Positions 1 through 64,000 are shown, counted from the stretch's first letter. The stretch: DNA of 64,000 nucleotides from Candidatus Moraniibacteriota bacterium (GCA_003483065.1 DMWY01000001.1:72606-136605); one strand, 5' to 3'. Notes: a model not told the origin generated them from the sequence alone. Made by a program: numbers and translations.

Positions 1-97
1 TCTGGGAACATTTTCACACGGATTAATTATATAAATAGTACAAACAAAATAGAGGATATATAATATGATAATCACTCCAAAAAATATTAAGATGTAG

Positions 98-840
98 TTA
101 GATATTTTTTTCATTAAAAAATACTTTAATTGGAAAAATTATTACCGCTTGAAAAATTCTTCGAAGTCTTTCTTTTTTAAATTTCCATTCTTGCGGTTGG
201 AATATTCTCCACAGCCATTCTAGACCGATAATTTGCATAAAGCGCGGAGCGCGACGGACTTTTCTGGTCAGAAAATCGAAACTTCCACCAACTCCCATAG
301 CTAAGCGTATCATATCACATTTTTGTGAATTTATGAAGAGTTCTTGATGCGGGGCACCAAAGTTGCAAAAAAGTATCTGTCCAAAAACAGAAGCTAAGCT
401 TCTGTTTTTGTGTCTATATTTCCCCCATTAATTTCTAAATCTGGATAAATTTTCAATATAGCTTCTTTTGTTTCTTCAAAAGTACTTAGGCCATCCTTAT
501 TTACCGCTAAAAAAACATTAAGGTTTTGTTTCTGGGCGATTTTCAAAATTTCTAGCATTAAATCTGCGCCGGCAAATCTCGCTTTCAATTTTTTTCCAAA
601 TCGCCAAAAAGCTAATCTTATTCCAAATCCATCCGCCACATTCAAATTACAATTGTTGAGAATTTTTTTAAACTCCGGATTTTTTTGCGATTCTAAAATA
701 AATTCTGGATTAATAGTGGCGATTTGATGAAATTTTGGTTCAGCTAAAAAAAATCTGACTTTTTCCAGAATTTCTTTTTTAGTGAGATTATCAACTTTTA
801 CTCCTAAAATATTCATTTTATTGTAATGGGCAAGAATCAA
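98..840 (-). pseudogene. WecB/TagA/CpsF-family glycosyltransferase, frame broken by a 5-bp tandem duplication (AAGCT x2 at 391-400)
   Basis: ORF 394-840 matches the TagA N-terminal half (NILGV...INPE...ADG..., ...YPDL). ORF 98-313 matches the TagA C-terminus (GVGGSFD...RAP...GLEWLWR). The frame between them (314-393) reads ...FGAPHQE..., matching the TagA LGAPKQE motif. Deleting one AAGCT copy fuses everything into one ~246-aa ORF of normal TagA length. Confidence 0.6.
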
Positions 841-1360
841 GAATGGAATAGCGATTTTCCTTGGAACTGAACTGGCTAGTCATAACATCGACGCTATTGG
901 CATCAACAGTCAAAGGAAATTTCTCCAAAATAAGTGGCTTATCTTCCAAAGTTTCCCACTTATGTTTTTTTACGCGCCCCAACGTTATGTGCGGACGAAA
1001 AGATTTTTTTGGTGAAGTGGAAATTCCTAATTCTTTTTCAATGGCATTAACTAAATTTTTCAATTCTTCGCTTGGCTCTCCCGTGAGGGCAATTACCTTT
1101 GGTTCTTCGGCAGAGGGAAAAAGCTCAATTTGATCAAATCTAATGTCAAAAATATCCACATCCTCGCAAGCCTTTTTGACTTTTTCGCAAATTTCTAGAA
1201 CAACTTCTTCATCGGTAAAGCCTAAATAGACCAATGTTATGTGCAAATCAGCTTCTTTTTCCCATTTTACTGGTAGTTCTTGCCATTTTTCAATTGCTAA
1301 AAATAGCCTTTTTTTGACTTTTGAAGGGATATTAATACTGATAAATATTTTATTTTTCAT
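818..1360 (-). CDS. thpR: RNA 2',3'-cyclic phosphodiesterase / 2'-5' RNA ligase (LigT/ThpR family)
   Basis: Two H-x-T-L motifs (LHITLVYLG, PHITLGR) at typical spacing. Start chosen at the internal MKNKIF (1360) rather than the ORF-track start at 1408. Confidence 0.75.
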   Translation of the reverse strand: MKNKIFISINIPSKVKKRLFLAIEKWQELPVKWEKEADLHITLVYLGFTDEEVVLEICEKVKKACEDVDIFDIRFDQIELFPSAEEPKVIALTGEPSEELKNLVNAIEKELGISTSPKKSFRPHITLGRVKKHKWETLEDKPLILEKFPLTVDANSVDVMTSQFSSKENRYSILDSCPLQ

Positions 1361-1415
1361 ATATAAAGTGTAGCTTCTTTTAGAAGTTTTAGCAATAAAG
1401 TGATACAATTAAGTT

Positions 1416-3440
1416 ATGATGAATAAAAAGCAGAAATTTATTATCGATATAGTTCCATTGACCAAAATTCCGATGTCCTCCCATCAGTCTTTTTCCTATT
1501 TGTCAGATGCCAAAATTTCAATCGGAACATTGGTGTCGATTCCCCTTTTCCATAGAAGCGTGGAAGGGATTGTTTTGGGGACGAGGCAGGATTTTGAAAG
1601 ATTAGGTAATATTGAACTAAAAAAAATTGAAAAAATAATCGTTGAAAATTTTCTCTCTGATAGTCAAATAGAATTAGCGAAATTTATTTCCGATTACTAC
1701 ATTTCTCCCTTGGGCGTAGTGATGAAAAATTTTGTCCCGAAAAGAGCTAAAATAAGGAACAAAAAACCTGCCTCATCGGCAGGCAAGCAAAAAGAAATAA
1801 TTTTAACGCCTGAACAGAAAAATGCGATTGCGAAAATTTCACTACAAACTAAAAGCTACAAACTAGAAGCTAACAGCTATCTCCTCTTTGGTCCGGCTGG
1901 ATCGGGGAAAACTGAGGTTTATATAAATTCAATTTTGGAACTGCGAAAACAAAATAAAAATTTCCAATTCCTGATTATCATCCCAGAAAAAACTTTGACT
2001 CCACAGGCTATGGAAAGATATGGTGCATATTTTGAACCGGAAGAAATTGTTGTTCTTTCAAGTAATATTTCCAAAGGACAATTTTATTCTAATTGGAAAA
2101 AAATTCAATCTGGCGAGGCAAAACTTATTCTTGGCACTCGAATGGCGGTTTTTGCACCTTTCAAAAAATTAGGACTAATCGTGATTGATGAAGAGCAAGA
2201 TATGTCTTTCAAACAATGGGACATGAATCCGCGTTATGATGCTCGAACGGTAGCAGAAAAATTAGCCGAGATTCATGAGTGTAAAATTGTTCGCGGTAGT
2301 GCTACGCCAAGTATCGAATCCTATTATCGCGCAATTAACAAAGATTTAAAATTAGTAGAATTGCCGAAATTGCTTTTAGCGGACAGTCCGCTAGAGGGCG
2401 GACTGTCCGCGTCTATAAAAACACCCACTACTTCTATTGTCGATATGAAAAAAGAACGCTGGACGAAGAACTATACTTGCATATCAAGAAAACTAAAAGG
2501 TGAAATTGAATATGCGCTAAAAAATAAACAGCAATCAATTTTGTTCATCAATCGCCAAGGAATGAGCAGTTTTTCAATTTGTGAAGCGTGTAAGGCAGTG
2601 CTCAAATGTCCCAAATGTGAGCGGGCGCTAGTATATGAAAAAGGCGGATTCTACAAATGCAATCATTGTAATTATAAGACGAGTATTTTTCCAAAATGCG
2701 AGAAATGTGGTGGGATAAGTTTCAAAAATGTTGGATTAGGAACGCAAAAAGTAGAAAAAGAAATTTCGAGTTTGTTTCCTTTGGCCAAAATAATTGTGGC
2801 TGACACAGCCTCTTCAAAAGAACTAAATTTTCATGAAAAAATTTATGGCGCTTTTTCCAAAGGTGAGGCGGATATTTTGATTGGAACGCAGATGATTTCC
2901 AAGGGTTGGGATTTGCCTCGTGTGTCATTGGTTGGTATAATAGATGCAGATAATCTTTTGTCATTTCCTGATTTTTCGGCTGAAGAAAAGGCCTTTCAAA
3001 TAATCTCTCAGCTTGCCGGCAGAGTGAATCGCCCTGGTGCACGTTTTCCTGGAGAAGTTGTTATCCAAACATATCAACCGGAAAACAAAATCATCCAACT
3101 GGCATCAGAAAATAATTTTCAAAGTTTTTTTCAAAAGATAATCGAAGAACGAAAAGCTTTGAATTTTCCGCCTTATGGGAAAATTGTGAAATTAGTTTTT
3201 CAGGATTATAATTTTGAAAAAGTGGAAAAAGAAAGTCAAGACACATTTGAGAGTTTTGAAAATATAAAAGGGTTAAAGATTTCCGAACCACATACTCCCC
3301 TGCTCTCAAAAATAAGAGGACGCTGGCGAAAGCAAATGATTGTCAAATTTCCAGATAAAATTCCAATTGAATTAGAAAAAGAAATCAGAAAGCTCAAATC
3401 AGGCTGGGTAATAGATCGAGATCCAATATCTATCATTTGA
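1416..3440 (+). CDS. priA: primosomal protein N' (PriA helicase)
   Basis: Walker A (FGPAGSGKTEVY), DEAD-like VIDEEQD, Cys-rich zinc-binding segment (CEACK...CPKCE...CNHC...CEKC), helicase C-terminal motifs (QLAGRVNR). Confidence 0.9.
   Translation: MMNKKQKFIIDIVPLTKIPMSSHQSFSYLSDAKISIGTLVSIPLFHRSVEGIVLGTRQDFERLGNIELKKIEKIIVENFLSDSQIELAKFISDYYISPLGVVMKNFVPKRAKIRNKKPASSAGKQKEIILTPEQKNAIAKISLQTKSYKLEANSYLLFGPAGSGKTEVYINSILELRKQNKNFQFLIIIPEKTLTPQAMERYGAYFEPEEIVVLSSNISKGQFYSNWKKIQSGEAKLILGTRMAVFAPFKKLGLIVIDEEQDMSFKQWDMNPRYDARTVAEKLAEIHECKIVRGSATPSIESYYRAINKDLKLVELPKLLLADSPLEGGLSASIKTPTTSIVDMKKERWTKNYTCISRKLKGEIEYALKNKQQSILFINRQGMSSFSICEACKAVLKCPKCERALVYEKGGFYKCNHCNYKTSIFPKCEKCGGISFKNVGLGTQKVEKEISSLFPLAKIIVADTASSKELNFHEKIYGAFSKGEADILIGTQMISKGWDLPRVSLVGIIDADNLLSFPDFSAEEKAFQIISQLAGRVNRPGARFPGEVVIQTYQPENKIIQLASENNFQSFFQKIIEERKALNFPPYGKIVKLVFQDYNFEKVEKESQDTFESFENIKGLKISEPHTPLLSKIRGRWRKQMIVKFPDKIPIELEKEIRKLKSGWVIDRDPISII
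2379..2410. repeat. GC-rich perfect palindrome (GCGGACAGTCCGC-tagagg-GCGGACTGTCCGC) embedded in-frame in priA
   Basis: 13-bp arms are exact reverse complements. ~70% GC in a ~34% GC genome. Encodes ...ADSPLEGGLSAS..., an extra loop relative to PriA homologues. Confidence 0.7.
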
Positions 3441-3442
3441 AC

Positions 3443-3474
3443 ATGTTAATATGTTAAAATGCTAAAATGATTTT
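3443..3474 (+). promoter_or_regulatory. tandem ATGYTAA heptamer array / extended -10-like (TGCTAAAAT) element abutting the def start codon
   Basis: atgttaatatgttaaaatgctaaaat-gatttt-ATG. TGnTAAAAT lies 6 nt before the ATG, which predicts a leaderless or near-leaderless transcript. The same motif family recurs at 56656-56747, 61428-61452 and 61813-61860. Confidence 0.4.
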
Positions 3475-3915
3475 ATGATTTTACCAATAATAACCTATCC
3501 AAATGAAATTCTTCGTCAAAAAGCGAAGAAGATAAAAGAACCAAAAAGTCGAGAAATAAAGGACTTGATTTTGGATATGCTTGAAACTATGGAAGATAGT
3601 GGTAATGCGTTGGGACTAGCTGCTCCGCAGGTGGGACAATCAGTGCAACTTTGTATTATAAAATTAGATGGAAAAACGCATATTCTAATCAACCCAAAAA
3701 TTGCTAGAAAATCTTGGGGAAAAGAAATTTGCGAAGAAGGTTGTTTGTCTTTTCCTGGGAAATTTATCCCAGTTAAGAGACACAAAAAAGTCACCGTGAA
3801 GGCTTTGGACAAAAAAGGAGAAAAAATTGAAATCAAAGCTGAGGGACTTCTCTCGCGAGCTTTGCAACACGAGATTGATCATTTAAATGGGATGCTTTTT
3901 ATAGACAAAAAATAA
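3475..3915 (+). CDS. def: peptide deformylase
   Basis: GLAAPQVG, EGCLSFPG and QHEIDHLNG metal-binding motifs. Confidence 0.9.
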   Translation: MILPIITYPNEILRQKAKKIKEPKSREIKDLILDMLETMEDSGNALGLAAPQVGQSVQLCIIKLDGKTHILINPKIARKSWGKEICEEGCLSFPGKFIPVKRHKKVTVKALDKKGEKIEIKAEGLLSRALQHEIDHLNGMLFIDKK

Positions 3916-4875
3916 ATGGATAATAAAATTAATCCAAGGATAATTTTCATGGGGACGCCGGATTTTGCGGCGAATATTTTGCGCGTGATGCTCAAAGAAA
4001 AACTTGATATCATTTCAGTTTATACTCAGGGTGACAAAAAAGTTGGAAGAAGTCAATCTTTGGAAAAATCGGCGGTTAAAAATGTTGCTGAAGAATATAA
4101 AATAAAAGTTTTCGAACCGAAAAAATTTGATGAAGGTGTTGTGCGTGAAATTGAAAATCAAAAACCAGATTTGATTATTGTTAGTGCTTATGGAAAAATT
4201 TTACCAAAAATTGTTTTGGAAATTCCGCGTTTTGGTGTGATCAATACTCATCCGTCGAGCTTACCAAAATATCGCGGAGCCTCACCAATTCAAAACGCCA
4301 TTCTGAATGGCGAAAAGAAAACGGCAGCAACTATTATGTGTCTAGTGGAAAAAGTTGATGCGGGTGATATTTTGAAACAAGAGGAAGTTGAGATCGGAGA
4401 GTATGAAACTTATCCGGAACTCTCCCAAAGACTTTCAGATATTTCAGCGAGACTTCTTATAGAAATAATCCCACTTTTGATAGCAGGAAAGATAGAGCCT
4501 AAAAAACAAAATGAGAGCGAGGCTACTTTTTGTCAATTAATCAAAAAGGAAGATGGAAAAATCAATTGGGAAGATAAGGCAAGAGACATTTATAATCGTT
4601 TCAGAGCGTTCTATGTTTGGCCTGGAATATTTACCTATTTCGAAAAGGATAATCGAAGTCTACGGTTAAAATTAAATAAGGTTAGTTTGGATGAGCATTC
4701 AAAAGAAAATGATTTTGAAAATGGAAAAGTTTTCGAAGAAAATGAAGTGGTAAAAGTCAAAACTAGCAAAGGTAATATTATTTTAGAAGAAGTTCAATTG
4801 GAAGGAAAAAACAAAATGCAAGCAACGGATTTTGTTCGCGGATATGCGAATTTTGTCGGAAGCGTGCTAAAATAA
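3916..4875 (+). CDS. fmt: methionyl-tRNA formyltransferase
   Basis: N-terminal formyltransferase fold (IIFMGTPDFA, INTHPSSLPKYRGASPIQ) with C-terminal domain. TAAATG overlap with def. Confidence 0.9.
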   Translation: MDNKINPRIIFMGTPDFAANILRVMLKEKLDIISVYTQGDKKVGRSQSLEKSAVKNVAEEYKIKVFEPKKFDEGVVREIENQKPDLIIVSAYGKILPKIVLEIPRFGVINTHPSSLPKYRGASPIQNAILNGEKKTAATIMCLVEKVDAGDILKQEEVEIGEYETYPELSQRLSDISARLLIEIIPLLIAGKIEPKKQNESEATFCQLIKKEDGKINWEDKARDIYNRFRAFYVWPGIFTYFEKDNRSLRLKLNKVSLDEHSKENDFENGKVFEENEVVKVKTSKGNIILEEVQLEGKNKMQATDFVRGYANFVGSVLK

Positions 4876-4879
4876 AAAT

Positions 4880-5719
4880 ATGTATCAAAATAACAATCAG
4901 CCAAAAAATAATTTATTGCCAATTACGATTGGTTTTTTCTTGATTGTTATAGTGACAGCTCTTTTCTTTGTGAAATCATCATGGATGAATAAGAAAAAAG
5001 AAGCTACTTTTGTGAAAAATCAAGAGCAGGAAAAAGCTGACGATTTGCAAAAATATTCGAGCATAAAATCATCGGAACTACTCAAAAAAATAAATAGTGA
5101 TGAAAAAATAGAAATTATTGACATTCGAGATGCGCAAAGTTTTTCGCAAAGTCATATTGTGGATGCGAAAAACATAACACTCGACGAGTTGATCGCAAAT
5201 TTTCCTTTTACTGAAAAAAACGGCACCTATTTTATAGTCGATGATTTAGGTCTCACTTCCAATGAAAAACAAGCGATGGATATTTTTGCTAAAAAGGGTT
5301 TTCAGAATATTTTCTATCTTGAGGGCGGGATATATGCTTGGACGAATGAAATAAATCCGATAATAGAGATTGGCAACCCCAATTCCTTTTCTAATCAGGC
5401 GAAAGTAAATTATATTAAAAATGATGAATTGAAAAATTTGATAGAGCAAGACAGTGAATCGCTATATATAGTTGATTTGCGAAACGCTTCTGAATTCACT
5501 AGTGATCATTTGAAAAATGCCATTAACATTCCGCTAGAAAACTTAGAAAGTCGACGCAAAGAAATTCCAACCTACAAAAGAATTATTCTTTATGATAACA
5601 CCGGCCTACTCGCTTTCCAAGGCGCCGTCCGACTTTTCGATATGGGCATTCTAAATGTCAGCGTCCTAACTGATGGCCTGAATACTTGGAGGCAAAAAGG
5701 TTTTGAAGTGGTGAAATAA
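4880..5719 (+). CDS. membrane-anchored tandem rhodanese-domain protein (both domains lack the catalytic Cys)
   Basis: N-terminal TM helix and two rhodanese-like repeats (IIDIRDAQSF..., IVDLRNASEF...). No C-x5-R active-site loop in either repeat. Confidence 0.65.
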   Translation: MYQNNNQPKNNLLPITIGFFLIVIVTALFFVKSSWMNKKKEATFVKNQEQEKADDLQKYSSIKSSELLKKINSDEKIEIIDIRDAQSFSQSHIVDAKNITLDELIANFPFTEKNGTYFIVDDLGLTSNEKQAMDIFAKKGFQNIFYLEGGIYAWTNEINPIIEIGNPNSFSNQAKVNYIKNDELKNLIEQDSESLYIVDLRNASEFTSDHLKNAINIPLENLESRRKEIPTYKRIILYDNTGLLAFQGAVRLFDMGILNVSVLTDGLNTWRQKGFEVVK

Positions 5720-5722
5720 GTT

Positions 5723-6283
5723 TTACTTTAAATATTTTCTAGCGAACGTGAGGGCGGCGATTGTTTGACAATCAGAAAATTTTCCATTGTCTAACATTTC
5801 ATATGTCTTGGCAATTGAAATTTCTTTTATTTTTAAACCTTTCTCAGTTTCTTCCAAATTTTGCTTGGTTTTAGTTAAGTTATTTGCAATAAATATTGTG
5901 CATTGTTCTGCACATGGTCCACTCCATGGATTATATATTCCGATTTTTTTCCATGATTTTGCCGTATAGCCAAGTTCTTCCTCGAGTTCCTTTTTCGCTG
6001 CCGTAAGGGCGGTATAACCTTTTTCTTGTCCCCCGCCAGGGAGTTCTAGTGACCATTTTTTGATTGTATAGCGATATTGGTAGGAAAAAATTATTTTATT
6101 GTTTTTGATTGGTACAATAAATACTGAGCGATCAGTGTTGTTGGTGTGGATAATATAATAATTACCTACGGAATGGTTGGGGGTGATGAATTTTTCATGT
6201 GTCACACAAAACCAAGGATTTTTATAATCTATTTTTTCTGATAATTTAGTCCATGGTTTTTTAGAGAGTATTTTATTTTTCAT
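5723..6283 (-). CDS. NUDIX hydrolase
   Basis: Nudix box GGGQEKGYTALTAAKKELEEELGY. Confidence 0.8.
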   Translation of the reverse strand: MKNKILSKKPWTKLSEKIDYKNPWFCVTHEKFITPNHSVGNYYIIHTNNTDRSVFIVPIKNNKIIFSYQYRYTIKKWSLELPGGGQEKGYTALTAAKKELEEELGYTAKSWKKIGIYNPWSGPCAEQCTIFIANNLTKTKQNLEETEKGLKIKEISIAKTYEMLDNGKFSDCQTIAALTFARKYLK

Positions 6284-6299
6284 AGTATAAATTTATTTT

Positions 6300-6626
6300 T
6301 TACTTTGATTTACTCCAAACTCTTTGCTTGTTCACTTCCTCTTTTTCACGAAATGCCTTCTCTAAATCAATATCATACCTATTAGCAATAGAACAGATAA
6401 ATATTAGCACGTCCGCGAGCTCCTCGTCGATCGAACTAAACTTTGAATTATGGTCAATTTTTATATTTTCACTTTTGCGAATAGCCTTAAAAAGCTCACC
6501 AACTTCTTCGCCTAACATTAAACATTTTTGCAAAACATTTTGATCCGCAAAGCCTCGTTCATTCTCAAGCTCACGGACATATTGCTGGAAATCACTTAAT
6601 ATTGGTTTTTGATTTAGAATAGGCAT
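6300..6626 (-). CDS. MazG-like nucleotide pyrophosphohydrolase
   Basis: EEVGEL...EELADVL...RY helical MazG signature. Confidence 0.7.
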   Translation of the reverse strand: MPILNQKPILSDFQQYVRELENERGFADQNVLQKCLMLGEEVGELFKAIRKSENIKIDHNSKFSSIDEELADVLIFICSIANRYDIDLEKAFREKEEVNKQRVWSKSK

Positions 6627-6648
6627 AGTTTTATTAGTTAAGTTTTAA

Positions 6649-7575
6649 TTATAAATGTTTCAATCTTCCTTTCGCCTCCTGAATTGAATTATAATTTTTT
6701 CTTTTTAGAATTTCTTCTAATTCTTGATTTATTCTAGTAAAGCACGATTCTCCTTCTTTTTCAAAGACAGTAGCAACTTGCACAGCATCTGCGCCAGCGA
6801 TGAGAAATTCGAAGGCATCTAGGCCCGATTTTATCCCGCCAACGCCAAAAATTGAAACTTTGTCGTCTAACAACTCATAAAAAGCCCTAACATTCGCCAA
6901 GGCGATTGGTTTGATATAATCTCCGCAAAGACCGCCGAAACCTTTTTTCGGTTTGATTACGGGCATCTCTTTTTCTGGATCTATAAATAGTGTATTGCCA
7001 ACAGAATTGATGCAGGTGATAAAAGAAATATTATATTTCAAAATTAACTGTGCCATTTGTTTCTGATGAATAAAATCAAAATAGGCTGGCAATTTTAGTC
7101 CCAATGGAATGTCACCTAAATTTGAAATGACGCGAAGAACTTTTTCAGTTTGTTCAAAGTCATAAGCAACTTGCGATTTTCCTTCCACATTTGGACAGCT
7201 CAAATTTACTTCAATCAAATTCACTTCGCTTTTTTGAAAAGCTTCAACCATCACCCTATAATCTTCAATGGAAAGTCCAGCAACACTGGCAATAATTGGT
7301 TTGTTATATTTTTTAAGCTGAGACGCAAAACGAATATATTTTTGGTAGCCTAAATTTGGCAAACCCATACTTTGAATTGAACCTAACGGCAAGTGAACAT
7401 ATCTTGGCTCAGGATTGCCAATTCTTGGCTTAATCGTACATGATTTCATCATAATCGCCGATGAATCTGATTTCGCAATTATTTCCAACTCTTCCAATAT
7501 CGAATCTGACGGTCCTGATGCATTGCAAATATACGACGCAAGTTCTATTTTGGAAATTTTTGTTTTAGATAACAT
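6649..7575 (-). CDS. pyrD: dihydroorotate dehydrogenase family 1-like flavoprotein (DHODH/DHPD-like)
   Basis: NASGP, NLSCPN (catalytic Cys loop) and GGI.SG TIM-barrel motifs. Start moved to the internal MLSKTK because the ORF-track N-terminus (to 7725) overlaps the upstream gene and is Lys/Arg-rich low complexity. Confidence 0.65.
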   Translation of the reverse strand: MLSKTKISKIELASYICNASGPSDSILEELEIIAKSDSSAIMMKSCTIKPRIGNPEPRYVHLPLGSIQSMGLPNLGYQKYIRFASQLKKYNKPIIASVAGLSIEDYRVMVEAFQKSEVNLIEVNLSCPNVEGKSQVAYDFEQTEKVLRVISNLGDIPLGLKLPAYFDFIHQKQMAQLILKYNISFITCINSVGNTLFIDPEKEMPVIKPKKGFGGLCGDYIKPIALANVRAFYELLDDKVSIFGVGGIKSGLDAFEFLIAGADAVQVATVFEKEGESCFTRINQELEEILKRKNYNSIQEAKGRLKHL

Positions 7576-7594
7576 TCTTAATATAAGAAATGAA

Positions 7595-8311
7595 TTATTT
7601 CTTCGTCTCGCACGGCGGACAATTTTTTGGTTCGTTGTGGGTGTAGGAATATAGGAAGAGAGCTTGAGAAGCGAAGACTTTGAGGATCTCGATGTTTTTT
7701 GGGTTGCTTTCTTCTTTTTCATCAAATCCGCAGATAATCAAATAACTTTTAATGTCGTTTATTTTTTGACCGGAAGAGATAATCAGACAATCATTATCTT
7801 TCTTCACATTCACATTATCTTTCATTTCAATCAAAACATCATTTTTAATCATTCCTTGGTTATTTTCAGAGCGGAATTCTTTTTTGGTTTTCAAATCATT
7901 TATATTAATAAAACGAAGAGAAACGGAATCAGCTTTTAAGAGAAAACTGGTGGCACTCACAATTGACTGATAGGTTTCTTTTTCATGAGCCTTACTAAGC
8001 ACGGACCGATCAGAAAGCCCAAGAGCTGTGTTCATCAAAAGATCCATTTTGCGATTTACTTCTCCGATATAACTATATGATTCAACCAAATCCTTGACGG
8101 TTTGTTCAATTTTTTTCTTGTCTTTCTCTTTCTCTTTTTTGTGAAAAATCAATTGTTGTTCATTTTTTATGAAAATTGCAAACGCCATTGCGCCCATAAA
8201 AAAAATCAAGATTTCTTCTAATCTTGATTCTGAAATAACACCAAAATTTGTGCGAACGATGTCGGGCACAAGAACCGTTATTATGAAGATGATAAGAAAA
8301 ATCCAATACAT
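7595..8311 (-). CDS. hypothetical membrane-anchored protein
   Basis: N-terminal TM helix and charged coiled segment. No recognisable domain. Confidence 0.4.
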   Translation of the reverse strand: MYWIFLIIFIITVLVPDIVRTNFGVISESRLEEILIFFMGAMAFAIFIKNEQQLIFHKKEKEKDKKKIEQTVKDLVESYSYIGEVNRKMDLLMNTALGLSDRSVLSKAHEKETYQSIVSATSFLLKADSVSLRFININDLKTKKEFRSENNQGMIKNDVLIEMKDNVNVKKDNDCLIISSGQKINDIKSYLIICGFDEKEESNPKNIEILKVFASQALFLYSYTHNEPKNCPPCETKK

Positions 8312-8314
8312 AAA

Positions 8315-8518
8315 TTATTTTGAGGGAATTCTGTTGGCAACTTTTCTTTCGGAAAAAATAAAAATATATAAAATTTCCAAAATAGCTAGGGTGTTTATGA
8401 GCAAAAGAAGAACAAACCAAATACTGTCCCCTCTTCGAGCTGATTTCCAGAGGGCAAAACCTTTCCAGGGCAATGTCCAAACAACGGCAATTATTATAAT
8501 TAGAATTTCTATTTTCAT
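8315..8518 (-). CDS. small two-TM membrane protein
   Basis: 67 aa with two hydrophobic helices. The antisense ORF 8169-8522 is less plausible. Confidence 0.35.
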   Translation of the reverse strand: MKIEILIIIIAVVWTLPWKGFALWKSARRGDSIWFVLLLLINTLAILEILYIFIFSERKVANRIPSK

Positions 8519-8562
8519 ATAATTAAGTCTTAGGTAATTTTAATATACCACAAACAAGAAAA

Positions 8563-9522
8563 TTAGCGCAACAGTGTCAAAAGTTTCTTTTTAAGCATTT
8601 CAATTTCTTCAAAATTATGAATAGAAACTGGAATAACTTCACATTTATTTTTTGCTTGGAATTTTTTCATTTGCTTGGCTAAATCTTTAGGGTCGATCAA
8701 ATCACTTTTGGTAAACAAAACTAGCTCTTTTTTTTCTAATAGTTCCGGATTATATTTTCCTAATTCTTTACGAATTACTTTGTAATCACGAAGGATATCG
8801 TCTGATTCCAGCGATAGACAATGAACCAATATTTTTGTTCTTTGAATGTGGCGCAAAAATTTTATCCCCAATCCTTTTCCAGCGGAAGCGCCTTCAATTA
8901 ATCCTGGAATATCAGCAATTATAAAGTCATCAAATACGCCCAGATTTGGTTCAAGGGTGGTGAAATGATAGGCGGCCACTTTTGCGTGAGCGGAAGTGAT
9001 TTCGTTGAGTAGGGATGATTTTCCGGCGCTTGGGAGGCCAATTAGCCCAATATCCGCGATAAGACGGAGTTCCAAAGAAAATTCAAATTTTTGACCGAGT
9101 TTACCCTCCTTGAATTCTTCCGGTGAAGTATTGGTCGAAGAGCGAAAAAAGAAATTGCCTTGTCCGCCAACTCCACCTCTAGTGGCAAGAATTTTCTCTC
9201 CAACCTTGGTAATTTCAATACTTTTGCCAGTTTCTAATTGTGTGATTACTGTACCAATTGGTACAGTCAAAAATAGGTCTTTTCCATTCGGCCCGTCAGA
9301 TCGATTAGATCTCCCTCTGGCTCCATCCTCCGCATAATGCTCTTTAAGGTGACGATATTTATTCAAAGCAAAAACATCGGATACGCCCTCAAAATAAACC
9401 GATCCTCCATTACCACCCTTTCCGCCAGTCGGTCCCAGAGACATCATTATTTTGTCAAAAGCCACGACCCCGTCGCCTCCTTTGCCAGCTTCAATTTTGA
9501 TTTTAGCTTCATCAGTGAGCAT
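8563..9522 (-). CDS. obg: GTPase Obg
   Basis: Gly-rich Obg fold (GGDGVVAF, GGKGGNGG) and G-domain GLPSAGKSSL...DIPGLIEGA. Confidence 0.9.
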   Translation of the reverse strand: MLTDEAKIKIEAGKGGDGVVAFDKIMMSLGPTGGKGGNGGSVYFEGVSDVFALNKYRHLKEHYAEDGARGRSNRSDGPNGKDLFLTVPIGTVITQLETGKSIEITKVGEKILATRGGVGGQGNFFFRSSTNTSPEEFKEGKLGQKFEFSLELRLIADIGLIGLPSAGKSSLLNEITSAHAKVAAYHFTTLEPNLGVFDDFIIADIPGLIEGASAGKGLGIKFLRHIQRTKILVHCLSLESDDILRDYKVIRKELGKYNPELLEKKELVLFTKSDLIDPKDLAKQMKKFQAKNKCEVIPVSIHNFEEIEMLKKKLLTLLR

Positions 9523-9531
9523 AATTTTCTT

Positions 9532-9564
9532 TACTAATTACTAATTTATTAAGAATATACTAAT
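9532..9564. repeat. TACTAAT heptamer array upstream of obg
   Basis: Three TACTAAT copies at 9532, 9539 and 9558. Related to the TACGAAT arrays at 11045, 54288 and 58173. Confidence 0.5.
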
Positions 9565-9614
9565 GCATTATTGTTTATATACTATACTGCAAATTTATTA
9601 ATTAGTAAAGGAAA

Positions 9615-9666
9615 TAAAAAAAACGCCCCGTGAGGAACGTTAGCAACGTTTTTTCTCCTCACGGGG
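9615..9666 (-). terminator. Rho-independent terminator downstream of yidD
   Basis: 11-bp GC-rich stem CCCCGTGAGGA / TCCTCACGGGG (9626-9636 / 9656-9666) followed on the minus strand by a U-run (A-run 9615-9623 on plus). Confidence 0.6.
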
Positions 9667-9737
9667 TAAAACTTCTTTGATCAGTAATCGCATAGGATCC
9701 CTCCTTTTTTTATGCGTAAAACAGAACTAATAAAATA

Positions 9738-10001
9738 TTATGATAATTTATTTTTATTGTCAAATTTTTTCGGCACCGGATCATATCCTCCATCATTCCA
9801 AGGATGGCAACGGATAATTCGTTTGATGCCAAGATACCCACCCTTGGCCACGCCAAAGCGGTCAATCGCTTCATAGGTGTATTGACTGCAGGAAGGATGA
9901 AAACGGCAATAGCGCTCGGAGGTGACGCGAGATAGCCAGCTATGATCAAGGGAAAGTGTTTTTTGATAAAGCCGGATTAGAAATAAAATTATCTTTTTCA
10001 T
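9738..10001 (-). CDS. yidD: membrane protein insertion efficiency factor YidD
   Basis: [14 protein letters not shown]...[11 protein letters not shown]... YidD/hemolytic-domain signature. Confidence 0.85.
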
Positions 10002-10020
10002 ATTTAATTTATTTAGCTCT

Positions 10021-10049
10021 TTGTCAATAATTATATTTACTGGTATAAT
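10021..10049 (+). promoter_or_regulatory. sigma70-like promoter for the corA-like gene (TTGTCA-17-TATAAT)
   Basis: -35 TTGTCA at 10021-10026, 17-nt spacer, -10 TATAAT at 10044-10049, about 80 nt upstream of the ATG. Confidence 0.4.
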
Positions 10050-10131
10050 TTACCTATAATAGTTTATTCTAATACTTCTACTGCAAATCTACAAATAGAA
10101 TTCTAATTTGTAAATTCGTAGGTTAAAATTT

Positions 10132-11040
10132 ATGGAAACAGTCAAATGTAATGATTTGGTTTGGCATTATTTCAAAGAACCTAATGCAGATGATGTGTTA
10201 AAAATTCAAAAAAAATATAATCTACATCCACTCATCATTGAAGAATTTTCCACGCCGACATTGCGTCCAAAAGCCACACAATATGACAACTGCCTCTTCC
10301 TCTCTATCCATATTCCCCTTTTTGACACTGAGGACAAAACTACTTATCCAGCAGAAATTGACATAGTTCTTTGCGAAAATGCTTTGATTACTTCTCATGA
10401 CCGAGATATTTTTCAACTGACTGATTTTTTCAATGAATTGAAAGACGACAAAGCCAAAAGAGAAATTTATATGAATCAGTCTCCGGGTGCACTATTGCGT
10501 TATGCAATCGAAATGCTTCTCGAAACTTGTTTTCCAAAACTCGATCACATTTCCAAAAAATTAGATTATGTAGAAAAAGAAATTTTTGCTGGTCACGAAA
10601 AGGAAATGGTTTTTGAAATATCGGTAGTCAAAAGAGATATTTTGAATTTTCGTCGTACAATGAAACCGCAACGCTCAGTTTTTGAATCTTTGGCGCAAAA
10701 AGATTTCAAGCTAATTGAACCCGCTCTAAAGCCATACTATCAAGATTTAATTGGAACCAATATTCGCATTTGGAATAATTTAGAAAGTGCTAAAGAAACT
10801 ATTGAATCCTTGGAAGAAACAAATAATTCTCTGCTTTCCAATAAGCTAGATATGACAATGAAAGTGCTCACGATTTTTTCCGCCGTGATGCTTCCAATGA
10901 CAGTTTATTCTAATATTCTTGCCATGAGCGCCGACATTCCTTTTGGCAAAGACCCGCATGCTTTTTGGATTCATCTTGCGATTATGTTTTTTCTCTCCGC
11001 AATGACTATTTCAATTTTTAAGATGAGAAAATGGTTGTAG
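10132..11040 (+). CDS. corA: CorA-family divalent cation transporter with non-canonical pore motif
   Basis: CorA architecture: cytoplasmic domain, two C-terminal TM helices, C-terminal KMRKWL. The canonical YGMNF loop is replaced by VYSNIL. Confidence 0.75.
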   Translation: METVKCNDLVWHYFKEPNADDVLKIQKKYNLHPLIIEEFSTPTLRPKATQYDNCLFLSIHIPLFDTEDKTTYPAEIDIVLCENALITSHDRDIFQLTDFFNELKDDKAKREIYMNQSPGALLRYAIEMLLETCFPKLDHISKKLDYVEKEIFAGHEKEMVFEISVVKRDILNFRRTMKPQRSVFESLAQKDFKLIEPALKPYYQDLIGTNIRIWNNLESAKETIESLEETNNSLLSNKLDMTMKVLTIFSAVMLPMTVYSNILAMSADIPFGKDPHAFWIHLAIMFFLSAMTISIFKMRKWL

Positions 11041-11044
11041 TCCT

Positions 11045-11093
11045 TACGAATTACGAATCTATACGAATCTATACGAATGTACGAATTTACGAA
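11045..11093. repeat. TACGAAT heptamer array upstream of cysS
   Basis: Five TACGAAT copies spaced 7-11 bp within 50 bp. Confidence 0.6.
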
Positions 11094-11116
11094 AAATAAG
11101 AAATTTTAAAAAATTT

Positions 11117-12553
11117 ATGTTATCACTCTATAACACTTTAACTAAGCAAAAAGAAGCATTCAAATCAATTAATCCCGGAAAGGTCGGGATGTATTCTTGT
11201 GGGCCGACCGTCTATGACTATATTCACATTGGCAATATTAGGGCCTATCTTAATGCGGATATTTTGAGAAGATATTTGGTGTATTTGGGTTACGAAGTAC
11301 GGCATATAAAAAACATCACAGACGTTGGACACTTGACCGAGGATGATATCGCTCAGGGTGATTCTGGCGATGACAAGATTGCCAAAAAAGCGCTTAGCGA
11401 GAGAAAAACCCCGGAAGAAATTGCGCGTTTCTATGAAGAAAAATTCAAAGAAGTAGAAAAAGAAATGAATATTTTGCCTGCACACTATTTTCCTCGCGCG
11501 ACCGCTCATGTCCCGCAGATGATAAAAATAATTTCAAGTCTTATTGAAAAGGAATATGCTTACGAAAAAAATGGCAACGTATTTTTTGATGTGACAAAAT
11601 TTGACGAATATGGAAAACTTTCCGGCAATACTCTCGATAATTTGAAAGTCGGAGCACGTCTCGAAGAACATCCAGACAAAAAAAATCCTTGGGATTTTGC
11701 ATTGTGGCTCAAAGCTTCCAAGGAACATTTGATGAAATGGGAAAGTCCTTGGGGAATCGGATATCCTGGATGGCACATTGAGTGCTCAGCAATGAGCACG
11801 GAATATTTGGGAGATACGCTTGACATTCACACCGGTGGAGAAGACAATATTTTTCCTCATCATGAAGCAGAAATTGCTCAAAGCGAATGTTCTAGCGAAA
11901 AAAAGTTTGTTAATTTTTGGGTGCATAATCGACATCTTTTGGTGGATGGGAAGAAGATGTCAAAATCGAAAGGTAATTTCTATCTCTTGAAAGATATCCT
12001 AGAAAAAGGCTATACTGCCAACGAAATGCGCCTCCTTCTTCTTTCTTCGCACTATCGCAGTCAAATGAATTTTACTTGGGAGGCCATGGAACAGGCCAAA
12101 AATAATTTGCAAAAAATTTCTGATTGGGTGAATAATTTGAAGAATGTTTCTGGTGTGTCGAAAGGTGAACTTTTGGAAAAAATAGATTTTTCTCATATTT
12201 ATCAAAAACGCTTTGAAAGCGCGATGAATGATGATATCAATACCCCACTGGCCTTAGCGGTTATATATGATTTGATTAGCGAGACTAACAAAATGATTTC
12301 TGAGGACAAATTGGACAAGGAAACAGCGGATAATATTTTGAAATTTTGGGAAAGAATAAATAAGGTTTTTGGATTGATAATCTCAGAAAACAAAATTGAA
12401 ATTCCAGCGGATATTTTGACGCTCGCCGAAGAGCGAAAACAAGCTCGTATCAGTGGAAATTTTGCAGTGTCAGATGAACTGCGAAAAAAAATTGAATTAG
12501 CAGGTTATGTGATTGAAGATTTAAAGGATAATAATTATTTAATTAAAAAATAA
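11117..12553 (+). CDS. cysS: cysteinyl-tRNA synthetase
   Basis: Class I HIGN-type motif (GPTVYDYIHIGNIRAY), KMSKSKGN and zinc-binding Cys. Confidence 0.9.
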   Translation: MLSLYNTLTKQKEAFKSINPGKVGMYSCGPTVYDYIHIGNIRAYLNADILRRYLVYLGYEVRHIKNITDVGHLTEDDIAQGDSGDDKIAKKALSERKTPEEIARFYEEKFKEVEKEMNILPAHYFPRATAHVPQMIKIISSLIEKEYAYEKNGNVFFDVTKFDEYGKLSGNTLDNLKVGARLEEHPDKKNPWDFALWLKASKEHLMKWESPWGIGYPGWHIECSAMSTEYLGDTLDIHTGGEDNIFPHHEAEIAQSECSSEKKFVNFWVHNRHLLVDGKKMSKSKGNFYLLKDILEKGYTANEMRLLLLSSHYRSQMNFTWEAMEQAKNNLQKISDWVNNLKNVSGVSKGELLEKIDFSHIYQKRFESAMNDDINTPLALAVIYDLISETNKMISEDKLDKETADNILKFWERINKVFGLIISENKIEIPADILTLAEERKQARISGNFAVSDELRKKIELAGYVIEDLKDNNYLIKK

Positions 12554-12557
12554 AATC

Positions 12558-12731
12558 ATGACTGATGAATGTATAAAAAAATGTAAGGTGACGGATGTGG
12601 AAAAAAATGCTTGTGCGTGTGATATCCATAGGTCAGCTGAAGACAAAGTGGAGGATTTGAAAGAAGCTATTGCAGCTTTAGGATATAAGGTGGAACAAAC
12701 TCCTGAGGGAGATATAAAAATAAGTGAATAA
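12558..12731 (+). CDS. small Cys-containing protein (57 aa), possible metal-binding (HMA-like C-terminal signature)
   Basis: ATG at 12558, TAA at 12729. MTDECIKKC...NACAC...EAIAALGYKVE. Fills the cysS-dus gap and overlaps the GTG start of dus by 8 nt. Not in the ORF track (<60 aa). Confidence 0.3.
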   Translation: MTDECIKKCKVTDVEKNACACDIHRSAEDKVEDLKEAIAALGYKVEQTPEGDIKISE

Positions 12732-13695
12732 AAATTTTTGGTTAAAATTGAAAAAACCAATCTTGGCTCTGGCGCCGATGGCAGGCATAACGGATAGTGC
12801 GTTCCGTCAGATTTGCCAAAGATATGGAGCGGATGTGGTGTATTCGGAAATGGCGAGCGTGAGCGCGCTTTTTTTCAAGCCACAAAAAACTTTGGAGTTG
12901 GTAAAATTTGATAAAACCGAGCGACCATACGTCGTACAACTTTTTGGCAAGGAGCCAGCACATTTTGCCAAAGCGACTAAAATTATTTCGCAAATAGTGA
13001 AACCGGATGGCATCGACATCAATTTTGGTTGTCCGGCTAAAAAAGTTTTTGGTCATGGTTCAGGTTGCGCGCTAATGATGCAAAAAGAATTGGCACGTGA
13101 AATTATTTCGGCCGTTTGCGAAAATACTAAATTGCCGGTATCGATAAAAATTCGTGCTGGCGTCAAGGATACGACCGCCTTAGAATTTGTCAAAAACACA
13201 GCTGATCTCCCCTACTCGGCTATTATGATTCACGGTCGAACATATGAGGGTGGGTTTTCCGGCCCGCTAAATTTCAAACTTGTTGAAAAAATAAAAAAAA
13301 TGTTTCCTGATAAAATTGTTTTGGCTAATGGTGGGATAAATTCAGCCGAGGATGGTGCGAAAATATTACAAAATTATCCCCTTCTTGATGGTCTTGGAAT
13401 TGCTCGGGGCGCTTGGGGAAGGCCGTGGATATTTGAGGAAATCAAAGATTTATTGAATTGTGTAGAGACGCCCCGACGGGGCGTCTCTACGGGGGCAAAT
13501 TATGATTTCCCACGCATCAAAAAAATCATGCTTCTTCATGCAAAATTAATCCACAAAGACAAGGGTCAACAAGGTCTTTTTGAAATTAGAAAGCATATGA
13601 GCTGGTACGTCAAAGGCTTCCCTGGGGCTTCAGAACTGCGTAGAAAACTAGTTATGGCGAATAGCTTAGAGGAAATAAAGGAAATTCTAAGCTAA
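12724..13695 (+). CDS. dusB: tRNA-dihydrouridine synthase
   Basis: LAPMAGITDSAFR, NFGCP and catalytic Cys region of the Dus TIM barrel. GTG start as listed; the true start may be slightly downstream. Confidence 0.85.
   Translation: MNKNFWLKLKKPILALAPMAGITDSAFRQICQRYGADVVYSEMASVSALFFKPQKTLELVKFDKTERPYVVQLFGKEPAHFAKATKIISQIVKPDGIDINFGCPAKKVFGHGSGCALMMQKELAREIISAVCENTKLPVSIKIRAGVKDTTALEFVKNTADLPYSAIMIHGRTYEGGFSGPLNFKLVEKIKKMFPDKIVLANGGINSAEDGAKILQNYPLLDGLGIARGAWGRPWIFEEIKDLLNCVETPRRGVSTGANYDFPRIKKIMLLHAKLIHKDKGQQGLFEIRKHMSWYVKGFPGASELRRKLVMANSLEEIKEILS
13464..13488. repeat. GC-rich perfect palindrome (AGAGACGCCCCG-a-CGGGGCGTCTCT) embedded in-frame in dus
   Basis: 12-bp arms are exact reverse complements. 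Encodes ...VETPRRGVSTG..., an extra segment relative to Dus homologues. Confidence 0.7.
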
Positions 13696-13792
13696 TCTTT
13701 TTATTTAATAACTTGCGCATAAACTGGGTAAAAGCGCAAGTTGATTTTTGTGGGTTAGTTGCTATAATGTATAAACGATAAAGAAAAAAATT

Positions 13793-15157
13793 ATGGCAAA
13801 ATCAACCTCAAACAACGACCTAAAAATTCCACCACAAAACATCGAGGCTGAAAGATCGGTTTTGGGGGCTTTGATGTTGGATAAGGATGCGGTTATTAAG
13901 ATTGCCAATCTGGTGCGATTAGGTGATTTTTATCGGGATGATCACAACATCATCTATGAAGCGATGATGGAGCTCTATGAACAGCGCGAACCGATTGATG
14001 TTTTGAGTTTGTCTAATCGTTTGGAAGAAAAAAAACTTTTGGATAAGGTTGGCGGTTCCAGTTATTTGACTGAACTGGTAAACAGCGTGCCTTCTAGTTC
14101 AAATATTGCTCATTATGCCAAAGTGGTGCAAAAAAAATCTACTTTGCGAAAACTGATTATCACAGCCAGTGAAATTGTGGAGCTGGGTTATCGCGAAGAG
14201 GAAGACGTGGAAAAAATTCTTGATAGCGCTGAACAAAAGCTTTTTGGAGTTTCACAAAAATATATCAAGCAGGATTTTGTGCCAATCAAATCAATTTTGG
14301 AATCAGCTTTCAATCGAATTGATGAACTTCACAAGGGCGATCATAAATTACGCGGTATTCCAACAGGCTATCCTGATATGGACAATATCTTGGCTGGCTT
14401 TCAAAAATCTGATTTGGTAATTTTAGCTGCGCGACCTTCGATTGGAAAAACAACTCTCGCACTTGACCTTGCTCGTCAAATTGCTGTTAAGGAAAAAGTG
14501 CCAGTAGGAATTTTTTCACTGGAAATGGGCGCCGACCAATTGATCGACAGAATGCTTTCGGCTCAATCAGGCGTGGATTTGTGGCGACTGCGTACCGGAA
14601 GACTCAAAACTGGCGAAGGTGATGATGACTTCCAAAGAATTGGCGAGGCAATGGGAACACTCTCTGAGGCTCCAATTTATATTGATGACGCTGGAAGTGC
14701 CAATGTAATGGAGATGCGTACCATGGCAAGACGATTGCAATCAGAACATAATGTGGGACTGATTATAATCGACTATTTGCAACTTATGGAAGGTAGAAAT
14801 GGTGGTGGTGACAACCGCGTAAATGAAATTTCAGAAATTTCCCGCGCATTAAAACAATTGGCGCGTGAACTCAATATTCCAGTCATCGCGCTTTCTCAGT
14901 TGTCGCGTGCGGTGGAATCTCGCAGTCCGCAAATTCCAAAACTTTCTGACCTTCGTGAATCAGGATCAATCGAGCAGGACGCCGATGTCGTCATGTTTTT
15001 GTATCGTGAAGATCGTGAAAAACCCGATACGCCAAACAAGAATATTGTTGAAGTGCATGTGGCAAAACACAGAAATGGTCCAGTTGGCAGATTTTCTCTA
15101 TATTTCCAAGAAAATTCCACTACCTTTAAGTCATTAGAACGGGTTCATACTGAATAA
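13793..15157 (+). CDS. dnaB: replicative DNA helicase DnaB
   Basis: N-terminal DnaB domain, Walker A ARPSIGKTTLALD and RecA-like motifs. 454 aa with no intein. Confidence 0.9.
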   Translation: MAKSTSNNDLKIPPQNIEAERSVLGALMLDKDAVIKIANLVRLGDFYRDDHNIIYEAMMELYEQREPIDVLSLSNRLEEKKLLDKVGGSSYLTELVNSVPSSSNIAHYAKVVQKKSTLRKLIITASEIVELGYREEEDVEKILDSAEQKLFGVSQKYIKQDFVPIKSILESAFNRIDELHKGDHKLRGIPTGYPDMDNILAGFQKSDLVILAARPSIGKTTLALDLARQIAVKEKVPVGIFSLEMGADQLIDRMLSAQSGVDLWRLRTGRLKTGEGDDDFQRIGEAMGTLSEAPIYIDDAGSANVMEMRTMARRLQSEHNVGLIIIDYLQLMEGRNGGGDNRVNEISEISRALKQLARELNIPVIALSQLSRAVESRSPQIPKLSDLRESGSIEQDADVVMFLYREDREKPDTPNKNIVEVHVAKHRNGPVGRFSLYFQENSTTFKSLERVHTE

Positions 15158-15158
15158 A

Positions 15159-15746
15159 ATGTATCCAAAATCTTTCAAAAAACTAATTGATTATTTTTCT
15201 TCCCTTCCCTCTGTAGGACCAAAAATGGCTGAAAGGCTGGTTTTGTATCTCTTTAAACAAGACAAAGAAATGCTAGTTGAATTTGGCAATTCTCTTTCAA
15301 ATTTGAAAATAAATCTGCGTCATTGTGAAAAATGTTTTAATATCAGCGAAGAAAATTTATGTGATATATGCAAAGATGGTTCTCGAAATATTAACAAAAT
15401 CTGCGTGGTTGAAGAACCGCTTGATATAATTGCCATTGAACGAACAAAAAAATATGACGGACTCTATCATGTTTTGGGTGGAACATTGGGTATTGCAAAA
15501 AATGATGATCCAAGTCAATTGAAATTAAACGAATTGCAAAAAAGAGTATCAAATGAAAAAATTGGAGAGATAATTTTGGCCATGAATCCAACTACTGAGG
15601 GTGACGCTACGGCGCTTTATATTGCCAGAATGCTAAAGGAAACTTCTGCCAATGTCACCAAGCTTGCTCGCGGACTTTCCACGGGCTCTGACATCGAGTA
15701 CGCTGATGAGCTAACACTAGGAAGTGCGATAATAAACAGGAAATAA
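15159..15746 (+). CDS. recR: recombination protein RecR
   Basis: HhH, C4 zinc finger (CEKC...CDIC) and Toprim domain. Confidence 0.9.
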   Translation: MYPKSFKKLIDYFSSLPSVGPKMAERLVLYLFKQDKEMLVEFGNSLSNLKINLRHCEKCFNISEENLCDICKDGSRNINKICVVEEPLDIIAIERTKKYDGLYHVLGGTLGIAKNDDPSQLKLNELQKRVSNEKIGEIILAMNPTTEGDATALYIARMLKETSANVTKLARGLSTGSDIEYADELTLGSAIINRK

Positions 15747-15872
15747 GTAAAGAAGAAAATTAGAAATTAGTTTAAGAAAATAGAAAGCAGAAAAAAGTTT
15801 TTTTATATTCAATTTTCCAATTTCAAATTGCCTGAGCTATTTTCTAATTTCTAACAACCAATTTCCAGACTT

Positions 15873-15902
15873 AAAAAAAACAGGCTTTCGCCTGTTTTTG
15901 CT
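15873..15902. terminator. bidirectional Rho-independent terminator (recR / rplU convergent)
   Basis: AAAACAGGC-tttc-GCCTGTTTT perfect hairpin (15877-15898) flanked by an A-run and a T-run. Confidence 0.6.
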
Positions 15903-16211
15903 TTATCCAATCTTAGTGATTTCCACCTCTGTCATCGTCTGTCTGTGTCCGAATTTCACCTTGTATCTTTTCTTTGGTTTGAATTTGATTCCTGTCACTT
16001 TTTTACCTTTAGCAGTTTTTAGAATTGTGCCTTCAACTGTGACGCCGGTAAGGATTGGGGTTCCAATTTTGACGTCTTTTTCATCGCCCAAGAAAAGGAC
16101 TTCAGAAAAAACAATCTTACTCCCCTCTTCGCCTTCCAGTTTTTCTACCTTGATTTTGTCGCCTTCATTAACTTTATACTGTTTTCCGCCAGTTTTTATA
16201 ATTGCCAACAT
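15903..16211 (-). CDS. rplU: 50S ribosomal protein L21
   Basis: MLAIIKTGGKQYKV...KFKPKKRYKVKFGHRQ typical bL21. Confidence 0.9.
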   Translation of the reverse strand: MLAIIKTGGKQYKVNEGDKIKVEKLEGEEGSKIVFSEVLFLGDEKDVKIGTPILTGVTVEGTILKTAKGKKVTGIKFKPKKRYKVKFGHRQTMTEVEITKIG

Positions 16212-16330
16212 AGCTGTTTTTATGAGTTTGTTATAATTAAGTAAAATACTACCTAAATACTATATCGCACGGACGCTAATTTGTCAACTGTTTCTGGACA
16301 AAATGCGCTTTCTATAGTAGCATATTAAAT

Positions 16331-17866
16331 ATGGAAAGTTGGAAAAGAAAAGTGTTTTTTTGGATTTTAGTGCTACTGTTTTTTTTAACAGTGCCGGTTA
16401 TAATCCTCAATGCTAAGGGTTATCGCTTCGATAAGGATCGAGGTGTTTTTGTGCATAGCGGAACCATTACTTTCAAATCTAATCCACAAACTGTTGATGT
16501 AAAACTAAATAATGAGCTTTTCGAATCGAAAAAATTAAATCGAATAAATAGTTCTTTTAATGTTTCAGGTATTGTTCCGGGAGAATATAATGTTCAGGTC
16601 TCAGCTCCAGATTTTCAAACTTGGAGCAAAAAAACTCAGGTGCATAGTGGATTGGCCAGTGAATTTTGGAACGTGCTTCTTGTTCGAAAGGATTATGAAA
16701 AAGCTGAGCTTAATACCCCAGAAATTCAAAAATTCTTCACTTCTCCCAGAAATGATCTTTTGGCCTATATCACAAACAAAGAGAATGATTTGACTGTAAA
16801 TATTTTCAATATAGCGACAGGCTTAGTTGATCAAGAAATTAATTTTTCCGATTGGCAATTTATTGAAGATGCTAAAAAAGAAAATATTGAATGGTCCCCT
16901 GACAATTCTTTTTTGTCAGTGCCGGTTAAAAAATTAACAGAAATTACCCCACAAAAAGAAAAAAATATTCTCGTGAAAAATCCAGCAAAAAAGTTAGCCA
17001 GTGAAACACCTGTGGAGTATGAGTATAACTATTTTATTTATGATTTTGCCAATAAAAACAGTCTTAATCTCACTGAAATTTTGAATAAAAAAGAAATTCA
17101 TAACGTCAGGTGGGATCCGAGAGAGATTGGTTTTTTGTTTTTTCTAGAAAACAATATTCTTTTTCGGGTGGATATAAAAAATCCTCAAAATGCGGTTGAA
17201 ATCGCTTTGGATGTTTCCAGTTTTGATCTTTCGGGTTCCTATGTCTATTATGCTCAAAATTCAGGACTGTTATACAAAAATAGTTTGGACGGAAAAAACG
17301 AGCCGACTCAAATTACAAATAATTTTCCTGGTTTCCAAAGTGTCAAAATTTCCTCTGTGGTAGTTTATGATGATTCGAGAATTGCTTTGATTTTGGAGAA
17401 TAAGGATTTTTATATTTTCAATAAAGGTGATTACGGAGATTATTTTAGAAAATTAGCCGACAATATTGAAGAAGCGCATTTTTCCGATGATGGCAAAAAA
17501 ATTCTTTTCTGGTCAAACAATGAAATTTCTGTCTATTTTTTACGTGAACAACTTTCTCAACCAATTCGCCAAGAAAATGAAATGCAAAATATCACTCGCT
17601 ATAGCGAGCCGATCAAAAATGTTCAATGGTTCAAAGATTACGAGCACGTTATTTTCAATTCTGGGAAATGGATAAAAATTATCGAAATTGACCCGCGAGA
17701 TCATGCGAATTGCATGGATCTCATTAATACGGAGACGCTAAATCCTTTCGTTATCTACAATGGCGCCTTGGAGAAAATGTATTTCATTGACACAAAAGAT
17801 GCTATTGCTAACCTATTTTCCATAACCTTTCCCGAAAAAACTACTTTCTTCGGAATCGGCGGATAA
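16331..17866 (+). CDS. membrane-anchored protein with PEGA-like domain and beta-propeller (PD40/TolB-like) repeats
   Basis: N-terminal TM, a PEGA-like segment (VDVKLNNELFESK...GEYNVQVSAPDFQ) and repeated WSPD/FSDDGK beta-propeller-like motifs. Confidence 0.4.
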   Translation: MESWKRKVFFWILVLLFFLTVPVIILNAKGYRFDKDRGVFVHSGTITFKSNPQTVDVKLNNELFESKKLNRINSSFNVSGIVPGEYNVQVSAPDFQTWSKKTQVHSGLASEFWNVLLVRKDYEKAELNTPEIQKFFTSPRNDLLAYITNKENDLTVNIFNIATGLVDQEINFSDWQFIEDAKKENIEWSPDNSFLSVPVKKLTEITPQKEKNILVKNPAKKLASETPVEYEYNYFIYDFANKNSLNLTEILNKKEIHNVRWDPREIGFLFFLENNILFRVDIKNPQNAVEIALDVSSFDLSGSYVYYAQNSGLLYKNSLDGKNEPTQITNNFPGFQSVKISSVVVYDDSRIALILENKDFYIFNKGDYGDYFRKLADNIEEAHFSDDGKKILFWSNNEISVYFLREQLSQPIRQENEMQNITRYSEPIKNVQWFKDYEHVIFNSGKWIKIIEIDPRDHANCMDLINTETLNPFVIYNGALEKMYFIDTKDAIANLFSITFPEKTTFFGIGG

Positions 17867-17868
17867 AA

Positions 17869-17950
17869 GTATGCAAATAGCGCGCTACCTGCCTCGCGTC
17901 GACAAGCGGTCTCTGCGAGTCGAGGCGGGCGAATGCCGGACATGCGAATC
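17869..17950. repeat. GC-rich intergenic repeat (GTATGCAAATAGCGCG...CATGCGAAT family) with internal hairpin
   Basis: Shares GTATGCRAATAGCGCG and GCGAATGC...ACATGCGAAT blocks with 36229-36267. It sits between convergent genes and likely also serves as a terminator. Confidence 0.5.
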
Positions 17951-17957
17951 ACTAGAT

Positions 17958-18971
17958 TTATCTGTCTTTATAATTTTTCTCGTAGTAATTCTGGTATTCG
18001 CCAGATTTTATTTTTTTCCACCAACTTTCATTTTCTTTGTACCACTGAATAGTTTTTTTCATTCCATCTTCAAAAGAAGTTTTTGGCGTCCAGCCAAGTT
18101 CGTGCTGAATCTTGGAAGAATCAATTGAATAGCGTAAATCATGCCCTTTTCGATCTGCTACAAATTCAATCATTTTTTCGTCCTTGCCCATAAATTCTAG
18201 AATTTTATAGGTAATTTCTTTGTTAGTTTTTTCGCAGTTTCCACCAATGCAATAAGTTTCGCCAATTTTGCCTTTTTGCAAAATAAGATCAACTGCGCCG
18301 GAGTGATCTTCAACGTAGAGCCAATCGCGAACATTCATTCCATCGCCATAGAGTGGAATTTTTTTGTCTTCAATTAAATTTGTCACAAATAGTGGGATTA
18401 GTTTTTCTGGAAATTGATAGAAGCCATAATTATTAGAACAATTAGAAATTGTAATTGGCAGACCGAAAGTGTGAAAATAGGCTCGTACCAAGTGGTCTGA
18501 AGACGCTTTAGAGGCGCTGTAGGGGCTCCTGGGGTCATAAGGTGTGGTTTCATTGAAAGGTGCGTCATTTGGGCCAAGGGATCCAAAAACCTCGTCCGTG
18601 GAAACGTGATGAAAACGAATATTGCCATTTTGACGGGCTGCTTCCAATAAATTGAATGTGCCTAGGACATTCGTTCGAACAAAAGCTTCTGGTCCTAAGA
18701 TTGAGCGATCTACATGTGATTCAGCGGCGTAGTGCACGATGGCATCTGGTTTTTCATCGGAAATTATTTCGTTGATTTTTTCTTTGTCGGAAATATCAGC
18801 TTTGACAAATTTATAATTCGGATTATTTTCAATAGATTTCAAATTTTCCAAATTGCCGGCATAAGTCAAGGCGTCTAAATTGACGATTTTGTCCTCGGGA
18901 TGTTTTTCGATCCAATAGTGAATAAAATTTGAACCGATGAACCCTGCACCTCCTGTGACTAATAGTTTCAT
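17958..18971 (-). CDS. rfbB: dTDP-glucose 4,6-dehydratase
   Basis: TGGAGFIGSNF Rossmann motif, YSASKASSD catalytic YxxxK, and RmlB-specific C-terminal region. Confidence 0.9.
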   Translation of the reverse strand: MKLLVTGGAGFIGSNFIHYWIEKHPEDKIVNLDALTYAGNLENLKSIENNPNYKFVKADISDKEKINEIISDEKPDAIVHYAAESHVDRSILGPEAFVRTNVLGTFNLLEAARQNGNIRFHHVSTDEVFGSLGPNDAPFNETTPYDPRSPYSASKASSDHLVRAYFHTFGLPITISNCSNNYGFYQFPEKLIPLFVTNLIEDKKIPLYGDGMNVRDWLYVEDHSGAVDLILQKGKIGETYCIGGNCEKTNKEITYKILEFMGKDEKMIEFVADRKGHDLRYSIDSSKIQHELGWTPKTSFEDGMKKTIQWYKENESWWKKIKSGEYQNYYEKNYKDR

Positions 18972-18981
18972 ATGGTTTTTT

Positions 18982-19527
18982 TTAAAATTTATTATCTAAA
19001 TTTTTCAAATTTGGCCATTTGCTGTCGCGCTCAGAAAGAATTGGATTTTCCAGAGGCCAGTTAATTTTCAAATCTGGATCATTCCAAGCGATTCCACCTT
19101 CAAAGTCAGGCTCATAAAAATTGTCCGCTTTATATAGAACCTCCGTATTATTTTCCAGCGTTATAAATCCATGTGCAAAACCACGCGGAACAAAAAGCAT
19201 TTGAAAATTTTCGGCTGATAGCTCGAAGGCTTCCCATTTTCCAAATGTTTCACTGTCACGGCGAAGATCAACGATTACATCTAAAATTTTGCCACTTATA
19301 ACTCTTATGAGTTTGGTTTGCACATATGGTGGAAGTTGAAAATGCAGTCCGCGAAGCGTTCCTTTTTTTTCTGATTTTGAATGATTGTCTTGCACAAATT
19401 CTGCTTCAATCCCCTCTTTCTCAAATTTTTTCTTAGAATAACTTTCCAAGAAAAATCCTCGGTTGTCGCCAAAAACTTGTGGCTTAATTATGCGTGCGTC
19501 TTTGAGGGTGGTTTTTATAAATTCCAT
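18982..19527 (-). CDS. rfbC: dTDP-4-dehydrorhamnose 3,5-epimerase
   Basis: RGLHFQ...GFAHGF cupin motifs of RmlC. Confidence 0.9.
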   Translation of the reverse strand: MEFIKTTLKDARIIKPQVFGDNRGFFLESYSKKKFEKEGIEAEFVQDNHSKSEKKGTLRGLHFQLPPYVQTKLIRVISGKILDVIVDLRRDSETFGKWEAFELSAENFQMLFVPRGFAHGFITLENNTEVLYKADNFYEPDFEGGIAWNDPDLKINWPLENPILSERDSKWPNLKNLDNKF

Positions 19528-19529
19528 AA

Positions 19530-19700
19530 ATTTTCATTTCCCCCTTCTCCCTTAGGGAGAAGGTGCCCAAAGGGCGGATGAGGGAGAAACTAAGATTGTT
19601 TTATTATTTTAAATTTAATTCTTCCCTCTCTGTCGCGAGTACGCGACATCTCTCCCAAAGGGAGAGAGGGAATCTTTTGTTTTTTCTATTCTATCACACC
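19530..19700 (-). promoter_or_regulatory. GC-rich multi-hairpin leader upstream of rfbC-rfbB
   Basis: Hairpins CCTTCTCCC-tta-GGGAGAAGG (19543-19563), GCCC-aaa-GGGC (19565-19577) and TTCCCTCTCT...AGAGAGGGAA (19622-19672, with nested GTCGCG-agta-CGCGAC). A GGGGG run 13 nt before the rfbC ATG lies inside the first hairpin. Confidence 0.35.
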
Positions 19701-19715
19701 CAAAAATTAAATAAA

Positions 19716-19745
19716 GCCCGACCAGAAAATTCTCTGGTCGGGCTT
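19716..19745 (-). terminator. Rho-independent terminator
   Basis: GCCCGACCAGA-aaattc-TCTGGTCGGGC (11-bp stem) followed on the minus strand by a T-rich tract. Confidence 0.5.
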
Positions 19746-19868
19746 CGGGCATTTTTTTATGTCATGCAATAGCTTACAGATGCTATGACAAGCATAAAGC
19801 CGGCAACCCAAGAAACAACGCCGGTGAGAAAATAATAATATTTCAACTTATATCTCCTCTTCTGTTGA

Positions 19869-20042
19869 TTATGGGATAAATTTGGAATGATGACATTTTT
19901 GACAAATAAGTCTAACGCCATCTTCGGGAATTTCGAAATCATATTCCGTATCCCAGCTACCGCATTTGCGACAGCGGTTGGAAAAACGGAAAATCAAATA
20001 AACAACAGCCAGAATTGCAAAGATTGCTCCAATTATTTTCAT
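19869..20042 (-). CDS. small membrane-anchored zinc-ribbon protein (57 aa)
   Basis: MKIIGAIFAILAVVYLIF (TM) followed by RCRKCGSWD-x17-ICQKCHH (CxxC...CxxC). Overlaps the ORF-track ORF 19757-19942 in another frame; which of the two is real is unresolved. Confidence 0.35.
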   Translation of the reverse strand: MKIIGAIFAILAVVYLIFRFSNRCRKCGSWDTEYDFEIPEDGVRLICQKCHHSKFIP

Positions 20043-20123
20043 TGCATTTTCCTTTTTTAATCTCCTCGGTTTATTGTTAAAAAAACTTCCTCCCTTGTTT
20101 ATATAAAAAATTTTATATCAAAA

Positions 20124-21509
20124 TTATTTCTCTTTTGATAATTTCCATTCGTTCTTAATGTTAACATCATAACTTTTCCTTTCTCCATTTTTATTAATAA
20201 CTGTTATTTTCCCTGGGAGCTGTGAGACACCAGATTGTTTTTGTATTAATAGATCATAATTATTTATATCCAAATCTTTGAGGGTATAGTTAAATTCTAC
20301 AGTTTTGGTTTGATTGAGTGGTACGGTAAAAAGCGTGCCAAAATATTGTTTGTTAAATTCTTTGTCAAATTTTATTTTTCCTGTGTCATTAGAATTTTCT
20401 AGCCAAGCGTCTTTTGGCGCATAAACTCGTAGATAGGTTTGATAATCTTTAGTCATCCAATCTTGGGCTTTCCCCCTATGAGTATAAGTTATTTTGAGAT
20501 TAGCGGTTGGTTTTTCGCCAGACAAATCGACAACATAATCAAAAGAGCGATCAATATAATAGTCGCTTTTATATGATGCTAGATTAGCATCAATCATCAT
20601 CAGATAATCCCCTTTCCACGTTGAATTTATTTCTCCGGCCCAAAAAGAGTTCTTGGCTTGATTTTCTAAATCTTGATCTTTGAAATATAGTTGAATATTT
20701 TTATTATTCAAATCTTCCAAAATAATTTTAGCCAAATCAAATTTTTGCGAATTATTCAAAGTAAAAACTTTTTCCATTAGTACGTTAGCTAGTTCATTCA
20801 TGATAGTTTTTCGCTCACCCCTTTCAATTCCTTGTTCAGTATAGCCCTTCTCTACTTGATATTCCAAATTTAACACAGCGTTCTCACTGTTAAATGTTGC
20901 TGGGTAATCTGGCAAAGTGACGGGTCCAGTGATTTTCAAAAAAGAATTTAGCACATTGGTGTTAACTGCCACGATGCCATCAAAAGTTTCTTGACCTTGT
21001 CCTAGGCGATAAAAATACTCAGCTTTCTTGGCATTTTCGGAAAAATCTGGCGACCAATTGGAATCTCGCAATTTCCATGAATCTATACGCAAAGTTTCTT
21101 TCATTGGATATGGAGGTTCAATGTTTGATGGAATTCTCCCGTCAAAATTAGACAGGTCGTGTGATTGAAATTCAATTACTTTTCCGTTTTTAATTTTCAA
21201 AATTCCAAAAGCTCCAATAAATCCTCCTCCTGGACGAATCTCCATATTATTTTGAAAAAGAATCAAAAAAGTTTTTTCCATATCATCTTGCGCCAAAAGA
21301 TAATTTGCAAAATAGGCAATAGATTTATATTCTGTTTTTTGTGAAAGCTCAATCGGAAGAAAATTAATAGCCCCAGAGATAATTTTTTCTGGTTGTTTTC
21401 TAACTTCTAGAAAAAAATAAAAACCTACCAAAAATACTATGGCCATTGACCAAAAAATGATCCAGAATTTCAAAGAGTATTGTTTTGACATAGTATTATA
21501 ACTTGCCAC
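20124..21509 (-). CDS. DUF4012-like extracytoplasmic protein (N-terminal TM anchor)
   Basis: RPGGGFIGAFG motif and overall similarity to the larger paralogue 50695-53169 (RATGGFVGSYA). This family is typically linked to cell-envelope polysaccharide loci. Confidence 0.55.
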   Translation of the reverse strand: MASYNTMSKQYSLKFWIIFWSMAIVFLVGFYFFLEVRKQPEKIISGAINFLPIELSQKTEYKSIAYFANYLLAQDDMEKTFLILFQNNMEIRPGGGFIGAFGILKIKNGKVIEFQSHDLSNFDGRIPSNIEPPYPMKETLRIDSWKLRDSNWSPDFSENAKKAEYFYRLGQGQETFDGIVAVNTNVLNSFLKITGPVTLPDYPATFNSENAVLNLEYQVEKGYTEQGIERGERKTIMNELANVLMEKVFTLNNSQKFDLAKIILEDLNNKNIQLYFKDQDLENQAKNSFWAGEINSTWKGDYLMMIDANLASYKSDYYIDRSFDYVVDLSGEKPTANLKITYTHRGKAQDWMTKDYQTYLRVYAPKDAWLENSNDTGKIKFDKEFNKQYFGTLFTVPLNQTKTVEFNYTLKDLDINNYDLLIQKQSGVSQLPGKITVINKNGERKSYDVNIKNEWKLSKEK

Positions 21510-22389
21510 TCAAAAGTCGATTTAGTCTTTCTTTGACTTCTTCTGCAGTAGCTTCATGAATTAGTGGAGTTTTTACTCCCTCTTTTTTAGGTTCTTCCTT
21601 TTGAGGTTGTTCAAATACGGGAATATCTTCGGCAATCGGCAAATTATCCGGTGCAACGGCTTTTTTGCCAAAAATAGGAATGTATCCTTCTGTTTCTGTG
21701 GTTGGTTTTTTTTCTTTTAATATTTTTGTCTCAGGTTGTTTAGGTTCTATGTTTCTTAGCGTCTCCTTATATGACCAAGCAAGGCTTGCTTTTGGTTTTT
21801 CTTTCAACTGGTCTTGTATAAATAAAAACAAAAAATAATTTAGTACAAAAGCCAAGACGAATCCTATTGGTAGACTTTTGAGAAGTGAATAAGAATACGA
21901 ACCAGAAAAAGAATCTTTAGTTATGGGACCGTCAATTATCCTAATATCAATATCATTTTTTATATCATAATAAGCACCAATAATACTCAGAAGAGTCTTG
22001 ACTGTTTGTGTACTCAAGACTTCTGCTGTGTATGAATCGTTGTCTTTTGCGATAAATTCCAAAACAGAACTATTGCCCACTCTCCTGATTTCAACTATTT
22101 CATTCCAATAATCTTTTCGTTTATAATCAGGCAATTCTGACATTACTTCATTTTGCGCATCTTCCTCATCTTGCACTACTCTGTCATAAAAGGAGAGTGA
22201 TTTTGGTAGCACAGTTATATTTTCTAAGATAATATTAGCATTTTGGGCTGATTTTTCACTTTTAAAGATAACCAAAATATCAGTTTGAGATTTATAGGTG
22301 CGGTTTAGATTGATAAGCACCAAAAAAACAAACGCAGTTGCGAAAATAAAAATAATATAGAATTTTTTTAATTTAAATATTTCTAACAT
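21496..22389 (-). CDS. Wzz/chain-length-determinant-like bitopic membrane protein
   Basis: TM-periplasmic domain-TM topology. N-terminal YKSQTDILVIF resembles the Wzz N-terminal motif; paralogue at 30805-31539. Confidence 0.35.
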   Translation of the reverse strand: MLEIFKLKKFYIIFIFATAFVFLVLINLNRTYKSQTDILVIFKSEKSAQNANIILENITVLPKSLSFYDRVVQDEEDAQNEVMSELPDYKRKDYWNEIVEIRRVGNSSVLEFIAKDNDSYTAEVLSTQTVKTLLSIIGAYYDIKNDIDIRIIDGPITKDSFSGSYSYSLLKSLPIGFVLAFVLNYFLFLFIQDQLKEKPKASLAWSYKETLRNIEPKQPETKILKEKKPTTETEGYIPIFGKKAVAPDNLPIAEDIPVFEQPQKEEPKKEGVKTPLIHEATAEEVKERLNRLLSGKL

Positions 22390-22398
22390 AAAAATTTT

Positions 22399-23535
22399 CT
22401 ATGAACGTTTTTTGTTCAAAACTTCCTCGTAAACAGCTTCTACTTGGTCTACTATTTTATCCCAGCTAAACTGCGACCAAGCCTTTTCCATAGCTTTTTC
22501 TCCCATATTTTTCACGAGCGCCGGATTATTGATAAGGAAAATTAATTTTTCTTCTAAATCACGCGCATCGCCCGAGCGAAAAGATATACTTACCTCAGCA
22601 TTAAGTGCCTGCATATTTTCTTTGATATCGCTAGAGAGAATTGCTTTGCCATATCCCATAGCTTCAAGTAGCGCAAGAGACAGCCCTTCTGATTCTGATG
22701 GCTGAACAAAACAATAACTATGTGAAAAAAGTTGATTGAGTGCTTCGTTAGTTTGGCTACCGGTAAAGATAATATTTTCTCGACCACGCGAAGCGTCCTT
22801 AATTTCTTTTACGTATTCATCGGTATAAAATCCATCACCAACAATTACTAATTTTTTTCCGCGTGTTAGATGCTTATCTTCTAAATTCTTGAAAGCCTCA
22901 ATAAGATAGTGAACGCCCTTATGTCTAATTAATCGGCCAACAGACAAGATATAACTGCCTTTTTGCAAATTCCATTTGGCCAGATATTGACTTTCCTCCG
23001 TCGGAAAAACATTCATGCCATTAGGAATGACCACGGCTTGTTTTTTGAATTTAGCTAAAATATAATCACCTAAAATTTTCGAAACCGCAATTGTTTTGTC
23101 GGGAAAAACCGAGGTGACTATTTCACCAAATTTAAGGCAGGTGCGCGCAAACCAATTCCATTTCTTGTGAAAATAATCTTGGCAATGATAAGTAGCGATA
23201 ATAGCAGTTTTTCTTTTGAAAATTTTTGGAATTATGGAAAGTGAACTTGGTCCAATTGCTTGATAGTGAAGTACGTCGTAGTTTTGAAATAGAGCGTGGA
23301 TCGTAGCAAGAAAAGTGTGGCTAATTGCGTCTAGGTGCTTGGTTGGAATACTTGGCAAATGAATGAGTTTTATACCCCGGTAAACATTCAGATTTTTTGG
23401 CGTATAGTTATTTCGCACATACACAAAAACCCCATGTCCTTTTTGGGCAAGTCTGGCAGCGATTTCCTCAACATGTTTCTCAACTCCACCGGATTTCGCT
23501 GGTATTCCTTTTTGACCTATAAACGCAATTTTCAT
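22399..23535 (-). CDS. glycosyltransferase family 4
   Basis: GT-B fold, E-x7-E region EGLSLALLEAMGYGKAIL. Confidence 0.85.
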   Translation of the reverse strand: MKIAFIGQKGIPAKSGGVEKHVEEIAARLAQKGHGVFVYVRNNYTPKNLNVYRGIKLIHLPSIPTKHLDAISHTFLATIHALFQNYDVLHYQAIGPSSLSIIPKIFKRKTAIIATYHCQDYFHKKWNWFARTCLKFGEIVTSVFPDKTIAVSKILGDYILAKFKKQAVVIPNGMNVFPTEESQYLAKWNLQKGSYILSVGRLIRHKGVHYLIEAFKNLEDKHLTRGKKLVIVGDGFYTDEYVKEIKDASRGRENIIFTGSQTNEALNQLFSHSYCFVQPSESEGLSLALLEAMGYGKAILSSDIKENMQALNAEVSISFRSGDARDLEEKLIFLINNPALVKNMGEKAMEKAWSQFSWDKIVDQVEAVYEEVLNKKRS

Positions 23536-23544
23536 TCTGTTATT

Positions 23545-24531
23545 TTATTTTATATAAAGCACGCTAGAAATGTCTCCGGAAATATTTCCCCAAATCTCTG
23601 GAGTAATTCCGTAGGTTAGATTTTTTGTCCAAGAAATATAGCCAGCTCTTTGAAGCCGAGCAATTCCATGGCGACCATTATCCACAATTTTTGTTTTGGA
23701 AATATCAATTCTTCCATCAGTGCCATAAGAAGAAATTTCGATTCCCTCTCGACTGTTTCTGCGAATGTCATTATTTTTAGTCCAAATGCTGGATTGATCA
23801 ATAACAAGTTTCATTCCACTACCCTTGTTGTCCTTTATGGAAGTCCCACCTATCCAAGCGCTTGTTCCCCGTGCCAAATCAATCCCATCTTTTTTGTTGC
23901 CAGAAATTTCACTTTCGGTTATCGAAATTCTTCTGGCCCCAGCTCCATAAATGCCCGACCAGTTATTATCCTTAATTTTAGTTTTAGAAATAGAAACCTG
24001 ATTAGATTTTTTTGTGTTTCCTCCTTCAATAGCAATACCAGTACCATTGTCTTTCACGATACAATTAATGATACTCGCCTCAGCATCTTTCTCCACCCAA
24101 ATTCCATTTTTGCCATTTCTAATAGTGACACCATCGATTGTGGAATTATTTTTCATTGATATCGTAGCTTGCTTTTCTTTCTTCGCTTTGATTATGGTTT
24201 TTTCTCTATCTTCTCCAAAAATTTTTATTCCATTTTTAAGAGAAATATTTTCCTTGTATTCTCCTTTTGCAACATGAATTTCTGCCTTATCTTTAGCATG
24301 ATCAATAGCCTCGCTGATTGACTTGTATGGATGCGAAGCGGAACCATCCCGATTATCCCCTGCCTTATGATCTACATAGAGATAACTTTTTCGACTAGAA
24401 GAAGCAAACATCGGCAAGGTTATGATTGTCAATGCAAGAAACGTAAAAATAGCTATTTTTAGCCCTTTATTCACTCGGACTACTTGTTTAAACTTAAACA
24501 TTTGTTTATAAATATGATTAATTATTAACAA
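23545..24531 (-). CDS. secreted right-handed parallel beta-helix repeat protein
   Basis: Signal/TM N-terminus and repeated NGxGI...GG beta-helix turns (NGTGIAIEGG, DGIDLARG, GSGMKL). Confidence 0.55.
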   Translation of the reverse strand: MLIINHIYKQMFKFKQVVRVNKGLKIAIFTFLALTIITLPMFASSSRKSYLYVDHKAGDNRDGSASHPYKSISEAIDHAKDKAEIHVAKGEYKENISLKNGIKIFGEDREKTIIKAKKEKQATISMKNNSTIDGVTIRNGKNGIWVEKDAEASIINCIVKDNGTGIAIEGGNTKKSNQVSISKTKIKDNNWSGIYGAGARRISITESEISGNKKDGIDLARGTSAWIGGTSIKDNKGSGMKLVIDQSSIWTKNNDIRRNSREGIEISSYGTDGRIDISKTKIVDNGRHGIARLQRAGYISWTKNLTYGITPEIWGNISGDISSVLYIK

Positions 24532-24697
24532 TGGACAATAGCACTTTAGCTTAATTTTGTCAAATTTTTTTAGTTCTGTTTTTTTCTATTATTTAATACA
24601 ACCAAATTTGAATTTTTTTGTGTATAAAAAGTCAAAAAAATAAGGCCGAGAAGTGCAGTGGCACGACTCGACCTTATCGATTTTTTCGCTGGGAGTT

Positions 24698-25171
24698 TTA
24701 TTCCCAAGAGCAATGGGGATTTCCGTCTCCGTAGGAAACCAATCCATTCTTTTTCGTACCGTTGGTTTTGACGAAATCAATATTAATGGAATATACTTCT
24801 CCGCTTTTTGATTCAATCGTAACCAATCCTTTGTCACCGGTGGTAAAAAGTTCAGTTATGCTTGTGGCATTGTTGATAAATATAGCTAGCTTATACGGCC
24901 AGCCACACATTCCGTTCCAGATAACCCGTTTGGTTTGATTAACTGGAAGGGTTGCCGCTTTACCATCCTTTACGATATTAACGACATTTCCTTCTTTGAT
25001 GGCCAGCTTAACTAAAAGCGAGCCGTCATTAGAAAATTGAAGGTTGTGGTAAACTTCTTCTTCTACTGGCGGATTTGAATTGTTTTTATCTGATGATCCT
25101 CCCCCACCGCTACAAGCGGTAAGAGAAATGATTGCCAATAATGCTACTGCCATTTTTTTAAGGTACTTCAT
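24698..25171 (-). CDS. lipoprotein
   Basis: MKYLKKMAVALLAIISLTAC lipobox followed by a Gly/Ser-rich linker. Start moved to the internal Met. Confidence 0.5.
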   Translation of the reverse strand: MKYLKKMAVALLAIISLTACSGGGGSSDKNNSNPPVEEEVYHNLQFSNDGSLLVKLAIKEGNVVNIVKDGKAATLPVNQTKRVIWNGMCGWPYKLAIFINNATSITELFTTGDKGLVTIESKSGEVYSINIDFVKTNGTKKNGLVSYGDGNPHCSWE

Positions 25172-25240
25172 CGTCGTTCTCCTTTTTTTTTGTGTTATTT
25201 TTGGTTGTTTGTTTTTTTTGACTCTATTAAAATCTTTCAA

Positions 25241-26419
25241 TTATCGTGTTAATGTTTCTATAATTTCCATAAATTTCTGATAATATTTTTCTTGTCCGAA
25301 TTTTTCTTGGGCAATTTGCGCGATTTCTATTTCATTAAAAATAATAGTCTTAGAAACTATTTGGGAAATTTTTTCCTCGACTTCTCTGATATTATTACAA
25401 ATAAAACCGGTTTTTCCTTGCTCGATTATTTCCCTGTAAGCGCCAGCATTGAGGCCAACAAAGGGTTTTCCTAGTGCAATTGATTCTAGAGCGACTAGGC
25501 CGAAAGTTTCCGGCAAGCGAGAAAAAGAAACGCAAAAGGCAGCTTTTTTTATGTAACTTTGAACTTCTTCTTTGGTTAATTTTCCCAAATATTTGATATT
25601 TTTATCCTGAATTATCTGCGTATCATCTTCGATTTCTCCGGCAATATACAATTTTATGCCGCTAATCTTTTGAAAAGTTTTCATTAATTCCGGCACGCCC
25701 TTATCCTTAGAAATTCTCCCAAAATAGAAGGCATAAGGAGAGTGTTTTTGATCCTCAAGTTTTTCGTCTAACTTTGAATCGGGGACAAAATGGCTTAAAT
25801 TAAGTATTTTTTTACTTTCTATCCCCCATTTTTTGAGTTTTTCGGCTACAAACAAACTTGGAGAAATAAATAAGTCTATTTTATCTTTCCAGCCCAAAAT
25901 ATCTTCAAAATAAGTTTTTAAGACTAAAAGTAATCTTTTTGGCAACGAATATTTTTGGCTTAGGAATAAAAACTTCCAATATTTTTTGCCAACACTTTCC
26001 AAGAACTCGTCTTTGTCAGGAGAAATCAAATGATAATCATGCACAGTCATGATGATTGGAATTTTTCTTCTTTTAATTTCGCTAATTATAGAAAAAGAAA
26101 TTTGATGATAGGTATTGTGAATATGGACAATGTCTGGTTGAAAATCATTCAAGAGCTTTTTGATTTTTCTCTTGGCTTCAAAAGAATAGAACATTCGGCA
26201 CACCCCAATTATTTTTTGTACAATAGTGGAATCATTTTTATTATACCCAACATAACTCACGAAATATTTTTCCCATTGAGAAGGTTCGTTTTTCTCATTT
26301 TCCATAGAAAAAATTGCCACTTCGTGACTTTTTGATTCGAGCAGTGAAACAACATCCAAGAAGTGTCGATCAGCGCCACCCTTGGGATAGTTATATTTAT
26401 TTATTTCTAAAATTTTCAT
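25241..26419 (-). CDS. glycosyltransferase family 4
   Basis: ETFGLVALESIALGKPFVG GT4 signature. Confidence 0.85.
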   Translation of the reverse strand: MKILEINKYNYPKGGADRHFLDVVSLLESKSHEVAIFSMENEKNEPSQWEKYFVSYVGYNKNDSTIVQKIIGVCRMFYSFEAKRKIKKLLNDFQPDIVHIHNTYHQISFSIISEIKRRKIPIIMTVHDYHLISPDKDEFLESVGKKYWKFLFLSQKYSLPKRLLLVLKTYFEDILGWKDKIDLFISPSLFVAEKLKKWGIESKKILNLSHFVPDSKLDEKLEDQKHSPYAFYFGRISKDKGVPELMKTFQKISGIKLYIAGEIEDDTQIIQDKNIKYLGKLTKEEVQSYIKKAAFCVSFSRLPETFGLVALESIALGKPFVGLNAGAYREIIEQGKTGFICNNIREVEEKISQIVSKTIIFNEIEIAQIAQEKFGQEKYYQKFMEIIETLTR

Positions 26420-27840
26420 ATAGTTATTTTTCGCGATATTCCCAAGGCTATCCAGAAAAAAATTGAAAGCAAATTAGTTTCAAGATATGGCTGAAAACAG
26501 AGTGCGATTACAAAAATTGAAAGCGCACCCAGAACGGAAAATTTATAAAAAATATTTTCCCTTATAGTAATACTTTGAATGAGCTCTTTTATATTATTAT
26601 ATAAAAATAGCAGAAATATCCCTATACCCAGAATTCCTAACTGAATAAAAATTGACAGATATGAATTATGGATATTGCGCACTTCAATGTAATCACGATA
26701 ACTTTCCGTTTCAGCATAAACTTTTTTTCCAGTTCCAATTCCCAAGATCGGATTTTTCTGGAATTCTTTATATGATGCATTCCAAACTAATTTTCTCCAC
26801 GCAAAACTTTCATCAGAATTTGCCTTTCCAATCGAGGCTCCTCTTTGGAATACCGCTTTGGTTGTGTTTTGAAAACTAGTGTATATTTTTGAACTCGGAT
26901 TCATCGACATCGCGTAAATTACAAAAATTCCAAGACAAAGAAAAATAAAAATATATCTATAGGAAATTTCTCTAATTTTTTTTCTATTTTCTTTTGAAAG
27001 TAGGATATAAATAAGAAACATAGTTGAAACAAGAGATATCCAAAGATGGCGCATCATTGTGCCAATAATTCCAATTCCCCAAATGGCTAAAAGCCAGTAG
27101 AAAAGATTCTCCCTTCCCTTTTGAAAGATTAAATAAGCTAAAGCAGAAATAAAGGCCAGGGAAAGATAAAGTCCGTGAGTAAATGCCAAAATTCTGACGC
27201 CTTCTGTTGAAAGCGGAGTAAATTGCGTCCATAAACCTTCCCCGTTTACGATGCCATAAATTATAAAACTAATAACAAAAATTGCTCCCGTAAGAAAAAA
27301 TTGAAAAAATCTTTTCAGGTCATCTACATTTCTAATTAAGATGAATGTAGTAAAGTAAATCAGTGGGTAGAAAGCATAATTTTTTAGCGTAGAAAAAGCT
27401 AGGATCGAATCAGCTTTAATTATGTAGGTGCTAAAAAAGAAATAGAAAATATTAAGAAATATAAATGCCCAAAGCAAATAATCAGATTTTTGCATATGCA
27501 CAGATTTGATTATCTTGAAAATTAGCTGGATCAAAACACTAATAAAAATTGCCAAAAGAATTATGTCTAATGGATAAATTTTGTATTCTACTTTTCCCAT
27601 CAAGATTGTGGAAAGGGTGAAAAATCTTTCAAAGATAATAGTGAGAAATGTGAGGGCAAAAAGTCCGGAGCGTGGGAGAAAAAGAGTCAGAACCAAACTT
27701 ATTCCCATTGCTAAGATGTAGAGTGGCAAAATAAATCCAACCAAGAAATTTGTCAAGATAAAAGTGCTCACGAAAATTATAATAAAAATCGCGCTGATTG
27801 TTTCGAGGTCGATATTCGATTTTTGGCTAATTTGAGGCAT
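26416..27840 (-). CDS. O-antigen ligase/polymerase-like polytopic membrane protein
   Basis: >=10 TM helices with a large loop containing ...WRKLVWN..., typical of the Wzy_C / O-antigen ligase domain. Confidence 0.55.
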   Translation of the reverse strand: MPQISQKSNIDLETISAIFIIIFVSTFILTNFLVGFILPLYILAMGISLVLTLFLPRSGLFALTFLTIIFERFFTLSTILMGKVEYKIYPLDIILLAIFISVLIQLIFKIIKSVHMQKSDYLLWAFIFLNIFYFFFSTYIIKADSILAFSTLKNYAFYPLIYFTTFILIRNVDDLKRFFQFFLTGAIFVISFIIYGIVNGEGLWTQFTPLSTEGVRILAFTHGLYLSLAFISALAYLIFQKGRENLFYWLLAIWGIGIIGTMMRHLWISLVSTMFLIYILLSKENRKKIREISYRYIFIFLCLGIFVIYAMSMNPSSKIYTSFQNTTKAVFQRGASIGKANSDESFAWRKLVWNASYKEFQKNPILGIGTGKKVYAETESYRDYIEVRNIHNSYLSIFIQLGILGIGIFLLFLYNNIKELIQSITIRENIFYKFSVLGALSIFVIALCFQPYLETNLLSIFFWIALGISRKITI

Positions 27841-27885
27841 ATTGTATGTTTCCTATATAACACAAAACAATAGCACAAATCCTAA

Positions 27886-27933
27886 AAAAAAGCAAGCCCT
27901 GAGTTCATATGAATTTATATGAACTACAGGGCT
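27886..27933 (-). terminator. Rho-independent terminator (nested perfect palindrome)
   Basis: AGCCCTGAGTTCATATGAATTTATATGAACTACAGGGCT (27895-27933) followed on the minus strand by T8. Confidence 0.55.
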
Positions 27934-27963
27934 TCTGGTTGTGGCCGAAATGTCGGCCAAGGG

Positions 27964-28437
27964 TTATTGGCAGAGGGTGGTTTTGAAAATCCACCCGGGA
28001 TCTCTTTGAATTTTTATTACTCCGCGAGAGTTGAGTTCTGCGGGGATAGGATGTGTCGTATCAATCGCCCAAAACTGCCATGTTGGGACATTGTTTTTCC
28101 AAACAAGCGCTTTGATTTGGAACTCTGTCCCAGGAGGGACACCGTCCAATTTTCCATAAAATAGCATTTGTTTAGAGACTGGCAACTGATAAGCCGCCAG
28201 TTTTGATTCGCCAACGCCGTAAGCGACTAAAAACATTTGTGGGAGCTTATTTTCCCCTAACACGAAACGATCCCACTCGACCACTTCTTCATCATTACAG
28301 CCCCAAGTGATGAATTTGGAGCCTTCCACCCAAAGGGTCTCAGTAGTTGGGTTATAATTAATATACAGTCCGGTTGCGGAAGATAAGCTGGCGAAAAAAA
28401 ACAAACAAAACACTGCAATAAAAGCATATTTTTTCAT
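27964..28437 (-). CDS. secreted hypothetical protein
   Basis: Cleavable-looking signal peptide MKKYAFIAVFCLFFFASLSSATG. Confidence 0.5.
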   Translation of the reverse strand: MKKYAFIAVFCLFFFASLSSATGLYINYNPTTETLWVEGSKFITWGCNDEEVVEWDRFVLGENKLPQMFLVAYGVGESKLAAYQLPVSKQMLFYGKLDGVPPGTEFQIKALVWKNNVPTWQFWAIDTTHPIPAELNSRGVIKIQRDPGWIFKTTLCQ

Positions 28438-28638
28438 GGTACATCCTCCTTAGAAAAATAATATGTTTTGGCGTTATGCCATTTTTCTAAAAAAACTAAA
28501 AAGTACTATCCCCTCCTTTCAATATTTGATTGTTAAAGAAAATTAAGTTCCTCCTTACTTAATACTACAGCTGAAGCAATAAAACCACAACATAGCATTT
28601 GTGGTGTAATAAAAAATTATAAATTAAATGAAAATAAA

Positions 28639-28674
28639 TAACCCCCGGAAACTCAATAGTGAGTCCGGGGGTTA
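28639..28674 (-). terminator. Rho-independent terminator
   Basis: TAACCCCCGGA-loop-TCCGGGGGTTA followed by a T-rich run on the minus strand. Confidence 0.5.
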
Positions 28675-28724
28675 TCGTTAAAATTATCGCAATCCGACGA
28701 GCCTTTGGCTGGCGGGGTTGAAAG

Positions 28725-29657
28725 TTATGGTTGTCGTCGTCGCCTTGAGCCAAGATGATATAACATTACGCCTAAGAAAATAAGGAGGAGCCACGCCCAC
28801 CATATGTCAAGCGTTTTTTGCCAAAGATTTTTTGACGGCGGAGGCGTGTATTTTGGCAAAGGTGGTGGTGTTACCAGCGATTCGATTTTTTCGAGTTTCG
28901 TAAAAATCGTTTCGCCTTCTTTTTTTGGCTCGCCGATGACCTTTAATTGTTTGGTCTGCTTCTTATGGAGGTCGCCGAGACCTGACGCCTTTTCTTCTAG
29001 TGTCGCTTCTCCGACTCTATCCTGTACCTTTACAATTTCCATGCAGGGGTCGCATTTTTTTGTCTTCGGCCTTTTTACGGTCGGAGTTTTTGCGACTGCT
29101 ACTGAAGTAGCAACTACAGGTGCCGGAGTCGGTGCTACTTGTTGAGCGACTGGAGCGGGAACGACTTTGACAACATTATCACATGGTACATTACCACATG
29201 GCTTTGAGTTGTCCTTAAGTGTTCCGTCATAAACATTCGGGGAATTTCCAGTATACAATACGGCAGTAACCGATTTCGGTTGCATGTCGCCTTGAAATGT
29301 ATACTTGCATCCCCGCGAATCTGAACAATCCGTCAGCAGTCCAGATGCTTTTGAGAAGGGTGTGATCATTTGGTACCACACGCAATCCTCCGAATCCTTC
29401 CAGAGAAAATTAAACGATTCGCCGGGTTGAAGCCGGAATGCTGATGCCGGTCCGATCATACGCGGTTTAATACCGCGAATGTCGTCGTAGATCTCAACAT
29501 TCAAAAATATGGCGCCGGATGGTAATGGCGGAATTGTGACATTGCCATTGCCATCACATGCTGGAATAACATCCACGAGTTTGGGTGTGGCGTCGACCGG
29601 GACAGAGAAAATAAAAATACAAAAAATAATTAATGCGGTAAAGCTGAGTTTTTTCAT
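28725..29657 (-). CDS. secreted surface protein with Pro-rich stalk and C-terminal TM anchor plus RRRRQP tail
   Basis: Signal peptide, Cys-containing domain, PAPVAQQVAPTPAPV linker, then C-terminal ...TPPPLPKYTPPP-TM-RRRRQP. Confidence 0.5.
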   Translation of the reverse strand: MKKLSFTALIIFCIFIFSVPVDATPKLVDVIPACDGNGNVTIPPLPSGAIFLNVEIYDDIRGIKPRMIGPASAFRLQPGESFNFLWKDSEDCVWYQMITPFSKASGLLTDCSDSRGCKYTFQGDMQPKSVTAVLYTGNSPNVYDGTLKDNSKPCGNVPCDNVVKVVPAPVAQQVAPTPAPVVATSVAVAKTPTVKRPKTKKCDPCMEIVKVQDRVGEATLEEKASGLGDLHKKQTKQLKVIGEPKKEGETIFTKLEKIESLVTPPPLPKYTPPPSKNLWQKTLDIWWAWLLLIFLGVMLYHLGSRRRRQP

Positions 29658-29684
29658 GGCGTCCTCCTGCAGGTATTTTTTTGG

Positions 29685-30620
29685 TTAATTTATTAATTCA
29701 AGCCGAACAAACAGTCCAGCCGACCAACTGTTTTTTTCCAGCTGATCATCGGAGTTAAGGTTATAGTCAAAAAGCGGTCCAAATATCAACCACTCACGAT
29801 AACGCGCCTCGGCGTTTAATCCGAGATTTTTCCGGTTGTTTTCCGGCGTCATCCCGTATTGTACACCGAGTCGGCCCGCCCAGTCAGGAGAAAAATCTTT
29901 GTGGATTTTCCCACCAAAAGTGAGCGAAGTTCGATCAGAAATTTTATCCCCAGCCCAAGTGGACTGAAAGTTGCCATTTCCATCAAACCAACCTTCAGAA
30001 TAAATTATCCATAACCATTCCGGCTGAAATTGCCGAAGATACTCAAGATAATATCCAGGAATAAGATGATCTTCAGTCTTTTTATATCCCGAAGTTTTAT
30101 TTTCTCCTTCATTATTTTCCCAAATCAACCGACCATTCAGTTGAATTTGGTGCGGATATCCCGTATCTGTTTTTCCGGTCCAAATAAAACCGGCTTGAGG
30201 GCCAATCCCCCAATTATTCCACTCATAGTCTTGGTCGGTTTCGCCAAAGTCGCCTCGGGCAAAAATTCCGATCCTAGGAGTGAGATATCCATTGCCAATT
30301 TGGGTGCTGAGGTTTCGAAAGGAAAGTTTATATTCCCCATACCACCAGTCTCCCTTGGATCCGGCGTTTGAATTATTCCAAATACCAGTTCCAACGTCCA
30401 GTTCGTGTTCAAAATTTTGACTGGGCTTCTGTTCCGGAGTTGAATAAGGGTAAGAATTTAACCCTCCAGTAAGAATGTAGTTTTCCGAGCTCATCTGGCT
30501 CGGGTTGGATGTTTGATTGTCGTCGGCCATGGCCATGGCTGTAATAAAACAAGCCTGGCCACTCACGGAACTAACTGTGAGCAACATAATTGCCAATGTA
30601 AGTAATAATGATTTTTTCAC
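29685..30620 (-). CDS. secreted beta-rich protein with outer-membrane-barrel-like alternating pattern
   Basis: Signal peptide MKKSLLLTLAIMLLTVSSVSGQA (GTG start with AGGAGA 8 nt upstream), Gly/aromatic-rich alternating strands and a C-terminal hydrophobic strand. Confidence 0.5.
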   Translation of the reverse strand: MKKSLLLTLAIMLLTVSSVSGQACFITAMAMADDNQTSNPSQMSSENYILTGGLNSYPYSTPEQKPSQNFEHELDVGTGIWNNSNAGSKGDWWYGEYKLSFRNLSTQIGNGYLTPRIGIFARGDFGETDQDYEWNNWGIGPQAGFIWTGKTDTGYPHQIQLNGRLIWENNEGENKTSGYKKTEDHLIPGYYLEYLRQFQPEWLWIIYSEGWFDGNGNFQSTWAGDKISDRTSLTFGGKIHKDFSPDWAGRLGVQYGMTPENNRKNLGLNAEARYREWLIFGPLFDYNLNSDDQLEKNSWSAGLFVRLELIN

Positions 30621-30695
30621 TGCCTGTTCTCCTGTTTTTTGGTTGTAGTTTTATATTATAGACGCTTTTTAATTGCGATAATTTTTAACGAACTT

Positions 30696-30778
30696 AAACC
30701 ACAAAATTTTTCGTGGTTTGGGAATTCCGGAATCTCCGCCCAAGGCGGATCAGCCTATTTAAGCTGAAATTCCGGAAT
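30696..30778. promoter_or_regulatory. palindrome cluster upstream of the 29685-30620 gene
   Basis: AAACCAC...GTGGTTT hairpin, two copies of the self-complementary AATTCCGGAAT (30723-30733 and 30768-30778) and TCCGCC-caa-GGCGGA. A -10-like TATAAT (minus strand, 30655-30660) sits between this cluster and the GTG start. Confidence 0.35.
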
Positions 30779-30804
30779 AATCAAACTACAAAAATATGAC
30801 ACAA

Positions 30805-31539
30805 TTATTTTTGATTCAATCTTTCTTTCCAATAATCACTATCGGCTGACAGATAACTTTCATCTTTTGCATTTCCAATTTGACTACGATAAATTCCAAA
30901 CATAAAAATCAAGATCATTCCCACGATAAATCCTCCAAGACTTGCCAAGATAATTTGAAAAAAAGACGGATTTTTTTCGATAATCGGTCCAGAAAGAACT
31001 TGAATTTTCAGATTTTGGTTAGTACCGAGAAACATTGAATTTTTGTTGATGAGCACATCCAATACCCCATTGGAAATATCGTTTGTTTGTCGTTCGGTGT
31101 TGCCGAAAATTTCCAAACTCAAAATGCCAACAGTGGAATTTTTCTTGATATTGATGGTTTTTTGCCAAGCCTTTAGTTTGTCGGCCTGACTGCCGGAAAA
31201 TAAATTAGTCGAAATTTTTCCTGTGGCAATTGTTTCGTCAAGGAATTTTTCGCTATACACTGATTCAGAAAGAATGCTTGACAAATAATCTGCTGAGCGA
31301 GACATAGCATAATAATCCACCGCTCCTTCTTGATTTTGTACAATCAAAATATCCGTATTTGAGCGAAAACTCTTTTGTGTGACAATGAGAACCAAAAAAG
31401 AAATGGCTCCTAAAAATAACCCAGCCAGAATGGCGGTTGTAAGGTATTTTTTGGCTAATTTAAGCATATTTTCGAACTCCATAAATTTATTTAATTTCTT
31501 AAAAGATTTAACGGTGAATATTAGCAGAAAACCAAACAT
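30805..31539 (-). CDS. Wzz/chain-length-determinant-like bitopic membrane protein
   Basis: Same topology as 21496-22389, with SNTDILIVQNQ near the N-terminal TM. Confidence 0.35.
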   Translation of the reverse strand: MFGFLLIFTVKSFKKLNKFMEFENMLKLAKKYLTTAILAGLFLGAISFLVLIVTQKSFRSNTDILIVQNQEGAVDYYAMSRSADYLSSILSESVYSEKFLDETIATGKISTNLFSGSQADKLKAWQKTINIKKNSTVGILSLEIFGNTERQTNDISNGVLDVLINKNSMFLGTNQNLKIQVLSGPIIEKNPSFFQIILASLGGFIVGMILIFMFGIYRSQIGNAKDESYLSADSDYWKERLNQK

Positions 31540-31607
31540 TTGTCAAATATCAAAAAACATAGTATAATTTCATCATAAATTAATCTCTAACAAACTTTAA
31601 AACAAAA

Positions 31608-32972
31608 ATGGAACTAAAAGAAAAACTGGTTGAGATGGAGCATATAAATCTCACCTATAATCGTGGAAAAGACAATGCTTTTCAGTCATTATTTGATGTT
31701 AATCTCACAATTAAGAAAGGAGAATTTGTGGTGATTCTTGGACCATCCGGTTGCGGAAAATCATCACTTTTGAATATTATCGCCGGGCTAGAAGATCCGG
31801 ATGAAGGCAATGTCAGGATAAATGATATTGATATTTTGAAAATGAAAGCCACTGAGCGAATTCAATTTCATCGCAGTAAAATCGGAATGGTTTTTCAGTC
31901 ATATAATTTGATTTCAACGCTTTCAGTTTTGGATAATGTGGCTTTGCCACAGATTTTTGTCAATGTTAGAAAGGGCGAAAGAGAAAGAAAAGTGATGATG
32001 CTCTTGGAAAGATTTGGGATAAAGGAACAATGGAAAAAAGTGCCTAGTCAGTTGTCTGGTGGACAGCAACAACGAATTGGTATCGCCAGATCAATTGTAA
32101 ATGATCCATTTTTGGTGTTGGCCGACGAACCGGTAGGAAATTTGGACAGCGCTTCGGCTAATAATGTGATGCAAATTTTGGGAGAATTGAACAAGCAAGA
32201 AGGCAAAACAATCATTCTTGTCACGCATAATCCGGAAAACGCTGATTGGGGAACGCATATCATCTATATGAAAGACGGAAAAATCACTAAGGAAGAATGG
32301 AAAGATGCAGCTGGCACTTCTCATGAAGTGGAGTCCAAGGTTGAGGAAGGAAAATCTGTTTTTGACAAAATTATGGAGAAATTCCGTGGACTATCCGAAA
32401 AACAAATTGGTTTTCTTATGGAGCCATTAAAAGCCAAACTAATTGCAGAGTCATTCTTCATCCCATATGAGGAAAATCAAATGAAAGTCATTGAAGAATC
32501 AATTCGATTGAAAATGTCGGGTGTCTATAGTGAGCAAAATCTTTTTGAACAATTAGACAAACCAATGGAAAAGGGTGGTGCGGGACTCGATCAACGTATC
32601 GCTAAGGGCTTCACCTTGGAATTGGAAGAATTGGCGCGAGCAGCAACCGAAGTTTTTGGTAAACATACTTCTGAAGAAAAAGCCAAGTTTGTTATAAATT
32701 ATTTCATTCAAAAAAGGAATATACATATCCCTGAAGATTCTAAGGCGAAAGTGGCTGATCTGATTAGAAGAAGAATTGATGATGAAATACCATTTATTGA
32801 TTTCAGAAAACTATTAGACGTTCCACAAAATGCAGGTGGAGCAGGACTCAACAAGCAAACAGTGCATAAAATACTGCGCGAATTAGATTTGATTTTAATT
32901 GTTGGTTTTGGGCTAAAAATTGAGCCAGAAAAAAACAACACGAATATAAATAATCCAATAAAAAAAATATAA
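31608..32972 (+). CDS. ABC transporter ATP-binding protein (MacB/LolD/FtsE-like) with ~220-aa C-terminal extension
   Basis: Walker A GPSGCGKSS, signature LSGGQQQR, Walker B LVLADEP. Residues ~235-454 have no ABC homology and contain an internal repeat (KGGAGLDQRIAKG / NAGGAGLNKQTVHK). Confidence 0.85.
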   Translation: MELKEKLVEMEHINLTYNRGKDNAFQSLFDVNLTIKKGEFVVILGPSGCGKSSLLNIIAGLEDPDEGNVRINDIDILKMKATERIQFHRSKIGMVFQSYNLISTLSVLDNVALPQIFVNVRKGERERKVMMLLERFGIKEQWKKVPSQLSGGQQQRIGIARSIVNDPFLVLADEPVGNLDSASANNVMQILGELNKQEGKTIILVTHNPENADWGTHIIYMKDGKITKEEWKDAAGTSHEVESKVEEGKSVFDKIMEKFRGLSEKQIGFLMEPLKAKLIAESFFIPYEENQMKVIEESIRLKMSGVYSEQNLFEQLDKPMEKGGAGLDQRIAKGFTLELEELARAATEVFGKHTSEEKAKFVINYFIQKRNIHIPEDSKAKVADLIRRRIDDEIPFIDFRKLLDVPQNAGGAGLNKQTVHKILRELDLILIVGFGLKIEPEKNNTNINNPIKKI

Positions 32973-32973
32973 T

Positions 32974-34215
32974 ATGTTATCCATAGATGTATTTCGAATT
33001 TCAACTCGCTCATTCAAAAACAATCGTTTGCGAACATTGCTCACTGTGCTTGGAATCAGCATTGGTATCGGAACCATTTTCTTTTTAGTTTCTTTGGGTT
33101 ATGGTCTACAGAAACTTATTTTGGAAAATATCGCCACCCAAGATTCTCTTCTTGCGCTGGACGTCACACAAAATAGCGAAGCGATAGACCTAAATAAAGA
33201 AAGTATCACTTCCATAAAGGAAATTTCGGAAATAACTGATATCTATCCTTTGGTCTCTCAAGATTCCCAAATATCTGGCAATGGACTTACTTCAGCGGCC
33301 AAGATAAATATTGTCAATCCTAGATTTCTTAGTCTTGAAGGCATAGCTGTGGACAAGGGAAAGATTTTCAAGGATAGTGAGAATGACAAAATGATAATTT
33401 CTTTAGCTGCTTTGCAATTACTAGATATTAGCAAGGATGACTTTGCTGATAATGAAATAACTATTCGACTCGCTAAAAACCCACCCAAACAAAACAATCA
33501 GACAGTTTCCGCTGAAGAAACTCCTGCAGGGGAAAATGTTGTCGCGGAGTCAACTCCTATTGAATATGTGAATAAAACCTATAAAATTTCTGGAGTAGTG
33601 GATGATATTTCCAATGCTTATATCTATGTCCCTGATTCTTCGGTTTCTGAAATAACTTTTAATACTTATGACAAACTAAAAGTACGGGTAAATTCAACTA
33701 CCAATCTTGAGCCGGCTCGAGCTCGCATTATTGAAAAGGGATTTTTCGTTAGTTCCGTTTCGGAAACAGTTGATCAAGCCAAACAAATCTTCTCAATTGC
33801 TCAAATAGTGCTGGCACTGTTTGGAGTAGTTGCACTTGTAGTCAGCGCCATCGGAATGTTCAACACTATGACTATTGCTCTTTTGGAAAGAACTCAAGAA
33901 ATTGGTATTATGAAAACCATTGGAGCTTCTTCCTATGACATTTGGCGAATGTTCCTCACAGAATCAATGATTATTGGATTTTTTGGAGGATTCTTCGGGG
34001 TGGTGATGGGATTTCTCTTGAGTAGTTTGGTCAACTATGGAATGAACTTCTTAGCTGGAATGTTTGGAGGAATTCAAGCTAATCTATTTGCCAGACCAGT
34101 TTGGTTTATCGCTTTCATAATGATATTTTCTACAGTTGTAGGTGTGATTACTGGAATTTATCCAGCTAGACGAGCTGCTCGATTGAATGCTTTGGAAGCA
34201 TTAAGATATAAATAA
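32974..34215 (+). CDS. FtsX/MacB-type ABC permease with large extracytoplasmic domain
   Basis: TM1, ~250-aa extracytoplasmic domain, then three TM helices with the FtsX signature (MTIALLERTQEIGIMKTIGAS). Confidence 0.8.
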   Translation: MLSIDVFRISTRSFKNNRLRTLLTVLGISIGIGTIFFLVSLGYGLQKLILENIATQDSLLALDVTQNSEAIDLNKESITSIKEISEITDIYPLVSQDSQISGNGLTSAAKINIVNPRFLSLEGIAVDKGKIFKDSENDKMIISLAALQLLDISKDDFADNEITIRLAKNPPKQNNQTVSAEETPAGENVVAESTPIEYVNKTYKISGVVDDISNAYIYVPDSSVSEITFNTYDKLKVRVNSTTNLEPARARIIEKGFFVSSVSETVDQAKQIFSIAQIVLALFGVVALVVSAIGMFNTMTIALLERTQEIGIMKTIGASSYDIWRMFLTESMIIGFFGGFFGVVMGFLLSSLVNYGMNFLAGMFGGIQANLFARPVWFIAFIMIFSTVVGVITGIYPARRAARLNALEALRYK

Positions 34216-34242
34216 TTTTCGAATTCTTTCTTGTGGTATATT

Positions 34243-34274
34243 AAAAAAAGCTTCCTTAGAAAGAAGCTTTTTTT
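34243..34274. terminator. bidirectional Rho-independent terminator
   Basis: AAAAAAAGCTTC-loop-GAAGCTTTTTTT between the convergent FtsX-like and HtrA-like genes. Confidence 0.6.
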
Positions 34275-34300
34275 GTTGGATATTTTTTTATATAACAAGT

Positions 34301-35479
34301 TTATAATTGTACCATTGCTTTCATTTCTTGCCCTGCTCGCAAAACTGTAAATTCAACCCTGTCCCCTTTCTTGTATTGATATAGAATGTCTGACAAGTTA
34401 TTCTTGGCGCTTATTTCCACATTTTCAACTTTAGTTATAATATCATTTATCTTAAGTCCCGCCTTATCAGCAACTGAACCAGAAATAATTGCCAAACCTT
34501 GCTGACCAGAAGCGCTATAAATCAGTGCTCCTTGATCGGTTGATAAATTATTAGCCAGTGCTAGAGATTTATTTATCGGCAAATAATAAATTCCCAGATT
34601 TATATTGGAATCTAGTTCGCCACTAATAACCTTTTCCAAAACTAGCTTTATTTTATTAGCAGGAATTTGAAAATATTCCATTTGTCCGTTTTTCATCGCT
34701 CCGCCAGTAATGCCCATTATTTGGCCGGAATAATCCATCACTGGACTACCTGTAGCTAATATTTTTTCGTTAAAATCACTAAGGAATACTCCTTCAATTG
34801 TTTCTGATTTTGAAAGCGCTTCTCCAGAAATATTGTATGAAGCATCAAAGCTACTGAGAAGTCCTGCTGTGAATTTATTTTGATAATCTGAGGTATTGTT
34901 GCTAATAGCAATTAATTTTTCACCAGGATTATACTCATCGGAATTTCCAAAAGAGATTACTGGTAGATTACTAGCGGTAATTTTCAAAAAAGCTAAATTA
35001 CTCCAAGAATCAATGCCTAGAATTTTTGCATCATAAACATTGCCATTGTTGGTTATGACCTTATATCGCCTAGCTGAATCCAGGGCTAATGATTTTTTAG
35101 AAGTCGAATAGTCAGGAATGATTGCACTGGCAGTTGTCATGATTATTCCATCACTAGTCAAAATCTCTCCGGTTCCATTTACGCTCATAACCAAATTTTT
35201 TTGCGAAGAATTTTTGTTGATATTTTCTGAATAAGTTGCAATATTCACAATGGCCGGAACAACTTGATTGGTTATTTTGGTTATAGAAGAATCTTCTTTG
35301 ACATAAACCTGCTCTGTTTTGTTGATAACCGTCACGTTCTCTGTGGCTTTTTTTAGAAATTCATTTTTTGCGAAAAATCGACTCGTGGCTAGATAGGGGA
35401 AAAAATAGCGATCAGCGATTATCCCACTTAGTCCTGCGATTAAAATTATTCCCACGATAAAAATTATTTTTTTAAACAT
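34301..35479 (-). CDS. catalytically inactive HtrA/DegP-like protein with PDZ domain (pseudoprotease), N-terminal TM anchor
   Basis: Trypsin-like fold alignable to the true HtrA at 38985-40349, but with His->Ser/Ala (TNRHVV vs TTASAI), Asp->Asn (DIAIIKI vs NLAFLKI) and GNSGGP->ATGSPV. The C-terminal PDZ is retained. Confidence 0.6.
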   Translation of the reverse strand: MFKKIIFIVGIILIAGLSGIIADRYFFPYLATSRFFAKNEFLKKATENVTVINKTEQVYVKEDSSITKITNQVVPAIVNIATYSENINKNSSQKNLVMSVNGTGEILTSDGIIMTTASAIIPDYSTSKKSLALDSARRYKVITNNGNVYDAKILGIDSWSNLAFLKITASNLPVISFGNSDEYNPGEKLIAISNNTSDYQNKFTAGLLSSFDASYNISGEALSKSETIEGVFLSDFNEKILATGSPVMDYSGQIMGITGGAMKNGQMEYFQIPANKIKLVLEKVISGELDSNINLGIYYLPINKSLALANNLSTDQGALIYSASGQQGLAIISGSVADKAGLKINDIITKVENVEISAKNNLSDILYQYKKGDRVEFTVLRAGQEMKAMVQL

Positions 35480-35489
35480 AATGGTTTAT

Positions 35490-36227
35490 TTAAATTACTG
35501 GTATCCACTTAGAACTAATGAGCACAAGACCAATTAGAATAGAGAAAAAAATTAGATTAGCGACTACTCTTTTTTTGCTTAAAATACTCAGGAAATAGCT
35601 TTGAATGATGTCCCAAAGCACAAAATACATTATAAGCGCAATCACACCACTCGTCAAATAGCCGAAAGGCCAAAAGTTTATCGTCCAAGCTATTTCTGCC
35701 ATAGTCAAAGACAAAAGCAAGCTATAAGACCAAACCAGTTTTTTATCAATATGCAGGATTGAAAAGTATTGATAGCTCACAAAAAGCGTGGCGAGAAGAT
35801 AGACTATCATTAAATAGTATAGTGGTACCAAAAAATTCAGATACAGTCCATAGGCGCTGGCATAAGTGAAAAAAATCGTGGAAATAGTGGCCGCCGCCGT
35901 CATACCTCTGGCAGTTTGATCTCTTTCATAAAGACTTAGGCGATATGCGCCCAAAAGAGAAAGATAATACATACTCGAAGCCAAGATTATGAAGGCTTGT
36001 TGTTCATAGCGAATTGTCACGAGATAAAGAAGCGCTACACTGGAGAGCACAAAAGAAATCGGCAAAACGGAAAATTTCCATTTCCTCCCAATTTTCCAGC
36101 CTTGGAACATTGCCATCAAGAGCAAAAAAAGGATAATTAAAGGAACATGTTCATGAAAAAAAACAATGAGTTCCAAGCCAGCTAGAAAAATTAGGCTATA
36201 TAAGAGTGGTTGCAGTTTCAAAAACAT
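35490..36227 (-). CDS. polytopic membrane protein (6-7 TM), unknown function
   Basis: Hydrophobicity pattern only. Confidence 0.45.
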   Translation of the reverse strand: MFLKLQPLLYSLIFLAGLELIVFFHEHVPLIILFLLLMAMFQGWKIGRKWKFSVLPISFVLSSVALLYLVTIRYEQQAFIILASSMYYLSLLGAYRLSLYERDQTARGMTAAATISTIFFTYASAYGLYLNFLVPLYYLMIVYLLATLFVSYQYFSILHIDKKLVWSYSLLLSLTMAEIAWTINFWPFGYLTSGVIALIMYFVLWDIIQSYFLSILSKKRVVANLIFFSILIGLVLISSKWIPVI

Positions 36228-36228
36228 A

Positions 36229-36267
36229 GTATGCGAATAGCGCGTCTGCGAATGCGCACATGCGAAT
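36229..36267. repeat. GC-rich intergenic repeat (GTATGCGAATAGCGCG...CATGCGAAT)
   Basis: Shares blocks with 17869-17950 and with the in-gene segment 59292-59330. Confidence 0.5.
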
Positions 36268-36357
36268 TATTTACCAAGTATAACACAGCTTTACTGTGCA
36301 TACAAAATCATCTATTTTTCAGAATTTTCACAATCCCCCTATTTGCATTAACTTCGA

Positions 36358-38976
36358 CTATTTCTCAAAAACCAATTTTTCTTTTTCGAGATCAATCTTG
36401 ACCTTCTCCCCTTCTTTGATTTTTCCTTCAATTATTTGAAGTGCCAACTCGTCTAAGATTTCGTTTTGGATAATTCGCTTGAGTGGGCGAGCGCCGTAGG
36501 CGGGGTCGAAACCTTTTTTGGCGAGATATTTTTTAGCTTCTTTAGAGAGAGTTATTTTGATGTTTTTGTCACTTAGGCGGGATTGAATTTTTTGCAGTTC
36601 CAGTTCAGTGATGAGACTGAGCATTTTAGGATTGATTGGATGAAAGATAATTATCTCGTCCAGACGATTCAAAAATTCCGGTTTGAAATTTTCTCGCAAG
36701 GACGACAAAACTTTTTCCTTCATTTCCTCTTCGCCTAAAACTTCTTGTTCTTGGTCATCTTTGAAACCTAATCCGCTTTTGTAAATTATATCGGAACCGA
36801 TATTGGAAGTCATAATCACCACGGTATTTTTGAAATTAACTTTCCGACCCTTAGCGTCAGTCAGATGCCCTTCGTCCAAGAGCTGAAGCATAATATTGAA
36901 AACTTGCGAATTGGCTTTTTCAATTTCATCAAACAGAATTACGCTGTAGGGTTTTTTGCGGATGATTTCCGTGAGTTGTCCTCCTTCTTCATATCCCACG
37001 TACCCAGGAGGCGAACCGATGAGTTTAGAAACGCTGTGCGATTCCATATATTCGCTCATATCCACGCGAATCATCGCGGATTCATCATCAAAAAGAAATT
37101 CAGCCAAAGCTTTCGCGAGTTCTGTTTTCCCTACTCCAGTTGGACCCAAAAAAATAAATGAACCAATTGGTCGATTAGGTTGTGAAATGCCGGAGCGTGA
37201 TCGCCTAATGGCATTAGAAACAGCCTTAATCGCCTCTTCTTGACCCACCACCCTGTGCGATAATTCCTGCTCCATAGCGACTAATTTTTCTGATTCATCT
37301 TGAATCATTTTCGACACAGGAATGCCAGTCCAACGCGAAACAACCTTGGCAATATCCTCCGGCGTCACTTCTTCCTTGAGAATGGCATTTTTACTTTGAA
37401 TGTTATCTAGCTTATTTTTCTCCAGTTTAATTTTTTTCTCCAGTTCCGGAATTTTTCCATAACGAATTTCAGCTACCTTGTCCAACTCCATTTTTCGCTC
37501 GGAAATTTCCGCTTCAGATTTCAGCTGTTCAATTTCAGCTGAATGCTTTCTGATATTGGTTATCAAATCCTTTTCCATTTTCCATTGCAACATTATCTTT
37601 TGCGACTGCTCTTTCGTTTCCGCTAATTTTTTGTTTAGTTCCCGAGTTCTTTTTTTTGATTCTGGATTTTTTTCTTTTTCCAAAGCTTTCTTTTCAATTT
37701 CCATTCGGCGCATCAGTCTTTGAGTTGAATCAATTTCGGCTGGCATTGAATCAATTTCCATGCGCATTGCGCTAGTGGCTTCATCAATTAAATCTACTGC
37801 TTTATCTGGCAAAAATCGGTCGGTAATGTAGCGATCAGAAAGCTTCACCGCTTCCCAAATAGCACTATCCGTTATTTTTACCCCATGATGCACCTCATAT
37901 TTTTCCTTGAGACCGCGTAAAATTGCAATCGTATCTTCCAGAGATGGCTCAGCCACAATAATGGGCTGAAAACGTCGCTCCAGCGCCGTATCCTTCTCAA
38001 TATATTTTTGATATTCGCGCGTAGTTGTCGCACCAATCATTTTTATTCTTCCACGCGCAAGCGCAGGTTTCAACATATTTGAAGCATCCATGGCGCCTTC
38101 AATCGCTCCTGCGCCCACGAGAGTGTGGAGTTCATCAATAAAAAGAATATACTTGCCAGCGCCTCGATCAATTTCATTGATAATCGCTTTTAGTCTTTCT
38201 TCAAATTCACCACGAAACTTTGTGCCAGCCAAAAGAGAACCGAGATCCAGCGAAACTAAGATTTTATCCTTGAGTGTTTCCGGTACATCACCATCGGCAA
38301 TCCTTTGCGCCAAACCTTCTGCTATGGCTGTTTTGCCAGTGCCTGCTTCTCCAATGAGCACGGGATTATTCTTGGTTCTTCGGCTCAAAACTTGCATCAC
38401 GCGACGAATCTCGCTGTCCCTGCCAATGACCGGATCAAGCTTTTTGTTTCTAGCGAGTTCCGTGAGATTCACGGCATATTTTTCCATTACCTGAAGTTTT
38501 GATTCTGGCTCAGGTGAGTCAACTCTTTGTCCTCCTCGAATTTGAGAAAGTGTTTTTAGAACTTCTTCATAATTTATGCCTCTTTTTTCCAGAAATTCTT
38601 TATAGGGAGTTTTGATTGATAGGAAAGATAATAGAATATGTTCCGTGGAAATATATTCATCTCCGATTTTCTTGGCTTCTTGCTGAGCGCCATTTAGAAT
38701 CACAATTACTTCGGGCGTGATGAAAATTTGAGCAATATTACCACCATTTTTTGGATTTTTTGGATAACTGTCAATAATATCCATTATTTCCGCTCCGATT
38801 TTTTCCGGATTTATTTCTAGTTTTTTGATAACGAGTGGCACAGAAGAATTTTCTTGATTTATTAGTGCGTAGAGCAAATGAAAAGCATCCACCTGGGGTT
38901 GGTTTTTTATTATGGCTAATTCCTGCGAATCTCGCAGGGCCTCTTGAGACTTGGTAGTGAGCTTATTTAGATCCAT
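36358..38976 (-). CDS. clpB: ATP-dependent chaperone ClpB
   Basis: Clp N-domain, two AAA+ modules ([26 protein letters not shown]) and a long coiled-coil M-domain. 872 aa. Confidence 0.9.
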
Positions 38977-38984
38977 GTTATTAT

Positions 38985-40349
38985 TTATGATTTATTTTTC
39001 TCCACTAATTTTACTTCTATATTTTTTTCTACACCCGTATGCCAAATTTTAAGTGTAATTATATCATTCACGCTATATTGAGAAATTAGGGATGAAAGAT
39101 CATTTTCACTATCTTCTGCGCTAATTTTTTTGCCATCTATCTCTAGCACTATATCATTCTCAACTAAGTCCGCCTTATCAGCTGGCGAACCAGGCATCAC
39201 AGCAAAATCAGTAATCTTATCACCTCGTGCCACCAAAGCACCATAATTATACGGCAAATCGTTTTCTTTTTGCAAGGCCTTATCAATCAAAACATAGCGA
39301 ACCCCCAGATAGGGCGTCGAAATTTTGCCAGTTTTTTTCACTTGTTCAGTGATTTTCTTGACTTGATTTACTGGAATAGCAAATCCAATATTTTGCGCGC
39401 CTTGAGCGATTGCTACACTCACTCCGATTACTTGACCATCGATATTCAAAAGTGGTCCGCCAGAATTTCCAGGGTTAATTGCGGCGTCAGTTTGAATTAT
39501 GTTATTTAGTTTTTCTGCTTGTCCCCTTCCATCTCCAGCAGTCAGACTTCTCTTGAGACCAGAAATAATGCCTCGACTCACAGTGTTGGAAAATTCACCC
39601 AAGGAATTTCCAATCGCGACGACTGTTTGTCCGATTTGGATTGAATCGGAATCGCCTAGTTCCAAAGTTGTAAAATTATCTCCTTCAATTTTTATAATCG
39701 CAATATCATTATTCGGATCAACGGCCAAAACTTTGGCTGGATATTCCTTGTCGTCATTTGTGACTACAGTATAATCCGCTGAAGAATCATCCACTACATG
39801 ACGATTAGTGACAATCATTCCATCTTTTGTTATGAAAAATCCAGTTCCGCCTCCAATGGTTTGCTTCCTCGTCCCTTCCAAATCATCATTTGTTCCTCCG
39901 CTTTGTGGACCAAAATAAAATTCAAAAGGTGTTCCAAAAAAATTAGGCAAATTACCAAAATTTTGAATTTTTGGCACATCCCGAGAAATCACAATGCTTA
40001 CCACTGCTGGTGCAGAATTTTTCACCACATCAATCACGGCTGAATCTTCTTGGACTATCTTTTGTTTAATTATGTTATTCTCTGACGCATCCTTTCGAGA
40101 GAATAACTCGCTAATACCTTTGTTTTTGAAAATAGAAAAAATCTTGGCACTATCTTTTGAAGCTAAAAAGCCAAAAATAGCCCCTGTACCAGCCGAGATA
40201 AAAATAATTGCAATAATCAACGCCAAAATAGGCAGTGTTTTACCGTGGCCGGTTTTTTTTGTAGTTATTTCTACTTCTTCTGTGTTTTTTATGTTGTCTG
40301 TATTTTCCATATTTTTATTTTTTTCACTCCAAAGATTCCACTGGAACAT
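38985..40349 (-). CDS. htrA: serine protease HtrA/DegP with PDZ domain
   Basis: Intact catalytic triad context (TNRHVV, DIAIIKI, GNSGGPL), N-terminal TM and C-terminal PDZ. Confidence 0.85.
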
Positions 40350-40417
40350 TGGGAGCGGTTTTAATAGTTAGCTATTTTATTAAGAACACAAAAAATAATA
40401 CAGTTTTAGGGAAAAAT

Positions 40418-40609
40418 TTATTCCATTGAAATTGCGCTCACTGGACAACTATCAATCACTTCTTGGCAATCACAATCACCACAATCATCAGCTATTACTT
40501 TTGATTTCATACCCTTACCTTCATCTTCTAATTTAAATACATTCGGACAAAGAGTCTCGCAGGTTCCACAACCGATGCAGAGATCTTCGTTTACTTTTGC
40601 TTTTGGCAT
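40418..40609 (-). CDS. ferredoxin (single 4Fe-4S type)
   Basis: CIGCGTCETLCP plus a distal Cys (CPVSA). 63 aa. Confidence 0.8.
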   Translation of the reverse strand: MPKAKVNEDLCIGCGTCETLCPNVFKLEDEGKGMKSKVIADDCGDCDCQEVIDSCPVSAISME

Positions 40610-40635
40610 AATTTTATTTATAATTAATTATTAAC

Positions 40636-41691
40636 TTAAAATATTATCGATGGATCATTAATGGGATTTTCTAGTAAATCATTCTCATACTCTCGCAAGG
40701 ATTTATCACGGAATTCCACTTGCTTAGTTTCGTTGTTCCAACTAAATTTCCCAATTGGAATGAAAATCCGATAATCTTTCTTGGCGTCCAATAGCCACTG
40801 AGCGAAGGTTTTGGTCGGAACAAATATCTGACTTATTTTCAATAAATCCTGCTCATCTTGATTTTTTTTGTCTTCAACTAAAACTATATGGAATCCAATT
40901 GAACTTTCAATGATCTCGCTTTGTTCGCCTTTTTCCAGATTGAAAATGGCGCTGGCTACTTCCGGGAGCATTTGATTGGCGCTAAACCAGCCTAGCGCCC
41001 CACCATTTTTGGCGCTTTCGCCCTGGGAATATTTCTTGGCGGTATCAGAAAAACTCAGATCTTTTTCAAGATCATTTTTAGCCTGGTTGATTTTTTTGCG
41101 CGCTTCTTCAAAAGACGTGTCATTTTTTTGAATATCTGCAAATACTTTTTCTTGATACAGATCTGGCTTTACTATATTTTTCTTGAAATCATCCACACTC
41201 CAGCCGTATAATTTTTCTAAATTATTTTTGAGATAATCTTGGGTACCATATTCTTTCATTTTTCTGTCCACTTCTTGATCAAGCAATTCTTTTGAAATCA
41301 CGATGCCTTTCCTCCTCGCTTCTTTTTCAATGATGGCATCGTCAATTAGTTTATTGAGAATATTTTTTTCTTTTATGAATAATCTTTTCTGGCCATCGGT
41401 AGTTCCAAAATCAACTCGTAAGCCCATCTTCGAAAAATCCTGGCTCTCATAAAACTTTTTAGCTCCAGCAAGTTGATCTTGTAATCTTTCAGTAGTGATA
41501 AAAATAGAACTAGAAAAAGCAGATGGATAAGGAATGATTTCGGCAGTTGCTCGTACAACGCGGTTTTCGTTTTCTGGAAAGAAACAAAGAAATGCGCCAA
41601 TAGCGGTGATATAAGCCAAAATCAAAATGACAAAAGTTTTGATGATAGTTTGAATTTTTATTCTTCTTTCTTCTTTTTTCTGTTTGTTCAT
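40636..41691 (-). CDS. membrane-anchored parvulin-type peptidyl-prolyl isomerase (PrsA/SurA-like foldase)
   Basis: N-terminal TM, SurA-N-like helical region, PpiC domain (ESAKNGGALGWF...GFHIV). Confidence 0.75.
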   Translation of the reverse strand: MNKQKKEERRIKIQTIIKTFVILILAYITAIGAFLCFFPENENRVVRATAEIIPYPSAFSSSIFITTERLQDQLAGAKKFYESQDFSKMGLRVDFGTTDGQKRLFIKEKNILNKLIDDAIIEKEARRKGIVISKELLDQEVDRKMKEYGTQDYLKNNLEKLYGWSVDDFKKNIVKPDLYQEKVFADIQKNDTSFEEARKKINQAKNDLEKDLSFSDTAKKYSQGESAKNGGALGWFSANQMLPEVASAIFNLEKGEQSEIIESSIGFHIVLVEDKKNQDEQDLLKISQIFVPTKTFAQWLLDAKKDYRIFIPIGKFSWNNETKQVEFRDKSLREYENDLLENPINDPSIIF

Positions 41692-41694
41692 TTT

Positions 41695-42150
41695 TTATTT
41701 ATTAAAAAAATAATTCCACCATTTCAAAAGATTGGAAGTTTTTTCTGTAGGATAGGTGTTTTGATTGTCATTTTTTGTTTCCAGCTCTTGTGTTTTTTGG
41801 GTTGGGATATCTAGGTCTTGCGTAATGACCACAACATTCTCATTGGGATCTTGAAGATCAAGTTTGTCTTTAGCTTGAATTTTTTGGTAATCCTGACTGC
41901 TAAGGTATGCTATCCGTTCTTCCAAGCTCATATTTTCTTGCTTTATTTTTTCTGCTTGCTCCTTCAATGCTTCTATTTCACTTTCTACTACCTTTTTCTT
42001 GGAAAATTCTTTATACAATGAAAAACTCAAGAAACCAAAAGCAATGATAGCGAGAAAAATAATGGGTCCAATTTTCCAAGAACCACTTGAATCTTTATTT
42101 TTCATTAAATTATTTTTTTTATTTAATTTAATATTGGAGTGCTGGCGCAA
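41695..42150 (-). CDS. ftsB: septum formation initiator (FtsB/DivIC-like)
   Basis: Single TM followed by coiled coil and RIAYLSSQDY...DKLDL motif typical of FtsB/DivIC. The true start may be the internal MKNKD. Confidence 0.55.
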   Translation of the reverse strand: MRQHSNIKLNKKNNLMKNKDSSGSWKIGPIIFLAIIAFGFLSFSLYKEFSKKKVVESEIEALKEQAEKIKQENMSLEERIAYLSSQDYQKIQAKDKLDLQDPNENVVVITQDLDIPTQKTQELETKNDNQNTYPTEKTSNLLKWWNYFFNK

Positions 42151-42238
42151 TAGTAAAGGCCACCATTGCTAAAACTGCAACGATTGAAATCACCAACCAA
42201 ATTCTTTGTATCCATTTTCGACTTCGTTTTGTTCTCAT
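42128..42238 (-). CDS. possible small membrane protein (36 aa)
   Basis: MRTKRSRKWIQRIWLVISIVAVLAMVAFTIAPALQY: basic N-terminus plus one TM, between lepA and ftsB on the same strand. Not in the ORF track. Confidence 0.2.
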   Translation of the reverse strand: MRTKRSRKWIQRIWLVISIVAVLAMVAFTIAPALQY

Positions 42239-42275
42239 ATTTTTATTATATCAGAAAAGTTAAAATTCGACAAAA

Positions 42276-44129
42276 CTATTTTTTCAATACTGACAAAAAA
42301 GCTTCTGGCGGGATAGAAACTCGCCCAATATTCTTCATTTTCTTTTTGCCTTTTTTCTGTTTTTCTAAAAGTTTTCTTTTTCTAGTGATATCCCCACCAT
42401 AAAGTCCACTAATCACATCTTTTCGAAAAGCCTTAATAGTTTCTCTGGCAATTATTTTTCCACCAATAGAAGCCTGGATAGCCACTTGAAAATTTTGTCG
42501 AGGGATAACATCTTTGAGTTTTGTCACTACTCTTTTTCCTTCTGAATTAGCCTTTTCTCTTGGCACAATCCGCGAAAAAGCTTCAATTTTTTCTTCCGCT
42601 ACTAAAATGTCCATTTTTACCAAATCATATGAGCGATAATCTTTGACTTCATAATTCATCGAAGCATAGCCCGAAGAAGCACTTTTCAAATCATCATGCA
42701 AATTTGTCACCACATCTGTGAGTGGACAATCAAATTTAATCACCATTCTTTCGCTGTCCAGATATTCAGTGTCTTGATACTGTGCTCGAGTATTGTTCAT
42801 TACTTCCATAATCGGACCTAGATAATTAGAAGGAGAAACAATTTCCAAGCTCACATATGGCTCAAAAACCTCTTCTATTTCAGAAGGATCAGGAAATTCT
42901 GTCGGTGAATAAACTTTGATTCGCCCCTTATCATTTCGCAGTTTTATTTCATAAACAACACTGGGAGTAGTGACGGTTGGATTGATTTGGAATTCTCTTT
43001 GCAAGCGAGATTGAATAATTTCTAAATGCAAAAGTCCCAAAAATCCGCAACGAAAACCACGTCCCAAGGCTAAATTAGATTCTGGTTCAAAAACAAATGA
43101 GGCATCATTGAGCTTGAGTTTGTCGAGTGAATCACGCATCAAATTATAGTCATCACCTTCGACTGGATAGAAACTGGCATAAACCATCGGCACCACCTCC
43201 TTGTACCCAGGTAGTGGAACTACCTGGGTCGCAGACTCACGCAGACTTGACGCTGACCTTCGCTGAATTTTTTCCGCGTTTTTCCGCGTTCCGTCCGCGT
43301 TAGTCCGCGACGTAATCGTATCGCCTACCTTGCATTCCCCGACGCTTTTGAGTCCTGTGGCAATATAGCCAATTTCACCTACGGAAAGTTTTTCTGCTTT
43401 CACAAGTTCTGGCTTGAAATAACCTACTTCAATCACATCACTTTTTTTGTCATTTATCATCATAATAATTTCTTCTTCGGCCCGAATTTCGCCGTCAAAA
43501 ACCCGCACATGCGCCAACACACCCTTATAGGTATCATATTTTGAATCAAAAATAAGTGCCCGCAAAGTTTTTTGAGAATCTCCAATAGGCGCCGGAATTT
43601 TTTCCACAATTATTTCCAAAAGTTTGGCAACGCCCTGTCCGGTCTTACCAGAAACTTCCAAAATTTCTTCTTCTTTGCACCCCAAGATATGCACTATTTC
43701 TTTTTTGACTTTTTCTACGTTTGCATTTGGCAAATCAATTTTGTTGACCACAGGAATAATTTCCAAATTATGCTCAATGGCTTGATAGAGATTAGCCAAG
43801 GTTTGCGCCTGCACACCCTTGGTCGCATCCACCAAAAGCACTGCCCCTTCTACCGCTGCGAGTGACCGCGAAACTTCATACCCAAAATCCACATGTCCTG
43901 GGGTGTCAATTAAGTTGAAAATATACTCCTTATAATTCATGCGCACGGGTTGCATCTTAATGGTAATCCCTCGTTCCCGTTCCAAATCCATCTGATCCAA
44001 AAGTTGCTCTTTCATTTTGCGTTTTTCAATCGTCCCTGTCATTTCCAACATCCGATCAGACAAAGTCGATTTCCCATGGTCAATGTGAGCGATTATGCAA
44101 AAATTTCGAATATTGTTTTTTTCTGACAT
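42276..44129 (-). CDS. lepA: translation elongation factor 4 (LepA)
   Basis: G-domain (AHIDHGKST, DTPGHVDF) and the LepA-specific C-terminal domain. Confidence 0.9.
   Translation of the reverse strand: MSEKNNIRNFCIIAHIDHGKSTLSDRMLEMTGTIEKRKMKEQLLDQMDLERERGITIKMQPVRMNYKEYIFNLIDTPGHVDFGYEVSRSLAAVEGAVLLVDATKGVQAQTLANLYQAIEHNLEIIPVVNKIDLPNANVEKVKKEIVHILGCKEEEILEVSGKTGQGVAKLLEIIVEKIPAPIGDSQKTLRALIFDSKYDTYKGVLAHVRVFDGEIRAEEEIIMMINDKKSDVIEVGYFKPELVKAEKLSVGEIGYIATGLKSVGECKVGDTITSRTNADGTRKNAEKIQRRSASSLRESATQVVPLPGYKEVVPMVYASFYPVEGDDYNLMRDSLDKLKLNDASFVFEPESNLALGRGFRCGFLGLLHLEIIQSRLQREFQINPTVTTPSVVYEIKLRNDKGRIKVYSPTEFPDPSEIEEVFEPYVSLEIVSPSNYLGPIMEVMNNTRAQYQDTEYLDSERMVIKFDCPLTDVVTNLHDDLKSASSGYASMNYEVKDYRSYDLVKMDILVAEEKIEAFSRIVPREKANSEGKRVVTKLKDVIPRQNFQVAIQASIGGKIIARETIKAFRKDVISGLYGGDITRKRKLLEKQKKGKKKMKNIGRVSIPPEAFLSVLKK
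43205..43312. repeat. GC-rich hairpin plus TCCGCGT direct repeats embedded in-frame in lepA
   Basis: ACCCAGGTAG-tggaa-CTACCTGGGT (43205-43229) then four TCCGCG(T) copies (43268-43312). Encodes ~20 extra residues (DGTRKNAEKIQRRSASSLRESATQV) between conserved GDTIT and PLPGYKEV. Confidence 0.65.
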
Positions 44130-44192
44130 ATTTTTTTACTTTCTTATTTTTAAATTACTACCATATATAGGCGAATGGTAGTGATGTATATT

Positions 44193-45029
44193 TTAATCTA
44201 GCGGACTTTTAATTTTTCTCAAGGCTGGATTAGTCACTTTGGTATAAATTTGTGTTGTTCTAATGTTAGCATGCCCCAAGAGCTCTTGTACATAGCGCAC
44301 GTCTGTTCCATTTTCGAGTAAGTGTGTCGCAAAACTATGTCGAAGTGAATGAAATGTGGCTTCTTTTTTTATCCCCGCTTTTTTCATGGCATTTTCAAAA
44401 ACTTTTTGCGCTGTCCTCTCGGTTAATTTCCCCTGCCTCATCGGCAGACAAGCTCCGCGTTCACTGGCAAAAAAATAATCATTAGAATTTTTATTGGCAA
44501 TTAATTTTTCTACATCCGCCACGAGCTTTTCCGGAAAAACCGTAATGCGATCTTTGTTGCCTTTAGCTCCTTTGATATGAATGATAAGTTCCGCCAAATT
44601 TATATCCTTGATTTTCAAATTAATAATCTCACTCACGCGTAGCCCTCCAGAATATGCCAACGCCACCATTAATTTGTGTTTTTCATTGGAAATTTCCGCC
44701 AATATTTTTCCAATTTCATCTCGAGACAAAACGATCGGTAATTTACTTGGCGTTTTGGCGAAATGAATGTCAATTTTTCCTCTATATTTCAAAACATTCC
44801 AACAGAAAAAGTTTATCGCTTGCAAATTTTGATTAGTAGTTTGTGACGACTTCCCATCATCAATTTTGGACAATATATATCGCTTGATAAAATCAATGTC
44901 TACTTTTCCAAAATTATCTTTTTTGGCTTTTAGATAATTTTCAACACAAGCCGAATATGCTTTCACAGTTTTTGGACTATATTTTCTCAATCTCAACTCA
45001 TCTTCTAATTTTTTCAAATAGACGTCCAT
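44193..45029 (-). CDS. tyrosine recombinase (XerC/XerD-like integrase)
   Basis: Full catalytic set R...K...HxxR...H...Y (GGLRVSE, GAKGNKDR, HSLRHSFATH, LGHANI, TQIYTKV). 278 aa. Confidence 0.8.
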   Translation of the reverse strand: MDVYLKKLEDELRLRKYSPKTVKAYSACVENYLKAKKDNFGKVDIDFIKRYILSKIDDGKSSQTTNQNLQAINFFCWNVLKYRGKIDIHFAKTPSKLPIVLSRDEIGKILAEISNEKHKLMVALAYSGGLRVSEIINLKIKDINLAELIIHIKGAKGNKDRITVFPEKLVADVEKLIANKNSNDYFFASERGACLPMRQGKLTERTAQKVFENAMKKAGIKKEATFHSLRHSFATHLLENGTDVRYVQELLGHANIRTTQIYTKVTNPALRKIKSPLD

Positions 45030-45237
45030 TGATTTTTTTGCTATAATAAAATTGTAATAAAATTATACACAATATTCGCAAACTTAGCAATATTATGTAC
45101 ACTATACGAAAACACTTCGCATATAAAAGAGTTAGCTGAAATATTTTTTTGTCTTTGGTGGTGATTTAAAATTTTAGTGCATTGAACAAAGACGAAAATT
45201 TGATTTTTTATTTATTTTAAGAGGGGTAAAAAGGAAT

Positions 45238-45822
45238 ATGTTTCAATATATAGTTTTAATCGGAGCGGTCGTGCAGTTGGTTGGTATATATGTTTATATT
45301 AGAGCAACTGTCCGTGGCGAAACAAAACCAAATAGAGTCACTTGGCTGATGTGGTCTGTGGCGCCATTGATTGGATCCGTCGCAGCTTTTTCTGACGGTG
45401 TTCGTTGGGCAGCGCTTCCAGTCTTCATGTCTGGTTTTGCGCCACTTCTTGTTTTCATTGCTTCTTTTGTAAATCCCAAATCATTTTGGAAGCTGGAAAA
45501 ATTTGATTATATTTGTGGAGCTTGTTCAATTTTGGCATTAGTTCTTTGGGGGATTACAAAAGAACCATTGATTGCGATTATTTTTTCAATCGCCAGTGAT
45601 GGATTTGCGGCAGTGCCAACTATTATTAAATCTTGGAAGCACCCAGATTCTGAATCTGTTGAAGCTTACACCACTGGATTGTTCAACTCATTGACGAGTT
45701 TTTTTGCACTGAGAACATTTGGTATTTCAGAACTGGCTTTTCCAATATATTTAGTTTTGGTAAATTCATCGTTGATTGCCGCCGTCTACAAAGGACGATT
45801 GAAAAAAATAATCGCAAAATAA
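45238..45822 (+). CDS. polytopic membrane protein, unknown function
   Basis: ~6 hydrophobic helices. Confidence 0.45.
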   Translation: MFQYIVLIGAVVQLVGIYVYIRATVRGETKPNRVTWLMWSVAPLIGSVAAFSDGVRWAALPVFMSGFAPLLVFIASFVNPKSFWKLEKFDYICGACSILALVLWGITKEPLIAIIFSIASDGFAAVPTIIKSWKHPDSESVEAYTTGLFNSLTSFFALRTFGISELAFPIYLVLVNSSLIAAVYKGRLKKIIAK

Positions 45823-45940
45823 GGAGTTTTGAATTTTGGGCATTCACCCCTGACCCCTCTGCCCAAAATCCAAAACAAAAATCAAATTTTCTATTAGAAT
45901 AAGCAAAGTTTGTGCTAATAAAATAGAAGACAAAAAAATA

Positions 45941-46030
45941 CATCAGCTAACACGGCATATCTGGTTCAGAAATTTTGCACATATAATAAAATAAGGAAGG
46001 CAAAACTTCTTCTCCCAAATTGCGCTGTGG
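45941..46030. repeat. ~95-bp structured intergenic repeat, copy 1
   Basis: CATCAGCTAACACGGCATATCTGGTTCAGAAATTTTGC-loop(AAGGAAGG)-GCAAAACTTCTTCTCCCAAAT. Copies at 46920-47010 and 47780-47922 show compensatory changes in the hairpin arms. Confidence 0.6.
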
Positions 46031-46099
46031 CAAGACAAAGTTTAGTGATATAATTAAGTCAGGTGGAAATTTGAAGTTTTAGCCAATAAATATGGGCGC

Positions 46100-46310
46100 A
46101 ACTTCAGATGATGCCGAAACGATATGCAAAATGTCTCTCCCTACGGTCGTTCCATTTTGCATATCGTGCGCGCCTGACGGACGCTGACATGCTCTGTGCC
46201 GTCCCTTCGGGAGCGACACATCGCATATCAGCGCCTATCCAAAATTTCCCTTCGAAAACCCTTCGGGATTTTCTCGGAAAACTTCGGATCAGGCGCGCAC
46301 GTTAAACGAA
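46100..46310. ncRNA. candidate structured RNA of unknown class (GC-rich)
   Basis: Perfect 14-bp hairpin CGATATGCAAAATG/CATTTTGCATATCG (46120-46166). An 11-bp long-range helix TGCGCGCCTGA (46167-46177) / TCAGGCGCGCA (46289-46299) encloses several CCC-TTCG-GGA tetraloop hairpins. ~55% GC in a ~34% GC background. Strand undetermined. Confidence 0.35.
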
Positions 46311-46440
46311 ATTTTGTTCAAAAATATTTTTTCATTTTATATTTGAGCCCTTTTGAAATTTTTTGGGAAAGAAAAAACCGCCTTGGAAAACCTTGGCGGA
46401 AGCAGTTGGTCTGCTCAGTCCATGTACGAAATTAGTTGGG

Positions 46441-46773
46441 TTAAAGATTGACACGCCAGCACCTACCTAAGTAATCAGAAAATTCTTGGGAAGTCATATC
46501 TCCGTCATGAATGTCAACATTGATACATAAAGTATCACTATAATTAAAGTACTGGTATCCAACAACCTCAAAACGCATAAACACATTGGCATGCCCGCCA
46601 GTAGCTTTATCTTTTTCTCCATCAATAACTTCAATAATAGTGCCAATTGGCAATATTACCGATGAGGAGGGTAAGTCGAGAAAGTACTCAAAAGAGTCGT
46701 CGACATCTTTCCAAAAGGCATGATTTTTTTCTTCGTTAACTGAATTATTGTTGATACAAAGAACAAATTTCAT
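46441..46773 (-). CDS. hypothetical acidic cytoplasmic protein (110 aa)
   Basis: Start reassigned to the ATG at 46773, preceded by AGGAGG. No recognisable domain. Confidence 0.45.
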   Translation of the reverse strand: MKFVLCINNNSVNEEKNHAFWKDVDDSFEYFLDLPSSSVILPIGTIIEVIDGEKDKATGGHANVFMRFEVVGYQYFNYSDTLCINVDIHDGDMTSQEFSDYLGRCWRVNL

Positions 46774-46919
46774 CTTCCTTCCTCCTGTTGTTGGATTTAA
46801 TGTGCTATTTGACGGGAAATTAGCGTTCAAAGTAGTATAGCAGAAAACGCTTATCCTGTCAAGACCACGAAAAAAAATTCAAAAGGGCTTTTTAATAAGG
46901 AGTATATTTTTGAACAAGA

Positions 46920-47010
46920 CATCGTTTAACAAAGAATATCTGGTTCAAAAAATTTGCCGCAGTTAAAACTAAAAGGAGGGCAAATTTTTCTCTCCCAAAT
47001 CCCGCACTTT
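46920..47010. repeat. ~95-bp structured intergenic repeat, copy 2
   Basis: CATCGTTTAACAAAGAATATCTGGTTCAAAAAATTTGCC-loop(AAGGAGGG)-GGCAAATTTTTCTCTCCCAAAT. Confidence 0.6.
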
Positions 47011-47232
47011 TCCGTTTCGCTGTAATTTAGAGTATAATGAGATTAATAAATCAATAGGAATGTTAAGGTTTTGTGCTTAAAAACCAAAGTGCAGGACTTC
47101 AGATATTCTTAAGCGTTATGCGAAAAAACTAAAAATTTACTCTCTATTTTGAAAAGAATTTTTGGCAATTTTGCTGGTCGATAACTTGGTGTATAATATA
47201 AATAAGTTTTAATAAATTAATTTAAAGTAATT

Positions 47233-47733
47233 ATGAATCAAAAAAACATTATTGCAATTTTAGGAGTTGCTGTAGTAATTTTGCTCGGCACAACTATATA
47301 TTTTGCAACAATAAGCAATGTTAGTCAGCCAGCGCCAGTACCTGTGGTAAAACAGCCAGCAACTCCAGCTCCTATAGCGCAAACGCCAGCTACACCAGCA
47401 AATCAACAACCAGTTGCAACACAACCAACAACGACTAGTCAAAAAGTAGAAAGTAATGAAGAAATTGCAAAAAGAGTTTTGGGTTTTATTGAAGGAAAAA
47501 ATACTATCAAAATTGAAAAAACAGACGCGGATCATATTGTTGGAACAAAATGTGAAGAACCGAGCGCAGCAGACAAAGCCGCTGGCAGAGATATACCTTC
47601 CTGTGGTTATTTTTATTTAGCCAAAACAAATGGGAACTGGCAAAAAGTGCTTGAGGGAAATGGTGTAATAAAATGTAATTTATTGAAACAGTATAATTTT
47701 ACTGGTAGCATGTTAAATGGTTGTATAAATTAA
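47233..47733 (+). CDS. secreted/anchored protein with Pro/Ala/Thr/Gln-rich linker and 4-Cys C-terminal domain
   Basis: N-terminal TM/signal, PAPVPVVKQPATPAPIAQTPATPANQQP linker, C-terminal domain with four Cys. Confidence 0.5.
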   Translation: MNQKNIIAILGVAVVILLGTTIYFATISNVSQPAPVPVVKQPATPAPIAQTPATPANQQPVATQPTTTSQKVESNEEIAKRVLGFIEGKNTIKIEKTDADHIVGTKCEEPSAADKAAGRDIPSCGYFYLAKTNGNWQKVLEGNGVIKCNLLKQYNFTGSMLNGCIN

Positions 47734-47779
47734 GATTGCCAAAAATTCTTTATTTTCTAGGAAAGGAAATTTTTAGTTT

Positions 47780-47922
47780 CATCGCCTAACAAGTTGTATC
47801 AGGTTCCAGAAATTTGCCTCAATTATATTATTAAGGAGTGCAAATTTCTTCCACCCAAATTTTTGCCTTCCTTTTCTTTTTATATTACAATAAGGAAAGA
47901 AGGCAAAAACTTCTGATACAAC
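47780..47922. repeat. ~95-bp structured intergenic repeat, copy 3 (composite, bounded by a 10-bp terminal inverted repeat)
   Basis: GTTGTATCAG (47793-47802) ... CTGATACAAC (47913-47922). The interior carries one forward copy of the element plus an inverted partial copy (TTTTGCCTTCCTT / AAGGAAAGAAGGCAAAA). Confidence 0.55.
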
Positions 47923-48043
47923 TAACGTTATGTGAAATAGCCAGAAATTTCTTTTTTATTTTTTAAAATTTTTTTGGCAACTTATTTTCACGGTCGGCAT
48001 AATTTATAATACACAGGAATAATTATATTTAACTAAAATTTCT

Positions 48044-48274
48044 ATGAAAAAAATCTTGTGGATTATTGTATTGTTAATTACTATTATAATCATTGGCGTA
48101 GCTACATATTCAAAAATGCCACATTATAAAAAAATATGTTCCGATTACACCAAAAGAGAAGAATGCGTAAAAAATAGCCGTTGCGATTGGCCCGGCTCTT
48201 CTTGTGCGGTACCAGGAAAAAATTGTGGATTCACTTATGACCCTGAGAAGGATAGGTGCCTGCCAAAAAAATAA
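48044..48274 (+). CDS. small secreted Cys-rich protein (76 aa, 6 Cys)
   Basis: N-terminal TM/signal, then CSDYTKREECVKNSRCDWPGSSCAVPGKNCGFTYDPEKDRC. Confidence 0.45.
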   Translation: MKKILWIIVLLITIIIIGVATYSKMPHYKKICSDYTKREECVKNSRCDWPGSSCAVPGKNCGFTYDPEKDRCLPKK

Positions 48275-48520
48275 TAAGGGCTTTAGGTGACGGGTAAACA
48301 TCATGGTCCTCTTTCAGATAGTATTAATAAAAAGGCTCCGGTGTTCAAAGATGGACAGATACCTTGAGGTAGTGTTATATTTATTATCGGTGCTTTTTAT
48401 TTTTGGATAAGCTTATAAATTCATATCTAGTATGTTATGTTGAGATGTCGTGCAATGACGCCTTGATTTTTAGGACATCTGTAGTATACTTGAATCATAA
48501 ACAATTAGGCACTAAGCATT

Positions 48521-48841
48521 ATGATTCCAATTGCATTCTTGCGACAATTTCGCTTAGGTGATTATGCCATTTTTGATTTCGCCGTGTCACTCTTAGGATT
48601 CTATCTGCTCTCCCCTCTTTTATCAAAAATATTTTTGAAACTTCGAATTGATATCCCGCGTCAAAATTGGCTTTATTTAACTTTACCAATTGGCGTTGCC
48701 ACCCATTTGATTTTTGGAAAGATTACCCCTCTAACGCGAGATTTTATCGATATCCAAGGTCACTACATTGTGAAAATAGTGATTATAGCCTTACTACTAA
48801 TTGGACTAAATGATATTAAGATAGTTAAGAAAAAAATATGA
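48521..48841 (+). CDS. membrane protein (3 TM), unknown function
   Basis: Hydrophobic helices only. Confidence 0.4.
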   Translation: MIPIAFLRQFRLGDYAIFDFAVSLLGFYLLSPLLSKIFLKLRIDIPRQNWLYLTLPIGVATHLIFGKITPLTRDFIDIQGHYIVKIVIIALLLIGLNDIKIVKKKI

Positions 48842-49050
48842 ACAAAACAAAAGTGCAAGGAATCGCTATGATTGCTTTGGCGGTTATTCTAATTGCTATT
48901 ATAATCGCCTACACTACTATTTTTTCTGTCTTTGGTGTTAAATCTGGCGGATCAATATTGATGCTTCTTCCACTGATAATAATCGCCATCCTTTTGATTG
49001 TTGGCTTGTCTTTTCTTTTTCGCGCTGGAATTAGAAAAATGAAAAACTAA
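48838..49050 (+). CDS. small two-TM membrane protein
   Basis: 70 aa with two hydrophobic helices. Overlaps the previous gene by 4 nt (ATGA). Confidence 0.4.
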   Translation: MNKTKVQGIAMIALAVILIAIIIAYTTIFSVFGVKSGGSILMLLPLIIIAILLIVGLSFLFRAGIRKMKN

Positions 49051-50693
49051 ATTCCACCTACTCCATTCACATTATCCCCTAAGACAATATTTTCTTTTCG
49101 AAAAATCCTCTTTATGAGGGATTTTTTGAAATTAACAAATTCTTCCAGTTTCACCAAATGACAAACTAAAAGAAAAACTAAAGCGCCCAGCATTGAAGCG
49201 ATGAAAAGTTGCGAAAAAACTCCGACGAAAGTATCTAGATTAACAAAATTTACAACTAAATATTTTGAACCTTGAATTGTTGCTCCACTAAAAAAAGTAG
49301 CCAGTGCTATTTTTCCAATAGATGTGATAATTTTTTTGTCGTCCAAATTATCATATTTCGCTCGCAAAAAAAACAACAGCAGAAACATCTGCACAATGGC
49401 AGAAAGTGAAAAAGCTATCGCCAAGCTAAGAATTTTATATTTTTCAATTAAAAGTACCACCGCTAAAATATTAACTGTCTCTGTAGCAATTGCCACATAA
49501 AACGGTGTCTTAGTATTATGCATCGCATAAAAAGCACGCGCGAGGAGTGGAACAAGACATTGCGCAAACAAACTTAGAGAAAAAATTCCAAGACACTGAA
49601 AAGTAAGCACGGTATCCTCCCAATCAAATTTTCCAGCGCCCAAAACAACTCGCACGATTTGCGCACGAAGAAGCAAGATAAAAACACTCATTGGGATTAT
49701 AAAAAAAAGAATTTGACGAAAAGTTTCTGAAAAAGTTTTCACAAAATTTTCTTTGTCATTTTTAGAATGCAACATTGAGAGGTTAGGAAAAACTGCAAGC
49801 GCAAAAGACACCCCGATTATCCCAAGCGGGACAGCTTGTAGATTTTGCGCAAAACTAAAAATTGCAAGCGACCCAGACGCTAAAAGTGAAGCAAAAATTG
49901 TAATTATGAAAAGATTAATTTGATTTATAGCAATGCCTAGCGTACGAGGGATCATTAGGCGAAAAACTTTTCGCACCTCCTTATTGGAAAGGTGAATCAT
50001 AAATGACCAACTGTGTTTGAAGCCTAATTGGCGAGCGGCTGGATATTGGGTGAGTATATGCAAAAATGCCCCCAGCACTACTCCCCAGGCCAAACCAATT
50101 GGACCCCAAAATCTCACAAAAACCAAAATTCCAAAAATTATTCCTAAGTTATAAAATATCGGCGCCAATGAATAAATGAAAAATCTTTTGAAAGAAGTGA
50201 GGATGCCACCAAAAATTCCACTAATTCCTAAAAACAATGGACTAAGAAACATAATCCGCGTGAAAAGCACTACTGTATCCATTTTTTCCGCAGAAAATCC
50301 CGGAGTAATTATTTCCATTAATTCTTTTGAAAAAATACAAAGCAAAATTGAAAGTAGGATAATAAAACCCATTGCCAAATTCATTATCCCACTAGCTAAT
50401 TCCCAGGCCTCTTTTTCTTTTTCATTGCTAATTAGTCCCGTGAAAACTGGAATGAAAGCCGCACTGAGCGCCCCTAAAATCAATAGGTTATAAATCAGAT
50501 CTGGAATACGAAAAGCGGCATAATAGATATCGAGCGTATCACCCGCACCAAAAGTTGAAGCCAAAAGACGATCACGAAAAAGACCCATAATGCGACTGGC
50601 GAGTCCTGCAATCGTAATCAAAAAAGCCGCGCTAACGACGGACGAAGAGACATGAGAATTTAAAAAAGTCTTATTTATAATTTTTTTGATCAT
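49047..50693 (-). CDS. murJ: lipid II flippase MurJ/MviN-family (MOP superfamily) membrane protein
   Basis: 14 TM helices. N-terminal LASRIMGLFRDRLLASTFGAGDTLDIYYAAFRIPDLIYNLL matches the MurJ signature. Confidence 0.75.
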   Translation of the reverse strand: MIKKIINKTFLNSHVSSSVVSAAFLITIAGLASRIMGLFRDRLLASTFGAGDTLDIYYAAFRIPDLIYNLLILGALSAAFIPVFTGLISNEKEKEAWELASGIMNLAMGFIILLSILLCIFSKELMEIITPGFSAEKMDTVVLFTRIMFLSPLFLGISGIFGGILTSFKRFFIYSLAPIFYNLGIIFGILVFVRFWGPIGLAWGVVLGAFLHILTQYPAARQLGFKHSWSFMIHLSNKEVRKVFRLMIPRTLGIAINQINLFIITIFASLLASGSLAIFSFAQNLQAVPLGIIGVSFALAVFPNLSMLHSKNDKENFVKTFSETFRQILFFIIPMSVFILLLRAQIVRVVLGAGKFDWEDTVLTFQCLGIFSLSLFAQCLVPLLARAFYAMHNTKTPFYVAIATETVNILAVVLLIEKYKILSLAIAFSLSAIVQMFLLLFFLRAKYDNLDDKKIITSIGKIALATFFSGATIQGSKYLVVNFVNLDTFVGVFSQLFIASMLGALVFLLVCHLVKLEEFVNFKKSLIKRIFRKENIVLGDNVNGVGGI

Positions 50694-50694
50694 G

Positions 50695-53169
50695 CTAATT
50701 TTTGCTAAAAGCTACACCTAAAAATTTATCAGTAATTAGTTCTGTTTCCATCTTAATCCCCTCTTGACCACTTGGCAAATTGCCAATTTTTGAAATTTCA
50801 TTTTCTGGGTATTGCCAAGAAATTCCATAGTATTTTGGATAAATAACACTTGAACTAAGTTTGCTTCCAATACTACCAGATTGTTTTTGCGCTAAGAGCG
50901 AATAGGTGCTAGTTGGGTGAGTTAGATCAAAATCAATCTTAAACGGTAATGCATAAGTATATTTAATTGTCACGGTTTCTTTAGGGCTAACATACACCCA
51001 GTTAGCAAAAACTGTTTTTCCGCTGTCAACATAGATTCTCGTCCCACTTTTTTCATCAATCATCATACTATTTTCTTCCATTTGCACTTGCGGGTCTCGC
51101 TTAAAATTCAAAGCGCTATAATCAAGGGGTGGCGAATTAAATTCTCTCGTTTGTCCCTCGGCGCTTATGAGTTTTGCGCCCTCTGGCACATAGACGCGCA
51201 TATAATCAGCATTGACCTTATTCCACCAATCATAGGCAGTGTCCCCTCCATTATGTTTTCTTGTAATTGTCACGGTGTCGATGATTGTTCCGTCTGGCTC
51301 GATATTTGCTTGGTGAATAATGTTTTCTGAAATTACTCCATCGGTTTTGAAGCCATTGATGTTGGAATTTATCACGCTCAAATAATCTTTGGGTGTATCC
51401 AAAATTTCTCCCGACCAACCATTTTCTGATAATACTTTTTCAATTTCAAAATTTTTAGAATAAATTAGAATTTGTTTTTCGTTTAAACTTTCTAGGAGTA
51501 CATTGGCTGTTTTGGAAAAATCAGAAAAATTTTTGGAGTTAAATATTTTGTCTAAAATTTTTGGCGCGAGATCAGCCAAAATTTTCTTTGGTTGATTCAA
51601 TTCTTTGTCATAATCAACTTCTACTTCATATTGAATTTTTTCCACAAAATTATCCTTATCTACCGTAACGTCATATTCGGGCATTTCAATTGGTCCCGTA
51701 ATTTCCAATAATTTCTGCATCACTGTTGGCGTCATAGTGATCACTCCATCCACTGTTGGTCCGCCCGTTTTTTCATAAAAAGAAGAAGCCTTCTCGGCTG
51801 ACACAGGGAAATCTGGAAACCAATTACTGTCATGCAAACTCCAAGCAGCGCTAATTTTTTGAATTGGAATTGGCGGAACAATTTTTTCCTTGAGTTGTCC
51901 ATCTGGATTGAAAATTCCATCGATGAAAAAATTTCGAACGCGTCCATTGAAAATATCGAGTAGTGCATAACTTCCCACAAAACCGCCTGTCGCGCGCATT
52001 TCTTGATTGTTTTGAAAGAGAAACAGATATTTTCTTGGTCCATTTCCGCCTAGAATATCCGAGAAAATTCTTTCTCCGCCTAAAAATTTGGCCAAAATAT
52101 TGTTTATGACTGGCAATTGTTTTTTGGCGCGAGTAAATTCTTCTCTATTTTCCTTAGGAATGTCATCCAAACTTACACTGTCTAATGATTCTTGCGCCGA
52201 AGAAAGCAACACGGAAATTTGTTTCAACTTAGCTTCATTATCTTTGAATAATTCCAAATAGGATATATTTTCGCCTTGATCTTTTTCATTTTTTATATCA
52301 TCCGCCGTTTTCAAAACCTGTGAAATAATTTTTCCGGCCTCGGAAATATCTTCTCCTGCTTTAATTATGTTGCTACCTGAAGAAACTTTTGAAAGAAAAG
52401 GAATGTATTTGGTAAAATCAGCTAGCGTTCCACCGATAATTCCCAAATCTCCAGAAACCTGAGTTAATTTTTCATTAGCGTCGCTAAATTTGATATAGGA
52501 TTTTTCAAAATTTCCATTCTTTATTTCATCTTTAGCCGAGGCAAGTTCCGCCATTGCTAATTGTCCCTTAGCTAAACCGCCGTTTTTCATCTTAAGTGCG
52601 CTATTTGCTACCACAAAAAGAAATACTGCTATTGCGCCAACCAAAGAAATTTTTGTGAAAAAAATTAAATTGCTCTTAAGCGCTTCATTGACAGAAATTC
52701 CTAAATTATCAAAAATCTTTTTTCTCTTCTTTTTCTTTTTAATATGTCTTGGAGCGGTTTGCGATACTGGCTCACTTGTATACTCTTCTTTTGTTTCTGA
52801 TTCTTTTACAAACAAATCATCTGTTTGTCGATCATGCTTAAATTCTACCGAAATATTTTTCACATTATCAATATCCGCTCCATTTATCGCAATTGTTCTT
52901 TTCTTTTTTCTTTCCATTTCCTTCTCCTCTTGAATCATTGCGTGAAATCTTTTGAGTTCATCTTCAAAAACATTTGGCTTTCTCAAATCTTCCATCGGAA
53001 TTATTTTCTTTGAAGTTAAATGTTCCCAAGCGGCCAGGTCTTGCTCTTTCTCATAAATTTGCACAATTTTTTCCAGCTTTTCAATTTTTTCCAAATCCAA
53101 ATTGCCCGCCTTGTCAGTCGGTCTAACATCAAACATTTGTGATAGTATTTGTTTTTTATTTTGCGCCAT
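50695..53169 (-). CDS. large DUF4012-like protein (cytoplasmic N-terminal region, TM, extracytoplasmic DUF4012-like domain)
   Basis: RATGGFVGSYA motif and collinearity with 20124-21509. Lys-rich cytoplasmic N-terminus (KKKKKRKK), single TM. Confidence 0.55.
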   Translation of the reverse strand: MAQNKKQILSQMFDVRPTDKAGNLDLEKIEKLEKIVQIYEKEQDLAAWEHLTSKKIIPMEDLRKPNVFEDELKRFHAMIQEEKEMERKKKRTIAINGADIDNVKNISVEFKHDRQTDDLFVKESETKEEYTSEPVSQTAPRHIKKKKKRKKIFDNLGISVNEALKSNLIFFTKISLVGAIAVFLFVVANSALKMKNGGLAKGQLAMAELASAKDEIKNGNFEKSYIKFSDANEKLTQVSGDLGIIGGTLADFTKYIPFLSKVSSGSNIIKAGEDISEAGKIISQVLKTADDIKNEKDQGENISYLELFKDNEAKLKQISVLLSSAQESLDSVSLDDIPKENREEFTRAKKQLPVINNILAKFLGGERIFSDILGGNGPRKYLFLFQNNQEMRATGGFVGSYALLDIFNGRVRNFFIDGIFNPDGQLKEKIVPPIPIQKISAAWSLHDSNWFPDFPVSAEKASSFYEKTGGPTVDGVITMTPTVMQKLLEITGPIEMPEYDVTVDKDNFVEKIQYEVEVDYDKELNQPKKILADLAPKILDKIFNSKNFSDFSKTANVLLESLNEKQILIYSKNFEIEKVLSENGWSGEILDTPKDYLSVINSNINGFKTDGVISENIIHQANIEPDGTIIDTVTITRKHNGGDTAYDWWNKVNADYMRVYVPEGAKLISAEGQTREFNSPPLDYSALNFKRDPQVQMEENSMMIDEKSGTRIYVDSGKTVFANWVYVSPKETVTIKYTYALPFKIDFDLTHPTSTYSLLAQKQSGSIGSKLSSSVIYPKYYGISWQYPENEISKIGNLPSGQEGIKMETELITDKFLGVAFSKN

Positions 53170-54283
53170 TTTGATATATCTCTAAAGTTTTTTGCGCCAT
53201 TTTTTTCCAGCTATATTTTTTTGCTTGCTCATACCCCTTTCTTATGAGTTCCTTTTTGATATTTTCATCTTTTAAAACAATTCGTATAGCTTTTGATATA
53301 TCGGAAATATCTTCTCCGTTAAAATAATAAGCACTGTCTTCTAGTATTTCCCTGGAACATTCATAATCAGCTGTGATGACTGGAACGCCTCTTGTCATCG
53401 CTTCTAAGGCTGGAAGTTCAAAGCCTTCATGCAAGGATGGTCGAATATAGGCCAGAGAATTTCTAAAAACCGCGTCTAAATCATAGTCAGGAACAAAACC
53501 AGCAAAAATAACATTTTCAATTTTTTCCCTAGATACAAGCTCTTGTAGTCTTCGATAAAAATAATCTTCCCCGCCCACAAAAACTAATTTTAATTGTGGA
53601 AATTCTTCTTCTAAATTCTTCATTGCTAAGATAAGTCGCTCTGGATTTTTATGCGGATAAACATTTCCAACATACAAAACGTATGGTTTTATTATACCAT
53701 ACAATTTTGTTAAGTCATCACATTTTTTAGGATTAAAAAAACAAAAGTCATCACAAGCCTCATAGGTTACTGATATTTTTTCATTTGGAATTTTTGGATA
53801 TTTTTTTAATATATCGTTTTTGGTAAAATTTGATACTCCAATAATTTTCAAGGAACGAAAAATAGCCGAGCTAATAACCATTTTGTAGGCTAAAAATTTA
53901 AACCAATAAAGTATCGGGGAAAGGGTTGAGCTTCTAATGGTTGGAAAATGAAGAATAATAAGATCATGAATAGTGACAATGAATTTTCCAAAATATAATA
54001 ACGGCACATTAAAATGAGGGAAATGAACTAGGTCGAGTTTGTATTTATAAAGAATAAACGGCATTCTTATTTGTTCGGCAAATGTATACCAACGAAAATT
54101 TGCCAACACTTTTTGAAAATTTGTATTTTTTGGTTGGTATTCATCAAAATTCTCTTTTTTAAGAAAAATAAAATACTGGTTGACATTATCAACCTTTTCT
54201 AAATTTTCTATTAATTTTTGAGTGTATCGCCCTAATCCTTTGCCAATCGGTCCAAAAAATCGAGCGTCGATGCCAATTCTCAT
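53156..54283 (-). CDS. glycosyltransferase family 4
   Basis: EGFELPALEAMTRGVPVI GT4 signature. Confidence 0.85.
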   Translation of the reverse strand: MRIGIDARFFGPIGKGLGRYTQKLIENLEKVDNVNQYFIFLKKENFDEYQPKNTNFQKVLANFRWYTFAEQIRMPFILYKYKLDLVHFPHFNVPLLYFGKFIVTIHDLIILHFPTIRSSTLSPILYWFKFLAYKMVISSAIFRSLKIIGVSNFTKNDILKKYPKIPNEKISVTYEACDDFCFFNPKKCDDLTKLYGIIKPYVLYVGNVYPHKNPERLILAMKNLEEEFPQLKLVFVGGEDYFYRRLQELVSREKIENVIFAGFVPDYDLDAVFRNSLAYIRPSLHEGFELPALEAMTRGVPVITADYECSREILEDSAYYFNGEDISDISKAIRIVLKDENIKKELIRKGYEQAKKYSWKKMAQKTLEIYQNGAK

Positions 54284-54287
54284 AAAT

Positions 54288-54330
54288 TACGAATTACTAA
54301 TCTTGTACGAATGTACGAATAATTACTTAC
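54288..54330. repeat. TACGAAT heptamer array
   Basis: TACGAAT at 54288, 54306 and 54314 plus TACTAAT, immediately upstream of the GT4 start at 54283. Confidence 0.55.
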
Positions 54331-54409
54331 GTTTAAAAAATCAGGCGACTTGTGTAATTCTTAATAAAATTATACCACAAAAACACTCACAAAGATACTT
54401 AAGATAAAG

Positions 54410-55546
54410 CTATTCCTGAAATATTTTCAAAGTTTTTTGGGCGGTTTTTTTCCAGTCAAATTCTTTCGATTTTTCCAAACCTTTCTTGACCAATTCACTT
54501 CTTAATTTGGAATTTTCTAAAATTTCTTTCATGGCCAGAAGAATTTCCTCTGGTTTATCTGGATCAATCAAAAATCCAGCGTCTCCCACTATTTCCGGCA
54601 ATGAAGAATTATTCGAAACAATCACTGGTACCCCACATTTCATGGCTTCTAGTGGTGGAAAGCCAAAGCCTTCAAAAAATGACGGGTAAATAAAAAGTGA
54701 AGCCAAGTTATATAGATAAACCTTGTCTTCATCTGGCACACAATTTATTATTTGAATTTTTTCCCGAAAGGGTGAATTGGCAATTTCCCGATCTATTTCT
54801 TCATTCATCCAGCCTTTTTCTCCAGCGATAACTAAATTGTATTCACTGCCATTTTTTTGCAATAAATTAAAAGCACGAACAATCCCTATGATATTTTTTC
54901 TAGGTTCAATGGTGCCAAAAAATAGAATGAATTTATATGGTAAATTATATTTCTCTTTAATCTTAACTAATTTTTCATTATTTCGATCAATGATGCAAAA
55001 ATTGTCCGCCACGGCACTCAAAATAACCACTATTTTTTCCGGTTTAATTTTATACACCCTAACCAAATCATCCTTAGTTGACTGCGAAACTGCAATTATC
55101 TTATCTGCGGTTTGGCAAATTTTTTTCGGATTAATGAAAATATGCCACCATTTTCTTTTCCAAGAAAAATATTCACTATGACGCACAAAAGAAAGATCGT
55201 GAATTGTGATAACAGATTTTGTTTTTGCGCTCACGTTGCCGAAAATAATATTGGGCGAAAAAACCAAATCTGCGCCTCCGACCAAATGATCGATTTTTGG
55301 CCAGCTAAAATACCAAAACATTAGATTTAGAATTTTATTAGGAAAGCGAAATTTTTTCACACTTACATTAGGATATTTTTCTAGCCAAGAAAAATCGAGC
55401 TTGGTTTTTTTCCAAGAATTCAAAAAAAGAACATATTTGTTCTTTTTATCAATAGAAAAAAGATTATCGAGAAGATAGCGCGTATATTCTTCGACTCCCG
55501 TTCTCCTTCCTTCAGCTAAGCATCTAATGTCAATACAAATTTTCAT
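54410..55546 (-). CDS. glycosyltransferase family 4
   Basis: EGFGFPPLEAMKCGVPVI GT4 signature. Confidence 0.85.
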   Translation of the reverse strand: MKICIDIRCLAEGRRTGVEEYTRYLLDNLFSIDKKNKYVLFLNSWKKTKLDFSWLEKYPNVSVKKFRFPNKILNLMFWYFSWPKIDHLVGGADLVFSPNIIFGNVSAKTKSVITIHDLSFVRHSEYFSWKRKWWHIFINPKKICQTADKIIAVSQSTKDDLVRVYKIKPEKIVVILSAVADNFCIIDRNNEKLVKIKEKYNLPYKFILFFGTIEPRKNIIGIVRAFNLLQKNGSEYNLVIAGEKGWMNEEIDREIANSPFREKIQIINCVPDEDKVYLYNLASLFIYPSFFEGFGFPPLEAMKCGVPVIVSNNSSLPEIVGDAGFLIDPDKPEEILLAMKEILENSKLRSELVKKGLEKSKEFDWKKTAQKTLKIFQE

Positions 55547-55551
55547 GTTTT

Positions 55552-56655
55552 TTATTTAACAAGGCGAAATTCCTTCCATTCCTTATCAATATATTCCTTT
55601 ATTCTAGCCTTAAATATCTCTTTGTCAAATTTAAAAACTCTTTGCCTGATATAATCCGGGTCATAATCAGAATTTTTGAATTTTCTAACTGCTTCAATTA
55701 AATCCTCAGCTGTTTGATGCGCAAAAAACACTCCTGTTTTCCCTTCTTCCATATGTTCAAGAATGTCGCCACCATCATAGGCAATAAGCGGTGTGCCTGA
55801 AGCCATAGCCTCAATAGCAGTAAGTCCAAAATCTTCTTCTTGTGGAAAGATAAACGCTTGGCAACGAGAAAAATATTTTTGCAATTCTTCGTCGCTAACT
55901 CGTCCAAGAATTTTAATATTTGGCCCAGCCATTTTTTTAAGTCTTTCCATTTCTGGTCCACGCCCAAGAATTCTAAGTGGTAATCCTAATTTATTGAAAG
56001 CTTCGATAGCAATATCAAAACGTTTATACGCCATCAAACGCCCGGCAATCAAAAAATAATCATCTTTTTCGCGACTAATTTTGAAATTATTAACATTCAC
56101 CGGCGGATTTATCACAACACTTCCTCGTCTGAAATATTTTTTTATCCGGCGCGAAACAAAAAAAGAATTAGCAATTATTTTATCCGGTCGTTCGGCGCTT
56201 ACTCGATCCCAAATCCGAATATAATTCATAAAAAATGGCACGAGCTTTTTGATAAAATTAGGAAAATAAAAATCGCGATTGTATTTTTGGCAATCATCCC
56301 AAGCAAAACGCATTGGCGTGTGCATATAACAAATATGCAAAGTTTTTGGCCCCGTAATTATGCCTTTGGCAAAACTAGAAGAATCAGATAATACAATATC
56401 ATAATCAGAAAAATCAAATTGTTCAATGGCAAAAGGCATAAATTGCGGAAAAATTCGATGCCTTCCCACCGCAAAAGGGATTTTTTGCAAAAAAGAAGTC
56501 TTGATTTTTTTGTCCGCAAAACTGCCATGCATCAGTTTTTTGCTATAAACAAGGGTGTATATTGGCGCATAGGGAAAAAGCTCACAAAAAGCTTCTAGCA
56601 CTTTTTCCGCTCCCCCATTTTGAACAAGATAATCGTGGACTAAAGCAATCTTCAT
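55552..56655 (-). CDS. glycosyltransferase family 4
   Basis: EDFGLTAIEAMASGTPLIA GT4 signature. Confidence 0.85.
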   Translation of the reverse strand: MKIALVHDYLVQNGGAEKVLEAFCELFPYAPIYTLVYSKKLMHGSFADKKIKTSFLQKIPFAVGRHRIFPQFMPFAIEQFDFSDYDIVLSDSSSFAKGIITGPKTLHICYMHTPMRFAWDDCQKYNRDFYFPNFIKKLVPFFMNYIRIWDRVSAERPDKIIANSFFVSRRIKKYFRRGSVVINPPVNVNNFKISREKDDYFLIAGRLMAYKRFDIAIEAFNKLGLPLRILGRGPEMERLKKMAGPNIKILGRVSDEELQKYFSRCQAFIFPQEEDFGLTAIEAMASGTPLIAYDGGDILEHMEEGKTGVFFAHQTAEDLIEAVRKFKNSDYDPDYIRQRVFKFDKEIFKARIKEYIDKEWKEFRLVK

Positions 56656-56747
56656 TTTAGCATATTAGCATTTTAGCATATTAGCATCAGTATTATACGC
56701 ATTTTATTTTTGTTAAAATGTTAATAAGCTAATATGTTAAAATGATC
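56656..56747 (-). promoter_or_regulatory. ATGCTAA heptamer array / tandem extended -10-like elements abutting the GT4 start codon
   Basis: The minus strand reads ...TATAATACTG ATGCTAATATGCTAAAATGCTAATATGCTAAAATG|AAG. A 14-mer unit (TGCTAATATGCTAAAA) is repeated twice, and the opposite-orientation motif TTTTTGTTAAAATGTTAA is also present. Confidence 0.45.
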
Positions 56748-58163
56748 CTAAAGATTCTTTCTCTTTCTAAATAAAACTCCTACTGTTTTCAAACAAATTT
56801 GAATATCCAACCACAATGACCAATTTTCAATGTAGAATAAATCTAATTTATATTCATCTTCAAAATCCAAGTCTGATCGACCAGACACCTGAGCCATTCC
56901 AGTGACACCAGGCTTAATCGTGAGTAATCGGCGGTGATATTCCATATATTTTTCCACTTCTCTTTTTTGATGCGGGCGTGGACCGACTAAACTCATTGTG
57001 CCAAAAAGAACATTAAAAAATTGTGGCAATTCATCAAGAGAATATTTTTCAATAAATTTTCCTACTCGCGTTTTTCTTGGATCATCTTTTATCTTGTAGA
57101 GCGGACCTTTGCGTATACTTTGTTTTTCAATTAAATTTTGTTCTAATTTCAAAGCCTCCTCTAATTTAGGATTCTCCTTTGAAATACAAAATTCATTTTT
57201 AAAGTAGCGAAATTTATACATAAAAAATTTCTCAGTATCACTACCAATTCTTTCGTTTTTATAAATTATCGGACCCTCACTATCCAGCTTCACTGCGATA
57301 GCAGTGATAATCAAAATCGGTGAAGTGAGAATTATTCCAAAAAGTGAAGCTATGATGTCAAAAACGCGCTTCAAAATTCTACCCCAACCATCCAATGGAG
57401 TACTTTGCACTTCAATCAAGGGCTCTCCGTTTAGAACGCTGATTTCAAACTTGGATGTCTGCAGACTATTAGGAATATATTTAAATTTAATATTATGAAT
57501 GGAAGAATAGTCAATTAATTTTTCTTGTTCCGCATCGGTAATTGACGGCTCACAAAGAATTATTTCGTCGATACCTCGTTGTTCCTTGATTTCCTTGATC
57601 ACGTGCAGGCTGGCGGTTTCGATTTGATCGATTATCTTGTAACCTAAATTTTTATTGCGTCTGATTATTTTGCAAATAGCATTTATTTTTCCATTTTTTC
57701 CAATTAGAAGTACTCGATGCACACCAATTTCTCTTGAGCGAAGCAACCATTTTTGAAAAAGCTGAATGAGGTAGCGCGCAGCGATAACATAAAAAACCCC
57801 CAATCCCCAAGCGGCCAAAATCACAAAACGCGAAGAGAACCATTCGCGCTTCAAAAATATTGTCACGATAATAATCACCAGTCCAATGGAAGTCGCGGAA
57901 AAAACCTTGATTGTTTCTTTCCAAAATTTTCGCGTAGCACGAATATTATATAATCCCTCTAGGGCATAAATCAAAATAAAAAAGGGAGCTACGATAAAAA
58001 TAATTTTTATATAACTTTCAAAAGAAAAACTATACAATTTTGGTTTGAGCGCCAAAAGTTCTGGCACATTTCGAATAGCAAAAGCCGAGATAGCGGCAAG
58101 CACTATCATCAAAAAATCCACCGGAACCTGCATAGCACTAAAAAAAAGTTCTGATCTCTTCAT
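56748..58163 (-). CDS. polyprenyl-phosphate sugar phosphotransferase (WbaP/WcaJ-type priming glycosyltransferase)
   Basis: N-terminal TM helices plus C-terminal Bac_transf domain (KFRYF...DELPQFFNVLFGTMSLVGPRP). Confidence 0.85.
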   Translation of the reverse strand: MKRSELFFSAMQVPVDFLMIVLAAISAFAIRNVPELLALKPKLYSFSFESYIKIIFIVAPFFILIYALEGLYNIRATRKFWKETIKVFSATSIGLVIIIVTIFLKREWFSSRFVILAAWGLGVFYVIAARYLIQLFQKWLLRSREIGVHRVLLIGKNGKINAICKIIRRNKNLGYKIIDQIETASLHVIKEIKEQRGIDEIILCEPSITDAEQEKLIDYSSIHNIKFKYIPNSLQTSKFEISVLNGEPLIEVQSTPLDGWGRILKRVFDIIASLFGIILTSPILIITAIAVKLDSEGPIIYKNERIGSDTEKFFMYKFRYFKNEFCISKENPKLEEALKLEQNLIEKQSIRKGPLYKIKDDPRKTRVGKFIEKYSLDELPQFFNVLFGTMSLVGPRPHQKREVEKYMEYHRRLLTIKPGVTGMAQVSGRSDLDFEDEYKLDLFYIENWSLWLDIQICLKTVGVLFRKRKNL

Positions 58164-58172
58164 GTTATTCTT

Positions 58173-58205
58173 TACGAATTACTAATCTCTTACTAATATA
58201 CTAAT
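58173..58205. repeat. TACGAAT/TACTAAT heptamer array upstream of the priming transferase
   Basis: TACGAAT at 58173; TACTAAT at 58180, 58191 and 58199. Confidence 0.5.
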
Positions 58206-58296
58206 TTTAATCAAATTTAATCAGTGGTGGAAAAATAATAAACTCACATTAGTATATTCGTATAAAATTCGTAATTGGTAAAGATTTTGAGCATAT

Positions 58297-58647
58297 ATCA
58301 AGGCAAATCTATAAGCCGGATTTTGTCGAGAATGATCATTTATCTAGTCCCGATATTACTATCGGGATCAAGCGGTACTTCTTATTCTTACTAGTGTAGA
58401 ACAAGACACGACCTTGCATCCAGGTAAGGATTTAGCCGTTTCACCCCAATATTACTATTGGATTCGCCCCGCCCTTTATAAATAAAAAGCTGGGTGCTCA
58501 ACCTTTCGGTTTCGCACGTCTCTGCTCGCACCTCTTAGATTGCTCTAGATGGGTGTTACCCACTACCCTTTCCGCCTCTTCGGCGGATAAATGTCCGGAC
58601 TTTCCTCTCTGACTTTACGTCAGGGCGATCATTCAATTTGCCTTGAT
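58297..58647 (-). ncRNA. rnpB: RNase P RNA (bacterial type A)
   Basis: The minus strand reads GAGGAAAGTCCGGAC (P4 5' strand), GGGTAACACCC, AGAGCAA and the 3' P4 strand ACAAAATCCGGCTTATAG. P1 pairs 5' CAAGGCAAAT with 3' ATTTGCCTTG. ~351 nt, ORF-free and GC-enriched. Confidence 0.8.
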
Positions 58648-58787
58648 ATATGCCTAAAATTTTATGCAAAAAAATCAAAACACATTTTTTTGCCTTTTTT
58701 AAGCCATTTTTTAAATATTCCTACCTGTTTATACTAGCACAATATGTATGATTTGTAAACCCTAAAGCCAAACACCAAAATCAAGCG

Positions 58788-61427
58788 TTAAGAAAGCTTT
58801 TTTAGATTATCAAGCAAATCTTTTTGCGATTTTAATTTCTCCCTGTATTCAGCAAGTTTAATCTTATTATTTTCCACAATTTCTTTCGGCGCGCTGGCGA
58901 GGAAATTTTTGTTGGCGAGAAGGGCGCTGTTTTTGGCAATCAAATTTTCCAGATTGGTAATTTCTTTGTAAAAATTTTTCTTTTCTTTTTCCACATCAAT
59001 CAATTCCGCAATATCTAAAACTATTTTCAAATCTTTTCCGGAAATTTCAATCCCCTGTTTTTTTGCATCAGAAAATTTAACTCGTCCTAATTTTTCAATT
59101 ATCTCTTGATTTTTGAGTTTTTTTGCATACGCCTCAATGATTTCACTTGGCGCAATACGATAACTAGACCGAATATTTCGAATTTTACCGATTATTTCCT
59201 GCAAGTTTTGAAATTCTTTTTCCGCTTTTTTATTAATTAGTTTTTTGTCCGATACCGGCCACTTTTCAACCATTAATATTTTGACTTTTTTATTCGTAGC
59301 ATTCGCATGTATTCGCAGATTCGCATCGCCATATATTTTTTCCGTCACAAACGGCATAAACGGATGCCAAAGTTTTAATATTTTCTCCAAAACATATCCC
59401 AAAACCTTGTCATTTTTTTCAAGTTTGTGAATTTCAAGGTACCATGAAGCCAGATCATCCCAAGTAAATTTAATGAGAATATTTTCTGCCATGGCAATAT
59501 TTTTATTCTCCAGCATTTTTGATGCTTCCAAAATCGCCTGATTAACTCGGGAAACAATCCAACTATCCGCCAAACTTTTCAAATCATGTCTAGAAATTTT
59601 TTCTTCTAGTTTAAAATTTTCATTTGAGCTGAAACTATAGCGATAGATATTCCAAAGCTTGGTCACGAAATTTCGATATTTTTCTATTTTTTCTTCATAG
59701 AGTCGCGTATCAAGTCCGGGGGTTGTATCAGTAATAAGACTCATACGAAGCGCATCCGCTCCATACTTCTCAATCATTTGCAAGGGATCAACTCCATTGC
59801 CTTTAGATTTTGACATCTTAAGACCGTCTTTATCTCTAATCAGTCCAGTGAAAAATAAATTCTTAAACGGCACCTTACCGGTTCGATATAGTCCCATCAT
59901 AATCATCTTAGAAGCCCAGAAAAAAAGTAGGTCGCGTCCTGTAACCATCATTTCGGTTGAATAAAAATCTTTATAGTCTTTGCCTTTTGGATAACCCAGA
60001 GTTGTATATGGCCATTGACCAGAAGAAAACCAAGTGTCAAAAGTATCCTGATCTTGAATCAATTCTGCTCCCTTGCATTTCGGACATTTTTTTGGCTTTT
60101 CAATTGAAACAATGTAATTCTCCTCTCCACATTTTTCACAATACCATACTGGAATTTGCGGTCCCCACCAAATTTGGCGCGAAATACACCAATCATGCAA
60201 ACCCGAAAACCATTGCGTCATTATTTTTCCAAAACTTTTCGGATAAACTTCAATCTTCCCTGTTTTGATTGCTTTCAAAGATTCTTTTTTTAGCGAATAC
60301 TTTTTTGCATCCACATTCACAAACCATTGCTTGGAAATTAGAGGCTCAATCGTTTCCTTGCAACGCTCACAAATTGATTTATTGATTTCATTCTCTTCTA
60401 TTTTTTCAATAAGGCCAAACTCAGTCAAATCGCGTACAATATTTTCCCGTGCCTCTTCAACTTTTTGCCCAACATATTTCCCGCCTAATTTTGTAATCTC
60501 GGCTTTTTCATTAATCACTTGAATTTCTTGGAGTTTATGATCCTTGCCAATTTGCCAGTCCAGCGGATCATGCGCCGGAGTAATTTTCACCGCGCCTGTA
60601 CCAAATTCCATTTCCATTCTTCTGTCCGAAATAATTGGAATTTCTCGATTTTGCAAAGGCAAGATAACGATTTTTCCCACTAATTTTTCAAAGCGCTTGT
60701 CTTTTGGATTAACTGCCACGGCCGTATCACCCAGCATCGTTTCTGGACGCGTCGTTGCAACCGTGATAAATTGCTTGGAATCTTTCAAGGGATATTTTAT
60801 ATAGTATAATTTTCCGGCTGTTTTCTTGTGAAGCACTTCCACATCTGAAAGTGCAGTGGAACATCTAGGGCACCAGTTGATTATTCTTTCTCCGCGATAA
60901 ATCATTCCGTCCTTTTCCATCTTGACAAAAGTTTCCAGTGCCCGAGAAAGAACATCTGGATCGAGTGTGAATTTTTCTCGCGACCAATCAGCGCTAATAC
61001 CAATTTTCTTTTCTTGCGCGCGCATATAGTTCGATCGATCAATACAAAAGTCATAAATCTCCTTGTAGAATTTTTCTCGCCCTAAATCATATCGGGAAAT
61101 CCCCCGTTCTGCTTTGATTTTTTTTTCATAAACTACTTGCGACTGAATTCCGGCGTGATCTTTTCCTGGAAAAAGCAAAACTTTCTCCCCTTTCATGCGA
61201 TGATAGCGACCAAAAATATCCATCACGGTGTAACCTGAAGCATGCCCAAGATGAAGCTCTCCATTAGCATTCGGTGGTGGCAAAATATTGCAATATTTTT
61301 TTCGATTTTTATCTTCAGCCCAAGGCTGACAGGTATCCGGGTTGAAAAACCCACTCTCCTCCCAGAGCTTATATATCTCGTCCTCATATTTATTCGCTTC
61401 GTATGTTTTTGAAATTTCCCTAATCAT
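58788..61427 (-). CDS. valS: valyl-tRNA synthetase
   Basis: PPPNANGELHLGHA (HIGH), KMSKSKGN, editing and anticodon-binding domains, C-terminal coiled coil. Confidence 0.9.
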   Translation of the reverse strand: MIREISKTYEANKYEDEIYKLWEESGFFNPDTCQPWAEDKNRKKYCNILPPPNANGELHLGHASGYTVMDIFGRYHRMKGEKVLLFPGKDHAGIQSQVVYEKKIKAERGISRYDLGREKFYKEIYDFCIDRSNYMRAQEKKIGISADWSREKFTLDPDVLSRALETFVKMEKDGMIYRGERIINWCPRCSTALSDVEVLHKKTAGKLYYIKYPLKDSKQFITVATTRPETMLGDTAVAVNPKDKRFEKLVGKIVILPLQNREIPIISDRRMEMEFGTGAVKITPAHDPLDWQIGKDHKLQEIQVINEKAEITKLGGKYVGQKVEEARENIVRDLTEFGLIEKIEENEINKSICERCKETIEPLISKQWFVNVDAKKYSLKKESLKAIKTGKIEVYPKSFGKIMTQWFSGLHDWCISRQIWWGPQIPVWYCEKCGEENYIVSIEKPKKCPKCKGAELIQDQDTFDTWFSSGQWPYTTLGYPKGKDYKDFYSTEMMVTGRDLLFFWASKMIMMGLYRTGKVPFKNLFFTGLIRDKDGLKMSKSKGNGVDPLQMIEKYGADALRMSLITDTTPGLDTRLYEEKIEKYRNFVTKLWNIYRYSFSSNENFKLEEKISRHDLKSLADSWIVSRVNQAILEASKMLENKNIAMAENILIKFTWDDLASWYLEIHKLEKNDKVLGYVLEKILKLWHPFMPFVTEKIYGDANLRIHANATNKKVKILMVEKWPVSDKKLINKKAEKEFQNLQEIIGKIRNIRSSYRIAPSEIIEAYAKKLKNQEIIEKLGRVKFSDAKKQGIEISGKDLKIVLDIAELIDVEKEKKNFYKEITNLENLIAKNSALLANKNFLASAPKEIVENNKIKLAEYREKLKSQKDLLDNLKKLS
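59292..59330. repeat. ATTCGCA/TGCGAAT triple repeat inside valS (in-frame)
   Basis: ATTCGTAGC ATTCGCATGT ATTCGCAGATTCGCATCGCC. Encodes GDANLRIHANATN. Resembles the intergenic repeats at 17869-17950 and 36229-36267 (CTGCGAAT..ACATGCGAAT). Confidence 0.45.
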
Positions 61428-61452
61428 CTTAACATTTTAGCATATTAACATT
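61428..61452 (-). promoter_or_regulatory. ATGYTAA heptamer array / extended -10-like element abutting the valS start codon
   Basis: The minus strand reads GGAAATGTTAAAATGTTAATATGCTAAAATGTTAAG|ATG. Confidence 0.4.
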
Positions 61453-61812
61453 TTAACATTTCCTTATTGATTCCATTGATTTCCATAGCATGGCACCAAT
61501 TTCGTCTGCCAACTTGATTGATTTTTTATAGTCATTGTCAGTATAATATTTTTCAACTAAAGCAAAATGCAGGAGATACATCGATTCTTTTAAAGATCCG
61601 TATGATATTTCCCAGAAATTTAGTTTAACCATTTGCTTTTTTCTAGCAAAACCTTCTAAGTAATTCAGAATTACAGACAAAGACGACCGCCTTAATTGAG
61701 AAGTTACTCCATACAATTCTTCTTTCGGAAAATTCTTAGTAATCCTATAGCACAAATGTGCATATTCATCCATTTTAATTTTTAATTGATGCGGAAAATC
61801 ATTATTGGTCAT
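61453..61812 (-). CDS. four-helix-bundle protein (TIGR02436 / 23S rRNA intervening-sequence protein family; DGR Avd-like fold)
   Basis: YRITKNFPKEELYGVTSQLRRSSLSVILNYLEGFARK...ISYGSLKESMYLL signature of this family. Confidence 0.75.
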   Translation of the reverse strand: MTNNDFPHQLKIKMDEYAHLCYRITKNFPKEELYGVTSQLRRSSLSVILNYLEGFARKKQMVKLNFWEISYGSLKESMYLLHFALVEKYYTDNDYKKSIKLADEIGAMLWKSMESIRKC

Positions 61813-61860
61813 GTTTATTTTTGTTAAAATGCTAAAATGTTAGCATGCTAAAATGTTTTT
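61813..61860. promoter_or_regulatory. ATGCTAA/TTAGCAT heptamer array between the four-helix-bundle gene and pheT
   Basis: TTTATTTTTGTTAAAATGCTAAAATGTTAGCATGCTAAAATG; shares TTTATTTTTGTTAAAATG with 56706-56730. Confidence 0.4.
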
Positions 61861-64000
61861 TTATTTTCTAATCTCCAACCCTAATTCTTTTTCCAATCCT
61901 GCGACAATTTTTCCCATCACTTCATCCACTTCTTTGTTTTCTAGTGTTCGCTCTGGCGCGCCAAATTCAATGTGATAAGCGAAGCTCGTTACTCCGTCCT
62001 TAAAAAAGACATCAAACATAGAAACATTCAAGACTAAATCTCCGCCGATTTTCTTGATTAGTTTTTGAATTTCAATGGCTTTGGTTTCGCCTTTGGCAAG
62101 CATGGAAATGTCCCGGGTGATGGTTGGAAATTTTTGCAAAGCTTTATAAACAAGTTCTTTTTGAGAAATTTTCAAAAGTTTTTCCGTGTCCAATTCACAA
62201 ACTGCCACTCTTTTTCCAATTTTATATTTTCCCAAAACCAAAGGATTAATCTCCCCTATCATTCCGATTTTTTCGCCATCAACCAAAATCTCTGCACTTC
62301 TTCCTGCGTGAGCAAGATGATTTTTTGAAAGCTTAACTTCGTTGAATGAAATCGAATTTTCATCAACGCTAATTTTCTCCAACAAATTTTCTGTTGCGCC
62401 TTTTATACTATAAAAAGTTTCCGCATTTTTGCTTGCCCCGTGTTTCGCTTCAGCGAAATTTACGGGGTCCTTTTCTAAAACTTGCGCCATAACGAACATT
62501 CTTTTTTCTTCTGTTCCTGTCATTCTGAACTCGTTTCGGAATCCAGATCCTGAAACAAGTTCAGGATGACAAAGGTAAACTTTTCCAATTTCAAAAATAT
62601 TCAAACTTTCAAAATTCTTGAGGTTAGTTTTAATGTTTTTCAAAATATTTGGAATAAGACTCACTCGAACATATTTTTGATCCGGATTCATTGGACTAGA
62701 AAGTTCAAAATGTTTCACGTTATCCAAGGCGCAATTCTTAGCATCAATTTCAGAATAGAAAGAATAATTATACATTTCATCAAATCCAAAACCAACCGAA
62801 ATTTCTCCTAATCTTCGCTCAAAAGACAAAACTTCATTTATCTTAGCGGGAATAATAGGTTCAACAAGCGGACGCGGTTCAATTTTTTCATATCCCCAAA
62901 TCCGTCCAATCTCTTCAATCAAATCTTCTTGAGTTTTAAGATCAACTCTAAACGTAGGAACAATACACACTACCTTATATGGTTGAATGGTAGTGCCGAT
63001 TCCTAATAAATTTAATATTCTTATGATTTCTTTTTTTGGAATTATTTCTCCTAAAAGAGAGTTTACATATTCCAAATCTAATTTTATTTTACAAGGCTTA
63101 ATTTTATTTGGATAAACATCAATCACTCCTTCGAGCTTTGCGTCAGCGGTATGCTCCAAAACTTCTATGATTCTAACAATAGCTTTTTCGGCTAAATTTG
63201 GATCAATCTCTTTTTCAAAACGATCAGATGATTCAGTTTTCACGCCCAGTCTTGTTCTTGAGCGTCTAATATTAACGGCATCAAAATTAGCCGCTTCCAA
63301 AATTATTGTCTTAGTATTTTCGTTTATACCTGAATCTTTCCCACCCATAATTCCAGCTAACGCCAACGGCGTTTCACCATTAGTAATAAGTAAATCCTGA
63401 TCTGATAATTTTAATTTAGTTTCATCCAATAATTCCATCTCTTCATTCTCCTTAGCTTTTCTTACTACTATTTGGATTTTATTTGTTTCTTGTTTCTTGT
63501 TTCTTGTTTCTTGGCCTGAGATTTTGGAAAAATCGAAGGCATGCATTGGTTGCCCAAGTTCCAGCATCACATAATTAGTTGCGTCAACAACATTGTTAAT
63601 CGGACGAATTCCAGAAGCTTCCAATCTTTGCTTCATCCAACTTGGCGAATCTTTAATTTCTACATTTTCCATTACTGCGCCGATATAGCGAGAACAAAGC
63701 TTTCTATCTTCAATTTTTACAATTAATTTTTTGGATTTTTTATTAGGCAATTTCAGTCCATCAAAATCATATTCAAAATTCTTATTTTCCAGCACTGAAA
63801 TTTCTCGCGCCACTCCAACATGACTGGTTGCATCGTGCGCTCGATCTGGCAAAACTTTTATTTCAAAAATCGTGTCATCTTCCACGCCCAAATATTTTTT
63901 AGCCGGCTCGCCAATTTTAGCTTTAGAATCTAGAATAAAAATTCCACTATGATCAGCTCCAAGTCCTAACTCGTCTAACGCACAAAGCATACCAAAAGAT
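61861..64000 (-). CDS. pheT: phenylalanyl-tRNA synthetase beta subunit (5' end beyond the window)
   Basis: B3/B4, B5, catalytic-like and C-terminal anticodon-binding (FDV) domains. The N-terminal tRNA-binding domain lies beyond position 64000. Confidence 0.9.
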   Translation of the reverse strand, partial: SFGMLCALDELGLGADHSGIFILDSKAKIGEPAKKYLGVEDDTIFEIKVLPDRAHDATSHVGVAREISVLENKNFEYDFDGLKLPNKKSKKLIVKIEDRKLCSRYIGAVMENVEIKDSPSWMKQRLEASGIRPINNVVDATNYVMLELGQPMHAFDFSKISGQETRNKKQETNKIQIVVRKAKENEEMELLDETKLKLSDQDLLITNGETPLALAGIMGGKDSGINENTKTIILEAANFDAVNIRRSRTRLGVKTESSDRFEKEIDPNLAEKAIVRIIEVLEHTADAKLEGVIDVYPNKIKPCKIKLDLEYVNSLLGEIIPKKEIIRILNLLGIGTTIQPYKVVCIVPTFRVDLKTQEDLIEEIGRIWGYEKIEPRPLVEPIIPAKINEVLSFERRLGEISVGFGFDEMYNYSFYSEIDAKNCALDNVKHFELSSPMNPDQKYVRVSLIPNILKNIKTNLKNFESLNIFEIGKVYLCHPELVSGSGFRNEFRMTGTEEKRMFVMAQVLEKDPVNFAEAKHGASKNAETFYSIKGATENLLEKISVDENSISFNEVKLSKNHLAHAGRSAEILVDGEKIGMIGEINPLVLGKYKIGKRVAVCELDTEKLLKISQKELVYKALQKFPTITRDISMLAKGETKAIEIQKLIKKIGGDLVLNVSMFDVFFKDGVTSFAYHIEFGAPERTLENKEVDEVMGKIVAGLEKELGLEIRK
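63485..63512. repeat. (GTTTCTT)x4 heptanucleotide tandem repeat inside pheT
   Basis: Four exact tandem copies; encodes QETRNKKQETN on the minus strand. Confidence 0.7.

Follow-up and report, generated by a model that had tools for sequence, protein, structure and literature searches.

The closest described system to the locus reported here is the integron, in which a divergent tyrosine recombinase gene lies beside an array of small cassettes held in one orientation, ORF-less cassettes such as those of the Vibrio cholerae repeats included. The attC sites of integrons are conserved in sequence within an array and are imperfect palindromes of the form R''-L''...L'-R', with a spacer left unpaired and a terminal structure that varies and is in some cases branched. 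An AAC/GTT triplet is conserved at the junction, and the start of each cassette is complementary to its own R'' box. In crystal-structure work on IntI4, the IntI-specific domain reportedly holds extrahelical bases of attC. The bottom strand of attC is the more stable of the two when folded and carries an excess of G:T pairs and a purine skew (Nivina et al., PMC5027507). The gene layout, palindromic organization, junction triplet, cassette-start complementarity, within-array conservation and strand asymmetry all recur in the DNA analysed here, a 64,000-nt stretch from a Moranbacteria genome (the window), with a 5' junction of GAT instead at the element under study.

Several features set this array apart from integrons. 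Its recombinase is without the IntI-specific domain and scores under the NCBIfam integron-integrase cut-off. The consensus past GTT is the dif-arm-like TTATGYGAAAT rather than GTTRRRY, and the sites, at 92-205 nt, are longer than attC sites, which range from 57 to 141 nt. The host belongs to the Patescibacteria, and the cassette of interest in the window has two nested R''-like boxes and GC-rich mini-hairpin tips.

A further precedent comes from CTX phage, where Xer enzymes use the folded single strand of two inverted dif-like sites (PMC4246890). By analogy, an Xer-family enzyme without an IntI domain would act at the present locus, as at CTX attP(+), on a ~150-nt folded strand that mimics a duplex site, with exchange of one strand and completion of the reaction by replication proposed here as well. 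In both systems inverted dif-like arms stand ~100 nt apart, those here being R''-L''/L'-R' with TTATGYGAAAT. Unlike the phage, the locus has no phage or replication module and consists of stacked 0.2-4 kb cassettes, with a target that adjoins the recombinase gene rather than a skew switch. CTX integration is irreversible, whereas the cassettes described here vary in presence and absence and appear excisable.

Acinetobacter pdif modules, which lie on plasmids, resemble the array in that genes are bracketed by alternating inverted repeats like recombinase arms and are shuffled as modules. They use conserved 28-bp duplex XerC-6 bp-XerD sites; in contrast, the array here has one box that is sequence-free, irregular spacing, and folding signatures specific to a strand. 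GC-rich structured ncRNAs with UNCG-capped domains share with the element a multi-branched, covarying and highly stable fold with CUUCGG motifs. They differ from it in that the element belongs to no Rfam family, has no conserved transcription signals, folds better on the opposite strand and is bordered by recombination junctions. Searches of the open-access literature turned up no account of cassette arrays linked to Xer in Patescibacteria; one paper (PMC8138268) lists a 'Cand' subgroup among Xer-related recombinases and nothing more. Positions 46122-46301 of the window are, in our assessment, likely to be a gene-free cassette, nearly all of it recombination site, in an integron-like array beside an Xer/IntI-like recombinase of Moranbacteria (Patescibacteria/CPR).

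Results

A GC-rich element with a stable, branched fold

A first-pass annotation of positions 46100-46310 described an island of ~55% GC with a perfect 14-bp hairpin, an 11-bp long-range helix and stem-loops of CTTCGG/UUCG type. Inspection of the sequence confirms the hairpin at 46120-46166, the pairing of which is exact (CGATATGCAAAATG, 46120-46133, with CATTTTGCATATCG, 46153-46166). The long-range helix is likewise present and proves to be 12 bp long, one pair more than had been stated (GTGCGCGCCTGA, 46166-46177, with TCAGGCGCGCAC, 46289-46300), and G46166 is common to both helices. The island is GC-rich as described, although its content over the full span is slightly lower, at 51%; the value is 57% for 46166-46300 and 35.9% for the window. 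Folds place two multi-stem hairpins with CCCTTCGGG-type tips inside the long-range helix.

Folding energies are low on both strands. With RNA parameters, the plus strand folds at -83.4 kcal/mol (z = -6.9 versus shuffles) and the minus strand at -115.6 kcal/mol (z = -12.6), and folds with DNA parameters give -50.1 (z = -8.0) for the plus strand and -57.3 (z = -10.3) for the minus strand. None of the shuffles equalled the native fold in any of the four strand/parameter runs.

These helices can be laid out as a 180-nt cassette without an ORF (46122..46301, plus strand), with borders at G46121|A46122 and G46301|T46302. Its first part is hairpin H1 (46121..46165), composed of a start arm (GATATGCAAAATG, 46121-46133), a 19-nt loop (46134-46152) and the complement CATTTTGCATATC (46153-46165), which is the R''-like box 1 of the cassette; the start arm corresponds to (G)ATATGCAAAATG. 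Since the payload amounts to only ~19 nt, start arm and complement form a perfect 14-bp hairpin even when the cassette is integrated. The perfect hairpin is thus accounted for as the R box of a cassette that carries next to no payload. The H1 complement abuts the closing helix P1 (46166-46177 with 46289-46300), which stands in place of the L box. In the folds, P1 encloses hairpins B and A to make a three-way structure (46166..46300). Hairpin B (46183-46232), placed by single-sequence folds only, holds a second R''-like box, CATCGCATATC, at 46219-46229, and this box too is complementary to the cassette start arm, so that the first bases of the element are complementary to its own internal boxes. 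Hairpin A (46238-46288) holds TATCCAAAAT...AACTTCGGAT, which mimics TATACGAAAA...CTTCGCATA of the attI-like site described below. The element is bounded by G|TT-type junctions like those of gene-carrying cassettes; the 5' junction of the window copy is G|AT and not G|TT, as it is in two of its relatives (L032 and L042).

The ORFs called across the element had been set aside as artefacts of composition, and comparison with relatives bears this out. Between close homologues there are indels of 1-2 nt, and none of the frames is open across the family; the frameshifting indels and lack of a conserved frame rule out a protein-coding reading of the overlapping ORFs and leave no protein-level conservation of the Arg-rich ORF. 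The statement that the locus is not tRNA, RNase P or SRP RNA also stands. A scan of 45500-46900 with the Rfam 15 families gave no match overlapping a described bacterial family, even at E <= 10, nor any routine Rfam family at the locus, and ARAGORN found no tRNA or tmRNA. The sole gathering-score Rfam match in the window is RNase P (58296-58644, minus strand).

A cassette array divergent from an Xer-like recombinase gene

Inspection of the region upstream of the element reveals lepA (42276-44129, minus strand), followed by a gene for a 278-aa Xer/XerA-like tyrosine recombinase (44193..45029, minus strand; Pfam PF00589 and PF13495) and then by small plus-strand ORFs split by repeats. NCBIfam scores for the recombinase are 221 bits for XerA_Arch, 219 for TIGR02249 (integron integrase), 183 for XerD and 179 for XerC; the TIGR02249 match comes in two stretches and lies below the cut-off of 265. 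PDB matches give 147 and 140 bits for XerA, 135 for IntI4 (2a3v) and 89 for XerD. Judged by these scores, the recombinase is about equally close to IntI4 and XerA and closer to both than to XerD. The stretch of IntI4 that contains the IntI-specific insertion (residues ~183-236) has a counterpart of only ~18 residues in the recombinase. Because the IntI-specific domain is absent, true integron membership is ruled out and the system is an integron-like variant. In addition, the sites depart from the extended consensus RYYYAAC/GTTRRRY, with variable positions (ATGC, GTGC, AGCT, AGGC, AAAC and others) that are mostly not RRRY.

The attI-like site (45103..45142, plus strand) reads TATACGAA-aaca-CTTCGCATATA-AAAGAG|TTAGCTGAAAT, and the crossover is inferred to fall at G45131|T45132. 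Across 80 loci, conservation of the ~100 nt in front of the gene extends to ...TATACGAAAACACTTCGTATATAAACGAG and is lost past the next TT. The array starts at 45132 on the plus strand, ~100 nt upstream of the divergent recombinase gene, and this layout is kept in all related loci with upstream sequence. A consensus scan predicts divergent promoter-like sites at 45019..45090. An extended -10 site (TGnTAnAAT motif, 45019-45047, plus strand) would read into the array, and a TTGCTA-17-TATAAT site (45090-45062, minus strand), which forms part of the conserved block in front of the gene, would read into the recombinase gene; the TGnTAnAAT motif and a block with minus-strand hexamers recur in most related loci. 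Dif-like arms raised the candidate of a chromosomal dif/IMEX locus, which is weakened by the absence of a switch in skew or gene orientation: on either side of 45 kb, GC skew is negative and the genes are minus-strand ones in this one MAG-derived contig. The site is therefore treated as an attI-like platform, and the enzyme may also resolve chromosome dimers elsewhere.

Cassette 1 (45132..46121, plus strand) contains a 194-aa membrane-protein ORF (45238-45822) and its own att-like site (45942-46131, plus strand; core HMM E = 6.5e-15). This site is copy 1 of the repeat that had been placed directly upstream of the GC-rich element; the HMM shows the repeat to be real, and as a neighbour it is relevant. 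Its boxes are R'' (CATCAGCTAAC, 45941-45951), L'' (45953-45964) and L' (CAGATGATGCC, 46105-46115), its variable part carries a promoter-like site (46027-46054), and the start of the cassette, GTTAGCTGAAAT... (45131-45155), is complementary to 45927-45951. Cassette 2 lies past the GC-rich element (46302..47115, plus strand), starts with TTAAACGAAAT and has its own att-like site (46921-47125, E = 4e-12), with 46301-46327 complementary to 46904-46930. Its 129-aa ORF runs on the minus strand (46441-46830) behind a promoter-like site with 11/12 matches (46862-46834); no terminator was called for this ORF, the nearest candidate being a weak 5-bp GC stem with T6 at ~46370-46399. Cassette 3 (47116..47927, plus strand) holds a 166-aa ORF (47233-47733) and an att-like site (47781-47937, E = 1.2e-13; fold z = -9.4), and its bases 47115-47144 are complementary to 47761-47790. 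The last cassette-like unit (47928..48300, plus strand) starts with TTATGTGAAAT and encodes a 76-aa Cys-rich ORF (48044-48274). The array is taken to end with this unit, since no att-like site could be detected at its terminus. Pfam and NCBIfam gave nothing informative on the cassette ORFs.

Each repeat, ~150-200 nt long, begins with CATC-NNNN-AAC and ends with ACTTC-(11 nt)-(3-5 nt)-GTT-NNNN-GAAAT, and the HMM consensus of the site is ATC-NNNN-AAC-A-L''...ACTTC-L'-spacer-GTT-NNNN-GAAA. The 11-nt boxes pair with compensatory changes between copies (GGCATATCTGG/CAGATGATGCC, AAGAATATCTG/CAGATATTCTT and AGTTGTATCAG/CTGATACAACT), and copies 2 and 3 adopt the same three-way fold. Every ORF is flanked by 25-30-nt inverted repeats, one arm starting from GTT and the other ending in AAC, and this is the geometry of integron cassettes, in which post-crossover bases are complementary to the cassette's own distal site. 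The core HMM has only four matches in the 64 kb, namely the three att-like sites above and the 3' half of the GC-rich element (46220-46311, E = 5.8e-12). This match groups the 3' half of the element with the three AT-rich repeats of the window in one att-like repeat family. L-box sequence is not conserved among them (for example, GTGCGCGCCTGA versus GGCATATCTGG), and arm spacers measure 1 nt versus 3-5 nt.

Relatives of the element share its structure by covariation

Loci were fetched via the recombinase, homologues of which have 60-94% identity, occur across Patescibacteria and lie beside lepA in the relatives inspected. Iterated nhmmer searches over these loci, seeded with the window element, yielded a family HMM with E = 8e-51 for the window copy (the search seed) and 1e-47 to 1e-17 for homologues. 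The element belongs to a widespread family in sequence and structure, found in at least 25 other loci, always within an array, upstream of the recombinase gene and in the orientation of the window. In 20 loci of the hit list it directly abuts the attI-like site, upstream of the recombinase gene. From GC content and nhmmer matches, we estimate that roughly one third of evaluable arrays begin with a GC-type element. The closest relatives (L032, L042 and L054) have 75-82% identity and are set apart by indels of 1-2 nt.

Comparative folding with relatives had been suggested as a check on the first-pass annotation, and in 12 homologues covariation is strong. Paired cells amount to 94.6% in these homologues, compared with 78% in a shuffle control and 29-50% in slid controls. 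Both-side changes affect 26 of the 42 pairs, a count reached by none of 500 shuffles. In P1, 9 of the 11 pairs are changed on both sides and 98.5% of cells are paired; such double changes affect 9/14 pairs of hairpin A and 5/10 pairs of H1. The claim of a stable, multi-branched structure conserved in evolution is upheld by these helices and by the comparison with shuffled folds.

Outside the fetched loci, viral contigs were scanned for the element and the attI-like site, with 0 matches. A metagenome scan with a 34-nt subfamily pattern, too strict to gauge prevalence, returned two contigs. Each carries a full-length element beside an incomplete core site, and in neither do the ~2-kb flanks that were fetched contain a recombinase gene.

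The element is present or absent as a discrete unit

To place the element among other cassettes, we compared 80 Patescibacteria loci, all of them MAG-derived data fetched through recombinase homologues. The core HMM identifies 148 sites in the 306 kb upstream of recombinase genes, all on one strand, and none in the 614 kb downstream; the absence of att-like sites elsewhere in the genomes refers to a scope of ~0.7 Mb only. Pairs of consecutive sites, 60-6,300 bp apart, were then examined with a perfect 4/4 match required. The four variable bases after G|TT are the reverse complement of the R'' variable bases of the next site in 34/54 pairs (63%), compared with 9/90 for same-site controls and 7.9% for random pairs. 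Such own-site complementarity is the logic of integrons.

A filled and an empty version of the same position can be compared directly. Locus L021 can be aligned to L014 and L031 in two parts: positions 1-117, the attI-like region, and position 332 onward, where it matches the first cassette of both at 97% identity. The extra ~215 nt of L021 are a GC-type element, located exactly between attI ...GAG and the cassette start TTAGCTG. The window itself has a counterpart in strain L002, which encodes an identical recombinase protein and shows 96% nucleotide identity through cassette 1 without the GC-rich element; it diverges inside copy 1 and has another cassette where the window carries the element. 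The L021 pair and the absence from L002 together establish the element as a discrete insertion, a unit that differs in presence both from strain to strain and from one genome to another. In L033 (Wolfebacteria, CP011209), three identical copies lie between different cassettes, with identity extending from TTACGC... to ...CTCCACG.

The cargo of the arrays varies as well. In the two relatives inspected, the genes between the recombinase gene and murJ are unrelated: the interval holds glyoxalase, HEAT and Fic genes in L008 and restriction-modification, SET and HD genes in L011; L008 also has the two downstream small ORFs of the window together with murJ. Contig ends fall within 450 nt of the recombinase gene on the upstream side in 30/80 loci and on the downstream side in none, and breaks at the attI-like site are the expected assembly effect of a population-variable region. 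In L008 and L033, genes lie inside the 'variable terminal structure' of sites. Such an arrangement sits uneasily with a simple hairpin substrate, and a double-stranded model with alternating sites is the better fit.

Strand bias and loop motifs point to a folded DNA strand

The window-minus, or bottom, strand is the more stable in all 22 of 22 family members, by 6-49 kcal/mol and with more G:U/G:T pairs, and in 93/109 non-redundant sites. The top strand of the cassette contains 40 G, 56 C, 38 A and 46 T and is thus pyrimidine-rich, with purines enriched on the bottom strand. Strand asymmetry of the G:U type, together with covariation, is equally expected of a minus-strand RNA.

Loop motifs carry additional strand information. 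Counted over 20 non-redundant members, GCGNAGC appears 38 times in the bottom strand, where ~1.2 would be expected, and twice in the top one; the count for C-GNA-G is 85 versus 20 expected. The 23 occurrences of C(UNCG)G on the top strand are a subset of the C-GNA-G occurrences. The 'extraordinarily stable' DNA mini-hairpins of the literature are GCGNAGC and C-G-closed d(GNA) loops (PMC13037366, PMC3201870). The CTTCGG/UUCG stem-loops of the first-pass annotation are present, but read on the other strand they are C-GNA-G/GCGNAGC DNA mini-hairpins, and that strand folds better throughout the family. The window copy has five C-GNA-G motifs and no exact GCGNAGC. At the level of the family, the signal favours a folded bottom DNA strand over a UUCG-capped RNA, and strand bias and mini-hairpins together point to a single-stranded DNA recombination substrate.

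Discussion

Taken as a cassette, the element suggests a mechanism that borrows from integrons and from CTX-phage attP(+). The bottom (window minus) strand would fold as single-stranded DNA into an imperfect hairpin with an R box, formed by the start arm and R'', and an L box, formed by the GC-rich helix P1. Beyond these boxes the terminal structure would branch, with C-GNA-G mini-hairpins at its tips. The adjoining recombinase would bind this folded strand and exchange one strand at the AAC/GTT triplet, the partner being either the attI-like site as a duplex or a second folded site, and replication would resolve the junction. Since the recombinase is without the IntI-specific domain, its recognition of the hairpin would have to differ from that of IntI, as for XerCD on CTX attP. 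A circularised cassette would join ...GCGCGCACG to ATATGCAAAATG. High GC content and mini-hairpin tips would make the cassette unusually stable, probably highly recombinogenic, and selfish or 'empty'. Catalysis by the neighbouring enzyme, bottom-strand folding, replicative resolution and the selfish, hyper-recombinogenic character of the GC-rich form are what we infer from sequence and structure.

The observations can be read in other ways. The original proposal of a free-standing structured RNA (6S-like, sRNA or riboswitch) is not supported, given no Rfam match, edges at recombination junctions and confinement to arrays. A broader version, in which a structured ncRNA on either strand is carried as cassette cargo or acts in cis on recombinase expression or as a transcription insulator, with selection at the RNA level, would account for the very low folding energy (z = -12.6 on the minus strand), the covarying helices, the G:U excess on one strand in 22/22 members and the 23 C(UNCG)G-compatible loops on the plus strand. 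The promoter-like site at 46027-46054 could drive plus-strand transcription through the element, and in 20 loci the recombinase gene is immediately preceded by the element, on the sense strand of that gene. We nevertheless consider this version unlikely. UNCG-type loops and the better-folding strand are on opposite strands, and the 38 GCGNAGC motifs, a DNA-specific stability motif, give no C(UNCG)G opposite. The scan finds no terminator-like site at the element ends, which are G|TT recombination junctions and not transcript ends; no promoter or terminator is conserved with the element, and homologues are flanked by unrelated cassettes or by the attI-like site. Distance to the recombinase gene varies, reaching 1.1 kb in the window, past an opposite-strand gene. 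Moreover, the arms covary with cassette boundaries hundreds of bp off, and the same site occurs in gene cassettes. An extra RNA role for the element, besides that of recombination site, may exist.

Recombination could also proceed on duplex DNA only, with IMEX-like or pdif-module-like units at dif, alternating Xer sites and palindromes that are simply inverted arms without folding. The recombinase is Xer-like and highly conserved, arm orientation alternates, genes are possible in either kind of interval, and CTX, VGJ and TLC phages hijack Xer at dif (PMC4246890). The layout of an arm, ~6 bp and a TTATGTGAAAT-type arm is dif-like. That last arm matches the E. coli XerD arm at 10/11 positions. 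What makes a duplex-only reaction improbable is that the unconserved L box and unequal spacers fit a folded site and not a 28-bp duplex site, that bottom-strand stability and strand-specific mini-hairpins have no role in a duplex mechanism, and that the position of the junctions, at the border of the arm (G|TT), is that of single-strand exchange; on this contig, moreover, GC skew and gene orientation are unswitched at 45 kb, which places the locus away from a replication terminus. Very unlikely indeed is a MITE, IS remnant or generic palindromic repeat lying in the array by chance. Terminal inverted repeats (P1), GC-richness relative to the host, several copies (L033) and the lack of an ORF would suit such an element, yet there is no target-site duplication or transposase, location and orientation are strictly confined to arrays, and the att core is common to the element and to gene cassettes. 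P1 covaries freely, as expected of a helix and not of a conserved transposase-binding end.

The reading as a site-only cassette in an integron-like array, if true, gives genome-reduced, ultra-small CPR bacteria a dedicated cassette-capture system and explains the hypervariable island and recurrent assembly breaks beside a conserved recombinase gene. Integron-type single-strand recombination would also be widened to include an enzyme that has no IntI-specific domain, which bears directly on the evolution of integron integrases from Xer-like enzymes. For Patescibacteria at large, we propose a phylum-wide, undescribed integron-like capture platform with a XerA-like recombinase without the IntI domain, GNA-capped bottom-strand hairpins and GC-rich, site-only selfish cassettes, which could be a living relative of the Xer-to-IntI transition; this wider proposal is plausible, and we lean neither towards it nor away from it. 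In annotation, GC-rich 'structured RNA' islands in such arrays call for caution, as they would be recombination sites. The 180-nt gene-free cassette would further offer a testable minimal-substrate model, and the family includes a still simpler form in L030, a minimal relative that consists of H1 plus one GTGCGCGCCTG-C-CAGGCGCGCAC hairpin.

Variation inside the att-like sites

Inspection of the att-like site directly upstream of the GC-rich cassette (copy 1, window 45942-46131) alongside its equivalent in L002 (874-1032), the strain without the GC-rich element, reveals the same R''-L'' and L' ends in both strains. The recombinase proteins of the two are identical. The site interior of approximately 120 nt is unrelated between them, and site interiors look, from these sequences, as if swapped independently. 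The variable part of copy 1 carries a promoter-like site, GTGGCA-16-TGATATAAT (46027-46054, + strand), which is directed towards the next cassette and has an equivalent in L002. Similar stretches containing TATAAT are found in other att-like sites, where such stretches may act as cassette-borne promoters.

In some arrays, an entire gene lies between the L'' and L' boxes, within what would be the terminal structure of the hairpin. Among the related Patescibacteria loci, L008 carries a gene for a 199-aa HEAT-repeat protein in this position (8700-9400), flanked by the palindrome GCGAGCTCGC, and L033 carries a reverse-oriented 118-aa ORF (7990-8520). The start-arm interval in such cases measures just ~15 nt, so payload is possible in either interval.

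Array content, recombinase paralogues and contig ends

The four cassette ORFs in the window encode a membrane protein (45238-45822), a 129-aa protein (46441-46830), a secreted Pro/Thr-rich protein (47233-47733) and a small Cys-rich secreted protein (48044-48274), none of which has a significant match in Pfam or NCBIfam.

Two recombinase paralogues occur together in some bins. Each paralogue in UBA4824 (L035, L042) has a separate array, and in another bin two to three sites are present in L020 and one in L073. These pairs reflect either two platforms per genome or bins with mixed strains.

A further feature concerns window 45019-45142 and the first ~130 nt upstream of the recombinase gene in loci L013-L092. 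The contig ends at most 450 nt upstream of the gene in 30 of the 80 public contigs carrying it and within that distance downstream in none of the 80. The attI-like site is a systematic assembly break point in Patescibacteria MAGs.

Other features of the window

LepA differs in size between close relatives (569, 603, 617 and 766 aa; compared loci: window 42276-44129, L011 10824-13124 and L007 1044-2753), where the window protein has 617 aa and the 766-aa form, from L011, contains an inserted PDDEXK_3 domain. This length variation suggests insertions inside a conserved GTPase gene.

The RNase P RNA gene (58296-58644, - strand) is bordered on both sides by a 28-nt inverted repeat (58281-58308 and 58636-58663, 89% complementary), which lengthens the terminal P1 pairing well past the ends of the Rfam model. 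An intergenic repeat family composed of TACGAAT/TACTAAT heptamers (9528-9565, 11061-11094, 54287-54320, 58172-58205 and 58247-58284) has copies on the flanks of this gene region. Another intergenic family, 8-nt-periodic (CATTTTAGCATATTAGCAT...; 3428-3477, 56653-56746, 61423-61459 and 61814-61857) and bearing no relation to the att-like sites, may represent a regulatory binding array; its repeats occur in both orientations near genes that lie at 56.7 kb and between 61.4 and 61.9 kb.
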